Positions 1 to 64,000 of a DNA stretch of 64,000 nt are shown piece by piece. Numbering within the stretch: the stretch's first letter is position 1; every line of letters starts with the position of its first letter. The position numbers and the translations under genes are program-made. The DNA comes from Macrostomum lignano. Its lineage: Eukaryota. The notes beneath the pieces are model-generated. The model saw only the letters and a list, made by a program, of their open reading frames with translations, did not search any database and was not told the origin of the DNA. The stretch spans positions 104,912-168,911 of the forward strand of contig NIVC01002491.1 in the NCBI GenBank assembly GCA_002269645.1, in the 5' to 3' direction.

Positions 1-235
1 TTAATCAATACCTGGATAGATTAGCAATCCATTCGATATATTAACCCATACCTGGATAGATTAGCGATCCATTCGATATATTAACCCATACCTGGATAGA
101 TTAGCAATCCATTTGATATATATTAATCAATACCTGGATATATTAGCAATCCATTTGATATATATTAATCAATACCTTGATATATTAGCAATCCATTCGA
201 TATATTAACCCATACCTGGATAGTTTTAGCAATCC
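1..235. repeat. AT-rich tandem repeat, ~40-43 bp unit (tattaacccatacctggatagattagcaatccattcgata), ~5-6 copies, cut by window start
   Basis: tacctggatagattagc recurs at ~10, 50, 90, with degenerate copies to ~235. Confidence 0.9.
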
Positions 236-1294
236 AACTAATTTCTATTCTGCTATAGTGTTCATAGAAAAACAGTTTTTTTCTTGTTGCTTTCTCAAAG
301 AACAAATTGTATTACAGTACTCTTGGTAACCAAGCAATTACCCCCCTTAGCCGAAATTTTCTGTAACATATCTCAAGAGGCTAAGCATGCCATACTGCGT
401 GCTCGCATTAGCGATAAGAAGTGAAGGGCATTTAGGAATTTCACACCAGATCTGCCGCAGAACCAGACAGACAGGCAGGTTTAAACTGGAAAGCAGTTGA
501 GTGTACACTTGTACACGCTGTAACTGTGACGCAGGCCAACCCTACAATCCTTACCCCCTCATCAGCCCCAAACTGCGGACCTGCAATGTGCATATGGGAG
601 TACAGTGAGAGATTTGCTTAGTCAGAGACACAGAGAGACTGATAAAAGCTGAATATCTTGCTTTCTCGGCTCAAGTGATTTCCCAACCGCCTGACGGAAT
701 CAGTTAGCGGCTAAACAACTTCGGGTGAGTTGCAAGAGGATCTGAATTTTATTTGTTTATTATTTCAAAGCCTAAAATATGATTAAATGATAAATGATAT
801 GCAAATTTTCTATCATTTCTCTCTTTTTCCCAAACCCTCGGTCAGGCGAGCAAGCAGATTTTCAAAGCGGATTTATCATACTGGTATTTGCCATCCACGG
901 CTGAGATGGTCATAAAAATGACCGATTATCGATGGATGCTTTGAGTTTAGAATCCTGTTTAGCTAATTGGAAAACCGGGCCTGATTAGCATATCTGCAAC
1001 AGCGGAGGCTGGGAATGATTCTGGCAGAGATGAAGCGCACCGGCTCCCACTTGTCAGTGATGGATAGGCAAGGATAGAAAATGTATTTCAATGATATTCA
1101 TCCAGTAAGCATTATTTATATTGACAATCATTAATTGGGAAGTCGGAAACTGATTGAGTCGAATAGCTCAAATGGCGCAGTGTTCCATTCGTTTTTCAAG
1201 CAGATTAATTAACGGCATCCACTTTGGCAGTCACCGAGCTCCTGTCGGATATGAGTAGGAGCAGATGCCGAGGAGTTGCATGCAAGTAGAAATG

Positions 1295-1980
1295 GAAGAC
1301 AGAGATGGAGGAGGCGAGGAGAGGAGGGGATGGAGGAGGGGAAGAGGGGAGGAAATGGAGGAGGGGAGGAGGGGAGGGGATGGAGGAGGGGAGGAGGGGA
1401 GGAAATGGAGGAGGGGAGGAGGGGAGGGGATGGGATGGAGGAGGGGAGGAGGGGAGGGGATGGAGGAGGGGAGGAGGGGAGGGATGGAGGAGGGGAGGAG
1501 GGGAGGGGATGGAGGAGGGGAGGAGGGGAGGGGATGGGATGGAGGAGGGGAGGAGGGGAGGGATGGGATGGAGGAGGGGAGGAGGGGAGGGGATGGAGGA
1601 GGGGAGGAGGGGAGGGGATGGAGGAGGGGAGGAGGGGAGGGGATGGGATGGAGGAGGGGAGGAGGGGAGGGGATGGAGGAGGGGAGGAGGGGAGGGGATG
1701 GAGGAGGGGAGGAGGGGAGGGGATGGAGGAGGGAGGAGGGGAGGGGATGGGATGGAGGAGGGGAGGAGGGGAGGGGATGGAGGAGGCGAGGAGAGGAGGG
1801 GATGGAGGAGGGGAAGAGGGGAGGAGATGGAGGAGGGGAAGAGGGGAGGAGATGGAGGAGGGGAGGAGGGGAGGGGATGGAGGAGGGGAAGGGGATGGGA
1901 TGGAGGAGGGGAAGGGGATGGGATGGAGGAGGGGAGGGGATGGAGGAGGGGAAGGGGATGGGATGGAGGAGGGGAGATGT
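1295..1980. repeat. Polypurine low-complexity array (ggatggaggaggggaggagggga variants)
   Basis: Almost exclusively G/A with sparse T; source of the four overlapping G/E/R- and P/S-rich ORFs. Confidence 0.95.
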
Positions 1981-2277
1981 AGCAGAAGAAGAAGCCATCA
2001 GGAAAAGCGGAACTGCTAAGCTGTTGCTGGCTCGTGAGTTTGTAGTTCTAAAGCCCCCCCCCCTTGCCTGGCCCATAGAAACTGAAGTACGAGTACTGGC
2101 GTATGCCAACTATTCTCTTAGCCAAACTGTCTATCCTTATTTCCCCTCTTCTCAGTGACAGCATCAAGATACTGACAGGCAAAAGCAGAAATAGTTAGTT
2201 GTTTAACAAAACCCGCGGTGAATTCCAGCCTTCTTAACCGACTGCTGCGGCAACAGTTGCGCATATTTTGCTAAGCC

Positions 2278-2643
2278 ATGGCCAAGCCAGTGAGCTACGA
2301 TGAGGTGGTGAAGATGCTGAAGACCAACAGCGGCTGCCTGCTGGACGTTCGCACCCAGGAGGAGCTGGACACCCACGGCCGGTACCCAAAGTACATCCAC
2401 GTGCCGCACAGCGAGGTCGCCGAGGCGATGCAACTGCCGGACTCCGAGTTCAAAGCTCGTTACCATGGAGACAAGCCGAAAGCGGGCGATCAGATTATCA
2501 CCTCCTGCATGGCTGGCAAGAGGGCTGGCATGGCTGCCGATGCTCTGGCCAAGCTGAACTTCACCAACGTGGGAGTTTACAGCGGCAGCTTCAGCGACTG
2601 GAAGAGCCAGCAGGCCGATCCCGCCAAGGCCTACAAGGACTGA
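2278..2643 (+). CDS. Single-domain rhodanese / thiosulfate sulfurtransferase (TSTD1-like), 121 aa, uninterrupted CDS
   Basis: LLDVRTQEE N-terminal motif, active-site loop CMAGKR, C-terminal VYSGSFSDW; AATAAA at 2678-2683. Confidence 0.93.
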   Translation: MAKPVSYDEVVKMLKTNSGCLLDVRTQEELDTHGRYPKYIHVPHSEVAEAMQLPDSEFKARYHGDKPKAGDQIITSCMAGKRAGMAADALAKLNFTNVGVYSGSFSDWKSQQADPAKAYKD

Positions 2644-2677
2644 GCCTGGAGACGACGCTGGGCTCTGGCTTTTGGCT

Positions 2678-2689
2678 AATAAATTTATT
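2678..2689. terminator. Polyadenylation signal AATAAA of the rhodanese gene, part of the palindrome AATAAATTTATT
   Basis: 35 nt after the TGA stop; reads AATAAA on both strands. Confidence 0.6.
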
Positions 2690-2726
2690 GACAGTTTTGT
2701 ACTCTTAGTGTATTCGTGTATTCCCG

Positions 2727-3090
2727 CACCCTGTGACAGCTCCCGCACATGATAGGGCACCATGTGACAGCCCTCGCACATGATAGGGCACCCTGTTACA
2801 TCTCCAGCACATGATAGGGCACCCTGTTATATCTCCAGCACATGATAGGGCACCCTGTGACAGCTCCCGCACATGATAGGGCACCCTGTGACATCTCCAG
2901 CACATGATAGGGCACCCTGTGACATCTCCAGCACATGATAGGGCACCCTGTTATATCTCCAGCACATGATAGGGCACCCTGTGACAGCTCCCGCACATGA
3001 TAGGGCACCCTGTGACAGCTCCCGCACATGATAGGGCACCCTGTGACATCTCCAGCACATGATAGGGCACCCTGTTACATCTCCAGCACA
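2727..3090. repeat. 31-bp minisatellite (gcacatgatagggcaccctgtgacagctccc), ~11-12 copies
   Basis: accctg recurs at 2821 and 2852 and onward (period 31). Confidence 0.95.
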
Positions 3091-3796
3091 TTATCCTCCA
3101 ATCAAATAATGTCAGCTATAGTTTGATGTTTCACATTAATTTTCCCCATCTTAGCAATGTCGAATTTCCTAAAAACAAATCCATCTACTTAAACTGTGAT
3201 CTTTATAAACCGATCACTATTAATACATTGATATAGTTATATGACACCAATAAAGTACATAGGAATTGTCAGATTGATATCGATGCATAAGGGAACTCGA
3301 CAAAAACACATTAGTTAATAGAAACCTACTATGAGTAGTATCATCGCGCTGGCAAAATAGTTCTTCACAGACACGAAATTGTACTACTGACAAGAAAAAT
3401 AAGCCCTTGCTGTACGAGTATGAATAAGGGGCTTCACTGAACAAGAAGAGCGACGAACATCAACTCTGGACAATAAGATCGTGCCTTTCCAAGAAAGAAA
3501 CTATACGCCAGTGAACTAAAATATTTCCGCTTAAAAATAAACACATTTCAATTTTTTAGAAGTTCAAGCGTTTTATAGAGAGCATTTTCACGCTGATATG
3601 TACAAGTAGTAAGAATAGAGTATTTGCTCGTTTGTTTACACTTAACTGGTTTAGCTAGCTAGCCCCAAACCCAGTGCCGTCCGGATGGGAACCGGGACTA
3701 TTTAAAGTTTAATTTAGCAGTCCTTGGAAACTATGCGGATATGGAAAGACTGGCTTTTGATTTCGAAGTGCATAGTTTACTTTCTCTTTGCCATCT

Positions 3797-4900
3797 ACCT
3801 GTTGACAGGGTCTAGGGTTTACCTCTTGACAGGGTCTACCTGTTTACAAAGTCTACCTGTTTACAGGGTCTACCTGTTTACAGGGTCTACCTGTTTACAG
3901 GGTCTACCTGTTTACAGGGTCTACCTGTTGACAGGGTCTACCTGTTTACAGGGTCTACCTGTTTACAGGGTCTACCTGTTTACAGGGTCTACCTGTTTAC
4001 AGGGTCTACCTGTTGACAGGGTCTACCTGTTGACAGGGTCTACCTGTTGACAGGGTCTACCTGTTGACAGGGTCTACCTGTTGACAGGGTCTACCTGTTT
4101 ACAGGGTCTACCTGTTTACAGGGTCTACCTGTTTACAGGGTCTACCTGTTTACAGGGTCTACCTGTTTACAGGGTCTACCTGTTTACAGGGTCTACCTGT
4201 TGACAGGGTCTACCTATTGACAGGGTCTACCTGTTGACAGGGTCTACCTGTTGACAGGGTCTACCTATTGACAGGGTCTACCTGTTGACAGGGTCTACCT
4301 GTTGACAGGGTCTACCTGTTTACAGGGTCTACCTGTTTACAGGGTCTACCTGTTTACAGGGTCTACCTGTTGACAGGGTCTACCTGTTTACAGGGTCTAC
4401 CTGTTGACAGGGTCTACCTGTTTACAGGGTCTACCTGTTTACAGGGTCTACCTGTTTACAGGGTATACCTATTGACAGGGTATACCTGTTGACAGGGTCT
4501 ACCTGTTTACAGGGTCTACCTGTTGACAGGGTCTACCTGTTGACAGGGTCTACCTGTTTACAGGGTCTACCTGTTTACAGGGTCTACCTGTTTACAGGGT
4601 CTACCTGTTGACAGGGTCTACCTGTTGACAGGGTCTACCTGTTGACAGGGTCTACCTGTTGACAGGGTCTACATGTACCTGTTGAAGGGTCTACCTGTTG
4701 ACAGGGTCTACATGTACCTGTTGAAGGGTCTACCTGTTGACAGGGTCTACATGTACCTGTTGAAGGGTCTACCTGTTGACAGGGTTTGACTGTTGACAAG
4801 GCATACCAGGTGACCTGGGCTACCTGTTAACAGGATCTACCTGTTGACCGGAGTTCTGTTGACATTGTTTACCTGTTGACAAGGCCTACCAGGTGACCCG
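3797..4900. repeat. 17-bp minisatellite (acagggtctacctgtt[t/g]), ~60 copies, degenerate at the right end
   Basis: gtctacc at 4021 and 4038 (period 17). Confidence 0.97.
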
Positions 4901-4996
4901 GGCTACCTGTTGACAGTTTCTACCAGGCAATCGTTGCCGCCAGGGTTTCATTAAAAGTACATTCATTTGTTCAAATTGTCGCCACAGCTCAACTGC

Positions 4997-5389
4997 TCAA
5001 AAATTTGTTTCGGCGAATCGCAGCCGACAGTCGCCGCCTCCGTGGTCGTCGTCGACCTCCTCGTCCTCTTCGGCCGGATGCGGGCCGTCGTCCCCGCCGT
5101 GGACGTTCACCGGCGCGTAGCCGGGGGCCGACGGACCGCGGCTTGAAGTCGCCGGCGGCTGCGGCTGCTGCCTGCGGCGCTGCAGCCGGGCGGCCACCGG
5201 CCGGCATGGGGTGGCCAGGAGGGCGGCGAGAGCCTGCCGGAACTGCTCGGACATGCCGTAGTAAAAGAAGAAGTTGATGCTGTGGTTGAACAGCGTCATC
5301 AGGTCGAATACATCGCCAAGAGGGTCGTAGAAGCGCTTGGAGAAGCAGTTCTTGTTCGATGAGGAACCGAGCAGGAAGAACATGACCGC
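4997..5389 (-). CDS. Peptide GPCR, last coding exon (TM6 end, TM7, C-tail)
   Basis: Acceptor cccag|GCG at 5390/5389; encodes AVMFFLLG...YDPLGDVFDLMTLFNHSINFFFYYGMSEQFRQAL (TM7 NFxxY..MS..FR of the myosuppressin/DMSR-1 receptor type); TGA at 4999-4997; phase 0 matches the donor at 13060. Confidence 0.88.
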   Translation of the reverse strand, partial: AVMFFLLGSSSNKNCFSKRFYDPLGDVFDLMTLFNHSINFFFYYGMSEQFRQALAALLATPCRPVAARLQRRRQQPQPPATSSRGPSAPGYAPVNVHGGDDGPHPAEEDEEVDDDHGGGDCRLRFAETNF

Positions 5390-5450
5390 CTGGGCAGCGG
5401 GATGGGGAGTTGGGGATTTGATGAGCTCGAGTGGGACACGCCATTGTGAA

Positions 5451-6285
5451 TGAGACCCGGCGCCATTGTGAATGAGACCCGGAGCCATTGTGAATGAGAC
5501 CCGGCGCCATTGTGAATGAGACCCGGAGCCATTGTGAATGAGACCCGGCGCCATTGTGAATGAGACCCGGAGCCATTGTGAATGAGACCCGGAGCCATTG
5601 TGAATGAGCGCCATTGTGAATGAGACCCGGCGCCAATTGTGAATGAGACCCGGCGCCATTGTGAATGAGACCCGGCGCCATTGTGAATGAGACCCGGCGC
5701 CATTGTGAATGAGACCCGGAGCCATTGTGAATGAGACCCGGAGCCATTGTGAATGAGACCCGGAGCCATTGTGAATGAGACCCGGAGCCATTGTGAATGA
5801 GCGCCATTGTGAATGAGACCCGGCGCCATTGTGAATGAGACCCGGAGCCATTGAGAATGAGACATGAAGCCATCGTGAATGAGACCCGGAGCCATTGTGA
5901 ATGAGACCCGGCGCCATTGTGAATGAGACTCGGAGCCATTGTGAATGAGACCCGGAGCCATTGTGAATGAGACCCGGAGCCATTGTGAATGAGACCCGGA
6001 GCCATTGTGAATGAGACCCGGCGCCATTGTGAATGAGACCCGGAGCCATTGTGAATGAGACCCGGAGCCATTGTGAATGAGACCCGGCGCCATTGTGAAA
6101 ATACCCGGAGCCATAGTGAAAAGACCCGGAGCCATAGTGAAAAGACCCGGAGCCATTGTGAATGAGACCCGGAGCCATAGTGAAAAGACCCGGAGCCATT
6201 GTGAATGAGACCCGGAGCCATTGTGAATGAGACCCGGAGCCATTGTGAATGAGACCCGGAGCCATAGTGAAAAGACCCGGAGCCA
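5451..6285. repeat. 22-bp minisatellite (gccattgtgaatgagacccgga), ~38 copies, in the GPCR intron
   Basis: gtgaatg at 5941 and 5963 (period 22). Confidence 0.97.
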
Positions 6286-6464
6286 GTTGAAAGAAACTCG
6301 AGAATGTTAAAGCAATTGAAGTCAATCGAGAAGCTCTATTAAAGCTGATTTTATCCAAGCATTTTTATTCTCTTTCTTATTTAGCACAACAAAGAGGGGC
6401 CTTTGATAACGGCAGTCCGTCAGTAGCGTCAGTTGAGTTGAACACTCAAAAATTCACTCAACTC

Positions 6465-6920
6465 TCCTTGAGCCTCTACCGACTCTCCCTGAGCCTCCAC
6501 TGACTCTCCCTGAAGCCTCTACCGACTCTCCCTGAGCCTCCACTGACTCTCCCTGAAGCCTTTACCGGCTCTCCCTGAAGCCTTCACCGCTGTCCCTGAA
6601 GCATTCACCAATTCTCCATGAGACCTCATCCACCGACTCTCCCTGAAAACTCTACCGGCTCTCCCTGAAGCCTCCACTGACTCTCCCTGAAAACTCTACC
6701 GGCTCTCCCTGAAGCCTCCACTGACTCTCCCTGAAAACTCTACCGGCTCTCCCTGAAGCCTCCACTGACTCTCCCTGAAAACTCTACCGGCTCTCCCTGA
6801 AGTCTTCACCGACTCTTCATGAGACCTCCTTCACCGACTCTCCCTCAAGCCTTCACCGACTCTCCCTGAAGCCTTCAGTGCCTCTCCCTGAAGCCTCTAC
6901 CGACTCTCCCTGAAGCCTTT
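6465..6920. repeat. Degenerate ~21-22-bp minisatellite (ccgactctccctgaagcctcta)
   Basis: ctctccctgaa recurs about 20 times. Confidence 0.88.
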
Positions 6921-7712
6921 CAAGATTGACCTACCCACGTAAGCTCGAGTCCTACACAATTTAACTGTGCTTTGCTTGACTCACAACAAAACAAGAGGCA
7001 TCCAAGTGAACAGATTTCTATAGTAATGCCTCAAGTGGCGCACTCTGTTAATTAGAAGCTGGAAAAGGGGAGCATTTGCAGGGAGACTGAATGCCAGACA
7101 GACAATGGGACTACTGAAAATGACAAAAGGGGACCGGGGCAGAGAGATGAGGATAAATAGAGATTCAGAGAGTCAAAAGCCAACCCTGTCACAACAGGGA
7201 GGACTCAGTGCCCGCTGGAAGCACCTGCTATTGCTGCTTTTTAATTAAAATTCTATTTCCTGGATTTTGAGCCCTCGAGCCGAACCGGCCTATTGTTTCT
7301 AGGCGGGGGGGAACGTAGAAAATCCTCTCGCTCGAGTTGGCACTGTGTCTTCCTATCCGCATCTCCTACTAGCATTTCTCGTTTAATTTTCAATTTCCAT
7401 TTTTTTCTTCTGCCAATTTTCCACTAGAAGGGTCTGATCGGATAACAATTTAAACTGTGCCTTCTCTGTCTCTCTCTGCTCTCCATTTTGTCTGTGTTTG
7501 CGAAATTTTGCTTCCAGCTCAGCGAGCCGCTGTCTTTTGATTGAACAGCATTTTGTATTGCCTGTGCCACCCACTGCCTCACCTGCCTGCTCAGCCTAGT
7601 GGGTCTCTTTGCTTTTAGTCTGTACATAATCAAGCACTTCTGTCGGAAGCGCTTTGAGAAGAGCAACACAGACGATTCTGTTTGATTATCCCAAGCAGAA
7701 TTTTGCGATGCT

Positions 7713-8535
7713 TCAGGGGTGCATTGGTGTGTCTGCGGGATGCACTGAGAGTCAGGGGGTGCATTGGAGTGTCTGCGGGATGCACTGAGAGTCAGGGTGC
7801 ATTGGAGTGTGTGCGGGATGCACTGAGAGTCAGGGTGCCTTTGAGTGTCTGCGGGATGCACTGAGAGTCAGGGTGCCTTTGAGTGTCTGCGGGATGCACT
7901 GAGAGTCAGGGGTGCATTGGAGTGTCTGCGGGATGCACTGAGAGTCAGGGCGCATTGGAGTGTCTGCGGGATGCACTGAGAGTCAGGGCGCATTGGAGTG
8001 TCTGCGGGATGCACTGAGAGTCAGGGTGCATTGGAGTGTCTGCGGGATGCACTGAGAGTCAGGGTGCATTGGTGTGTCTGCGGGATGCACTGAGAGTCAG
8101 GGTGCATTGGTGTGTGTGCGGGATGCACTGAGAGTCAGGGTGCATTGGAGTGTGTGCGGGATGCACTGAGAGTCAGGGTGCATTGGTGTGTCTGCGGGAT
8201 GCACTGAGAGTCAGGGCGCATTGGAGTGTCTGCGGGATGCACTGAGAGTCAGGGTGCATTGGAGTGTCTGCGGGATGCACTGAGAGTCAGGGGGTGCATT
8301 GAAGTGTCTGCGGGATGCACTGAGAGTCAGGGGGTGCATTGGAGTGTGTGCGGGATGCACTGAGAGTCAGGGTGCATTGGAGTGTGTGCGAGATGCACTG
8401 AGAGTCAGGGGGTGCATTGGAGTGTGTGCGGGATGCACTGAGAGTCAGGGTGCATTGGAGTGTGTGCGAGATGCACTGAGAGTCAGGGTGCATTGGAGTG
8501 TCTGCGGGATGCACTGAGAGTCAGGGTGCATTGGT
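7713..8535. repeat. 38-bp minisatellite (gggtgcattggagtgtctgcgggatgcactgagagtca), ~21 copies
   Basis: atgcactgag at 8161 and 8199 (period 38). Confidence 0.97.
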
Positions 8536-9379
8536 GTGTCTCTGACAGTCTGACGAAAACCTAGAGGTTCAGGTTAATGGGTTGGAGCTGTGCAGGCAAA
8601 CAACACTGGTAAGTGTAAAAAAGTTTCAAATCTGAAATGGAGGCAAACAATAAAAAAAAAGAATTGTTCCTTCTCAACACTTCCGGAGGCAGTTTTCTGC
8701 CTATAGGAAGCAATGAAAGATTTTTATTGTCACCTTCGCGGGGATGTTAATTATGCTCCCGCTGGTGCACGCGGCGGTTCGGCGTATTTGTCGATGAGGA
8801 TGGAGACGGCTGCACTTTCCCTTCAACCCGGGGGGGGGGGGTCGCCTCTCCTTCCTGTCATCTCCTGGCTTGATTGAAGAAGTCGCCACGCTGCCTCAGC
8901 CCGCCTCCTCCGCCTCCGCTCTCCGCACAGCGCAGACGTCACATCGATTTCTCCATCATGCGGCTCATGCGGCATGCGGAGGACGGGCGAAGGGGGGGGG
9001 ACAGGACTGGGGAGACCGCAGTGGTGAACTACGGAAGCAGAACTTGTTCAAAGAATGGGGCTGCAGGGAGCTGAGCGCTGGATTTATTGTTAGAAGACAG
9101 TTGCAGATGCTCAGCTAACGAAAGCTCCTGGCGAGCTGTCAAAGAGAGGCTCACACGAGCTTATTAATGCTGGGTCATGGCACTGGGGAGGCGGAAGAGA
9201 AGTGTGTGTGGTCCGCTTGTTTGTCTGTTCTCTGAAAATGATTTTTATAAAGCTTTAATTTTACAAATTGGCTTTTCAGATGTTAAGGAAAATCCCCTGG
9301 CTGCTGCTTTTGCGGTTATTACGTTTCGAGTGGCTAAAATGCTGCTTCAGATTCGACGTTTAATGTCGAGGAGTATCAA

Positions 9380-10065
9380 GCTAGATGGTCCCTTAGCTCG
9401 ATGGTCCCTTAGCTCGATGGTCCCTTAGCTCGATGGTCCCTTAGCTCGATCGATGGTCCCTTAGCTCGATGGTCCCTTAGCTCGATGGTCCCTTAGCTCG
9501 ATGGTCCCTTAGCTCGATGGTCCCTTAGCTCGATGGTCCCTTAGCTCGATGGTCCCTTAGCTCGATGGTCCCTTAGCTCGATGGTCCCTTAGCTCGATGG
9601 TCCCTTAGCTCGATGGTCCCTTAGCTCGATGGTCCCTTAGCTCGATGGTCCCTTAGCTCGATGGTCCCTTAGCTCGATGGTCCCTTAGCTCGATGGTCCC
9701 TTAGCTCGATGGTCCCTTAGCTCGATGGTCCCTTAGCTCGATGGTCCCTTAGCTCGATGGTCCCTTAGCTCGATGGTCCCTTAGCTCGATGGTCCCTTAG
9801 CTCGATGGTCCCTTAGCTCGATGGTCCCTTAGCTCGATGGTCCCTTAGCTCGATGGTCCCTTAGCTCGATGGTCCCTTAGCTCGATGGTCCCTTAGCTCG
9901 ATGGTCCCTTAGCTCGATGGTCCCTTAGCTCGATGGTCCCTTAGCTCGATGGTCCCTTAGCTCGATGGTCCCTTAGCTCGATGGTCCCTTAGCTCGATGG
10001 TCCCTTAGCTCGATGGTCCCTTAGCTCGATGGTCCCTTAGCTCGATGGTCCCTTAGCTCGATGGT
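9380..10065. repeat. Highly homogeneous 16-bp minisatellite (gatggtcccttagctc), ~43 copies
   Basis: Near-perfect period 16 with one tcga duplication at ~9447. Confidence 0.98.
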
Positions 10066-11549
10066 AACCGATGGCAACGCGACACGGACTATACCGCAAA
10101 TATCGGAATCCTGCTCAATCCAGATGATGGTTTTCATTCCAGATGTTCAGTCTCAGTAGTCCATGAACGGTCGTGGCCATAGAAGCTAGTCGGGTGTTTC
10201 TGTGCTCACGACTCCACCCGAACCACGGCTTAACAGTTACGATATTGCGGGGTCTTCTGCTGCGTTTTTCTTAATAAAAATCAATGCCCAGGAGGAACCC
10301 GTGTTTATCAGTCCCTTCGTCTCTGTGCGTCTTCACAGACCATCGATCTCAGCTTCGCATCCGTGACACAGTCGCAGCGCTGCCCTCGACTAAAACACCG
10401 CCTTGCCCTCCCTCTATTAGTCAGCTGGCGTCAAAGACTGAGGTGTGCTAATAGTCACTGACAGGTTTTCACCCCCTAAATTAATCTTCGGCTCTGATAT
10501 AAGCGACAGGTGCGACATACTCAGGGGGGACAGAGTGACAGAGAGAGAAAGAGAGCGGAACGGAGCGGAAAAGGCAGGTGAACAGAGGATAGCAACAGAT
10601 TGGCACAGGCAAGAAGCAACACCGTCTGACTGTAAGTCAGTCAGTCAGTCAGTCAAAGTAAGTCGTGATTGCTAGATAAACTGCACCAGCCAGTCTAAAC
10701 AGAGACCCAGCGCCCCGACCGGCTTGACCCACCCGACCGATCGCTAAGCGTATAGAAGATGGCAGAAGACTCATACTAGTGGCTGCAAAGTAAACCTTAT
10801 ATGCGACTGCAGTTAAATTACCAGAGGCAGAAGGAAGAGATGGTCAGAGCAGATAGAGCGGCTCTCCAAGAGGGGTCCCGCGGTTAAAAGTTGGAGACCG
10901 GCTGTCCGAGTTGGGCAGAGATTTCGCCGAAAAAGTTGACCCGCGACCGGCCTATACTGATATGCCATACTGAGCTGGCTTGGCAAGTCTTGGAAAATAA
11001 AATTAATGCGGTTTTATCGATGCACTTCGCCACCTGATTGTCGGGTGACTTCACTCCCTCGGCTCAGACTCTCTCCCGCACTATTTCTAATAGGGCTCTC
11101 CGGCTCTCTTCCACTGCGAAGAAGTCAAGTAGGAGAAATCCTTGATCCCACGATATACTTTCTTTTGAGTACCCCGCCTCCAGCCGCTGTTTCGCCTCGG
11201 GGACAGCTCGGGCAGCGAGGACTCTTCTATCCCCTCCACGGCCCTTCAAAAGATTCAACCGTGAAACGCAAAACGGGATTAAGGCACTATATGGGTTCGG
11301 AAGTGACTTCCTGAGCTTGCTCTCCGATCTACCTGTCTGTCTTCAGAGCTGTCAGGAGCGATTTTACATCCGTTTGAGTCCCCTTCCTATATGCCCTAGC
11401 TTATCTTAGTTCTTAAAGAATTTTTCTTTGACAGGTGCAAAGGCTCGAGTCTCAGGTGCGAGCTGAAACACTCACTTTCTGAGCGATTTAATGAGTCCCT
11501 GGAAACAGAGTGGGAGAGTGCAGACTGCCGGGAAGGGAAAGTCTTCCTA

Positions 11550-12024
<475 letters not shown>

Positions 12025-12785
12025 GGTTAAATCATTTACAAGGTGCGAGATTCGCGTATGAATTTCCGAGTAGATAGTATCAAAGGACCCCCTCTCGAAA
12101 GACCTATCGCAGGACTTGTCCGCCAATTTATTCGTCTTTTCGTTAATTCTCGAAAAAGAATTTTACAGACGATGAAAAATTCTGAGTGAATTCCAGATCT
12201 ACAGGTGATTAACAGAGCAGTTCATTGCATCCAAGGTAAGTCCAATCCGAATCCCCGGGTCTTTGGTGCAACAGAGAAATTCAGCCCGAAACAGAAGCCC
12301 CCCCTAGTCGCATCTATCTTCCCAGGCAGGGGATCAACATTGTTCTCCGATTGCGGGACACCAATTCCACGGGAGGGCAGATTATCCTTAGCTGCCCTGC
12401 CACGGTGCCAGCTTCGAGTTTCGGCCAAACAAAACTCCCCAGCATGACTTTGCCTCTCTCCGCTGGCCCCAAGGTACACGGAAACCCACTGCACTGATGA
12501 TGCATAGCCGATAAATCATAACACTGCTTCCCGTCCGCTTATAAGTGTAGTTGTGTCTTCCTTCCGCGGGCCTACATGTAAATTCCTCTCATGTCGATAG
12601 GGCTAGATCCCAGCTGAAGTCATCGGGCTCTGTGAAGCTGATGCACAGCCGGCTTGAATATTAATACCAGCCGTAGCAGTGGTAGTTTGTTCATCAGTTT
12701 TATATGATTGTCTGTAATAATACTGCTTAGTGTTTTTCTCATTCATGCACTTGAATGTGCAGCAAGACTAGAGAGGGTGTTCACG

Positions 12786-13036
12786 CAGCTGGATGAGTCA
12801 TCTAACTATCGATTAGCCAATGTAAGCAAAACTGGATGAGTCATCCGACTATCGATTAGCTAATGTGCGCACAGCTGGATGAGTCATCCGACTATCGATT
12901 AGCCAATGTGTGCACAGCTGGATGAGTCATCCGACTATCGATTAGTCAATGTGCGCACAGCTGGATGAGTCATCCGACTATCGATTAGCCAATGTACGCA
13001 CAGCTGGATGGGTCATCCGACTATCGAGTTGCCAAT
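12786..13036. repeat. 43-bp minisatellite (cagctggatgagtcatccgactatcgattagccaatgtgcgca), ~6 copies, just inside the GPCR intron donor
   Basis: acagctggat at 12871, 12914, 12957. Confidence 0.93.
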
Positions 13037-13060
13037 CAATGCACTATGTCCCAGGCGTAC

Positions 13061-13966
13061 CTGAGGCATGATGCTGACTACGCTGACAAGCACGATGGTT
13101 GTGAGCAGTTTGGTAGTTCGAGTCATCTGCTTGTCATCGTTGGCGGCTGCGGCCTGATGCTTGCCAGCCGCCGCTGCCGCACCAGTCTTGGCTCCGGAGC
13201 GCAGAGTCCGCCGCCTCTCGTCGGTCCGTTTCAGTGATCGAATCAGAAAGATGCTGAGCACGGTGAGCAGCAGGACTGGCAGGAATTTTATGCCGATGCC
13301 CATTATCCAGAAGTTCAGACTGCTCAACACTGAGTCCTGCGAAAATTTCAGCCCGAATGTGTAATAAGACCCGTTGATGTCCAGCTGGCAGGAGTGCTGG
13401 CGCAGAGACACGGTCTCCGCGTCCGTGGGCACCACGTGATGCCCGAGAGTGTTCGGCACCACCATGCCGACGGAGGCGGCGGCGGCCAGAGCGATGGCGA
13501 GTCGGGCGGTGCGGCCGGTGCACAGCTGCTTGCTCCGGACCGGCAGCTCGATGTACACCAAGCGGAAGGTGGCCAGGGCTACGGTGATCCAAGAGCTGCA
13601 GGCGTGAGCAAAGATTGTCACGCACAGCTGAGCCCATAGAAACAGTTGCCATGGCAACGGCTCCGGACAGTCCAGCTTCAGCCGGTTGTTCATGGTGAAG
13701 TAGAGGCAGAACGGCAGGTAGACGGTGGACATGAGGCAGTCAGACAGGGCCAGAGCGGTCAGCAGGGTGTTGGTGGGGTTGCGCATCGAAGGCTGTGCGA
13801 ACACAGCGATGTTCACCAGGTTGGTGGTGACGCCCAGGCTGCACACGAAGGTGGCCAGGTACTTGTGCACGTCCGGGTACCTGCTGGACAGGGCGGCCAG
13901 CAGCGGCGGGACCGGGTCGCACTCGAGAGCGGTGCCGTTGTCCAGCGTTGAAGTCGAGTTGGCCAT
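13061..13966 (-). CDS. Class A peptide GPCR (myosuppressin/DMSR-1/FMRFamide-receptor-like), first coding exon TM1-TM6; joined protein 432 aa
   Basis: TM1 GVTTNLVNIAVF, MRNPTNTLLTALALSD, TM3 SSWITVALATFRLVYI, TM5 KFLPVLLLTVLSIFLI; donor CAG|gtacgc at 13061/13060, 302 codons, phase 0. Confidence 0.92.
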
Positions 13967-13995
13967 CTGCTGTTGAGTTCACTGGAGGGCGGGAG

Positions 13996-14590
13996 AGTGA
14001 GCGGGGTGATTAGAGATGCCAGTGATGAGTGAGCGGGGTGATTAGAGATGCCAGTGATGAGTGAGCGGGGTGATTAGAGATGCCAGTGATGAGTGAGCGG
14101 GGTGATTAGAGATGCCAGTGATGAGTAAGCGGGGTGATTAGAGATGCCAGTGATGAGTGAGCGGGGTGATTAGAGATGCCAGTGATGAGTGAGCGGGGTG
14201 ATTAGAGATGCCAGTGATGAGTGAGCGGGGTGATTAGAGATGCCAGTGATGAGTGAGCGGGGTGATTAGAGATGCCAGTGATGAGTGAGCGGGGTGATTA
14301 GAGATGCCAGTGATGAGTGAGCGGGGTGATTAGAGATGCCAGTGATGAGTGAGCGGGGTGATTAGAGATGCCAGTGATGAGTGAGCGGGGTGATTAGAGA
14401 TGCCAGTGATGAGTGAGCGGGGTGATTAGAGATGCCAGTGATGAGTGAGCGGGGTGATTAGAGATGCCAGTGATGAGTGAGCGGGGTGATTAGAGATGCC
14501 AGTGATGAGTGAGCGGGGTGATTAGAGATGCCAGTGATGAGTGAGCGGGGTGATTAGAGATGCCAGTGATGAGTGAGCGTCGTGATTAGA
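13996..14590. repeat. 32-bp minisatellite (gagtgagcggggtgattagagatgccagtgat), ~18 copies, ~30 nt upstream of the GPCR ATG
   Basis: attagaga at 14041 and 14073 (period 32). Confidence 0.97.
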
Positions 14591-15584
14591 GACGGCAGTG
14601 GTGGGGTTAAAACTGACGACAAGATTAAAAATCGTGACTGACTGCGCTTCCAGACGGGAGTATGCGAAATTTCTCAAACTGCTCAGCTAAGAAACTTCTT
14701 CGAGGTCAAATCTGACAGAGAGGTCCATTCCAGACAGACAGACCTAGTGGCGTGAATAACGTTGAAAATCCCTTAAGCCAGTCAGAGGTATTTGAGCGGC
14801 TGACAGGCCGGAAATCCCATCAAATCAGGCCGCCTCTCATCGAGATTATCCAGTAGCTTTTACTGGAGCCCGTTATCCCACTGCTTACTGCTGCTGCAAT
14901 CTGTCTGACTGTCTATTCTATCTATCTATCTAAAACAGAACTGAGACTCTCATGAGCGGGTTGCAGCGGTGGAAAACAGTTGTAAATCATTGGCTTTCAA
15001 TGTGAGAAAATCTGCTTTCGCCCTACCCAAGGCAGACAGACAGTTTGATTTAAATTGCGCTGACAGGGAAAGCAAAGCCAACGGAGATTTCAACTCGAAT
15101 TTCCCCCTAGCAACAGAATGAGACCTGAATGAAATGGCGAGTGCTCTGCCTTAGTAATTCCCCAGGATCAGAAGGGTTTGCAGTGCTCCCCTCCCCCAAA
15201 AGTTACATCTGTTGCCGGAGAATTTCTGCTACAGAACAAACGCTCAGATTGAAATGGGATTTGGACACTCGGAATACGGAAGAACAATTGCTGTGTCTGG
15301 GGAGGGGGGCTTAACATGTGAAGGCGAAAAGCTATTCAAAGATTTGATTGCGATTCACACGCAGTGTTTGACCTGAGACTGACGACAATAGCCACTCCCC
15401 CCCCCCCAAGAGCTATGGAAACCGGAGCAGAGAGTTTTGAATTGCTTCTTTGATTTCTTGGGCGGTGACTCTTCTAGCGGACTTTGCTTTGCTGGCAGCA
15501 ACTCGGGGTATTGGGACGAGTTTGACGAAGTTAAGCTGCGAATTTGGTCACAGTAATATGCCGTTTTGCCTGCTCTGCCACACC

Positions 15585-15950
15585 CCCATCGCTCTCCCTT
15601 CATCTCCCTACCTCTCTCCCTTCATCTCCTTGCCGCTATCCCTTCATTCTCTCTAATTATTGTCCCTTCATCTCAATACCTCTCTCCCTTCATCTTCTTA
15701 CCTGTCTCCCTTAATCTCCCTGACTCTCTCCCTTAATCTCCCTACCTCTCTCCCTTCATCTCCCTACATCTCTCCCTTCATCTCCTTGCCGCTATCCCTT
15801 CATTCTCTCTAATTCTCTCCTTTCATCTCCTTACCGCTATCCCTTCATTCTCCCTAATTATTGTCCCTTCATCTCAATACCTCTCTCCCTTCATCTCCCT
15901 ACCTCTCTCCCATCATCTCCCTCCATCTCCCTACCTCTCTTACTACTTTT
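15585..15950. repeat. Pyrimidine-rich degenerate repeat (ctctctcccttcatctcc)
   Basis: cccttcatctc recurs about 10 times. Confidence 0.8.
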
Positions 15951-16558
15951 TCTATTTTCTACTTCTGTCCCCAACGCAGACTTCAATTTTAATCATTATT
16001 CCCATTGAAACGGGAAACTTCCCCAACAAATCTCAATAAAAAAGCGGCACTACTCAATGAAAACTAATGAGCGCTCAGGATCATAAATCCTCTTTGAAGT
16101 CTGACTCGCTACGCCATGCAGCCATTTGCTTCTTACCTTTTTTTTTACATTTTCTTCAAAGCCAGTTAAGATTTTTCCTCTGACTTATTTTCATTGCATT
16201 GCCTCTCCCGTTGAGAAGCTCACTGGCTGACTATCGCAACCGATTTTCACTCAACCTCGCTGTTGCCCCCCGCCTGCCTGCCTGACTGAGCGGCATTCGC
16301 CAGCTCGTCCCTGCATCCGTGAGCTGAGCACGGCAACTGGGGAATTTGAGCTGAGCAAGCTTGAGAAGAGCTGCGCTACGTTCGAAAGGGCGGGGCCGCA
16401 GCACAGGGTAGGGTGGGACAAACACGACAGCAAGCCTCACCACCGCTTTGCTCCCGGGGATGCGTTCTGGGTTCCGGCTTTTTAGTGAGCGAGACGATGG
16501 AGAGCTGGATGATGGAGACATTTTTTAATGCGGAAAGCTTAATGCAATTATGAGTATT

Positions 16559-18343
16559 GAGTCTGATGCTTGTGAACTGGTTTGAGATGTGAGTCTGATG
16601 CTTGTGAACTGGTTTGAGATGTGAGTCTGATGCTTGTGAACTGGTTTGAGATGTGAGTCTGATGCTTGTGAACTGGTTTGAGATGTGAGTCTGATGCTTG
16701 TGAACTGGTTTGAGATGTGAGTCTAATGCTTGTGAACTGGTTTGAGATGTGAGTCTGATGCTTGTGAACTGGTTTGAGATGTGAGTCTGATGCTTGTGAA
16801 CTGGTTTGAGATGTGAGTCTAATGCTTGTGAACTGGTTTGAGATGTGAGTCTGATGCTTGTGAACTGGTTTGAGATGTGAGTCTGATGCTTGTGAACTGG
16901 TTTGAGATGTGAGTCTGATGCTTGTGAACTGGTTTGAGATGTGAGTCTGATGCTTGTGAACTGGTTTGAGATGTGAGTCTGATGCTTGTGAACTGGTTTG
17001 AGATGTGAGTCTGATGCTTTTGAACTGGTTTGAGATGTGAGTCTGATGCTTGTGAACTGGTTTGAGATGTGAGTCTGATGCTTGTGAACTGGTTTGAGAT
17101 GTGAGTCTGATGCTTGTGAACTGGTTTGAGATGTGAGTCTGATGCTTGTGAACTGGTTTGAGATGTGAGTCTGATGCTTGTGAACTGGTTTGAGATGTGA
17201 GTCTGATGCTTGTGAACTGGTTTGAGATGTGAGTCTGATGCTTGTGAACTGGTTTGAGATGTGAGTCTGATGCTTGTGAACTGGTTTGAGATGTGAGTCT
17301 GATGCTTTTGAACAGGTTTGAGATGTGAGTCTGATGCTTGTGAACTGGTTTGAGATGTGAGTCTGATGCTTGTGAACTGGTTTGAGATGTGAGTCTGATG
17401 CTTGTGAACTGGTTTGAGATGTGAGTCTGATGCTTGTGAACTGGTTTGAGATGTGAGTCTGATGCTTGTGAACTGGTTTGAGATGTGAGTCTGATGCTTT
17501 TGAACTGGTTTGAGATGTGAGTCTGATGCTTGTGAACTGGTTTGAGATGTGAGTCTGATGCTTGTGAACTGGTTTGAGATGTGAGTCTGATGCTTGTGAA
17601 CTGGTTTGAGATGTGAGTCTGATGCTTGTGAACTGGTTTGAGATGTGAGTCTGATGCTTGTGAACTGGTTTGAGATGTGAGTCTGATGCTTGTGAACTGG
17701 TTTGAGATGTGAGTCTGATGCTTGTGAACTGGTTTGAGATGTGAGTCTGATGCTTGTGAACTGGTTTGAGATGTGAGTCTGATGCTTGTGAACTGGTTTG
17801 AGATGTGAGTCTGATGCTTTTGAACAGGTTTGAGATGTGAGTCTGATGCTTGTGAACTGGTTTGAGATGTGAGTCTGATGCTTGTGAACTGGTTTGAGAT
17901 GTGAGTCTGATGCTTGTGAACTGGTTTGAGATGTGAGTCTGATGCTTGTGAACTGGTTTGAGATGTGAGTCTGATGCTTGTGAACTGGTTTGAGATGTGA
18001 GTCTGATGCTTGTGAACTGGTTTGAGATGTGAGTCTGATGCTTGTGAACTGGTTTGAGATGTGAGTCTGATGCTTGTGAACTGGTTTGAGATGTGAGTCT
18101 GATGCTTGTGAACTGGTTTGAGATGTGAGTCTGATGCTTGTGAACTGGTTTGAGATGTGAGTCTGATGCTTGTGAACTGGTTTGAGATGTGAGTCTGATG
18201 CTTGTGAACTGGTTTGAGATGTGAGTCTGATGCTTGTGAACTGGTTTGAGATGTGAGTCTGATGCTTGTGAACTGGTTTGAGATGTGAGTCTGATGCTTG
18301 TGAACTGGTTTGAGATGTGAGTCTGATGCTTGTGAACTGGTTT
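16559..18343. repeat. 32-bp minisatellite (gagtctgatgcttgtgaactggtttgagatgt), ~56 copies
   Basis: Near-perfect period 32; explains the 656-aa ORF. Confidence 0.98.
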
Positions 18344-18789
18344 CAATTTTTATAATGACGCTCAGGTATTGCTGTGGTGTTACTTAAATAATAATTTTTT
18401 CAGAACATCTGCACTTCTCTTGGAAAAAATCAGCTCCTCAATGTTTCTATTCATCAGCGAGGTCGGCCACAGATGAAACTTTATCCCAAACCAAAGTCCA
18501 GCTGCCCAGTGATGGAGCAATTCGGCCGTTTGCCGCTGCAATCCCAGAAGTGGCCTTCCCCAAGGCCTGACTGCCTCCCCCCAGCAGCTGCCGGCAGTCT
18601 AAGTGGCCCAATGGCCGATACGAAGGGCTCGAAGTCTAATTTAATTTGCCTGTCCGGCCCCCGGAGCGATTCGTTCGTTTAAAAAGATTTTTTTCGGACA
18701 CGAATTCGGCCTGCAGAGGCATTGGGAAAATATGTTGATCTGTGCGCTGTGGTCTGAATGCCTCTCAATTTATACTTGAGGCATGATCT

Positions 18790-19140
18790 GATATGAGACT
18801 GATGAGATGTGAGACTGATGAGATTTGAGACTGATGAGATGTGAGACTGATGAGATACCGTATGAGACTGATGAGATGTGAGACTGATGAGATTTGAGAC
18901 TGATGAGATATGAGACTGATGAGATATGAGACTGATGAGATATGAGACTGATGAGATATGAGACTGATGAGATGTGATATAGATGAGATGTGAGACTGAT
19001 GAGATATGAGACTGATGAGATGTGATACAGATGAGATGTGAGACTGATGAGATATGAGGCTGATGAGATGTGATACTGATGAGATATGAGACTGATGAGA
19101 TGTGAGACTAATTAAGTATGAGAGTGATGATATATGAGAT
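18790..19140. repeat. 16-bp minisatellite (gagactgatgagat[a/g]t)
   Basis: tgatgagatatgagac period 16 at ~18901-18960; degenerate flanks. Confidence 0.92.
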
Positions 19141-19579
19141 TATGAGATGGGAGTACGGAGATATAAGGGACCTGATAAGTTGATCAATTTTTTGCCCAGT
19201 AGCATGAGTTTGCTCAGCCATGCGGATTCATTTTAAACGAATAAAAAAATTGTCTTCTCACCTGGTTTCAATATTAATAAATTTGGAGCTGTCAAGATCA
19301 CCGATATAAAGGGGCGCGTTTTTGAATTTAAAAATGATTAATTTGCAAAATTGCAGCAGGTTACGCTGAAGCGGTGCTGATCAATATTGTTTGTGCGGAT
19401 GCAGCCGTTCCCCATGCCTGTCTTGCTTGCTCTATTATCCACACTCATCCGCCTCATCGGAGCCCTCCCGCCCCCTGATTGGTCAGTGAGGGCAGCGTCA
19501 CCCTTCTGCCCTGGACCAATAGGATGAGCGGGAGAAACACTCTGTGACTGCCTCTCCTCTTCCTTTGTAGCGGCTGGCT

Positions 19580-20595
19580 GGTGAGATGTGTGCTCACTCC
19601 AACAGGTGCATAATATGTGTGCTCACTCCAACAGGTGTGAGATGTGTGCTCACTCCAACAGGTGTGAGATGTGTGCTCACTCCAACAGGTGTGAGATGTG
19701 TGCTCACTCCAACAGGTGTGAGATGTGTGCTCACTCCAACAGGTGTGAGATGTGTGCTCACTCCAACAGGTGTGAGATGTGTGCTCACTCCAACAGGTGT
19801 GAGATGTGTGCTCACTCCAACAGGTGTGAGATGTGTGCTCACTCCAACAGGTGCATAATATGTGTGCTCACTCCAACAGGTGTGGTGATATCTGTGCTCA
19901 CTCCAACAGGTGTGGTGAGATGTGTGCTCACTCCAACAGGTGCATAATATGTGTGCTCACTCCAACAGGTGCATAATATGTGTGTTCACTCCAACAGGTG
20001 CATAATATGTGTGTTCACTCCAACAGGTGCATAATATGTGTGCTCACTCCAACAGGTGCATAATATGTGTGCTCACTCCAACAGGTGCATAATATGTGTG
20101 TTCACTCCAACAGGTGCATAATATGTGTGTTCACTCCAACAGGTGCATAATATGTGTGTTCACTCCAACAGGTGCATAATATGTGTGCTCACTCCAACAG
20201 GTGCATAATATGTGTGCTCACTCCAACAGGTGTGAGATGTGTGCTCACTCCAACAGGTGTGAGATGTGTGCTCACTCCAACAGGTGCATAATATGTGTGC
20301 TCACTCCAACAGGTGTGAGATGTGTGCTCACTCCAACAGGTGTGAGATGTGTGCTCACTCCAACAGGTGCATAATATGTGTGCTCACTCCAACAGGTGTG
20401 AGATGTGTGCTCACTCCAACAGGTGTGAGATGTGTGCTCACTCCAACAGGTGTGAGATGTGTGCTCACTCCAACAGGTGTGGTGAGATGTGTGTTCACTC
20501 CAACAGGTTCATAATATGTGAGCTCACTCAAACAGGTGTGAGATGTGTGCTCACTCCAACAGGTGTGGTGATATCTGTGCTCACTCCAACAGGTG
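19580..20595. repeat. 27-bp minisatellite (gagatgtgtgctcactccaacaggtgt / variant gcataatat), ~37 copies
   Basis: tccaac at 19681 and 19708; two unit variants in blocks. Confidence 0.97.
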
Positions 20596-21789
20596 AACCT
20601 GTTTACTAGAAGTAGATTTTTACAAATATTACAAGATGTGTTTATTAAAAAGTGCGGCCAGCAGTATAGATATGTTTCGCGGTTGATAAGGCATAATTAT
20701 TAATGCTCGTAAATAACAAAATCTGTGCTGCTCTCCGAGTGCCCATTAAATCAATATGGAGCAATTGGCGTCGAGACACGGGAGAGAAGACAGGGGAGGC
20801 TGGCTATAAAAGCCAAAGCTGAGTATAGCTCCATCCCTCGATCGTGCAGCAGGGAGAGGGGCGGAAGCAGGATGAAGGCCACTTAAATCTCTTCGAATTT
20901 GTACTTTTATTCGATGGCTACAGATATGGCTTCAGTTTTTATCGAAAGCTCCGTCTGATTAACTTATTTATATTATGGTCAGGCATCAGGGCATGTTCCC
21001 CCATAGCTTTTACTGGAAGGACATGTCCCCCCTGACCCCCGGTGGCGACGCGCCTGAGCATAGACATTTAGCTGAAGCAATTGCGGCCTTTCATAGAATT
21101 TCTACCATTTGCGAGTGCAACATCCTGAATTGTTATAAAGTAGTTGGAAGCTATACGGAATTGTCGATACGTGATGAAATGAGAGAGAAGCGTCTCAACA
21201 ACTAATTAAATATGGTTTAGTTCGATCTGAAACTTGACCTGCTTTCTGCATGCCAAATGCATATTGCCTTTGATGGAATTCGGGGACTGTATCTATGTGC
21301 ATGTACAAGCATGCAAACTCGCGAACATTATTCCATCCTAAATATGGAAATCCTAGACCCCGAAAAATTAATGATTTGTAATAAGAGAAATTGCACGAAG
21401 CATAATCCACTGTATGAAGCCAACGCTTCTAAATGTACATGTAATAGCGTGTGCTCTGTGTCAGATTGATGTCTGAAAGCAATTCTCTTGGTCTGCCGTG
21501 ATCCGTGAAGCAATCCGTGCTTTCTAGATATCGAAATTCCATATCGATGAAAATTAAAATCATACGAAATTTAAGCAAATAGCAGAAAGATAATTCGAAA
21601 CCAAAATGAAGAAAACGACTGTTGTCCCGTATTATTCTTTAAAAAATTTGTGCATGTAATGCGCACACACGAATTTAAATTCAATACACATAGTAATCAA
21701 CAAAGCGTCTACGCCACTATACAATAAGAAACAACAATAAAATACATTGTCAGCCAGTCAGGCGTGAGACAATGCCACAGCTAGGGCGC

Positions 21790-22265
21790 GTTTGAGGGCT
21801 GGGCGCAAATGTAGGCCGCACCGCCGGCAGCCGAATGCGCGCCCTGTCCCCACCGGTAAGGGTGCCTGCAGCGTCAGCAGCAGCGTACCTCATGCACCGG
21901 CTGCGGCCAGTAAAACTCGGCTCATGATATGGCCAACCAGCTAGCTGGAGTCGCCGACGGCGCAACAGTTCGCTGGGACGGAACAGGCTGGCGCGCGGCG
22001 ATAGAGTGCCGTATTGGTGACTCGCTCGTAGCCGATCTTGAAGGCGGCGAGCAGCAAGCCAGCGTGCGCCGCATCGACCTGCTGTTCAAGCGATTCCGTC
22101 AGCGTCCAGGTCTCGGTGTCGTACAAAAGGACGGTATCGATCACTGCCTGGGACAACGCCGCCCTCTGGCAGTCAGGCAGGGCCTCGGACTGCAGGACAG
22201 CCCTCACGGAACAAAAGGCAGGGCTAGTCCACGGCGACGTCGTCGCAGGTCCTTGCGAACGTCAG
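21790..22265 (-). mobile_element. Degenerate non-LTR retrotransposon (LINE) fragment, region C-terminal to the RT core
   Basis: QAVIDTVLLYDTETWTLTESLEQQVDAAHAGLLLAAF...VTNTALYRR then frameshifted RRRRLQLAGH; matches the LLYGxETWTL / RRRRLxxAGH signature of RTE-like LINE ORF2; stops and frameshifts present. Confidence 0.85.
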
Positions 22266-23689
22266 ACACCAGCAGAGGCGTCGCCATTAGATTTTATGGT
22301 GGGGGGACAAAGCTAAAGAATTTAACATGAACATGTACATGACTAAATTCCCACATTTCCATTATTTTGAAAATCGTTTTGCCAGCACTCATTTTGGGCG
22401 CCCCAGGCACTCATTTTAGCGCCACAGGCACTCATTTTGGAGCAAAAAACGCTACACTTTGGCGCCCTAAAGAAAAATTATTGACTACCATAACGGGTCA
22501 CAAATTGGGGTGGGGGTACAAAGCATTGGCATGTCCACCCCCATTAGCTTTTATTATGACGAAGCCAGAATTATGGTTATTAATTGATTAATTATCATAC
22601 TCTAGGCCATCAAATGCTTTTTGGAAAGTCCCACTTTATATTTTTGTCCAGTATTTTTCATACTTAGCAGAATCATCGAAGTTTTCGTTCGCTATTTATT
22701 TCACTGACAATCTTACGAGCTCTTACTTTTGCAATAAAATCAGTCGTTTTAGTTAGCTATTTATTAATTCTCTTTTTATGCGTTTACACTTGCCCTTCTT
22801 ACTTAAAATTTAAAGTGAGAAACAGGGTAATAACCAAAGTAAAAAATATTTAAATTAGTTTTTGCAGCAATTTTTAATTAAAGTGCTTTATTATATAAAA
22901 AGTATATTCGGTTTTGTTTAAGTTTGTCAAAGCTATTTAAAATGTCTCTAAATTCGTTTGATCAATCCACGAAGATTTATTTAACAACGAATATTTCGTC
23001 CACAATGAGTCGTCAGCCACTCTGCTTCTCTTATTCCTCTCTCTAGACCCACTTAAAAGAAAACGGCTTAAAGAAAACCGTGCTCCTAGTTTATTGATCA
23101 ATATATTGTTGAAGATTATTGTTCTTTCTTTCTAAATCCCTAAAGTCTGATAACAGTACAATATTTTTAAATACTAGGCTCTACTTCCTTTCTATACAAA
23201 GCATAACTAGGCCTATGACTATGTCGCAAGCCTGCCAACACGATTCGAGACAGGGGACCATATCTAATGTGCTAAAAACGAAGTCTGGCTGTTTATGAGA
23301 TCAATTAGGTAGTCCACAGCGCTGATTACATCTTAAGTAACAGTGGGGTAGGCCTAGGCCAAGGCTAGGCCTATCCTAATGCCTATTATAGAGGGCTTAA
23401 ATTAATAGGCCTAGCCTAGCTGCTATTATGGCATAGGTCATAGTGGAGATCATGCTATGTGCCATACTGAATAGCAAAGTTGAAGATCATAATTATATTT
23501 CAATAAATAATGAAAAAGTTTTTGTTTTACTTTACTTTTTTAGTCTATTTTTAACAATACTAGTATATTTTTTGCACAAGCTATAAATGCTAATAATATT
23601 TGCCTATTTAAATTTAGTGCTAAAAATTAAATATTCTAGTCAGGCCATTATATGTTTATAAATTTTTTGTTAGTTATTGTTAGGCCTTA

Positions 23690-24333
23690 GGTAGGGGGTC
23701 CAGTGAGCCTGTTTTTGGCTTGTGCAGAAGGGAAAAATGGCAAAAAAGTGGTCTTCTTTCTGTGGCTATAACTTTTGAAATAATCCATTTCCACTGAATT
23801 CCATACACCCTAGCAGCATATGTGCCTAGTAGAATATAAGATCCACAAGTGGCAACAAAGAGCTACAAAATGACACCAAAAACAATAAGATTGGTTCAGG
23901 AATTATAGAGATATACCCTAAATAAGTAAAAGTAATATATCCCAGGAAAAATAGTATTTAACAAATTTTTGCCAATCTCCACTAAAGTGCATTAATTCCA
24001 GCAACACATGTACACATCAGAATACAGGATCAAAAAGTGGAAACAAAATGCTACAAAATGACACCAAAAGCACCAAGATTGGTTGAAAAATAAAAATGTT
24101 ATACAGATTTTACTGCAAAAAACATATTTTTTCCTCCAAAAACAGCACAGTTTCTAGTGTATTTGAGATACAAAAAAATGCATTTTTTCAGAAGAAAAAC
24201 CTCAATAACTTTTTTATTACTGAACCAATTTTCAAAACCTTGGTGTCATTTCAATCAGAACATCCAGATCTACAAAATGGCATAGTTAAAAGTTAAGAAT
24301 TCAGAAAAAAATTTTCTCACTGGACCCCCTACC
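23690..24333. mobile_element. Non-autonomous DNA transposon (MITE, 644 bp), PIF/Harbinger-like
   Basis: Perfect 18-bp TIRs ggtagggggtccagtgag (23690-23707) / ctcactggaccccctacc (24316-24333), TTA on both flanks; internal repeated ctacaaaatgacaccaaaa motifs; no transposase. Confidence 0.85.
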
Positions 24334-26494
24334 TTAGGGTCTAAGCTATATTATATATTATTAGGCCCCATATAGCCATAGTCTAGAATCTAGATCATGC
24401 TGGGTGCACACCTGAATAAAAATTGAATATTTACAAATATAGTGGCCTATATTAAAAATGGAGTGTATGCCCATTCTTATAACTATGCCAATATTATGAC
24501 AATAAAAGATCTTTTTCGATTGTGTAATGAACCTTTTTGGGAGATAATTTGATAAATTTTTTACTTTTTGGCAATATTATTTATAGAAAAGAATTGATAC
24601 TCAAAGATTTTATTAACTATTTTGTTACATACTAAAAAACTAGAAAGCTTGAAATTTATACTTAGAAATGAACTTTTTTCATCTTTTTTTCTACTTCACA
24701 ATAACTTTTTTGCATGATTTTTTAAAGCGCATAATACATCCATGCATAATATTTTCTTAGGTGTGATGCATGCCAATTGTGTATACCTACTTTTGGCATG
24801 CAAGGCTAATGCATACTTAGTTTATTTTAGAGACTCTAGTAAGATTTTTAAAATTAAAAATTGAATTATTGCACTTAATTATATATATCTTATTGAGAAG
24901 TTTAAATAAATATTTTGTTTATAAAAATAGATTTAAGAGTAAAAAAGTTGACTGTTTTGTTGTGATAAATGCTTTGACTTTTAGAGTGTATTTTTCCTAT
25001 AAAGTACTGAAAGTAGGACTTGTAAATGTAGATGCACAATAATTAAAAAATAGTGGTAAAATATAATGCTCTATTGTATTGTTATACCTTTTTATCTTTG
25101 TAGCCAAAATTAGTCAAATCTCTGTATTCCAATTTTTTTGTAGCCAAATTATAAATTAACAAAAAACCCTAATTTTCAAAGGCAAAGACCAAAATGTGAA
25201 GACAAAGCAAAAGCAATTAAACAAAAAGCAAAAACTCTTAGATTTAGGTATGTTTAGTTTGGTACTATAAATATAGATGCATTTTATATGAGATAGCCAA
25301 TATTGTGTTTATTTTTTTAGCCAAAAATATAAAAATTTAAATAAAATAAACCTTTTTTACAAAAAAAATTCTGCTTGATTTATATTGTTACAAGAAATTA
25401 TATATGATGCTCCAAATCTCTATAATCCATAACCATATCTTTGCCAATTGGCAAGATCTCCATAGTTGCAGTCTGTAATCAAATTTTGCTTGAAAAAGTG
25501 CCACCCTAAATTTCCCATAACCATAGCCATAATTATTGTAGAATGCTATAAAATGTAAGTCAAAAAATGTCTAAATGTTTTTAATAGAAAAATATATCAA
25601 AATTAAATTAAGAAAGAAATAATAAAAGTTATGAACAAAACCAAAAACACAATTTTTTGATAAAATAACTTTTAGTGAATATATATATTTTTTTTGGCTA
25701 CAATAATAATTGTCATATGGAGCACCTTTTATTCTTAATATTATACTATACTATACCTTTCAAAAATTTTGTGGCTTACTATTTTTTCTATACATCATAT
25801 TATGCTTTGTTATCTGCTGTCATTTGTTTAAAAGTTTTGAATAATTCATAGGAATTCTAGCCTCCTACAATCCAGATTTTATCACCCCTCCCTAGTTCAT
25901 TAGTGCATATATAAAATTTCTGTGCCAACTTTTTATACATTCTTTCAGAAGCAAGATGTTTTATTAAAGTATGGAAGTGTCATTTTATTTCTATAATTTT
26001 TTTTTTCTTTGTAAGTTGGACATTATTTTTATTTTAGCTTCCTTTTTTAAGTTTTCTTTGATCAATGTCCAGTTATACCATAAATGCAAAAACTGGAAAA
26101 TGGGCCATTTTTGCATACCAACTATATGCTAATATTAAACCCAAAATTATATACACTAAGATTCTTAGTTAAAGGCAAAAATATGCCAGTATTGCTGTAT
26201 TTTCCAACAAAGTCACTTTCCATGGTACATGGTTCTATAGGACCATGATATGTACTATACCACCTTGACTATAATGTATTAATATTAAACTATGCTGACA
26301 AATCTTTCCAATGCTATTGCCTCTTATTCTGTAGAAAGCTTTTGAATCTTGCATCTTTGGTTCCCATCCCCTCTGCCTTAACCCTGCAGGTTATAAAAAA
26401 TCCAATTAGTTGGGGCATTTATTGTTTTTTATTATTACCTAAACTAACTATAGTAATGTTTACAGATATATCTATCTTTAATATTCTATCTAAA

Positions 26495-26565
26495 TATCAT
26501 GATGATAAAATTCTTGACCTGAACTACAAAAACAGTGATGGTTCAAGCTCAACAGGACTGAGAAT
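26495..26565 (+). ncRNA. Box C/D snoRNA candidate (copy 1), guide for 28S rRNA
   Basis: C box ATGATGA 26499-26505, D' CTGA 26519-26522, C' GTGATGG 26535-26541, guide tcaagctcaacagg 26543-26556, D box CTGA 26558-26561; guide complementary to conserved LSU CCUGUUGAGCUUGA. Confidence 0.8.
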
Positions 26566-26670
26566 CTATTCAATTTGTTAACTATCAATTCATTTTAAAA
26601 CCAAACAAGTTGTTACTGCAAACGCCGCATCTTCTATTTGATGAATGCATGCTGATCGAGTTAGCCAATC

Positions 26671-26881
26671 ATGTCTGGTCGTGCCGGTGGTAAAGCTGCC
26701 AGAAAATCTACTGGAAAGCAGCAGAAAAGCAAATCGTCTCGCGCCGGACTAGTTATGCCGGTTGCTAGGGTTCATCGCTACCTGAAACTCGGTCGCTACG
26801 GTAAGAAAGTTAGCGTCGGCGCCAGCGTCTACCTTGCCGCCGTCATGGAGTACCTGGTTGCGGAGGTCAACGAACTAAGCG
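26671..26881 (+). CDS. H2A: Divergent histone H2A variant, exon 1
   Basis: MSGRAGGK...[19 protein letters not shown]...[18 protein letters not shown]; donor G|gtaaga at 26881/26882, phase 1. Confidence 0.93.
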
Positions 26882-27303
26882 GTAAGAGCTCTACTCAAGC
26901 CGTAGAATGTGTAAACGGCTTTTTTGTTATTTTGCATATCATATTAGTTTAGAATGAATGATTGCTACTAAGGGGAATCAGCGCAGCTCTCTATTTTTAT
27001 TAGAGTCAGGGGACCTGTGTGCACCCTGGCGCACTTTAAGTGACACTTAAAGTCACAACCGGCGAGATGCGTTGCTGCCCATTCCGCCGACTCCCCTGAG
27101 CAGGCACACAAGCGCGCGGATGCGTACGCACTTATATTTTAGGCATGAACACTTCACTGTGCCCTGGTGGTGGGCCTCAAGGCCGCGTTAATTGCACAAG
27201 CCGAGATTCCAATTTAGCTCCAAAATTATTGTGATTGCACTTGGAATCGAGCCGCTTAGCAGAGTAGCTTCATTACCCCAGCCCAGTGAACTATTACTAG
27301 TAA

Positions 27304-27373
27304 CTCTATGATGATAAAATTCTAAATCACGGACCTAAGCTCATGACGGTTCAAGCTCAACAGGACTGAAAAA
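27304..27373 (+). ncRNA. Box C/D snoRNA candidate (copy 2), intronic in the H2A gene
   Basis: C box ATGATGA 27308-27314, C' ATGACGG 27343-27349, same guide 27351-27364, D box CTGA 27366-27369; lies ~108 nt upstream of the 3' splice site. Confidence 0.8.
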
Positions 27374-27477
27374 ATGCATTCTTTTTCTCCCATGCGCCAA
27401 TGGTGCTACTTATCAGTAGCAAGTCAAGCTTAGATTTGTTCTCCCCCCCCCGCTCCGCACAAAACGCCAACATGCAG

Positions 27478-27674
27478 GCAACGCTGCCAGGGCTAACAAG
27501 AGGAAGACCGTCACGCCCAGGCACATCATGCTAGGCGTGCGCAACGACGCCGAACTGAACGAACTGTTGAAGCACGTGCACATCAGCTTTGGCGGCGTGC
27601 TGCCCTCTATCCATCCTGTGTTGCTGAAGAAGAAGGGCAGCTTGCCGGCTGTGCCGCAGGGCAAGAGTGGCTAA
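27478..27674 (+). CDS. H2A: Divergent histone H2A variant, exon 2 (joined protein 135 aa)
   Basis: Acceptor atgcag|GC gives [65 protein letters not shown]; phase consistent with exon 1. Confidence 0.93.
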
Positions 27675-29990
27675 GGCCCGAATCCCCGGGTTTTCTTTGA
27701 CTAAATTAACTCATTAATTACAGCGTGGCAGCAGGGCAAAATTATTGCTAAATAGCTACATTTTTCATACTAAAAGTTTGGCCGTTTTTTAATCAAGCAA
27801 ATTTTTATTATTTAGCCAATCTGTCAAATTGAACTGTTTTGTATAAATTTGTTTTTCTCTTTTCAACTGTCAAGTTATGCTGATATACCTTCAGCCATAG
27901 TTGATTAGTACAAATGTAACTGTAAAAGTTGATTGCTGATTAGCTCTCTTAAAATTATGCGATTTTGTCATCGCGGCACTTATTTCTGTTCTGTTCCCCG
28001 TTTTTAGCGCAGTCGGTCATCTCTGTTGTAAAAAATCATTAAATACGCATCATCTGTTGCTGTCAGTCTCCATTTCTCTACATCCTGCACTGCCCTTGTC
28101 TAACTATCTAGCCCGCATCATACTACTAGCAATGAGTAATGCTAGAGCGTTGAAAAGTAAAAAAATACACTACTATATCAAATATAATTTCTCAACTTAG
28201 CGGTGTTAAATATACACGTTTATTAAATGATGTTGTGTTATTGCTGTTTTCTTCATTGTCTCTCTTGAAGTGCGCAGGTGTGTTGTGGAAACCTGAAATA
28301 ATGGGGAATTGAAAAGTTTGTTATTGGTATTGCATTACGACTGGGAATCTCCAATATTATGTATTGTTGACTGGCCGATTTAATCCGATAGCGTTTGAGC
28401 GGGGAAGGTGCAATACGATTTTAGGCGCTTTTTTATTGCGCAATTTGCAACAATTGAGATTAAATATTGCTATTGCAGTCTTCGCATGTCACCTGCTCGC
28501 CCAGCGCTACCGGATCTGTTTTGGTCTGTCAGGCTGGCTATAGTGGAGTAACTCTAATAAGCCGCTGTAATAGTCAAGCTGAAGCTCCGAGCTCTTTGAG
28601 TTTAGCTCTGGGCTCAGCTCGGTCCTACTTATAGGGCTCCTCACGGCGGGCGGCTGTGTGCGCGGCCAGTGCTGTGCAGTTTGGGGGGCCGCGACCGTCG
28701 CCTGACCCTCACCGCCTCATTGTTGGGTCTTGGAGTTCTTCGGGGGGAGAGAGGGAGAGGGTTATGACAGCGGGCTGGGGCTGGGTCAGAACAATGCAGT
28801 GCTCGCTATTATGGCTGCAGGCGATCAGGACTGCATTTTTCTTCTCCGAGCGAGGCAAGCAGACGCGCCTGGCTGAGCACGTCGGAGTGGTGTGGAGGGG
28901 CTGCTTTTGCTGTTGCAGCTGCGTGCCGCCTTAGCGGACCCGCCCAGCCCTGCACCCCCAGGCTAAACACGGGCAGCTCACACACTGTTAGCTGCTTTGT
29001 GCTTCTCTCCGTGTGCTCAGGCATTCTCCAAGAGCTCAAGATTTTTAAGAATGAGATGGAAGGCATATGCACACCGGCGCCGGAGCACCTGGTTGAAGAA
29101 GATTTGACTTGAATAGCCACCGCGGGCAGGCATTGCTTTACAATAATAGTTCAGCAGCCTTTATGGGCATTATTTGTATTAGTTTATTATATAGGTGAGT
29201 CGAATATTTCAGTCACATCAACAGGGGAGGGGGGTTTTAAAGTAGCATGTGGTTGCAGTGAGCTTCATTTTTGGTCTATTGTGTTGATTATAAGCTGGCA
29301 ATTGTGTGGCATATAGTGAGCATATATTAATACTATTTCACCCTCACTCTGCGAATGCAGGCGCATGCTGCAATTTTCGAATATCAAACTAAAAACTTTG
29401 TTGAGCTGCATTCATCTACAAGCAGCTCTCTTACCTCTATTATTATTCAGCTGTATGGTTGAAAACAGCCCAAACTGCAGATGCAATACATATGTATATG
29501 CCATTCGCCACTCTCTGTCCCTCTGTTGGGTGCATTTGCAGTTTTATTCATGCCAATCCTGGCAATTGCAAGTGTTTTTGCTTTCAAAAAAAGTAAACAG
29601 CGGGACGATGCCTCGTCACCCAATTAGTGCAATACTTTTGGGCTACTATGCATTATCTATAGGCCTTTGAAAGTTGTGTAGAGTTTGAATTTATTTGATA
29701 GGAATCCACAACGGCAAATATGCGTCTTAATTGTACATAACATTTTATCTTATCACTTTTCAGTTTCACTCTTTTCCGCACACGCGTATAAACATGCACA
29801 AATCAGTCGCTCCTTAACACAGTCTCGATGGTCTCGCATTATTCCTAAATGTAAGACAAACATTTTTAAATTCGTGTATAATTATTGCAATATCTCATTT
29901 TAATCGTCATAAAAGATAGAGCATTGTATCATTTGCTTTTACTTGGTGAGTTTACTGTCACCTTAGTGCATTGCTTGCTATCTTCTGTCA

Positions 29991-32900
29991 AGCAGATTTA
30001 AGCACTGAGGGCGGAGAGATCGAGGCAGATTCAAGCACTGAGGGCGGAGAGAGGCAGATTCAAGCACTGAGGGTGGAGAGAGGCAGATTCAAGCACTGCA
30101 GGGGGAGCAGAAAGGCAGATTCAAGCACTAAGGGCGGAGAGAGGCAGATTCAAGCACTGAGGGAGAGGCAGATTCAAGCACTGAGGGAGAGGCAGATTCA
30201 AGCACTGAGGGAGAGGCAGATTCAAGCACTGAGGGAGAGGCAGATTCAAGCACTGAGGGAGAGGCAGATTCAAGCACTGAGGGAGAGGCAGATTCAAGCA
30301 CTGAGGGTGGAGAGAGACAGATTCAAGCACTGAGGGCGGAGAGAGGCAGATTAAAGCACTGAGGGCGGAGAGAGGCAGATTCAAGCACTGAGGGGAGGCA
30401 GATGCAAGCATTGAGGGTGGAGAGAGGCAGATTCAAGCACTGAGGGTGGAGAGAAGCAGATTCAAGCACTGAGGAAGCAGCAGATTCAAGCACTGAGGGT
30501 GGAGACAGGCAGATTCAAGCACTGAGGGTGGAGAGAGGCAGATTCAAGCACTGAGGGCGGAGAGAGGCAGATTCAAGCACTGAGGGAGAGGCAGATTCAA
30601 GCACTGAGGGGAGGCAGATTCAAGCATTGAGGGTGGAGAGAGGCAGATTCAAGCACTGAGGGAGAGGCAGATTCAAGCACTGAGGGCGGAGAGAGGCAGA
30701 TTCAAGCACTGAGGGTGGAGAGAAGCAGATTCAAGCACTGAGGGAGAGGCAGATTCAAGCACTGAGGGAGAGGCAGATTCAAGCACTGAGGGAGAGGCAG
30801 ATTCAAGCACTGAGGGAGAGGCAGATTCAAGCACTGAGGGAGGGGAGATAGGCAGATTAAAGCACTGAGGGAGGGGAGAGAGGCAGATTCAAGCACTGAG
30901 GGCGGAGAGAGGCAGATTCAAGCACTGATGGTGGAGAGAGGCAGATTCAAGCACTGAGGGAGGGGAGAGAGGCAGATTCAAGCACTGTGGGAGCGGAGAG
31001 AGGCAGATTCAAGCACTGAGGGAGCAGCAGATTCAAGCACTGAGGGAGCGGAGAGAGGCAGATTCAAGCACTGAGGGTGGAGAGAGGCAGATTCAAGCAC
31101 TGAGGGAGCGGCAGATTCAAGCACGGAGGGAGAGGCAGATTCAAGCACTGAGGGAGCGGAGAGAGGCAGATTCAAGCACTGAGGGAGCGGAGAGAGGCAG
31201 ATTCAAGCACTGAGGGTGGAGAGAGGCAGATTCAAGCACTGAGGGAGCGGCAGATTCAAGCACTGAGGGCGGAGAGAGGCAGATTCAAGCACTGAGGGAG
31301 CGGAGAGAGGCAGATTCAAGCACTGAGGGCGGAGAGAGGCAGATTCAAGCACTGAGGGTGGAGAGAGGCAGATTCAAGCACTGAGGGTGGAGAGAGGCAG
31401 ATTCAAGCACTGAGGGAGAGGCAGATTCAAGCACTGAGGGAGAGGCAGATTCAAGCACTGAGGGAGCAGCAGATTCAAGCACTGAGGGAGCGGAGAGAGG
31501 CAGATTCAAGCACTGAGGGAGGGGAGAGAGGCAGATTCAAGCACTGAGGGAGGGGAGAGAGGCAGATTCAAGCACTGAGGGCGGAGAGAGGCAGATTCAA
31601 GCACTGAGGGAGGGGAGAGAGGCAGATTCAAGCACTGAGGGCGGAGAGAGGCAGATTCAAGCACTGAGGGAGGGGAGAGAGGCAGATTCAAGCACTGAGG
31701 GTGGAGAGAGGCAGATTCAAGCACTGAGGGAGCGGCAGATTCAAGCACGGAGGGAGAGGCAGATTCAAGCACTGAGGGAGCGGAGAGAGGCAGATTCAAG
31801 CACTGAGGGAGCGGAGAGAGGCAGATTCAAGCACTGAGGGTGGAGAGAGGCAGTTTCAAGCACTGAGGGAGCGGCAGATTCAAGCACTGAGGGAGCGGCA
31901 GTTTCAAGCACTGAGGGAGCGGCAGATTCAAGCACTGAGGGCGGAGAGAGGCAGATTCAAGCACTGAGGGAGGGGAGAGAGGCAGATTCAAGCACTGAGG
32001 GAGGGGAGAGAGGCAGATTCAAGCACTGAGGGCGGAGAGAGGCAGATTCAAGCACTGAGGGTGGAGAGAGGCAGATTCAAGCACTGAGGGTGGAGAGAGG
32101 CAGATTCAAGCACTGAGGGAGGGGAGAGAGGCAGATTCAAGCACTGAGGGAGGGGAGAGAGGCAGATTCAAGCACTGAGGGCGGAGAGAGGCAGATTCAA
32201 GCACTGAGGGTGGAGAGAGGCAGATTCAAGCACTGAGGGTGGAGAGAGGCAGATTCAAGCACTGAGGGAGAGGCAGATTCAAGCACTGAGGGAGCGGAGA
32301 GAGGCAGATTCAAGCACTGAGGGTGGAGAGAGGCAGATTCAAGCACTGAGGGAGAGGCAGATTCAAGCACTGAGGGAGCAGCAGATTCAAGCACTGAGGG
32401 AGCGGAGAGAGGCAGATTCAAGCACTGAGGGAGCGGAGAGAGGCAGATTCAAGCACTGAGGGAGCGGAGAGAGGCAGATTCAAGCACTGAGGGAGCGGAG
32501 AGAGGCAGATTCAAGCACTGAGGGCGGAGAGAGGCAGATTCAAGCACTGAGGGAGCAGCAGATTCAAGCACTGAGGGAGCGGAGAGAGGCAGATTCAAGC
32601 ACTGAGGGAGCGGAGAGAGGCAGATTCAAGCACTGAGGGAGCGGAGAGAGGCAGATTCAAGCACTGAGGGTGGAGAGAGGCAGATTCAAGCACTGAGGGA
32701 GCGGAGAGAGGCAGATTCAAGCACTGAGGGAGCGGAGAGAGGCAGATTCAAGCACTGAGGGCGGAGAGAGGCAGATTCAAGCACTGAGGGTGGAGAGAGG
32801 CAGATTCAAGCACTGAGGGAGGGGAGAGAGGCAGATTCAAGCACTGAGGGAGGGAGAGAGGCAGATTCAAGCACTGAGGGAGCGGAGAGAGGCAGATTCA

Positions 32901-35900
32901 AGCACTGTGGGAGCGGAGAGAGGCAGATTCAAGCACTGAGGGAGCAGCAGATTCAAGCACTGAGGGAGAGGCAGATTCAAGCACTGAGGGAGCGGAGAGA
33001 GGCAGATTCAAGCACTGAGGGTGGAGAGAGGCAGATTCAAGCACTGAGGGTGGAGAGAGGCAGATTCAAGCACTGAGGGAGCGGCAGATTCAAGCACTGA
33101 GGGAGAGGCAGATTCAAGCACTGAGGGAGGGGAGATAGGCAGATTCAAGCACTGAGGGAGGGGAGAGAGGCAGATTCAAGCACTGAGGGTGGAGAGAGGC
33201 AGATTCAAGCACTGAGGGAGCGGCAGATTCAAGCACGGAGGGAGAGGCAGATTCAAGCACTGAGGGAGCGGAGAGAGGCAGATTCAAGCACTGAGGGAGC
33301 GGAGAGAGGCAGATTCAAGCACTGAGGGAGCAGAAAGGCAGATTCAAGCACTGAGGGAGCAGAAAGGCAGATTCAAGCACTGAGGGAGAGGCAGATTCAA
33401 GCACTGAGGGAGCGGAGAGAGGCAGATTCAAGCACTGAGGGAGCGGAGAGAGGCAGATTCAAGCACTGAGGGAGCGGAGAGAGGCAGATTCAAGCACTGA
33501 GGGAGCGGAGAGAGGCAGATTCAAGCACTGAGGGTGGAGAGAGGCAGATTCAAGCACTGAGGGAGCGGCAGATTCAAGCACTGAGGGAGAGGCAGATTCA
33601 AGCACTGAGGGAGCGGAGAGAGGCAGATTCAAGCACTGAGGGAGCGGAGAGAGGCAGATTCAAGCACTGAGGGAGGGAGAGAGGCAGATTCAAGCACTGA
33701 GGGAGCAGCAGATTCAAGCACTGAGGGAGAGGCAGATTCAAGCACTGAGGGCGGAGAGAGGCAGATTCAAGCACTGAGGGAGGGGAGAGAGGCAGATTCA
33801 AGCACTGAGGGAGCGGAGAGAGGCAGATTCAAGCACTGAGGGAGCGGAGAGAGGCAGATTCAAGCACTGAGGGAGAGGCAGATTCAAGCACTGAGGGAGC
33901 GGAGAGAGGCAGATTCAAGCACTGAGGGTGGAGAGAGGCAGATTCAAGCACTGAGGGTGGAGAGAGGCAGATTCAAGCACTGAGGGAGCGGCAGATTCAA
34001 GCACGAGGGAGAGGCAGATTCAAGCACTGAGGGAGCGGAGAGAGGCAGATTCAAGCACTGAGGGAGCGGAGAGAGGCAGATTCAAGCACTGAGGGTGGAG
34101 AGAGGCAGATTCAAGCACTGAGGGAGCGGCAGATTCAAGCACGGAGGGAGAGGCAGATTCAAGCACTGAGGGAGCGGAGAGAGGCAGATTCAAGCACTGA
34201 GGGAGCGGAGAGAGGCAGATTCAAGCACTGAGGGTGGAGAGAGGCAGTTTCAAGCACTGAGGGAGCGGCAGATTCAAGCACTGAGGGAGCGGCAGTTTCA
34301 AGCACTGAGGGAGCGGCAGATTCAAGCACTGAGGGCGGAGAGAGGCAGATTCAAGCACTGAGGGTGGAGAGAGGCAGATTCAAGCACTGAGGGAGGGAGA
34401 GAGGCAGATTCAAGCACTGAGGGCGGAGAGAGGCAGATTCAAGCACTGAGGGTGGAGAGAGGCAGATTCAAGCACTGAGGGTGGAGAGAGGCAGATTCAA
34501 GCACTGAGGGAGGGGAGAGAGGCAGATTCAAGCACTGAGGGAGGGGAGAGAGGCAGATTCAAGCACTGAGGGCGGAGAGAGGCAGATTCAAGCACTGAGG
34601 GTGGAGAGAGGCAGATTCAAGCACTGAGGGTGGAGAGAGGCAGATTCAAGCACTGAGGGAGAGGCAGATTCAAGCACTGAGGGAGCGGAGAGAGGCAGAT
34701 TCAAGCACTGAGGGTGGAGAGAGGCAGATTCAAGCACTGAGGGAGAGGCAGATTCAAGCACTGAGGGAGCGGCAGATTCAAGCACGGAGGGAGAGGCAGA
34801 TTCAAGCACTGAGGGAGCGGAGAGAGGCAGATTCAAGCACTGAGGGAGCGGAGAGAGGCAGATTCAAGCACTGAGGGTGGAGAGAGGCAGATTCAAGCAC
34901 TGAGGGAGCGGCAGATTCAAGCACTGAGGGAGCGGCAGTTTCAAGCACTGAGGGAGCGGCAGATTCAAGCACTGAGGGCGAGAGAGGCAGATTCAAGCAC
35001 TGAGGGAGGAGAGAGGCAGATTCAAGCACTGAGGGAGGGAGAGAGGCAGATTCAAGCACTGAGGGCGGAGAGAGGCAGATTCAAGCACTGAGGGTGGAGA
35101 GAGGCAGATTCAAGCACTGAGGGTGGAGAGAGGCAGATTCAAGCACTGAGGGAGGGAGAGAGGCAGATTCAAGCACTGAGGGAGGGAGAGAGGCAGATTC
35201 AAGCACTGAGGGCGGAGAGAGGCAGATTCAAGCACTGAGGGTGGAGAGAGGCAGATTCAAGCACTGAGGGTGGAGAGAGGCAGATTCAAGCACTGAGGGA
35301 GAGGCAGATTCAAGCACTGAGGGAGCGGAGAGAGGCAGATTCAAGCACTGAGGGTGGAGAGAGGCAGATTCAAGCACTGAGGGAGAGGCAGATTCAAGCA
35401 CTGAGGGAGCAGCAGATTCAAGCACTGAGGGAGCGGAGAGAGGCAGATTCAAGCACTGAGGGAGCGGAGAGAGGCGGAGAGAGGCAGATTCAAGCACTGA
35501 GGGAGCGGAGAGAGGCAGATTCAAGCACTGAGGGAGCGGAGAGAGGCAGATTCAAGCACTGAGGGCGGAGAGAGGCAGATTCAAGCACTGAGGGAGCAGC
35601 AGATTCAAGCACTGAGGGAGCGGAGAGAGGCAGATTCAAGCACTGAGGGAGCGGAGAGAGGCAGATTCAAGCACTGAGGGAGCGGAGAGAGGCAGATTCA
35701 AGCACTGAGGGGGAGAGGCAGATTCAAGCACTGAGGGAGCGGAGAGAGGCAGATTCAAGCACTGAGGGAGCGGAGAGAGGCAGATTCAAGCACTGAGGGC
35801 GGAGAGAGGCAGATTCAAGCACTGAGGGTGGAGAGAGGCAGATTCAAGCACTGAGGGAGGGGAGAGAGGCAGATTCAAGCACTGAGGGAGGGGAGAGAGG

Positions 35901-38900
35901 CAGATTCAAGCACTGAGGGAGCGGAGAGAGGCAGATTCAAGCACTGTGGGAGCGGAGAGAGGCAGATTCAAGCACTGAGGGAGCAGCAGATTCAAGCACT
36001 GAGGGAGAGGCAGATTCAAGCACTGAGGGAGCGGAGAGAGGCAGATTCAAGCACTGAGGGGGAGAGAGGCAGATTCAAGCACTGAGGGTGGAGAGAGGCA
36101 GATTCAAGCACTGAGGGAGCGGCAGATTCAAGCACTGAGGGAGAGGCAGATTCAAGCACTGAGGGAGGGGAGAGGCAGATTCAAGCACTGAGGGAGGGGA
36201 GAGAGGCAGATTCAAGCACTGAGGGTGGAGAGAGGCAGATTCAAGCACTGAGGGAGCGGCAGATTCAAGCACGAGGGAGAGGCAGATTCAAGCACTGAGG
36301 GAGCGGAGAGAGGCAGATTCAAGCACTGAGGGAGCGGAGAGAGGCAGATTCAAGCACTGAGGGAGCAGAGAGGCAGATTCAAGCACTGAGGGAGCAGAGG
36401 CAGATTCAAGCACTGAGGGAGAGAGCAGATTCAAGCACTGAGGGAGCGGAGAGAGGCAGATTCAAGCACTGAGGGAGCGGAGAGAGGCAGATTCAAGCAC
36501 TGAGGGAGCGGAGAGAGGCAGATTCAAGCACTGAGGGAGCGGAGAGAGGCAGATTCAAGCACTGAGGGGGAGAGAGGCAGATTCAAGCACTGAGGGAGCG
36601 GCAGATTCAAGCACTGAGGGAGAGGCAGATTCAAGCACTGAGGGAGCGGAGAGAGGCAGATTCAAGCACTGAGGGAGCGGAGAGAGGCAGATTCAAGCAC
36701 TGAGGGAGGGGAGAGAGGCAGATTCAAGCACTGAGGGAGAGCAGATTCAAGCACTGAGGGAGAGGCAGATTCAAGCACTGAGGGCGGAGAGAGGCAGATT
36801 CAAGCACTGAGGGAGGGAGAGAGGCAGATTCAAGCACTGAGGGAGCGGAGAGAGGCAGATTCAAGCACTGAGGGAGCGGAGAGAGGCAGATTCAAGCACT
36901 GAGGGAGAGGCAGATTCAAGCACTGAGGGCGGAGAGAGGCAGATTCAAGCACTGAGGGTGGAGAGAGGCAGATTCAAGCACTGAGGGTGGAGAGAGGCAG
37001 ATTCAAGCACTGAGGGAGCGGCAGATTCAAGCACGAGGGAGGGAGAGGCAGATTCAAGCACTGAGGGAGCGGAGAGAGGCAGATTCAAGCACTGAGGGAG
37101 CGAGAGAGGCAGATTCAAGCACTGAGGGTGGAGAGAGGCAGATTCAAGCACTGAGGGAGCGGCAGATTCAAGCACGGAGGGAGAGGCAGATTCAAGCACT
37201 GAGGGAGCGGAGAGAGGCAGATTCAAGCACTGAGGGAGGAGAGAGGCAGATTCAAGCACTGAGGGTGGAGAGAGGCAGATTCAAGCACTGAGGGAGCGGC
37301 AGATTCAAGCACTGAGGGAGCGGCAGATTCAAGCACTGAGGGCGGAGAGAGGCAGATTCAAGCACTGAGGGAGGGGAGAGAGGCAGATTCAAGCACTGAG
37401 GGAGGGGAGAGAGGCAGATTCAAGCACTGAGGGAGAGAGGCAGATTCAAGCACTGAGGGTGGAGAGAGGCAGATTCAAGCACTGAGGGTGGAGAGAGGCA
37501 GATTCAAGCACTGAGGGAGGGAGAGAGGCAGATTCAAGCACTGAGGGAGGGAGAGAGGCAGATTCAAGCACTGAGGGGGAGAGAGGCAGATTCAAGCACT
37601 GAGGGAGAGAGGCAGATTCAAGCACTGAGGGTGGAGAGGGCAGATTCAAGCACTGAGGGAGAGAGGCAGATTCAAGCACTGAGGGAGAGAGAGGCAGATT
37701 CAAGCACTGAGGGTGGAGAGAGGCAGATTCAAGCACTGAGGGAGAGGCAGATTCAAGCACTGAGGGAGCGGCAGATTCAAGCACTGAGGGAGAGGCAGAT
37801 TCAAGCACTGAGGGAGCGGAGAGAGGCAGATTCAAGCACTGAGGGAGCGGAGAGAGGCAGATTCAAGCACTGAGGGTGGAGAGAGGCAGTTCAAGCACTG
37901 AGGGAGCGGCAGATTCAAGCACTGAGGGAGCGGCAGTTTCAAGCACTGAGGGAGCGGCAGATTCAAGCACTGAGGGCGGAGAGAGGCAGATTCAAGCACT
38001 GAGGGAGGGAGAGAGGCAGATTCAAGCACTGAGGGAGGGGAGAGAGGCAGATTCAAGCACTGAGGGCGGAGAGAGGCAGATTCAAGCACTGAGGGTGGAG
38101 AGAGGCAGATTCAAGCACTGAGGGTGGAGAGAGGCAGATTCAAGCACTGAGGGGGGAGAGAGGCAGATTCAAGCACTGAGGGAGGGGAGAGAGGCAGATT
38201 CAAGCACTGAGGGCGGAGAGAGGCAGATTCAAGCACTGAGGGTGGAGAGAGGCAGATTCAAGCACTGAGGGTGGAGAGAGGCAGATTCAAGCACTGAGGG
38301 AGAGGCAGATTCAAGCACTGAGGGAGCGGAGAGAGGCAGATTCAAGCACTGAGGGTGGAGAGAGGCAGATTCAAGCACTGAGGGAGAGGCAGATTCAAGC
38401 ACTGAGGGAGCAGCAGATTCAAGCACTGAGGGAGCGGAGAGAGGCAGATTCAAGCACTGAGGGAGCGGAGAGAGGCAGATTCAAGCACTGAGGGAGCGGA
38501 GAGAGGCAGATTCAAGCACTGAGGGAGCGGAGAGAGGCAGATTCAAGCACTGAGGGCGGAGAGAGGCAGATTCAAGCACTGAGGGAGCAGCAGATTCAAG
38601 CACTGAGGGAGCGGAGAGAGGCAGATTCAAGCACTGAGGGAGCGGAGAGAGGCAGATTCAAGCACTGAGGGAGCGGAGAGAGGCAGATTCAAGCACTGAG
38701 GGTGGAGAGAGGCAGATTCAAGCACTGAGGGAGCGGAGAGAGGCAGATTCAAGCACTGAGGGAGCGGAGAGAGGCAGATTCAAGCACTGAGGGCGGAGAG
38801 AGGCAGATTCAAGCACTGAGGGTGGAGAGAGGCAGATTCAAGCACTGAGGGAGGGAGAGAGGCAGATTCAAGCACTGAGGGAGGGAGAGAGGCAGATTCA

Positions 38901-41900
38901 AGCACTGAGGGAGCGGAGAGAGGCAGATTCAAGCACTGGGGAGCGGAGAGAGGCAGATTCAAGCACTGAGGGAGCAGCAGATTCAAGCACTGAGGGAGAG
39001 GCAGATTCAAGCACTGAGGGAGCGGAGAGAGGCAGATTCAAGCACTGAGGGTGGAGAGAGGCAGATTCAAGCACTGAGGGTGGAGAGAGGCAGATTCAAG
39101 CACTGAGGGAGCGGCAGATTCAAGCACTGAGGGAGAGGCAGATTCAAGCACTGAGGGAGGGGAGATAGGCAGATTCAAGCACTGAGGGAGGGAGAGAGGC
39201 AGATTCAAGCACTGAGGGTGGAGAGAGGCAGATTCAAGCACTGAGGGAGCGGCAGATTCAAGCACGAGGGAGAGGCAGATTCAAGCACTGAGGGAGCGGA
39301 GAGAGGCAGATTCAAGCACTGAGGGAGCGGAGAGAGGCAGATTCAAGCACTGAGGGAGCAGAAAGGCAGATTCAAGCACTGAGGGAGCAGAAAGGCAGAT
39401 TCAAGCACTGAGGGAGAGGCAGATTCAAGCACTGAGGGAGCGGAGAGAGGCAGATTCAAGCACTGAGGGAGCGGAGAGAGGCAGATTCAAGCACTGAGGG
39501 AGCGGAGAGAGGCAGATTCAAGCACTGAGGGAGCAGCAGATTCAAGCACTGAGGGAGAGGCAGATTCAAGCACTGAGGGCGGAGAGAGGCAGATTCAAGC
39601 ACTGAGGGAGGGCAGATTCAAGCACTGAGGGAGCGGAGAGAGGCAGATTCAAGCACTGAGGGAGCGGAGAGAGGCAGATTCAAGCACTGAGGGCGGAGAG
39701 GCAGATTCAAGCACTGAGGGAGCGGAGAGAGGCAGATTCAAGCACTGAGGGAGGAGAGAGGCAGATTCAAGCACTGAGGGTGGAGAGAGGCAGATTCAAG
39801 CACTGAGGGAGCGGCAGATTCAAGCACTGGAGCGGAGAGGCAGATTCAAGCACTGAGGGAGCGGAGAGAGGCAGATTCAAGCACTGAGGGAGCGGAGAGA
39901 GGCAGATTCAAGCACTGAGGGAGAGAGGCAGATTCAAGCACTGAGGGAGCGGCAGATTCAAGCACTGAGGGAGAGGGCAGATTCAAGCACTGAGGGAGAG
40001 AGGCAGATTCAAGCACTGAGGGAGCGGAGAGAGGCAGATTCAAGCACTGAGGGTGGAGAGAGGCAGATTCAAGCACTGAGGGAGCGGCAGATTCAAGCAC
40101 TGAGGGAGCGGCAGATTCAAGCACTGAGGGCGGAGAGGCAGATTCAAGCACTGAGGGAGAGAGGCAGATTCAAGCACTGAGGGAGGGAGAGAGGCAGATT
40201 CAAGCACTGAGGGAGGAGAGAGGCAGATTCAAGCACTGAGGGAGAGAGGCAGATTCAAGCACTGAGGGTGGAGAGAGGCAGATTCAAGCACTGAGGGAGG
40301 GAGAGAGGCAGATTCAAGCACTGAGGGAGGGAGAGAGGCAGATTCAAGCACTGAGGGAGGGAGAGAGGCAGATTCAAGCACTGAGGGGGAGAGAGGCAGA
40401 TTCAAGCACTGAGGGTGGAGAGAGGCAGATTCAAGCACTGAGGGAGAGAGGCAGATTCAAGCACTGAGGGAGAGAGAGGCAGATTCAAGCACTGAGGGTG
40501 GAGAGAGGCAGATTCAAGCACTGAGGGAGAGAGGCAGATTCAAGCACTGAGGGAGAGGGCAGATTCAAGCACTGAGGGAGAGGCAGATTCAAGCACTGAG
40601 GGAGAGGCAGATTCAAGCACTGAGGGAGCGGAGAGAGGCAGATTCAAGCACTGAGGGAGGAGAGAGGCAGATTCAAGCACTGAGGGAGCGGCAGATTCAA
40701 GCACTGAGGGAGCGGCAGATTCAAGCACTGAGGGAGCGGCAGATTCAAGCACTGAGGGAGGAGAGAGGCAGATTCAAGCACTGAGGGAGGGAGAGAGGCA
40801 GATTCAAGCACTGAGGGAGGGAGAGAGGCAGATTCAAGCACTGAGGGCGGAGAGAGGCAGATTCAAGCACTGAGGGTGGAGAGAGGCAGATTCAAGCACT
40901 GAGGGTGGAGAGAGGCAGATTCAAGCACTGAGGGAGGGAGAGAGGCAGATTCAAGCACTGAGGGAGGGAGAGAGGCAGATTCAAGCACTGAGGGCGGAGA
41001 GAGGCAGATTCAAGCACTGAGGGTGGAGAGAGGCAGATTCAAGCACTGAGGGTGGAGAGAGGCAGATTCAAGCACTGAGGGAGAGAGGCAGATTCAAGCA
41101 CTGAGGGAGAGAGGCAGATTCAAGCACTGAGGGAGAGAGAGGCAGATTCAAGCACTGAGGGAGAGGCAGATTCAAGCACTGAGGGAGCAGAGCAGATTCA
41201 AGCACTGAGGGAGCGGAGAGAGGCAGATTCAAGCACTGAGGGAGCAGATTCAAGCACTGAGGGAGGCAGATTCAAGCACTGAGGGAGCGGAGAGAGGCAG
41301 ATTCAAGCACTGAGGGAGGGAGAGAGGCAGATTCAAGCACTGAGGGCGGAGAGAGGCAGATTCAAGCACTGAGGGAGCAGCAGATTCAAGCACTGAGGGA
41401 GCGGAGAGAGGCAGATTCAAGCACTGAGGGAGCGGAGAGAGGCAGATTCAAGCACTGAGGGTAGAGAGAGGCAGATTCAAGCACTGAGGGGAGAGAGGCA
41501 GATTCAAGCACTGAGGGAGCGGAGAGAGGCAGATTCAAGCACTGAGCGGAGAGAGGCAGATTCAAGCACTGAGGGCGGAGAGAGGCAGATTCAAGCACTG
41601 AGGGTGGAGAGAGGCAGATTCAAGCACTGAGGGAGGGAGAGAGGCAGATTCAAGCACTGAGGGAGCGGAGAGAGGCAGATTCAAGCACTGAGGGAGCGGA
41701 GAGAGGCAGATTCAAGCACTGAGGGAGCGGAGAGAGGCAGATTCAAGCACTGAGGGAGCAGAGAGGGAGCAGATTCAAGCACTGAGGGAGCGGAGAGAGG
41801 CAGATTCAAGCACTGAGGGTGGAGAGAGGCAGATTCAAGCACTGAGGGTGGAGAGAGGCAGATTCAAGCACTGAGGGAGCGGCAGATTCAAGCACTGAGG

Positions 41901-44900
41901 GAGAGGCAGATTCAAGCACTGAGGGAGGGGAGATAGGCAGATTCAAGCACTGAGGGAGGGGAGAGAGGCAGATTCAAGCACTGAGGGTGGAGAGAGGCAG
42001 ATTCAAGCACTGAGGGAGCGGCAGATTCAAGCACGGAGGGAGAGGCAGATTCAAGCACTGAGGGAGCGGAGAGAGGCAGATTCAAGCACTGAGGGAGCGG
42101 AGAGAGGCAGATTCAAGCACTGAGGGAGCAGAAGGCAGATTCAAGCACTGAGGGAGCAGAAAGGCAGATTCAAGCACTGAGGGAGAGGCAGATTCAAGCA
42201 CTGAGGGAGCGGAGAGAGGCAGATTCAAGCACTGAGGGAGCGGAGAGAGGCAGATTCAAGCACTGAGGGAGCGGAGAGAGGCAGATTCAAGCACTGAGGG
42301 AGCGGAGAGAGGCAGATTCAAGCACTGAGGGTGGAGAGAGGCAGATTCAAGCACTGAGGGAGCGGCAGATTCAAGCACTGAGGGAGAGGCAGATTCAAGC
42401 ACTGAGGGAGCGGAGAGAGGCAGATTCAAGCACTGAGGGAGCGGAGAGAGGCAGATTCAAGCACTGAGGGAGGGGAGAGAGGCAGATTCAAGCACTGAGG
42501 GAGCAGCAGATTCAAGCACTGAGGGAGAGGCAGATTCAAGCACTGAGGGCGGAGAGAGGCAGATTCAAGCACTGAGGGAGGGGAGAGAGGCAGATTCAAG
42601 CACTGAGGGAGCGGAGAGAGGCAGATTCAAGCACTGAGGGAGCGGAGAGAGGCAGATTCAAGCACTGAGGGAGAGGCAGATTCAAGCACTGAGGGAGCGG
42701 AGAGAGGCAGATTCAAGCACTGAGGGTGGAGAGAGGCAGATTCAAGCACTGAGGGTGGAGAGAGGCAGATTCAAGCACTGAGGGAGCGGCAGATTCAAGC
42801 ACGGAGGGAGAGGCAGATTCAAGCACTGAGGGAGCGGAGAGAGGCAGATTCAAGCACTGAGGGAGCGGAGAGAGGCAGATTCAAGCACTGAGGGTGGAGA
42901 GAGGCAGATTCAAGCACTGAGGGAGCGGCAGATTCAAGCACGGAGGGAGAGGCAGATTCAAGCACTGAGGGAGCGGAGAGAGGCAGATTCAAGCACTGAG
43001 GGAGCGGAGAGAGGCAGATTCAAGCACTGAGGGAGCGGAGAGAGGCAGATTCAAGCACTGAGGGAGCGGAGAGAGGCAGATTCAAGCACTGAGGGCGGAG
43101 AGAGGCAGATTCAAGCACTGAGGGAGCAGCAGATTCAAGCACTGAGGGAGCGGAGAGAGGCAGATTCAAGCACTGAGGGAGCGGAGAGAGGCAGATTCAA
43201 GCACTGAGGGAGCGGAGAGAGGCAGATTCAAGCACTGAGGGAGGGGAGAGAGGCAGATTCAAGCACTGAGGGCGGAGAGAGGCAGATTCAAGCACTGAGG
43301 GTGGAGAGAGGCAGATTCAAGCACTGAGGGTGGAGAGAGGCAGATTCAAGCACTGAGGGAGGGAGAGAGGCAGATTCAAGCACTGAGGGAGGGGAGAGAG
43401 GCAGATTCAAGCACTGAGGGCGGAGAGAGGCAGATTCAAGCACTGAGGGTGGAGAGAGGCAGATTCAAGCACTGAGGGTGGAGAGAGGCAGATTCAAGCA
43501 CTGAGGGAGAGGCAGATTCAAGCACTGAGGGAGCGGAGAGAGGCAGATTCAAGCACTGAGGGTGGAGAGAGGCAGATTCAAGCACTGAGGGAGAGGCAGA
43601 TTCAAGCACTGAGGGAGCAGCAGATTCAAGCACTGAGGGAGCGGAGAGAGGCAGATTCAAGCACTGAGGGAGCGGAGAGAGGCAGATTCAAGCACTGAGG
43701 GAGCGGAGAGAGGCAGATTCAAGCACTGAGGGAGCGGAGAGAGGCAGATTCAAGCACTGAGGGCGGAGAGAGGCAGATTCAAGCACTGAGGGAGCAGCAG
43801 ATTCAAGCACTGAGGGAGCGGAGAGAGGCAGATTCAAGCACTGAGGGAGCGGAGAGAGGCAGATTCAAGCACTGAGGGAGCGGAGAGAGGCAGATTCAAG
43901 CACTGAGGGTGGAGAGAGGCAGATTCAAGCACTGAGGGAGCGGAGAGAGGCAGATTCAAGCACTGAGGGAGCGGAGAGAGGCAGATTCAAGCACTGAGGG
44001 CGGAGAGAGGCAGATTCAAGCACTGAGGGTGGAGAGAGGCAGATTCAAGCACTGAGGGAGGGGAGAGAGGCAGATTCAAGCACTGAGGGAGGGGAGAGAG
44101 GCAGATTCAAGCACTGAGGGAGCGGAGAGAGGCAGATTCAAGCACTGTGGGAGCGGAGAGAGGCAGATTCAAGCACTGAGGGAGCAGCAGATTCAAGCAC
44201 TGAGGGAGAGGCAGATTCAAGCACTGAGGGAGCGGAGAGAGGCAGATTCAAGCACTGAGGGTGGAGAGAGGCAGATTCAAGCACTGAGGGTGGAGAGAGG
44301 CAGATTCAAGCACTGAGGGAGCGGCAGATTCAAGCACTGAGGGAGAGGCAGATTCAAGCACTGAGGGAGGGGAGATAGGCAGATTCAAGCACTGAGGGAG
44401 GGGAGAGAGGCAGATTCAAGCACTGAGGGTGGAGAGAGGCAGATTCAAGCACTGAGGGAGCGGCAGATTCAAGCACGGAGGGAGAGGCAGATTCAAGCAC
44501 TGAGGGAGCGGAGAGAGGCAGATTCAAGCACTGAGGGAGCGGAGAGAGGCAGATTCAAGCACTGAGGGAGCAGAAAGGCAGATTCAAGCACTGAGGGAGC
44601 AGAAAGGCAGATTCAAGCACTGAGGGAGAGGCAGATTCAAGCACTGAGGGAGCGGAGAGAGGCAGATTCAAGCACTGAGGGAGCGGAGAGAGGCAGATTC
44701 AAGCACTGAGGGAGCGGAGAGAGGCAGATTCAAGCACTGAGGGAGCGGAGAGAGGCAGATTCAAGCACTGAGGGTGGAGAGAGGCAGATTCAAGCACTGA
44801 GGGAGCGGCAGATTCAAGCACTGAGGGAGAGGCAGATTCAAGCACTGAGGGAGCGGAGAGAGGCAGATTCAAGCACTGAGGGAGCGGAGAGAGGCAGATT

Positions 44901-45174
44901 CAAGCACTGAGGGAGGGGAGAGAGGCAGATTCAAGCACTGAGGGAGCAGCAGATTCAAGCACTGAGGGAGAGGCAGATTCAAGCACTGAGGGCGGAGAGA
45001 GGCAGATTCAAGCACTGAGGGAGGGGAGAGAGGCAGATTCAAGCACTGAGGGAGCGGAGAGAGGCAGATTCAAGCACTGAGGGAGCGGAGAGAGGCAGAT
45101 TCAAGCACTGAGGGAGCAGAAAGGCAGATTCAAGCACTGAGGGAGCAGAAAGGCAGATTCAAGCACTGAGGGAG
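29991..45174. repeat. 15-kb variant-repeat minisatellite: constant gcagattcaagcactgaggg plus a 4-11 nt purine linker (units 24-31 bp), roughly 540 units, with higher-order repeats
   Basis: Direct reading; linker variants agag, agcg, agca, cggagagag, tggagagag, agcggagagag, aggggagagag, agcagaaag. Confidence 0.98.
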
Positions 45175-45266
45175 AAAGAAAGAAAAAAAGAGATGTCTCT
45201 TTTGATAATTTTTATATTTCACGACTTTGGACATTATTTCTCTATTCCCCGAAGCAGTGGCATCCA

Positions 45267-45599
45267 ATGAAGATGCAGACTGCACTTCTGCCGTCGCTGC
45301 TGCTGCTGCTGCTGACAGCAGCTGAAGTGCCCGGAGGTGCAGCGACAAGCGCCAGCTGCGGCTACAACGGCTGTCCCGCTGCTGTGCCTCGCCGAGTGAA
45401 CCTGCACATTGTGCCGCACACTCACGACGATGTTGGCTGGCTGCGGACGGTGGACCAGTACTATTACTACAGCGTGCAGTTCATTCTGGACAATGTCATT
45501 CGCGAGCTGAGCCTCGATTCCAAGAGGAAATTCACTTACGTCGAGATGGCATTTTTTTATCGATGGTGGCGGGAGCAGAGTAATTCCACTAGGGACCAG
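45267..45599 (+). CDS. MAN2B1: Lysosomal alpha-mannosidase (GH38, MAN2B1-like) exon 1
   Basis: Signal peptide, CGYNGC, Zn-binding VPHTHDDVGWL, RKFTYVEMAFFYRWW; donor CAG|gtgcga, phase 0. Confidence 0.93.
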
Positions 45600-45761
45600 G
45601 TGCGAATTCGCATTGACAGTGCGACAAGTTAAAGGTGCTAGATCTCGGGGTCAAGCTCAGGACCTCAGAAAAAACTGCCCCATGGATTATCGATTAGATG
45701 ATGCAGGTTTTATTTCTGTTGGGTCTGTGACACATGAATGCCACGAATTGACTGCAGAACA

Positions 45762-46482
45762 TAACCCTAATCCCTAACCCAACTCTAATCCCTAACCCAA
45801 CCCTAATCCCTAACCCAACCCTAATCCCTAAACCCAACCCTGATCCCTAACCCAACCCTGATCCCTAACCCAACCCTAATCCCTAACCCAACCCTAATCC
45901 CTAAACCCAACCCTGATCCCTAACCCAACCCTAATCCCTAACCCAACCCTGATCCCTAACCCAACCCTAATCCCTAACCCAACCCTAATCCCTAACCCAA
46001 CCCTAATCCCTAACCCAACCCTAATCCCTAACCCAACCCTAATCCCTAACCCAACCCTAATCCCTAACCCAACCCTGATCCCTAACCCAACCCTAATCCC
46101 TAACCCAACCCTAATTCCTAACCCAACCCTAATCCCTAACCCAACCCTGATCCCTAACCCAACCCTGATCCCTAACCCAACCCTGATCCCTAGCCCAACC
46201 CTAATCCCTAACCCAACCCTGATCCCTAACCCAAACCTAATCCCTAACCCAACCCTAATCCCTAACCCAACCCTGATCCCTAACCCAACCCTAATCCCTA
46301 ACCCAACCCTGATCCCTAACCCAAACCTAATCCCTAACCCAACCCTAATCCCTAACCCAACCTTAATCCCTAACCCAACCCTAATCCCTTACCCATATCT
46401 CCCAACCATAAACCCTAACCTTAACCTAACCTTAATCCTATCCTTAAACCCTTACTAACCCTAGTCCCTAAACCTTAAACCT
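45762..46482. repeat. Telomere-like interstitial array, 18-bp unit ccctaacccaaccctaat built from CCCTAA
   Basis: Repeated CCCTAA/CCCAA/CCCTGA hexamer variants. Confidence 0.95.
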
Positions 46483-47442
46483 AAAGATGTTTTTGAACTC
46501 ATTCACAGCTTCTTCCGGTGAAGAAAAGACCTGGCCCTTCAGAATCTCCTTGCACTTCGGAAACAGAAAAAAGTCGCACGGTGCCAGGTCTGGACTATAC
46601 GCAGGGTGAGTCATCAGCTGGACCCCACGGTCAGCCAGAAACTCAAGAGTTTGAGCCGCCGTGTGCGCGCTGGCGTTGTCGTGGTGCAGCAGCACCCCGC
46701 GCATTCCGCACCTTGGGCGCCTCTGGCTCACAGCAGAAAAGACTTTGGGCAGGCAAACCGTTGTGTACCAGTCAGCGGTGACTGTCTGGCGATCTTCAAG
46801 TGAAACGGAAGCCACATGCCCAGTGCGCATGAAGAAACAGGCCACCATCTGCTTGCCGACACTCCGGCTGCGTCGAAACTTGGTGGGGCTGTCCTCGTCT
46901 CCAAAGGTCCACATGGCTGACTGGCGCTTGCATTCGGGGTCGTATTGATAAATCCAGGTCTCATCGCCCGTGAGGATGTCCCAGATACGCCGGCTGGTCC
47001 CAGATTCGAATTTCTGCAGCATGAATCGGCACCAAGCCACCCTGGTGTCCTTCTGCACGTCCGACAGCTGATGGGGGATCCACCGGGAAGCCAGCTTCCG
47101 CACTCCAAGGTGTTCGTGCAGAATGGCGTGCACACTCCCCGATCCAATACCGATCTCCTGCTGGATCTGCTGGTAGGTCACTCGCCGGTCAGCGGCAATC
47201 ATGCTGGACACAGCGCAGATATTTTCTGGAGTCACTGCGTCACAGGGTCTCCCGGATCGATGTTCATCTTCGAGGCTTTCTCGACCTCGGCGAAACTCAG
47301 CGAACCAGTTTTTGACGGTTGCGTATGAAGGACATACATGGGTAAAAAGGTTCTGTAAAGTTTGATACGATTCGGCCGGCGACTTGCCTTGCTTGAAGTG
47401 CAAGTACATCATTGCTCTGAAGTCGCGATTTTCCAGCTTCAT
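46468..47442 (-). CDS. Mariner transposase, C-terminally truncated
   Basis: HTH region VKNWFAEFRRGRESLEDEHRSGRP, WIPHQL, catalytic TGDETW, HHDNA, YSPDLAPCDF (D,D34D); the last residues derive from the telomere-like repeat. Confidence 0.93.
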   Translation of the reverse strand: MKLENRDFRAMMYLHFKQGKSPAESYQTLQNLFTHVCPSYATVKNWFAEFRRGRESLEDEHRSGRPCDAVTPENICAVSSMIAADRRVTYQQIQQEIGIGSGSVHAILHEHLGVRKLASRWIPHQLSDVQKDTRVAWCRFMLQKFESGTSRRIWDILTGDETWIYQYDPECKRQSAMWTFGDEDSPTKFRRSRSVGKQMVACFFMRTGHVASVSLEDRQTVTADWYTTVCLPKVFSAVSQRRPRCGMRGVLLHHDNASAHTAAQTLEFLADRGVQLMTHPAYSPDLAPCDFFLFPKCKEILKGQVFSSPEEAVNEFKNIFRFKV

Positions 47443-47629
47443 TGTTGAATTGAAGAACTCAGGGGGGTGAACTGACTTTAACTCGCTGCAGTGGACTCAA
47501 AAGTGGCTGCTTCTGTTTGAAATTTTTGTTGCAATACTTTTAAAAGTTGGTCTTTACCATAGACAAATTTCATGCTTCTACGTCTCGTGGATCCTACTCA
47601 GGCTAAAGACTTTCTGAGTGACCCTCGTA
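46482..47629 (-). mobile_element. Tc1/mariner element in mannosidase intron 1; only the 5' TIR is retained
   Basis: Minus-strand terminus TA-cgagggtcactcagaaagtctttagcct at 47629-47600; the opposite TIR is absent and replaced by the CCCTAA array. Confidence 0.88.
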
Positions 47630-47715
47630 GTTGCCAATTAGTCAATTAGTTGCCAATTGCTCAATTAGTTGCCAATTAGTCAATTAGTTGCCAATTTGTC
47701 AATTAGTTGCTCCCA
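47630..47715. repeat. Short ~19-bp tandem repeat (gttgccaattagtcaatta), ~4 copies
   Basis: Direct reading, immediately outside the mariner TA. Confidence 0.85.
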
Positions 47716-47826
47716 TTTCGATTGTTACTAAACTCACAAGAAAAAAATCAGCTGAAAGCCATCGTTCCTACTTAAAGTAGCAAAGTGAAGCGCAAAAAAT
47801 GTTTTAAATTCGTCCACCTCGGTCAG

Positions 47827-48123
47827 GTCCGCCAACTGGTTGCCAACGGGCAGCTGCACTTCGCCCAGGGCGGCTGGTGCATGAACGACGAAGCCACCAC
47901 GCACTACGCGGACATTGTGGACCAGCAGACCCTGGGGATGCGCTTCTTGAATGACACGTTCGGCGACTGCGCCAGGCCGAGAGTCGGCTGGCAAATTGAT
48001 CCGTTCGGCCACAGCAAAGAGTTCGCCGCCCTGCTAGCTCAGATGGGGCTGGACGCCTTCTACTTTGCTCGGATTCACTTCCTGGATGAAGTGCAGAGAG
48101 TGATAACGAGGAGAATGCAGTTT
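47827..48123 (+). CDS. MAN2B1: Alpha-mannosidase exon 2
   Basis: Acceptor ggtcag|GTC; [13 protein letters not shown] and nucleophile motif WQIDPFGHS; donor TTT|gtgagt, phase 0. Confidence 0.93.
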
Positions 48124-48151
48124 GTGAGTCATTGGACTGGATGACTCGTCC

Positions 48152-48381
48152 GTGTGCAGCAGGGGTGAGAGTGTGCAGCAGGGGAGAGAGTGTGCAACAG
48201 TGGTAGGGAGAGTGTGCAGCAGTGGTAGGGAGAGAGTAAACAGGCGATGGGCTGGTGTGTAACACAGCTGATGGGCTGGTGTGTAACACAGGTGATGGGC
48301 TGGTGCGTAACACAGGTGATGGGCTGGTGTGTAACACAGGTGATGGGCTGGTGTGTAACACAGGTGATGGGCTGGTGTGTA
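48152..48381. repeat. Two small arrays in mannosidase intron 2 (gtgtgcagcaggggagaga x~4; 24-bp gggctggtgtgtaacacaggtgat x~5-6)
   Basis: Direct reading. Confidence 0.9.
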
Positions 48382-48406
48382 TATCATCGCCGCGCCTCTC
48401 GCGAAG

Positions 48407-49028
48407 GTTTGGCACGCCAGTCGGGACTTCGGCAGCCCTTCGGCTGACATCTTTGCCGGCGACTTCGTGTCGGGCTACTGCTACCCGCCCGGCACCAACT
48501 ACGAAGGCGGCGACCAGCCGGTGCAGGACGACCCTCAACTGCACGACTTCAACGTGGCCGAGGCCGTCAGGAAGTTCATCGTACAGGTGGACCTCCTCCG
48601 GCTGGCTCATCGCACCAGCCACTTGCTGCTCACCATGGGCTGCGACTTTGCCTACGAGAATGCCAGGAAGAATTTCAAGATAATTGACAAACTGATTGCG
48701 GCTGTGAATGCCAACACCAGCCAGCACAACCTGACCGCCTACTACAGCTCGCCCGACTGCTACACCAAGGCTGTGAACGATGAGGGCCTCGCCTACGCCG
48801 TGAAGACTGGCGACTTTTTTCCCTACGCGTCCGGGCCGAACTCCTACTGGACCGGATTCTACAGCAGCCGGCCGGCTTTGAAGCGGCTGGTCAGGTGGGC
48901 GTCCGGCCACCTGCAGGCGGTCAAGCAGCTGGCGGCGGTTGGACCGGCCGTGCTCGGCGACGCCTCGGAGAGGCTGGACCGCCTGCGGCAGGCGCAGGGG
49001 GTGGCGCAGCATCACGATGCAGTGGCTG
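48407..49028 (+). CDS. MAN2B1: Alpha-mannosidase exon 3
   Basis: Acceptor gcgaag|GTT; VWHAS, TMGCDFAYENA (acid/base Asp), GDFFPYA...YWTGFYSSRPALK, QHHDAVAG; donor G|gtgaga, phase 1. Confidence 0.94.
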
Positions 49029-49037
49029 GTGAGAAAC

Positions 49038-50086
49038 GAGGAGTCTGTGAGGTGTTAGAGGAGTCTGTGAGGTGTTAGAAGAGGCTGTGAGGTGTTAGAA
49101 GAGGCTGTGAGGTGTTAGAAGAGGCTGTGAGGTGTTAGAGGAGGCTGTGAGGTGTTAGAAGAGGCTGTGAGGTATTAGAGGAGGCTGTGAGGTGTTAGAG
49201 GAGGCTGTGAGGTGTAAGAGGAGGCTTTGGGGTGTTAGAGGAGGCTGTGAGGTGTTAGAGGAGGCTGTGAGGTGTTAGAGGAGGCTGTGAGGTGTTAGAG
49301 GAGGCTGTGAGGTGTTAGAGGAGGCTGTGAGGTGTTAGAGGAGGCTGTGAGGTGTTAGAGGAGGCTGTGAGGTGTTAGAAGAGGCTGAGGTATTAGAGGA
49401 GGCTGTGAGGTGTTAGAGGAGGCTGTGAGGTGTAAGAGGAGGCTTTGGGGTGTTAGAGGAGGCTGTGAGGTGTTAGAGGAGGCTGTGAGGTGTTAGAGGA
49501 GGCTGTGAGGTGTTAGAGGAGGCTGTGAGGTGTTAGAGGAGGCTGTGAGGTGTTAGAGGAGGCTGTGAGGTGTTAGAGGAGGCTGTGAGGTGTTAGAGGA
49601 GGCTGTGAGGTGTTAGAGGAGGCTGTGAGGTGTTAGAGGAGGCTGTGAGGTGTTAGAGGAGGCTGTGAGGTGTTAGAGGAGGCTGTGAGGTGTTAGAGGA
49701 GGCTGTGAGGTGTTAGAGGAGGCTGTGAGGTGTTAGAGGAGGCTGTGAGGTGTTAGAGGAGGCTGTGAGGTGTTAGAGGAGGCTGTGAGGTGTTAGAGGA
49801 GGCTGTGAGGTGTTAGAGGAGGCTGTGAGGTGTTAGAGGAGGCTGTGAGGTGTTAGAGGAGGCTGTGAGGTGTTAGAGGAGGCTGTGAGGTGTTAGAGGA
49901 GGCTGTGAGGTGTTAGAGGAGGCTGTGAGGTGTTAGAGGAGGCTGTGAGGTGTTAGAGGAGGCTGTGAGGTGTTAGAGGAGGCTGTGAGGTGTTAGAGGA
50001 GGCTGTGAGGTGTTAGAGGAGGCTGTGAGGTGTTAGAGGAGGCTGTGAGGTGTTAGAGGAGGCTGTGAGGTGTTAGAGGAGGTGTA
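49038..50086. repeat. 20-bp minisatellite (gaggaggctgtgaggtgtta), ~52 copies, starting 9 nt into intron 3
   Basis: Exact period 20 from ~49460. Confidence 0.98.
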
Positions 50087-50321
50087 AGGCGTATGAGGAG
50101 ATGTGGGGTGCGAACCAGGCAGTGGACGCTGACGGAGGCTGCACGCTGCCTTCAAGATCGGCCACAAGCGAGTCTCCAACGCGGTACTCTATCGCCGCGC
50201 CGGTCTGGTCCGTCCAAGCGACCTGTTGCACCGTCAGCGACTCCTTCAGTTTGCAGCCGTACCTGGCCCTGTGACGCTGACTGACTTCTTAAGACCCTGA
50301 CAGCCTACGAGCGTATTTTTG

Positions 50322-50675
50322 TGCCAATGTCAAGCAGAGGTTCCAATGTCAAGCAGAGGTTCCAATGTCAAGCAGAGGTTCCAATGTCAAACAGAGGTTC
50401 CAATGTCAAGCAGAGGTGCCAATGTCAAGCAGAGGTTCCAATGTCAAGCAGAGGTGCCAATATCAAGCAGAGGTTCCAATGTCAAGCAGAGGTTCCAATG
50501 TCAAGCAGAGGTTCCAATATCAAGCAGAGGTTCCAATGTCAAGCAGAGGTTCCAATGTCAAGCAGAGGTTCCAATGTCAAGCAGAGGTTCCAATATCAAG
50601 CAGAGGTTCCAATGTCAAGCAGAGGTTCCAATGTCAAGCAGAGGCTCCAATGTCAAGCAGAGGTTCCAATGTCAA
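50322..50675. repeat. 19-bp minisatellite (ttccaatgtcaagcagagg), ~18 copies, intron 3
   Basis: Direct reading. Confidence 0.96.
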
Positions 50676-50797
50676 TGAGGGATGTCAATGTCACGGAGAA
50701 TGTAGGGTCCTAGTGAAATCAAGAAGGTTCTAGAAAATAGAATTCTCCAGTGTGCTTTCCCCAATCAGAAGCATACCAATGCTTTCGCCCCCTGCAG

Positions 50798-51395
50798 GCA
50801 CCGAGAAGCAGGCGGTCGCCTTTGACTACGCCCTGCGCCTGTCGGACGGCATCGCGTCAAGCGACCCGCTCTGGCAGGCCCGCCTGGCCCAGCTGCAGTT
50901 CGGCAACCTCAGCCAGCGGGACGGCCTGCGCGCCTGCCAGCTGCTGAACGCGTCCTACTGTCCGGTGTCCGAGCTGGCTACCGGACGCTTCTTCGTCACA
51001 TTCTACAATCCGGCCAGCAGATTGAGCTGGCACTCGGCCAGGCTGCCCGTGACCGGACGGTACTACCGCGTACTGGATGAAGCCGGAGCCCCTGTCACCT
51101 CGCAGACAATCCCGGTGAACAATGGCACTCTCCGGGTGCCCGAGAGGAACTTATCGATAGCTGTCAACGAGCTGGCGTTCTTCGTAGCCTCGATTCCTCC
51201 GCTAGGCTACGCTGTGTACTCTGTGGAGCCGTGCAACTCCACGGACCCGGGCGCGTCCGTGTTCACGCCGATTCTGCCGACGACCAACGCGGGTCGCTCG
51301 GCGTCGGAAATTAGCGTCGGTCTGGCGTTCTACATTGGAATGCGCGGCAACTCTAGTGGAGAGCAGTTCAGACCGTCTGGGGCCTACGTGTTCAG
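50798..51395 (+). CDS. MAN2B1: Alpha-mannosidase exon 4
   Basis: Acceptor ctgcag|GC completes HHDAVAG-TEKQAVAFDY; FYNPASR, IPPLGYAVY, SGAYVFR; donor AG|gtgtgt, phase 2. Confidence 0.92.
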
Positions 51396-51477
51396 GTGTG
51401 TAAGCGGAAGTTGTCGTACATGTATGTTGTTGTTTCCTTCCCCTTGAAGTGCCTGAGGTGGGTGAGTTTGGTAGCGC

Positions 51478-51693
51478 CTTCCTGAAGTGACTGAGGTATG
51501 GCTTCCTGAAGTGACTGATCTGGGGCTTCCTGAAGTGACTGATGTGGGACTTCCTGAGGTGACTGATGTGGGACTTCCTGAAGTGACTGATCTGGGGCTT
51601 CCTGAAGTGACTGATGTGGGACTTCCTGAAGTGACTGATGTGGGACTTCCTGAAGTGACTGATCTGGGGCTTCCTGAAGTGACTGAGGTGGGT
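51478..51693. repeat. 24-bp minisatellite (cttcctgaagtgactgatgtggga), ~9 copies, intron 4
   Basis: Direct reading. Confidence 0.95.
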
Positions 51694-51757
51694 CTTAAGA
51701 TGCGTGACTCTAAATCTTAGCTCGTAACTGTACTTGAGCTGTGAAACAATTTCCCAG

Positions 51758-52793
51758 GCCAACAACGGACCGACCCCAGACGCTATCCGCTCGCATTCAA
51801 GCCCAAGTGATCGGTCCCGTAGTCAACGAAACCCATTTTAACTACAACGACTGGGCGTACCTGGTTACTAGGCAGTATCCGGGTGCCAGTTCAAACTATC
51901 TAGAAGCCGAGTCGACTGTCGGTCCGCTACCGCTAGACGACGGTGTCGGTCGGGAAGTTGTCGCCGTCTATTCAGCCGACGGTCTGTCGGCGTCATCCGG
52001 CGAATTCCTGGTGGACTCGAACGGCCGCCAGCTGATGCGGGCTCGGCGAGACCCCAGCCGGCCAGAGGCCGCCCAGTTCCGGCCTGCTAACGCCATCGTC
52101 AGCGTTGCCGATGCCGCTCGTCAGCTGACGGTGCTGACCGACCGAGCCGCGGCCGCATCCTCGCGACCAGCCGAAGGCCAGCTCAGCGTGATGTTGCACC
52201 GAGTGACGCTCGATGACGACGGATTTGGCGTTGGCGAAGCCCTGCGTGAGCGCGGCTCCGACGGCCGGGGCCTGGTGGTGAAGACCAGCCACTGGTACTT
52301 CCTGGCTGAGCCGGCGGCCGCTGCCGATCGCTACCGCTTGCTGGCAAGTCAGCGGCACCGCTCTCCCCTGGTGACTTTCTCGCTGCTGCAGCCGCGTTCC
52401 GCTTGGTGCCAATGGAGCGCCTTGACCGCTCCGCTGCCGGACAGCGTCCAGATTCTCACTCTGGAGCCCTGGCGTCAAAGTCCCGACCGACTGCTACTCC
52501 GGCTGGAGAACATCTTTCAAGCAAACGAATCGTCAGCTCATTCTGGGCCGGTCACAGTCGATTTGGGAGCCACATTTTCCGCGTTCGCCATCCTGGATGC
52601 CGTTGAGTTGAATTTGTCCGCCAACCAGCGCCTGGCGGATCAGACCCGGCTGAAGTGGCGCTCCATGCAGACAGAGGCAGTTGATCAGCAACCTCGCAGG
52701 GGACCGCTCACCAAGTCGCTCGAGATGACGCTGAGGCCTATGGAAATCAGGACGTTTGAAATTCGAGTAGCTTACAAAGGCGGAACTCTGTAG
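51758..52793 (+). CDS. MAN2B1: Alpha-mannosidase exon 5 (joined CDS 2886 nt, 961 aa)
   Basis: Acceptor ttcccag|G completes GAYVFRP; VGPLP, DSNGRQLM, MLHRVTLDDDGFGVGEAL, LLLRLENIF, LRPMEIRTF; TAG at 52791-52793. Confidence 0.93.
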
Positions 52794-55700
52794 CCACACG
52801 TGTAATTATGTCAGAATATGGACACTTGGTTGCCTAGATCAAGTTTTTTAACCCTTTCAAATTGATTAGATTTTTTAAATACATGTAAATGATTATATTA
52901 TACAAGACGAATCAGAAAATCTGCTTGTGAGCATTAGTTATTTTTCTTTGTGAAGTTGCTTTTATTCAGCATGATGTACACCTACTGGCGGGTGGGTGCT
53001 AATGCAGCAGGTGCTCTAACATCGAGGACAAGCGCGTGTTCGTAGACTGTACGTCTGTTGGAGGACGCTGCCCCCCAGTATGTCTGTTTGTTTCACAAAC
53101 TTCAGATTCCTGCTATACAGTACATGTCATTGCAGTTGATATCACTTAGGCATTCCAGGATGTTCAATGCTGAGAGTCTAACACGCACATATATTTACGA
53201 ATTGCACACACCTGTGTAGGTAAATTTGTACATATAAGCAGTTGATCTATACAGCTATAGTGCAGCTTATGCTGGGTTCGGCCTTCAAAAAATTTAATCG
53301 AGACCTCGAGGTAAAGCGAAGATATATGTGGCAGCAGCTAGGTCCTATATAATTAAGAGGTCAGCGAGAGACAAGCAGAGAGAACTTGAAGGTAGAAATC
53401 AACACTATACGGAGATTAACTAGGCTTATCCGCCGCCACAACCCGTGTCCTCCTTTAACTGTCAATCTCGAAGATACAGCCGATTAAAGAAACGTTGCCA
53501 AGACAACATGGATCGCATTAACCATATAGGGACAGAGAGGACATTTTGCAGGGGATTCTAGTACTGGCGAGTCATGACAGTATACAGCAGATGTTGGCAA
53601 TTGTGAACCATTAACCAAAAGTTAAGTAGGCCGAGGCAAACCGAGTTTCAAACTCCTATAATTTTTGGAGCCAAAACGCCCAAAAAGTGACAGCCAGACG
53701 AGCATAGGTCATATAAAAACTAAAAAAATGGGAGAAAAAAACACACTGAGGGTTGCTTTTCCAGACTCTTGACATCGATCCTTAAAGGTCCTCAAACCGC
53801 CGGCCATAAAGCCAGCCTATTCACTAAGAATGGGTGTTGCTTTGTGGGAAATCTCCAATATAACGATGTTCCATACATAAAACACGAAGTGCTCTAATAA
53901 CACGTATTTTACTGTGATTCCAGTTCGCATTGAATCCTCATTTAAAACACATAAATAAACTTTTATTTACGTAATTTACGCTTTTTTGATTTATTCGCAC
54001 TGATTTAAATGACCATATTAGACATTTTTACTCTTTGGCTTTAAAAAAGCATCCCTGGTGACTGGTCCCTGATTACTCAAATGAACGATACCATCATGTC
54101 TCATTTATATATTTAAATAGTAGTAAATTATCCAAAAAATAATTGCTATTCAACTTCTCCCTGTTTTTTTTTTTTTTTCTGTCTACCTCATTGTGAGACT
54201 GAGAGGTTGATTCAAGTGCATACAATTACTAGGTACTGCCGTTGCCGGGTCCCGGGTCAAGTGGACCTGCACCTGCATAACGTTCGCTAACCATTTTTAC
54301 GGTAGGCCTACATATTAAAAAATAGTCTTTATTTTAGAGGTCAGACATTATCAAAATCAGAAGGGTGGGATCAGGATTCCAAATTTCCAGTAGGCCTAAC
54401 CAGACATTTCGTTTTGTCAACCAGCACTTCATCGACTAGGGCCTAGGGCCCTAGGCCTAGCATTTTGTCAACTGTATCAAAGCAGCAAAGCTCAAATAAA
54501 ATGCTCAAAGTATCGCACCAGTGTTTCAGTCGCGGTAAAACCATTTCTTGCTGCTGTTGCAGTTGAATCCATCCTTATCACACTTGATTCCTTGCCTTGG
54601 CTTTTGGCAAGCAGGGCACAGCGCACAGGTGCAGATCCAGTTTATTTGAATGGGGTGCGTATTACTAAGGTACATGTATTTTATATCATACATCTACATG
54701 ATAATGCATGAGCCTATTACCCATAGAAATAATAAATAGAAATTAAACTTCATGGGTAGGCCTAGGCCTACTGTGCATCCTGTATGCCTCCCCCTAAATC
54801 CATTAAGGTTAAAGCCAAGCTTAGTTATTCTGGCTACTAATAAGCCTAGGCCCTAATAATAAAGAGCCTTGCAAAGTGAAAACTTAAATAAGGTATTTAA
54901 GTATTAGCTCTAAGTCTTATGCTATAGTAATAAAAACCTTAGGCCTAAAGTCTTTAATTGCTAGGGCCTAGATAGAACCTAGGGCTAGGCCTCTATATTG
55001 GCAGCTTTTTTTCCTTTTAAATAGGCCTACTAATTTCATTAGAAAGATCATAAAATTTGCCTATTTACTTATTTAAATCAACCAAGATAGGACCTACTGG
55101 GTTTATTTTTTGTGCGTAAAGTGTGCGTATGCACCTTAAATTTTAAAATGTAGGTGCGGTTTAGGTGCAGTCTCATAACCTATTTTTCTATTAAAGCCTC
55201 ATTCGCACTGCCTTAAAATAAGAAAAAAGAGAAATTGCACTTTGAGCCTTAAAATTGCACCATGAAAGTGAGCATAGGGTGCGATTTTGCACCTTGTCTC
55301 TGGCGAAAAAGAAAACCCTGAGGACCTAGGATGAAATATTATTCATGTCAATAGGAAATAAAAAATCTATTAAGACAAATTTTATTCTTGTATTCAAAAT
55401 GTCAAAAAGACAAAAGGCTACTATAAATGCAAATTTTTTCTTTTTCCTTAGTTAGAACTTAAAAAATAAATTTGTCTAGGCCCTATAGCTTGTTTATTGC
55501 TAATCTTGGCTTTAAAAAATTGGCTTATAATTCTATAATATTTGCTAGGTCTAAGTATCTTTTTTGCATAGATCTAATAAGTATAATTCAGGTCTAATAA
55601 AAATATTTAATAAGTGTTACAAGTGTTTAAAATAAAAAGTTCAACATATTTGTTTTTGTAGACAAATTAGTTATTATAATTGTAATATAGGGGTCTATAT

Positions 55701-56539
55701 AAATAAATGTACGTGATTTTGCACAAAAATATAAATTCTTAAAAAGTCTTATTTTTTAATAATTTAAAATTTGCATCACATGCTATGTCTTTCTATTATA
55801 TAGTTTAAGTGGATTATTAATTTTTTAATCTAAAATTTGCCTTGTTATACTGCTTAGAATTTTTTATATAGATCATATGTCTAATACTAATAGTTTGACA
55901 AAATTGTATCTAAAAGTATTAAAAAATCACATTGTAGAACATTTTGTCAGTATGTCAATATCCTTAAGTCTCTAATGATAAGTAATAAATAATAATATTT
56001 AATTAGCTTTTGTTTTCTAAATATTTGCTATCAAAATTTAATAACCTTTTATCCAAAAGTAAACTACTATAGCAGAAATTTTTGGTATGAAGTTGCTTTG
56101 GGTTCTTTAAAATATTTTGCTTATATATTGTTTGTTGCAAAATTTTCTGATAGTTTGGTAATGGTAATTATAATAAAATCAATAGTATTAAAGTAATCAT
56201 TAGACAAATCCAAAGCAAAAAGTTGCATAATTATTTTATGTTGGACATAAAATGAGCATATTTTATGCTTTAGATGTTGGCTGAGTAATTGCATTTAAAA
56301 TTATGAATAAGTCAATATTTTTTCATTTATGTTTTCCAAGCAAGTTCTGGTAACAAAAGCCAGAATCTAAATTTAGGTGTATTTGTGTGATTTTCTACTA
56401 TAAGTAGCAAAATTGCATCACCTCAATTTAAAACATGCCACTGTTCCAATTGCTGTCTTAGCAACAGTGCAAGCATTCGAACAGCCATTTAGGCCATCAT
56501 GATCTTTCAAAAGACTGTTAATAATCGTTTCTATGCCAG

Positions 56540-56832
56540 CCCTAGCGGCGCCCCGGCTAAGCCAGACCCACCTGGCATTGTGCCAGCTGGCCCTCCAGCT
56601 ACTGGTCTGCCTAAGCTGCTGTCGCTCACTACTCAGGCATCGTCTAGCATTATCTCTGTGGCTGGCGGCGGCGGAGGCGCTGCCGGCGGTGGAGGCGGCG
56701 GTGCGGCCGGAGCGGACAGCCAAGCTGGGGTGGGCCGGCCGGCCGGCGAGTTCATGCACATCGCTGCCGTGGCCAAGCCGCATACGGACGACATTCTGCA
56801 GTTTAGAATTCGCTCATCCAACAATGCGCCAG
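56540..56832 (+). CDS. SAP130: SAP130-like gene, internal low-complexity exon (upstream exons not identified)
   Basis: Acceptor tttctatgccag|C; Pro/Gly/Ala-rich open frame; donor G|gtttgt (phase 1) matches the next exon; assignment rests on linkage to the downstream exons. Confidence 0.55.
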
Positions 56833-57173
56833 GTTTGTCCTCATACATGCGCAACCCCTGATTTACACTGGCCATGCGACTTACTTTTTGACCAAAAATA
56901 CGACTTACCTGTAAAAGAAACCTAGACTTTTTGAAAAAATTGGGTTAAACGGCAGAGCAAAATTAAAGCAATTTTGGGTAAACGGCAGGAGTAACAATGA
57001 CTGTTATATAAGGGCTAAATACCTCGTCATCTAGTTAGTACTACATATTAGTATTAGTACTATGGCTATGAATTGAATTTGGATAATATCTCTATTAGAA
57101 TGTGGATATGCTTTTGCAGAGCCTACTATTAGTAATATTAAACTAACCATGCGCCATACTTTATAATCATTAG

Positions 57174-57925
57174 CGGCGGCAGCGGCGGCAGCGGCGGCCG
57201 CCCAGGACCCTCTGGCACAGAGCCAATCAGCTGGCAAGGCCGGCCTCGGCCTGCGTCAGGCGCCGTCAATTCTGCGCAAACGCGGCACTGAACTTGCCAC
57301 TGCGGCGGCGGGCGCGGCCGGCGCCAACAACGCCAATTCCGGCGCTAATCGAGCCGGCGACCCGGCCGGTGCTGCGGACGCCAGTCCGAGAAAGCGGGCC
57401 CGGAAACAGCAGCTGCAGCCGGACTCCGCTTCCCAGCTGCTGGCCGCCGCTGCTGCTGCCGCCGCCGCTGCCTCCGCTGGCAGCATCGAAGCGCTGGCGC
57501 CGCAGGCTCAGCCTGCATTGACTCCGGCGTCTGCGGCATCACCATCCAGCGCAATGTCCCCGGCCGGCGCTGCCACCATGCTGTACCGTCAGAATCATTC
57601 GCAGCCACCGCCAGCCGATCCAGGCGGCGGTCGGGCGCTTCCAGCTGGCGCGGCCGCCGCTGCTGCGTTCGCCTCGCCGGCGCTGCCGAACCAGACGCTG
57701 CCAGCTGGCTCGGCTCCGGCCAGCGTCCGGCTGACCCGACCGGTCCCGACCGGACAAACGGCCGGCCCGATTCGCCTAGTAAAGGAGGAGCTGGTGCTGG
57801 CGGACGCGGATATTGCGCTGGGGTCGCACGAGAATGTCGGGCCGGACTCGCCAGCCTGCAGTCCGGAGGATGAGCAGTACAGGCGGATGCTGCGGGTACT
57901 CCAGGAGGAGCCTTGCAGGCCGCAG
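57174..57925 (+). CDS. SAP130: SAP130-like gene, exon carrying PSILRKR and ASPRKRARKQQ motifs
   Basis: ctaac branch site and cattag|CG acceptor; open frame containing APSILRKRG, ASPRKRARKQQL and VKEE, resembling SAP130 PSILRKK / ASPRKKPRKQQH; donor CAG|gtttgt, phase 0. Confidence 0.65.
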
Positions 57926-57964
57926 GTTTGTTGCCATTTTGCTGTTTGATTGCACTGCTTGACC

Positions 57965-59178
57965 TGAGAGAGAAGAGGGTGAGAAAGGAGAGGGGAGGTC
58001 AGAAAGGCGAGGGAGATGAGAAACGAGAGGGAAGATAAGAAAGGCGAGGGGAGATGAGAAACGAGAGGGGAGATAAGAAACGAGAGGGGAGATAAGAAAC
58101 GAGAGGGGAGATGAGAAACGAGAGGGGAGATAAGATTAGAAAGGAGAGAGGAGATGAGAAACGAGAGGGGAGATACGATGAGAAAGGAGAGGGGAGATTA
58201 GAAAGGAGAGAGGAGATAAGAAAGGCGAGGGGAGATGAGAAACGAGAGTGGAGATGAGAAAATCGAGGGGAGATGAGAAAGGCGAGGGGAGATGAGAAAC
58301 TAGAGGGGAGATAAGATGAGAAAGGAGAAAGGAGATGAGAAAGGAGAGGGGATATGAGAAAGGAGAGGGGAGATGAGAAAGGAGAGGGGAGATGAGATGA
58401 GAAAGGAGAGGGGAGATGAGAAAGGTGAGGGGAGATGAGAAAGGAGAGGGGAGATGAGAAAGGAGAGGGGAGATAAGAAAGGAGAGGGAGATGAGAAAGG
58501 AGAGGGGAGATGAGAAAGGAGAGGGAGATGAGAAAGGAGAGGGGAGATGAGAAAGGAGAGGGGAGATGAGATGATAAAGGAGAGGGAGATGAGAAAGGTG
58601 AGGGGAGATGAGAAAGGAGAGGGAGATGAGAAAGGAGAGGGGAGATGAGAAAGGAGAGGGGAGATGAGAAAGGAGAGGGGAGATAAGAAAGGAGAGGGGA
58701 GATGAGAAAGGAGAGGGGAGATGAGAAAGGGAAGGGGAGATGAGAAAGGAGAGGGGAGATGAGAAAGGAGAGGGAGATGAGAAAGGAGAGGGAGATGAGA
58801 AAGGAGAGGGGAGATGAGAAAGGTGAGGGGAGATGAGAAAGGAGAGGGGAGATAAGAAAGGAGAGGGGAGATGAGAAAGGAGAGGGGAGATGAGAAAGGG
58901 AAGGGGAGATGAGAAAGGAGAGGGGAGATGAGAAAGGAGAGGGGAGATGAGAAAGGCGAGGGGAGATGAGAAACTAGAGGGGAGATAAGATGAGAAAGGA
59001 GAGGGGAGATGAGAAAGAGGAGGGGAGATGAGAAAGGGAAGGGGAGATGAGAAAGGAGAGGGGAGATGAGAAAGGAGAGGGGAGATGAGAAAGGAGAGGG
59101 GAGATGAGAAAGGAGAGGGAGATGAGAAAGGAGAGGGGAGATAAGAAAGGAGAGGGGAGATGAGAAAGGAGAGGGGAC
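57965..59178. repeat. Polypurine ~19-20-bp array (gagatgagaaaggagagggg) in the SAP130-like intron
   Basis: Direct reading; explains the 327-aa L/S/P ORF. Confidence 0.96.
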
Positions 59179-59567
59179 AGAGTGCAGAAGAGGCACGAAC
59201 CTTGAGCAGGCCGGATTGCTATTGTGAAGTTTCAAAGAACCTAATGGCCGGATAGAGAGGCTTCGTGGGCCGGAGTTTGCCAACCCTGTGTTGAGAGCTG
59301 GTTTTCATTTTGAAAATTGTCTGAAAAGCTATAGAATTATTAGTAGTTTGTTGTAGCAGTCTGGAATGGAAACTGCTGCATTAAACAACTGACCGAATTT
59401 CTTTGCTAATTGATTCTAAAAAACTCTGGGACGAGTCTTGAGTGGCAATCAATAAAATGTCTTATTTGGCGCGAATTTAAATTGAACAAACTGCTGTAGA
59501 ATGGCCTCATCAAAGCTGCATTTCCCTACTCTGTTAATCACCCAACCCTCTCCGTACAGGTGTTCAG

Positions 59568-60245
59568 CCGGCCCCGAGCCTGCCTCCTGCCTCCGAGCAG
59601 CTCTGTCCGGCTCCGGCCGACCGTGGCCGCGCCCGTCTCGGCCATTTCCTTCGGCCGGCCGACGTCCGCCGAATTCCTCCGTCGAAGCGGCCGAGCCCGA
59701 TCGAGCTGGGCCGCTCGGCCCGGGGCCTGGCCGACTGCCGGCGGGTCTGCAGCCTCGCCGACGGACTTGACGATCTGCGAGCCAGCGAGGAGCGCCTGGC
59801 CGCTCGCCTGGTTGCCGTCTCCCGCCGGCTGGCACCGTCTGGCAGCTCGCCAGCCGGCTGCGCCGCCGCCATGGCGCTGTCATCGCCGGACAAAAATTCG
59901 GCGGCTGCCGGCCCGGCGCCTCTGCTGCAGGCGTCCGCCCAGCCTAGCCGGGTGCTGGCCGAGCTGCTGGCTCGGACACGGGCGATGCTGTTGGACTTGC
60001 TGTCCGCACACGCGCCCGCAGCTTTTGTCGCGATGCGTTCGGCCATGGCCGCCGCTTCTGGATCCGCCTCGTCGTCCTCTTCGTCCGCAGCGGCAGCAGC
60101 GTCCATAGCTGACGACGAGCGGGCCTCGTCTGTCGCCTCGCCGACTTTCGCCAACGTCGAGGTGGACAGCGCACGAAATCGTTCAAGTAGGCGGCGTCGG
60201 CGGACCACGTCGATAAGTCGAGGCGAAGTCAGCGACGCCAGCTAG
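59568..60245 (+). CDS. SAP130: SAP130-like last exon with SAP130 C-terminal-domain-like segment (5' boundary uncertain: 59560 vs 59568)
   Basis: Frame of ORF 59871..60245 extended upstream gives RARLGHFLRPADVRRIPPSKRPSPIELG...CSLADGLDDLRASEERLAARL, resembling WKAAYHHFQRYSDVR of SAP130; TAG at 60243-60245. Confidence 0.6.
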   Translation, partial: PAPSLPPASEQLCPAPADRGRARLGHFLRPADVRRIPPSKRPSPIELGRSARGLADCRRVCSLADGLDDLRASEERLAARLVAVSRRLAPSGSSPAGCAAAMALSSPDKNSAAAGPAPLLQASAQPSRVLAELLARTRAMLLDLLSAHAPAAFVAMRSAMAAASGSASSSSSSAAAAASIADDERASSVASPTFANVEVDSARNRSSRRRRRTTSISRGEVSDAS

Positions 60246-62074
60246 CTGGGGCTCTTCAATTAATTGTGAGCCCAGTGAAATTATTTAGATTGCGAGGCGC
60301 TATCGTTACTACTGTCAGCTCAGTAGTTGCAACGCAGTGGCAACACGGCCTTCTTTCTACATTGTTTTGTTAATAATTAACTGGCCAAGTTCTGTAAAAA
60401 TGGGAGCGAATTTGAAGCAATCGCTAAATTCATATTTTGACTTGCACGCATTGCTTTCTGTTGTTAGTAGCTATATATTTGCAATGTCCAAAATCAGCTT
60501 GGCAGTGATGCGAGAGATAATGCCCCCGCCAACTTGGCAGCTTTGTTTTTCCATTTAGCAAATGCGTTTGTCCCTAAAGCTACAGCACAGTTTTACTTGT
60601 TAGATTTGATTGTGTCATTTTAATTAGCCTCTTAATATGCATTTTGAAATGCATTGACCTCTTATCCCCCCTCTTAAATCGTTATGGTCAAACTCTAGTT
60701 CTCCTATGGTCTCTTCAAAGTGCTTGTGTATAACAGTGTAAATTATATCAGTCGTGTCTGGATCGACCGGTTTGGATCTCTTTTAAATCAACTTCTGTCT
60801 CGCTTCTTTTTTAATTGTCCATTTAGATTGTTTGGTTAGTGTCATTGCTAATTGTTCTATACGTTATCCCTGATAGTAGCCGTATGAACGTGCGATAAAG
60901 TAGCTGTTTTTTTACAACAAACTCATTTCCATTGACCTCCACATACGTAAATTAATTTATTACAGTAAAAGCAATATAATTTGTATAATAATAAAACGCA
61001 AATTTCATTATAAAGTTCTTCTATGTACTTTTATTGTTGGTGTGAATTATCCTTAACTATCTGAATATATTTATCTCTCTTTTGGATTATGTTTTTCAGC
61101 ACTTTCTTGATCTGATCTGCTTCTGTTTGCTTGTTGTTCTCTAACATAGATTGTGCTTATAAAAATCGCATGAAATTTGCTGCAATTGCTCTATGCAGCA
61201 AGTGCTCTTCTATTGCGCGCCCAGGGCAGCTTTTTGTAGAGCCAAATTTTATAAAAATATTATTTGCAACTGGTTTCCCTTTATTGATTCTGATATAATG
61301 CTTGGTCTGTATTGTTCATGCTCTATTGTCGGGATTCCCCTTTGTCGCCTTGAACCTGCTTACTTACATAAATCAGCAATTTCTATTCGTTTCTTACTTT
61401 TTCATCCCGTGACTGACTCTAGGAAAGTTCTAATGTAATTACTGTAACTCTTGAGCAAGATTGTTTTTAAACATATGCTCGATGTCCGGCATGTATGTAC
61501 ATGTATGCCTTTAGAACAAGGGGCTTTTTGCAAAGTATTTTTGCAGTTCCTTCAGTTTCTATAAATAAATATATATCAACCATATGATGTAATTTCACTG
61601 TACATAACGTATATTTTAGGAAATCAATAAATCAAAAAATTAATGGAATTCTGTTTTTTGCTTTATTTTTATATTTTACGGCCGATGCTCTTCGACAAGC
61701 AAGATATATAGAAAATATTGAGATTTACTTGTCGGTTAAAGCACGCTACGGTAGCCAGCGATAGCTCAAGCAATATATTTTTAAGGGAGCTGTACCACGT
61801 GCAAAAATGTACCAATCGAAAAAAATTGACATTAAATTTGTTACACGAAAATTTAGACCCATATAGCGTAGTCCGTGTCTACAGGAGCGCAATATACATG
61901 TGCGTTTAAGCTGCCGATTGTGAAGGAATTCACCAGGATGCCATTAAAATCTTTGTGCGTGAAATTTGTGCGTGCGTCGACTTTAGTCGTGAGTTGCTTT
62001 TTTAAAGTAGCTTTTCTTCGAATCGTACTGCCTGCAGTACGTTCGTCCCCGACTTTTGTGAAATTCAGAATTGT

Positions 62075-62215
62075 AATACTAATATACTAAAAATGAGTTG
62101 TCTGTCGGTAGGTAGGTATGCGATAGATTTCAGAAAAAATGGCTCAACCGATTTTCTTCAAATTTGCACCATTCGATCAGAAATTTTCCTGGGACGGTAC
62201 ATGCATCTTGGCTAA
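62075..62215 (+). mobile_element. 5' end resembling non-autonomous Helitron/DINE-like elements
   Basis: tactaatatactaaaaatg...tgtctgtcggtaggtaggtatg...aaatggctcaaccgattttcttcaaatttg, the microsatellite + (c)cgattt..aaattt layout typical of these elements; 3' end not identified. Confidence 0.45.
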
Positions 62216-63529
62216 GAAATTGCTCAATGTTAAAAGCATTAAATATTTGTAATACTAAAGCTAAAGGTAGTGACTTCTCTAAGAGTCCCTTGATTTTAAA
62301 GTAGGGCCTATGCATGCAAAAGTCAAATTTGAATAAAAAGTAGGTTTTTTGCAAGGCAGTTGCATCATGTTTAACAGTTTAATAGGGGCATAGGGCCAAA
62401 AACTAAGTTTAATAGGTTTTTAAATTTTTACTTGGTCAACAAAGGAAAAAATAAAAGAAGCTAGGTTTTAGTCTAGGTTTGGTCTTAAAAGTTTTTAAGG
62501 TAATTGAGCACTTTAAGAAAGTTGTGAACTTATATTATGCTTAGGCCTATCTATGAAGGCCATGAAGGGTCATATGCAAAATTAGTTTTTGAAACCCTAA
62601 TATTATCTTAGACTTAGGCCTATCTTTGACTGCAGATTAAATATAGATTTATCATCTATCTTGGCTATACTTAAGACAAAATAATTAGAATTCAATATGC
62701 ATAGGGATTGCTATTAAAATGACTATTTAGGACCTATTTAGGTACTATACAAAAATGACCAAGTTTAAGTTTTAGTGTAGTCCCTATGTGCATAGGCCTA
62801 GTTGAGAAGCTAAATTTTGATCAAAAGAAGTAGAATATAGGCCTATTCTAAAAAGTAAATAAAAATAAATTAAAATTTGTTGTATTTAACTTTTCTAAGA
62901 AAAAAGACTAAAAGTAGGCCTAGGCCTAAAACAAAAATAATTAAATAAACTAGTTCCCTACAATTTTAATAAAATATTACCCAGTTTTCATTTACTTTTT
63001 TTGCATAGATTAAAAACCTAAGCTCTAAATATAGTTGGCCAATTTTCATTTTTGTTTTAGTATAAAGCCTATAAAAGCTAAAGAAACAAATTTCATTCTA
63101 GCATGCACTAGTATATAATCTAGATATTGGTCTATATATTATCATTTTGTTTTAAATAGCAAGAAAAAATATTAGGCCTATAAATAGATGATAGCTAAAA
63201 GCCAAACCAAATAAACTTGTTCTTATTTATCTACAAGCTGTTGAAACCTGCGGATTTTGAACCCAGGGAATTCCAATACCTGGAACTTTACTTTTGCATG
63301 TATTCTGAAATCTAAGGCCATACACAAAAAAATTTGTTAATAGTTAGTAGGATAGAGGTAGACATAAAATGGAGCACATTCGTGTAAAATTAGGATTTGA
63401 GGAAAAAATTGATACTGTTGGCTGGGGTACTGCGGCAGAATGTCAGGCGAAATGTCTGTTTGACTCTAAAACATGTATTGGCAAACTCTGGCCTCTCCCT
63501 GACTCTCCCTACATCCCTTGGATCCTTTA

Positions 63530-64000
63530 AAATTTCTATCGTCTCTTCTGTTTCCTTTCTTCTCTCTCATCCCATCTCTCCTCTCTCCTCTCTCCCCTCT
63601 TCTCTCGTATCTTCCCTCATCTCTCTTCTTTCATCTCTCTTATCTCATTTCTTGTCTCTTCTTTTCTCTCCTCTCCTCTCTCCCCGCCCTTTTCTCGTCT
63701 CTCCTTCTCCTCTCTATTCTTTTCTCTTCTCTTAACTCTCTCCTCTAATCTCTCATCTCTCCTCTTTACTCTTTTCTCTCTCTCTCCTCTCATCTCTTCT
63801 TTCCTCTCTCCTCTCTCTTTCTCCTCTCTTCTCTATTCTCTTCCCTCACCTCTTTTCTCTCTCGTCTAGTTGCTCTATCATCTTTCCTTTCTCCTCTTTT
63901 ATCTTTTCTCTCTTATCTCTTCTCATTTCTCTCTGTTCCCTCCCTCTTCTCTCCTCCCTCCCTCCTGTCCCTCCTCTCTGTCTCTCTCTCTCTCTCTCTC
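63530..64000. repeat. Polypyrimidine (CT-rich) low-complexity tract ending in (CT)n, cut by window end
   Basis: Direct reading. Confidence 0.93.

Follow-up and report, generated by a model that had tools for sequence, protein, structure and literature searches.

Two short segments of Macrostomum lignano DNA, one upstream of a histone gene and one inside its intron, begin and end with the same letters and are unrelated in between. The question that this locus raises is whether the two segments encode functional guide RNAs, and if they do, which nucleotide these RNAs are aimed at and how they would be made. The window, i.e. the whole stretch of 64,000 nucleotides analysed here, belongs to contig NIVC01002491.1 of M. 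lignano, which it matched with 100% identity over the 6-kb stretch compared (24001-30000). All coordinates refer to the window.

Architecture of the two copies

Both copies lie on the forward strand. Copy 1 (26499-26561, 63 nt) has the order ATGATGA TAAAATTCTTGAC CTGA ACTACAAAAACA GTGATGG TTCAAGCTCAACAGGA CTGA, corresponding to box C (26499-26505), the C-to-D' spacer TAAAATTCTTGAC (26506-26518), box D' (26519-26522), box C' (26535-26541), the D guide region (26542-26557, with a 14-nt antisense element at 26543-26556) and box D (26558-26561). Copy 2 (27308-27369, 62 nt) is intronic and has the order ATGATGA TAAAATTCT AAATCACGGACCTAAGCTC ATGACGG TTCAAGCTCAACAGGA CTGA. Here, box C (27308-27314) is followed by a 9-mer shared with copy 1 (27315-27323), by two degenerate candidates for box D' (CGGA at 27330-27333 or CTAA at 27335-27338), by a degenerate box C' (ATGACGG, 27343-27349), by the antisense element (27351-27364) and by box D (27366-27369).

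The first 16 nt of the two copies (ATGATGA plus TAAAATTCT) are identical, and so are the last 22 nt (GGTTCAAGCTCAACAGGACTGA, guide plus box D), but no alignment was found between their 24-25-nt interiors or between their 30-nt flanks. The original prediction had described two segments alike only at both ends, and its coordinates, its blocks and the unrelated middle were all confirmed. It had also placed copy 1 upstream of the ATG, which is correct, at a distance of 110 nt, which has to be changed to 109 nt for the spacer to the ATG (26671). Its view that conservation is limited to the boxes and the guide agrees with the interiors and flanks that cannot be aligned; the 9 nt after box C are kept as well. 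These 9 nt (UAAAAUUCU; 26506-26514 and 27315-27323) are identical in the two copies, the remainder of the spacer being wholly diverged, and they may serve an accessory pairing or have a lineage-specific target.

Both copies have the terminal boxes and the antisense element expected of a box C/D RNA. The boxes AUGAUGA and CUGA are perfect and stand about 55 nt apart (expected: RUGAUGA and CUGA at 50-100 nt). The antisense element forms 14 contiguous Watson-Crick pairs with LSU rRNA and ends 2 nt before box D (expected: at least 10 nt, with the end 1-2 nt upstream of box D or D' and the target at the fifth position). The internal boxes of copy 1 are good (CUGA, UGAUGG), and copy 2 has degenerate candidates only (CGGA or CUAA; UGACGG). 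A terminal stem of 4-5 bp was present in neither copy, as 1-2 pairs can be formed at most, and no terminal or external stem was found in the flanks of 6-25 nt, where duplex energies were no better than those of shuffled sequences. Since many bona fide C/D RNAs have no terminal stem, its absence weighs only weakly against membership in the class. Folding of the whole RNAs gave no better energies than shuffles for either copy; such a lack of stable self-structure is expected for C/D RNAs and fits the assignment.

Seven box C...box D pairs were detected on both strands of the window (128 kb). We then scanned for 12-mers complementary to conserved rRNA and placed 1-3 nt before box D, and of the seven pairs, only these two had such a 12-mer. 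Five other antisense 12-mers in the window were rejected, as they had no boxes.

With Rfam, no match at gathering thresholds was obtained in the whole window, and the permissive scans gave sub-threshold matches to C/D families only. In the Infernal/Rfam comparison, which the original prediction had named as a check, no family therefore reached its gathering score for either copy. Judged by their boxes and guide, the two copies are previously unannotated genes of the well-known C/D class that fall into no described family. The original prediction of a box C/D snoRNA pair is borne out by the canonical boxes and by the guide adjoining box D, and we consider it quite probable that copies 1 and 2 are paralogous box C/D guide RNAs aimed at one and the same G of LSU rRNA.

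The predicted target of the D guide

The 14-nt guide TCAAGCTCAACAGG is perfectly complementary to 5'-CCUGUUGAGCUUGA-3' of LSU rRNA, at positions 2412-2425 of the Rfam LSU model. This complementarity had been predicted for the 14 nt before box D; it is real, but the element does not touch the box, as one A separates it from CTGA. Read backwards from box D, the nucleotides are A, G, G, A and C. It is this C, number five of the guide, that pairs with the G of CCUG, and the predicted D+5 target is thus the same G in spite of the intervening A.

The predicted location in domain V of eukaryotic LSU rRNA was likewise right. We fetched 120 metagenomic contigs with GACCCTGTTGAGCTTGAC, and the two that were scanned with Rfam proved to be complete rDNA units. 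In these, GACCCTGTTGAGCTTGAC lies at positions 2409-2426 of RF02543, in a run of conserved consensus letters, although the target G itself is in lower case in the Rfam consensus, i.e. less conserved. The target in M. lignano is predicted from this pan-eukaryotic conservation. By our own alignment, the E. coli counterpart of the target G would be G2067 of helix 74, where domain V begins.

To place the target G in the published modification maps, we determined which numbering of this G puts every published modified position on the right letter, using as reference the conserved sequence around the target from one rDNA contig. For the yeast list, G2409 was the only fit, and for the Arabidopsis list (8 published Nm sites, Wu et al.), it was G2410. 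Two numberings passed the letters for Drosophila (G2720 and G2788) and for human in the new numbering (G3913 and G3985); G2788 and G3913 were chosen, as they match the offset at the sites common with yeast. Yeast Gm2288 (snR75/U15), our first candidate for the target, was ruled out by this test, the target being yeast G2409.

The antisense element upstream of box D is the only guide that could be assigned. Neither the regions upstream of the D' candidates nor the shared 9-mer had a complement in the 120 eukaryotic rDNA contigs when as many as 2 mismatches and 2 G-U pairs were tolerated, and even the commonest match of this search, GTTACGACTTTTA, carries 2 mismatches. Its letters are those of the strand antisense to the 18S 3' end. 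Judged against conserved rRNA, no working second guide is apparent between box C and box C'.

Methylation of the equivalent nucleotide in other organisms

In Arabidopsis 25S rRNA, Gm2410 is a mapped Nm that was assigned to the D' guide of SnoR29 (Wu et al.); Azevedo-Favory et al. list Gm2410 as mapped, with the guide not found. A review cites the equivalent Gm2412 for tomato and tobacco on the basis of cryo-EM structures, has Gm2252 of Ostreococcus as a prediction, and leaves the human and yeast columns blank. As Gm2410 is mapped in Arabidopsis and guided by a snoRNA, the target G is a proven substrate of C/D RNAs.

No Nm equivalent to the target was present in the published yeast and human maps. 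In the Drosophila map, no entry falls between Gm2774 and Gm3152, hence none at the G2788 equivalent, and in the Dictyostelium table, the equivalent position is empty. No rRNA paper came up in text searches for Gm2409, Gm2399, Gm3892 and Gm3913. The original prediction had called the 28S site conserved. This is true of its sequence in the eukaryotes sampled, but not in general of its methylation, which is mapped in plants, is lacking in the yeast, human, Drosophila and Dictyostelium data, and is thus known from the green lineage only.

Relationship to described C/D families

SnoR29 of Arabidopsis is likened to the M. lignano copies by its target: the same rRNA nucleotide, the equivalent of Gm2410, is predicted for both, and the unique numbering fit to G2410 makes the M. 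lignano guide a predicted functional equivalent of the SnoR29 D' guide. The plant RNA uses its D' guide for this site, whereas the M. lignano copies would use the D guide. SnoR29 also guides Gm2392, and Um2411 neighbours its Gm2410 site. Because plants and flatworms are very distant, an independent origin of the two guides is likely.

Another plant family, RF00360 (snoZ107_R87), holds UUCAAGCUCAACAG in its consensus, which is the same antisense element with 14 of 14 positions matched. Its match to copy 2 was partial and reached 10.9 bits, far from the gathering score of 50, and within the plant RNA, the element belongs to the 5' half (model positions 25-38 of 117). As a common antisense element is dictated by a common target, it does not show common descent with RF00360.

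For copy 1, the Rfam scans gave DdR1 with 21.1 bits and SNORD36/U36 (RF00049; yeast snR47) with 20.7 bits, both of them weak class-level matches. SNORD36 is the best full-length resemblance of copy 1 at the class level, below its gathering score of 30, and copy 2 did not match it. The similarity comes with the stretch after box C of copy 1, UAAAAUUCUUGAC before CUGA, which resembles the U36 D' guide, GAAUUUCUUCAC before CUGA. Aligned by hand with what we take to be the U36 target, copy 1 has 3 mismatches, one of which adjoins the methylation position, and a mismatch-tolerant scan of conserved rRNA revealed no target for this U36-like stretch. The D guide of SNORD36 is unrelated to that of copy 1. 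Finally, snR75 of yeast and U15 of human and Arabidopsis, C/D RNAs as well, are likewise aimed at a G of the conserved LSU core, but their Gm2288 lies 121 nt upstream of the target G, and the M. lignano copies do not belong with them.

Paralogous loci and the age of the pair

The unit of an H2A gene and two snoRNA copies is present at three loci of the assembly: in the window, on NIVC01001291.1 and on NIVC01001135.1. The latter two are 96.5-97.6% identical to the locus in the window, and both snoRNA copies are kept in them. Hidden polyploidy is known in M. lignano, and three near-identical loci fit it. When the three loci were aligned, the snoRNAs showed 2 variable columns out of 126 and the remaining non-coding sequence 49 out of 857 (one-sided p = 0.03), with none out of 412 in the exons. 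One of the two variable snoRNA columns is a difference in the length of an A-run just past box D, which leaves one real change, G to A at 26517 in the C-to-D' spacer of copy 1.

Between copy 1 and copy 2, everything except the boxes, the guide and the 9 nt is saturated with differences, which speaks for an old duplication and for constraint on the parts that a guide RNA needs. As far as sequences can tell, the pattern of the paralogues points to an old duplication under selection.

It is rather unlikely that only one copy is functional and the other a silent or decaying duplicate that arose, for example, by retroposition or segmental copying. The degenerate C'/D' boxes of copy 2, the lack of an evident intron context for copy 1 and the missing terminal stem of both would suit such a duplicate. 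However, both copies have a perfect box C, a perfect box D and the 22-nt 3' block amid interiors and flanks that have diverged to saturation; a neutral copy would have lost the boxes and the block. In addition, both copies were kept at all three paralogous loci. It is hardly credible that chance or a cis-regulatory repeat of the H2A gene accounts for the shared blocks and that they are no RNA genes. With 3 mismatches tolerated, the window still contains the 22-mer exactly twice, and none of 100 dinucleotide-preserving shuffles contained it; moreover, the blocks fall precisely on the C/D box architecture and on a perfect 14-nt antisense match to rRNA in the right register.

The host of copy 2 is a flatworm-type H2A gene

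The H2A gene BOX15_Mlig005952g1 is on the same strand as both copies. It consists of exon 1 (26671-26881), a single intron (26882-27477; GTAAGA...CAG, phase 1, 596 nt) and exon 2 including the TAA stop codon (27478-27674), and it spans positions 6001-7004 of the extracted locus (L003). The joined exons encode a protein of 135 amino acids that is 100% identical to the annotated M. lignano BOX15_Mlig005952g1. Copy 2, on the sense strand, starts 426 nt past the 5' splice site, and 108 nt separate its end from the 3' splice site. The proposal that it lies within the intron of a histone gene is thus correct, as there is a single GT..AG intron and the spliced product is the annotated protein.

The protein is indeed an H2A, with 46 bits for the histone fold (PF00125) and 52 bits for the H2A C-terminal domain (PF16211). 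Among the best 60 matches to solved structures, canonical H2A and H2A.X ranked first and neither H2A.Z nor macroH2A was listed, and orthologues with 73-82% identity were found in flatworms only. From the nearest H2A/H2A.X structures, the relatives restricted to flatworms and the intron, we conclude that the host is, by sequence, a divergent, intron-containing H2A of a flatworm type.

The original prediction had made conservation in related species one of its tests. No such conservation was found in the Schistosoma (L005-L007) and Paragonimus (L008) orthologues, which contained neither the guide nor a canonical box C...box D candidate. Thus, the association with H2A is not general in flatworms. 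Contigs L004 and L129-L132 are intronless, probably cDNA, and therefore uninformative about conservation of the host. Beside a Schistosoma H2A gene, an antisense 12-mer followed by CTGA was rejected as a chance match, having no box C.

The intron has a GC-rich core with short inverted repeats (26980-27270), the rest of the intron and its surroundings being AT-rich. This core is unique in the window and has no Rfam match. The differences among the paralogous loci are mostly in the 5' part of the intron (26882-27307), the GC-rich core included.

Possible routes to the two RNAs

Debranching and exonucleolytic trimming of introns is the usual route to animal snoRNAs, and copy 2 would most likely be freed from the spliced H2A intron in this way. 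Copy 1 would probably come from the same Pol II unit (from a leader, an outron or an unannotated intron), or else from a promoter of its own. Each RNA would assemble with Snu13, Nop56, Nop58 and fibrillarin on its C/D motif; the D guide would then pair with 28S pre-rRNA, and fibrillarin would 2'-O-methylate the nucleotide opposite the fifth guide position upstream of box D, namely the G of CCUG.

Upstream of copy 1, the leader region (26384-26465, forward strand) has several motifs recognised by sequence only: an acceptor-like CTGCAG (26384-26389), a TATA-like TATAAAAA (26392-26399), which is TATTAAAA in the paralogues, a donor-like GTAATG (26453-26458) and an acceptor-like TTACAG (26460-26465). 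In M. lignano, about 30% of the genes undergo SL trans-splicing, with a trans acceptor [T/C]TNCAG, and the cis donor and acceptor are GT[G/A]AG and CAG, respectively (PMC8629364). Between copy 1 and the ATG, neither CAG nor [T/C]TNCAG was found; the stretch contains only a weak caAG (26608-26609) and ttAG (26663-26664). Repeat DNA lies upstream of copy 1, and no same-strand gene was recognised nearby.

That copy 1 derives from the outron of an SL trans-spliced H2A transcript, from an unspliced leader or from its own promoter has, in our estimate, about an even chance. The proportion of trans-spliced genes speaks for this origin, as do the position of the TATA-like element about 100 nt upstream of copy 1 and the repeat DNA upstream with no same-strand gene close by. 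Yet copy 1 is not followed by a canonical trans-splice acceptor, the TATA-like motif differs in the paralogues, and no paper devoted mainly to outron-derived snoRNAs came up in a text search. Within this group, the outron, the unspliced leader and a separate transcription unit are on a par.

The original prediction had suggested that copy 1 may lie in an unannotated intron of the H2A 5'-UTR, from which it would be made by splicing. Copy 1 is indeed on the H2A strand within a short distance of the ATG, the donor-like GTAATG precedes it, and one snoRNA per intron is the usual arrangement in animals. However, no good acceptor is present between copy 1 and the ATG, and the good acceptor-like motifs (26384-26389 and 26460-26465) are upstream of copy 1. 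As the acceptor motifs are upstream and not downstream, a 5'-UTR intron is possible but not favoured, and we prefer an outron, a leader or a separate promoter as the source of copy 1.

A side observation concerns the sequence just before the ATG (26660-26673). The M. lignano spliced leader ends in ATG (PMC8629364), and were ttAG (26663-26664) the trans acceptor, CCAATC would put this ATG in frame with the H2A start. This ttAG does not match the published acceptor motif, so the observation is only a lead.

Significance

The predicted Nm site would lie in the functional core of the large subunit. As a wider proposal, which we regard as rather doubtful and make only tentatively, a Gm in domain V of 28S rRNA (helix 74; Arabidopsis Gm2410, yeast G2409, human G3913), near the peptidyl-transferase centre and the tunnel entrance and so far mapped in the green lineage only, may be installed in M. 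lignano by a flatworm-specific snoRNA pair that had an origin separate from the plant guide's and is transcribed together with a flatworm-specific H2A gene, one of the two RNAs being released from a leader or outron and not from a cis-intron. If confirmed, this would be another lineage-specific, probably convergent, placement of an rRNA methylation. A host from a histone family and a copy outside a recognisable intron are mildly unusual, and copy 1, in an animal with trans-splicing, offers a concrete case for how non-intronic snoRNAs are made. The understanding of how C/D snoRNAs work is unchanged by these genes. As a text search found no snoRNA catalogue for M. lignano, the two genes would be useful annotations for this model organism of regeneration.

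Surroundings of the locus

The H2A gene stands alone among minisatellite arrays. Most of the window (1-20600 and 48200-59200) is a patchwork of unrelated arrays with units of 16-43 nt, such as that at 16558-18343 (32-nt unit, 99% matches); further arrays are at 3814-4924, 5440-6285, 9379-10065, 49038-50100 and 57980-59177. ORFs at 21.9-22.3 kb, suspected to be a retroelement fragment, had no Pfam match.

About 2.3 kb downstream of the H2A gene begins a 15-kb minisatellite (29992-45172) with a unit of about 29-31 nt (GCAGATTCAAGCACTGAGGGGGGAGAGAG), approximately 537 copies, 88% matches and a strong, constant GC and AT skew. At the corresponding place in the paralogous locus on NIVC01001135.1, about 2 kb downstream, there is an alpha-mannosidase gene. 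Finally, the window contains an internal telomere-like array (45763-46395), a variant of (CCCTAA)n with the consensus AACCCTAATCCCTAACCC, about 35 copies and 94% matches.

Follow-up and report, generated by a model that had tools for sequence, protein, structure and literature searches.

The window analysed here, a stretch of 64,000 nucleotides of the Macrostomum lignano genome, contains at positions 26671-27674 of the plus strand a two-exon gene encoding a histone H2A of 135 amino acids. Joined, the exons 26671-26881 and 27478-27674 give exactly the spliced protein quoted in the earlier note, and this protein is 100% identical to M. lignano PAA57429 (Mlig005952). The features of the locus, numbered by window position, are as follows.

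26491..26576, plus strand: upstream copy of a duplicated 85-nt segment, whose second copy (27301-27386) is intronic
26671..26881, plus strand: exon 1, with the start codon, N-terminal tail, αN, α1, L1 loop and most of α2
26689..26712, plus strand: H3-like motif GKAARKST, codons 7-14, in which KAARKS equals H3 residues 23-28
26715, plus strand: end of ARKSTG (equal to H3 residues 7-12), three bases beyond the GKAARKST feature
26881, plus strand: end of exon 1 at the first base of the Gly71 codon; all genomic copies (3/3) agree in this exon
26882..27477, plus strand: the single intron, GT-AG, 596 nt, phase 1, within Gly71
27478..27674, plus strand: exon 2, with the end of α2, L2 loop (ANKRKT), α3, αC, docking domain, short C-terminal tail and TAA stop
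27675..28255, plus strand: inferred 3' UTR of about 580 nt, without a histone stem-loop
28222-28227, plus strand: poly(A) signal ATTAAA, read from the sequence

The intron is bounded by the donor G/GTAAGA and by an acceptor consisting of a C-rich tract followed by ACATGCAG/G, the slash marking the splice junction, and its site differs from that of the Schistosoma intron. An in-frame TAG lies 9 nt 5' of the ATG. Exon 2, like exon 1, is without differences in the three genomic copies (3/3), and the region around the gene is very repeat-rich. The two copies of the 85-nt segment have an exact 22-mer in common, which occurs in the 64-kb window only at those two sites, one lying 131 nt upstream of the ATG and the other 130 nt upstream of exon 2.

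Both the H2A histone fold and the docking domain are complete in the protein. The Pfam families Histone (PF00125; E-value 6.7e-12, 46 bits) and Histone_H2A_C (PF16211; E-value 6.4e-14, 52 bits) both matched above their cut-offs, and H2A chains of the PDB matched the protein at E-values of 1e-37 to 5e-43. In the AlphaFold model the helices αN, α1, α2, α3 and αC are present, with a pLDDT of at least 90 over most of residues 21-100 and of about 77 near L1 (residues 41-50). The best Foldseek matches of the model were H2A chains in nucleosomes. The identity of the protein is 72-82% to flatworm orthologues, 55-63% to canonical H2A or macroH2A and 50-54% to H2A.Z, the last being below that to canonical H2A, and the alignment is without H2A.Z features. 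The protein stops at residue 135 and lacks the C-terminal SQ[E/D]Φ motif of H2A.X, so the earlier statement that it has no SQ[E/D] C-terminus is borne out by the spliced product. In the comparison with the short H2A variants (H2A.B/L/P), the docking domain aligned without gaps through LLKKK, and five of the six acidic-patch residues are kept. Judged by its sequence, the protein is neither H2A.X nor H2A.Z nor a short H2A variant. Annotations so far read 'histone H2A', 'hypothetical protein', 'late histone H2A.L3' or, wrongly, 'macro-H2A.2'.

In a phylogenetic tree with H2A.Z as the outgroup, the flatworm variant clade to which the protein belongs was monophyletic with 100% bootstrap support. 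Its members are from Macrostomum, trematodes and cestodes, together with several sequences without an organism name (P0002, P0003 and P0006 among them). As found so far, the clade, schistosomes and tapeworms included, appears confined to flatworms, a range that reaches as far as the database coverage, in which no planarian, polyclad or catenulid sequence was identified by name. When the clade alignment was used for a profile search, only fused double-H2A gene models of fish came back and no new orthologues. The clade has 19 fixed, specific core residues, located in the L1-L2 region, in α2/α3, in the acidic patch (E91A, D72A) and in the docking domain. The remodelled core described in the earlier note is present in the alignment, with LGRYGKKV in L1, NDAEL and VTPRHI. 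The L1 loop has turned basic (N38R, E41K/R), while the L2 or minor-groove region carries K75R, R77T, T76K and D72A. In the acidic patch, E91A is accompanied by the adjoining L63N, and E56, E61, E64, D90 and E92 are kept; the docking domain shows T101H, P117K and a variable Q104. The changes in L1, L2, the acidic patch and the docking domain are fixed across the flatworm orthologues.

M. lignano carries this functional gene in three near-identical copies, of which the locus is one. Among these copies there are no coding differences (0/408) versus 16-18 of 592 positions in the intron (about 3%), although the zero could partly reflect gene conversion; the flanks differ by 1-3% and the inferred 3' UTR region by 1.0-1.2%. 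Between orthologues pN is 0.17-0.23 and pS is 0.74-0.98, and because the synonymous sites are saturated, no dN/dS is given for these comparisons. Purifying selection on the gene is strong.

The gene is best read as one for a replication-independent replacement H2A: it contains an intron, has no stem-loop and is without another histone gene in the 64 kb. The GT-AG intron and the absence of the 3' stem-loop had both been noted earlier and were found again: the histone 3' stem-loop RF00032 of Rfam gave no match at the gathering score, nor at an E-value of up to 10 in 27600-28600. Searches of the window by tblastn with H2A, H2B, H3 and H4 returned only the present gene. A published M. lignano transcript, RNA1509_1673, is 1038 nt long and trans-spliced, with a TPM of 73, a GC content of 0.4355 and the value 135 in a column that we read, from the usual TransRate column order, as the ORF size. 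Its best UniRef50 match, A0A068WX00_ECHGR, belongs to the orthologue cluster. The mRNA predicted from the window (1000-1040 nt, GC content 0.437-0.440) fits this transcript, which, by its length, ORF size, GC content and best database match, very probably comes from the present gene. The mRNA is very likely of about 1 kb, trans-spliced and polyadenylated, where for M. lignano we infer the poly(A) tail. The orthologue mRNAs are 1-kb metatranscriptome contigs without introns, one of them ending in an A-run, and the source names of the S. japonicum orthologue records suggest a cDNA origin. The earlier proposal of a replication-independent, lineage-specific variant is therefore upheld by the solitary, intron-containing gene, the flatworm clade and the very probable polyadenylated, trans-spliced transcript.

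Through this probable link, published expression data can be read for the gene. The RNA1509_1673 cluster is up about 1.8-fold in S/G2/M cells (logFC 0.85-0.93, G2/M over G1) and has a logCPM of 6.3-7.0 in G1 cells. After irradiation it changes by -0.13, -0.49 and -0.62 at 12, 24 and 72 h, a drop of about 35% at three days, unlike H1, which falls by about -3 at 12 h. The 'Mlig-h2a' knockdown gene of Grudniewska et al. is not the present gene; it is the homologue of H2A.Z (H2AFV).

The best explanation of these data, and one we hold with high confidence, is that the locus is a functional gene for a replication-independent replacement H2A of a flatworm-only clade. The solitary position, the very repeat-rich surroundings and the divergence from canonical H2A could also be expected of a pseudogene or a decaying extra H2A copy, with its odd residues due to drift. 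However, the reading frame is intact, the splice sites are canonical, and the coding sequence is identical in the three copies despite their diverged non-coding DNA. Moreover, the 19 substitutions recur as fixed residues in trematodes, cestodes and the probably free-living lineages despite saturated synonymous sites, and matching transcripts were found. A pseudogene, which the earlier note had listed, as an unexpressed gene, among the outcomes that would speak against its proposal, is effectively refuted by the present evidence. Extra basic residues in the DNA-facing loops, and the occurrence of several of the same substitutions in insect 'sperm-like' H2A variants, would fit a packaging H2A specific to the germline or sperm, like the sperm H2A variants of other invertebrates. 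This is very unlikely, since the matching transcript cluster is without the 'Germline by FACS' flag, is enriched in S/G2/M cells of gonad-less animals and juveniles, and is present in G1 cells at the level given above. The earlier note had further described the fold as resembling that of macroH2A, and the protein might on that basis be a macroH2A descendant in which the linker and macro domain were lost and the macroH2A-like properties of the fold kept (a 'macro-less macroH2A'). Common to both are VTPRHI, IHP-x-LL-KK, T79, I83 and K98, both are replacement variants with an altered L1, automated annotation calls the S. haematobium orthologue 'Core histone macro-H2A.2', and macroH2A was the most frequent single sister of the clade in the bootstrap trees (28%). 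Yet 28%, obtained in a tree whose macroH2A sequences were all from vertebrates, amounts to no support, and long-branch insect variants were sister about as often. Matches to macroH2A are found at 3 of the 19 clade residues and at 2 of the 7 macroH2A-specific positions, the macroH2A L1 signature HPKY is replaced by another sequence, E91A stands where macroH2A keeps DEE, and IHP occurs also in ordinary H2A of Fonticula. A linker is likewise lacking, and Pfam detected no macro domain, whether in the protein itself or in ORFs of the next 2.3 kb downstream, so this part of the earlier description stands. When the macroH2A histone fold itself was the query, the matches were truncated vertebrate macroH2A1/2 and ordinary H2As, with no invertebrate macroH2A among them. 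The resemblance appears superficial; an origin from macroH2A is not supported and seems to us improbable.

The tail of the replacement H2A carries the H3-like motif that had first drawn attention to the gene. As the earlier note had stated, KAARKS and ARKSTG each match six consecutive residues of the H3 tail exactly; a match of at least six residues with H3 was found in none of the other H2A-family tails (0/332) and in 0.17% of shuffles of the Macrostomum tail. Matches of five residues between H2A and H3 tails are common (74/332, mostly near-identical vertebrate sequences with TGGKA) and the unrelated H2A P0026 also carries ARKS, so the motif is unusual yet within reach of tail composition. 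ARK is present in 36 of the 37 tails of the clade versus 2 of 334 other H2A tails. The residue that follows it is S in M. lignano and its close relative P0121 only, T in P0002 and P0003, and P or A in all trematodes and cestodes (Neodermata); P0006 reads VKKP. The full 8-mer KAARKSTG is found only in M. lignano and P0121. With regard to conservation among the orthologues, the motif of the earlier note therefore survives as ARK but not as ARKS, so that lack of conservation, an outcome named there as refuting the proposal, is borne out in part. The alignment indicates GK-A-R-K as the clade-wide core of the tail, to which the Macrostomum extension appears to be a late and local addition, and the ARKS motif is a side feature of Macrostomum and its nearest relatives that does not define the variant.

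Lys11 is nevertheless a candidate modified residue and could be a substrate of H3K9/K27-type enzymes. The tail might then be a working H3K9/K27 mimic, in which Lys11 is methylated by enzymes of the G9a, SUV39 or EZH2 type and read by HP1 or Polycomb chromodomains, with phosphorylation of Ser12 as a switch. The rarity of such exact 6-mers in shuffles and in other H2A tails argues for this, as do the ARK core, near-universal in the clade and nearly absent elsewhere, and the retention of ARK[S/T] in four short-tailed, probably free-living lineages. M. lignano also expresses homologues of HP1 (CBX1; neoblast-enriched) and of EHMT1. ARK[S/T] sites outside H3, such as H1.4 Lys26 and the G9a automethylation site, are methylated and bound by HP1. 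On the other hand, Pro or Ala follows the lysine in every trematode and cestode orthologue, besides the VKKP of P0006, so the role conserved in the tail cannot be that of a chromodomain-type ARKS/T site. In addition, H2A and H3 tails are similar in composition, which the common 5-mer matches reflect, and in a by-eye alignment Lys11 falls on Lys13 of canonical H2A in GGKARAK, an ordinary tail lysine. We consider a working mimic unlikely. For Macrostomum itself, and perhaps the ARKT lineages, it is similarly doubtful that Lys11 would be a true methyl-lysine site with H3K9/K27-type writers, HP1/Polycomb readers and a Ser12 phospho-gate; if it were, deposition of the variant would add a second, H3-independent heterochromatin docking site to the nucleosome.

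Among known systems, the canonical or H2A.X-type H2A of flatworms (Mesocestoides P0078, S. mansoni Smp_086860) is like the replacement variant in fold and core length. Most variant orthologues also have an SGRGK-type N-terminus, and the acidic residues E56, E61, E64, D90 and E92 are common to the variant and canonical H2A. In contrast, the variant is only about 60% identical to flatworm canonical H2A, has the 19 fixed substitutions and lacks the SQEY C-terminus, the H2A.X motif that flatworm canonical H2A carries (P0078); the Macrostomum copy, moreover, has an intron and is without a stem-loop. The schistosome stem-cell marker h2a, Smp_086860, was considered as an orthologue and rejected: its primers encode MSGRGKG… and …KKSQSQEY, which is the canonical type. 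Plant H2A.W, mammalian short H2A.B/L/P and the H2A variants of bdelloid rotifers are lineage-restricted, replication-independent H2A paralogues, and such variants depart from canonical H2A in their tails, L1 loop, acidic patch and docking domain. The flatworm variant differs from H2A.W in lacking an SPKK tail, and from the short H2As in its untruncated docking domain and the loss of a single acidic-patch residue; its clade is separate in the tree, which was built without H2A.W, H2A.B/L/P and the bdelloid variants. The Macrostomum tail is like H1.4 Lys26 and the G9a automethylation site in presenting A-R-K-S/T in a disordered basic tail, and the neodermatan GKARK(P/A)AGG resembles the H1.4 context. 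Unlike at those sites, the S/T is not conserved in flatworms and the modification of Lys11 is putative. The H2A tail also leaves the nucleosome elsewhere than the H3 tail.

We infer that the variant would replace canonical H2A in a subset of nucleosomes and alter their surfaces. The structural roles of the substitutions are taken from the established canonical nucleosome structure, in which the L1 loop is the contact between the two H2A copies. By analogy, the basic L1 loop would be expected to alter dimer-dimer pairing, the shifted minor-groove arginine of the L2 loop to alter DNA contacts, and the acidic patch, with one charge less (E91A), to alter the binding of acidic-patch factors. The docking domain of the variant nucleosomes would be altered as well.

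The variant is best read as previously uncharacterised and restricted to its phylum. In the literature on flatworm or planarian H2A variants, only H2A.Z and H3.3 were found, a literature search for UniProt G4VN61 returned no mention, and the Echinococcus H2A epitope paper contains no variant-specific peptide. Flatworms serve as leading models of regeneration and of adult pluripotent stem cells, and major parasites of humans and livestock are found among them. If all flatworms have a strongly conserved replacement H2A of their own, their chromatin has an unstudied layer. The variant differs from the genes known as 'h2a' markers in the field and is without a counterpart in the vertebrate hosts. 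The ARKS question, likewise open to experiment, is narrower and stays at the level of the genus. As M. lignano permits transgenesis and RNAi, the function of the variant is directly testable.

Splicing the 408-nt coding sequence of the Mlig005952 gene reproduced exactly the 135-aa protein quoted in the earlier note. An in-frame TAG lies 9 nt upstream of the ATG, and the intron described in that note is present between the 26881 donor and the 27478 acceptor:

26671–26881, + strand: exon 1 of the H2A variant gene, ATG at 26671, donor G/GTAAGA
27478–27674, + strand: exon 2, TAA stop at 27672–27674, acceptor ACATGCAG/G after a C-rich tract

The protein is 100% identical to PAA57429, PAA69791 and PAA71809 (Mlig005952.g1/g3; UniProt A0A1I8IR38, 'Histone H2A'), and the Pfam models Histone and Histone_H2A_C both match it over the cut-off. 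The E-values against PDB H2A chains were 1e-37 to 5e-43. The AlphaFold model shows the αN-α1-α2-α3-αC order with disordered tails, a pLDDT of at least 90 over most of residues 21–100 and ~77 near the L1 loop, and its top structural matches are nucleosomal H2A chains. The variant is a member of the H2A family. Another M. lignano 'Histone H2A' of 150 aa, P0009 (UniProt A0A1I8FBG8), is a frameshifted model of the same gene family, its 20 N-terminal residues being a wrong-frame translation around the start codon (window ORF 26645–26752).

The gene lies in a low-GC (26–44%) unique island amid minisatellite arrays, more than 15 of which (16–43-nt units, 0.2–1.8 kb each) are found separately in 1–20600 and 48200–59200. 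It is adjoined by genes for a GPCR, a mariner-like transposase and a GH38 α-mannosidase, and tblastn with H2A, H2B, H3 and H4 revealed no other histone gene in the 64 kb:

13013–13966, − strand: uninterrupted 317-aa ORF of a rhodopsin/Srw-type GPCR
29992–45172: 15.2-kb minisatellite, ~537 copies of the 31-nt unit GCAGATTCAAGCACTGAGGGGGGAGAGAG
45763–46395: tandem array, 35 copies of the 18-nt unit AACCCTAATCCCTAACCC, telomere-like (TTAGGG-type), contig-internal
46468–47442, within ~46356–47627, − strand: mariner/Mos1-like transposase ORF with HTH_48, DDE_3 and Transposase_1 matches
50752–52793, + strand: exons of GH38 lysosomal α-mannosidase; locus L002 has an annotation of this gene 3′ of its H2A gene as well

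The + strand of the 15.2-kb minisatellite is strongly purine-rich (GC skew ~0.44, AT skew ~0.48). Since the homeologous loci L001 and L002 have just ~690 bp of the 31-nt array, it is much expanded in the window copy, and the absence from both loci of the 1.27-kb stretch with the transposase indicates a copy-specific transposon insertion. In agreement with the earlier observation that the gene has no canonical 3′ stem-loop, Rfam found no histone stem-loop in a search of the whole window or, with the limit relaxed to E ≤ 10, in 27600–28600. An 85-nt segment occurs both upstream of the gene (26491–26576) and inside the intron (27301–27386). The two copies have in common the exact 22-mer GGTTCAAGCTCAACAGGACTGA, located 131 nt 5′ of the ATG and 130 nt 5′ of exon 2, its two only sites within the window. 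The duplicate could have a role in regulation or splicing, or simply be a piece of a repeat.

Positions 21671–32674 match a part of contig NIVC01002491.1 (assembly GCA_002269645.1) without a difference. This assembly contains three copies of the gene (loci L001–L003). The other two differ from the window copy at 16–18 of 592 aligned intron positions, by 1.7–3.1% in the 1 kb upstream and by 1.0–1.2% downstream, and at none of the 408 coding positions. Orthologues are saturated at synonymous sites (pS 0.74–0.98) and differ at only 17–23% of the non-synonymous ones. Judging from these sequence comparisons, the gene is under purifying selection. A decaying gene copy is effectively ruled out by the unchanged coding sequence against diverged non-coding DNA and by an orthologue pS far above pN.

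The published M. lignano transcript RNA1509_1673 is 1038 nt long, has a GC content of 0.4355 and a TPM of 73, carries the flags TRANSSPLICED and 5UTR_CDS_3UTR, and has 135 in one table column; it matches human H2AFX weakly (9e-36), and its top UniRef50 match is A0A068WX00_ECHGR (7e-52) (Grudniewska et al. 2016, supplementary tables, PMC5173321). This Echinococcus protein belongs to the orthologue cluster of the variant. With a candidate ATTAAA poly(A) signal at 28222–28227, the mRNA predicted from the gene (both exons and a 3′ UTR ending soon after ATTAAA) is ~1000–1040 nt long with a GC content of 0.437–0.440. By TransRate convention, the value of 135 is presumably the ORF length. Because ORF size, orthologue-cluster match, length and GC agree, we infer from its tabulated properties, not its sequence, that the transcript derives from the variant gene or one of its twins. 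The flags on its cluster are 'Int S/G2/M', 'S/G2/M, no gonads' and 'Neoblast'; the cluster lacks the 'Germline by FACS' flag, is outside the stringent neoblast class and has a G2/M over G1 logFC of 0.85–0.93 (PMC5173321). The changes after irradiation were −0.13 (12 h), −0.49 (24 h) and −0.62 (72 h), and those of the H1 clusters in the same table ~−3 by 12 h (PMC5173321). The cluster, linked to the gene through the properties of the transcript, behaves as a replacement variant with some bias to cycling cells and not as an S-phase histone. Orthologues are seen as mRNA too, namely the intron-less ~1-kb metatranscriptome contigs of P0002 and P0006, one with a terminal A-run, and S. japonicum records with names suggesting a cDNA origin.

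The variant is closest to a compact group of proteins, which are 72–82% identical to it. The trematode members of this group come from Schistosoma, Heterobilharzia, Trichobilharzia, Paragonimus and Calicophoron; further members are from Echinococcus, Taenia, Hymenolepis, Mesocestoides, Anoplocephala, Schistocephalus, Spirometra and Dibothriocephalus, together with the sequences P0002, P0003, P0005, P0006, P0010, P0011 and P0121. Outside the group the values are far lower, the variant core being 55–63% identical to human and flatworm canonical H2A and macroH2A1, and 50–54% to H2A.Z. MacroH2A and H2A.Z themselves stand closer to canonical H2A, at 67–69% identity. A neighbour-joining tree of 39 sequences was built from 101 gap-free columns of the aligned core (500 bootstrap replicates), with one H2A.Z sequence and macroH2A from vertebrates only. 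The flatworm clade was recovered at 100%, bearing out the proposal of a lineage-specific variant, macroH2A at 99.8%, and Neodermata inside the clade at 91%. Intron positions are not conserved within the clade, since the single ~3-kb intron of the Schistosoma orthologue (loci L004/L006) lies in phase 2 of Arg76, equivalent to M. lignano Arg79, the Macrostomum intron in phase 1 of Gly71, 25 nt from that site, and the P0003 gene (locus L011) has no interruption in its 2.2-kb contig. Trematode and cestode orthologues (P0004–P0016, P0125–P0142) carry a 30–45-aa Ser/Gly/Ala/Thr-rich C-terminal extension, mostly with a recurring S-x-R-Q; the short-tailed, probably free-living orthologues have no such extension.

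The remodelled core noticed earlier proved real and conserved. Nineteen positions (human numbering) are fixed, that is, at least 85% of the clade carries a residue absent from every canonical sequence sampled: Q24V, F25M, G44S, T59V, L63N, A66S, R71K, D72A, K75R, T76K, R77T, I79T, L83I, Q84M, A86G, E91A, S98K, T101H and P117K. In addition to these, the L1 loop is basic (N38R, E41R/K). The earlier note had likened this core to macroH2A without a macro domain, and no such domain was found in the protein or encoded in the 2.3 kb downstream. Kinship with macroH2A could be read from T79, I83 and K98, but these are the only clade-defining residues the two have in common (3/19), and just two of seven macroH2A-specific positions are matched by the clade. 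The 12-residue string that had been linked to macroH2A is present letter-for-letter in an ordinary H2A of Fonticula. With vertebrate macroH2A only, the two groups were sisters in 28% of the replicates, and long-branch insect variants took that place about as often. The kinship is thus unsupported. Several substitutions, in the motifs RYLRLG, VGAS, LVAE, ELSG, NDAEL and LLKN, are common to the flatworm variant and the arthropod proteins P0095 (Copidosoma 'histone H2A, sperm-like'), P0116 and P0114, which vie with macroH2A for the sister position in the bootstrap trees; the likeness is due to either convergence or long-branch attraction.

The tail of the M. lignano variant does contain both KAARKS (H3 residues 23–28) and ARKSTG (H3 residues 7–12). 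No match of 6 or more residues to H3 residues 1–41 occurs in the 332 H2A-family tails from outside the clade; 74 of these tails have an H3 5-mer, mostly near-identical vertebrate sequences with TGGKA, and P0026 has AARKS. An H3 6-mer was reached by 0.17% of shuffled M. lignano tails. ARK occurs in 36/37 clade tails versus 2/334 other H2A tails. It is followed by Ser only in M. lignano and in P0121, a relative with >90% identity to it, by Thr in P0002 and P0003, by Pro in trematodes and cestodes and by Ala in schistosomes, and P0006 has VKKP at the site. Conservation of the motif, on which the earlier proposal hinged, is therefore partial: the clade-specific GK-A-R-K core is kept, but the H3-like ARKS/T context is found only in four lineages with short tails, probably free-living, and the whole 8-mer KAARKSTG only in Macrostomum. 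In a by-eye tail alignment GGKAARK coincides with canonical GGKARAK, which makes ordinary H2A Lys13 the counterpart of Lys11. Homologues of HP1 (CBX1), neoblast-enriched, and EHMT1 are expressed in M. lignano, so readers and writers exist that could hypothetically act on the tail.

Lineage-restricted H2A variants are a well-known class. No paper describing this one was found in the accessible flatworm literature, which did not include Anderson et al. 2012, likely to list it; the papers found concern H2A.Z, H3.3, and canonical H2A and H2B markers. Flatworm 'canonical' H2A (P0078) ends in SQEY and hence doubles as H2A.X. The two flatworm 'h2a' genes used in experiments are both different genes from the variant; one of them, the h2a in wide use as a stem-cell marker in schistosomes (Smp_086860), is by its primers the canonical SQEY-type H2A instead (PMC7749135).

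The variant is a complete H2A, under selection and separately regulated, and the established structure of the nucleosome allows consequences to be predicted. The two H2A copies of the octamer touch only at the L1 loop, across which N38 pairs with E41 in canonical H2A, so the basic R38/K41 loop should change partner preference and pair stability. In the L2 loop, R77 normally inserts into the DNA minor groove; in the variant the arginine lies two positions away (K75R, R77T) and the loop is more highly charged (T76K, D72A), which would alter the DNA grip. In the acidic patch, the residues of the arginine-anchor triad (E61, D90 and E92) are retained, but E91 is lost and N63 gained adjacent, which should retune binding of the H4 tail and chromatin factors. 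The docking domain, which holds the dimer on H3-H4, would be altered by T101H, the variable residue 104 and P117K. The gene is very probably that of a replacement H2A, and the nucleosomes made with it are predicted to have altered pairing, DNA grip and surface.
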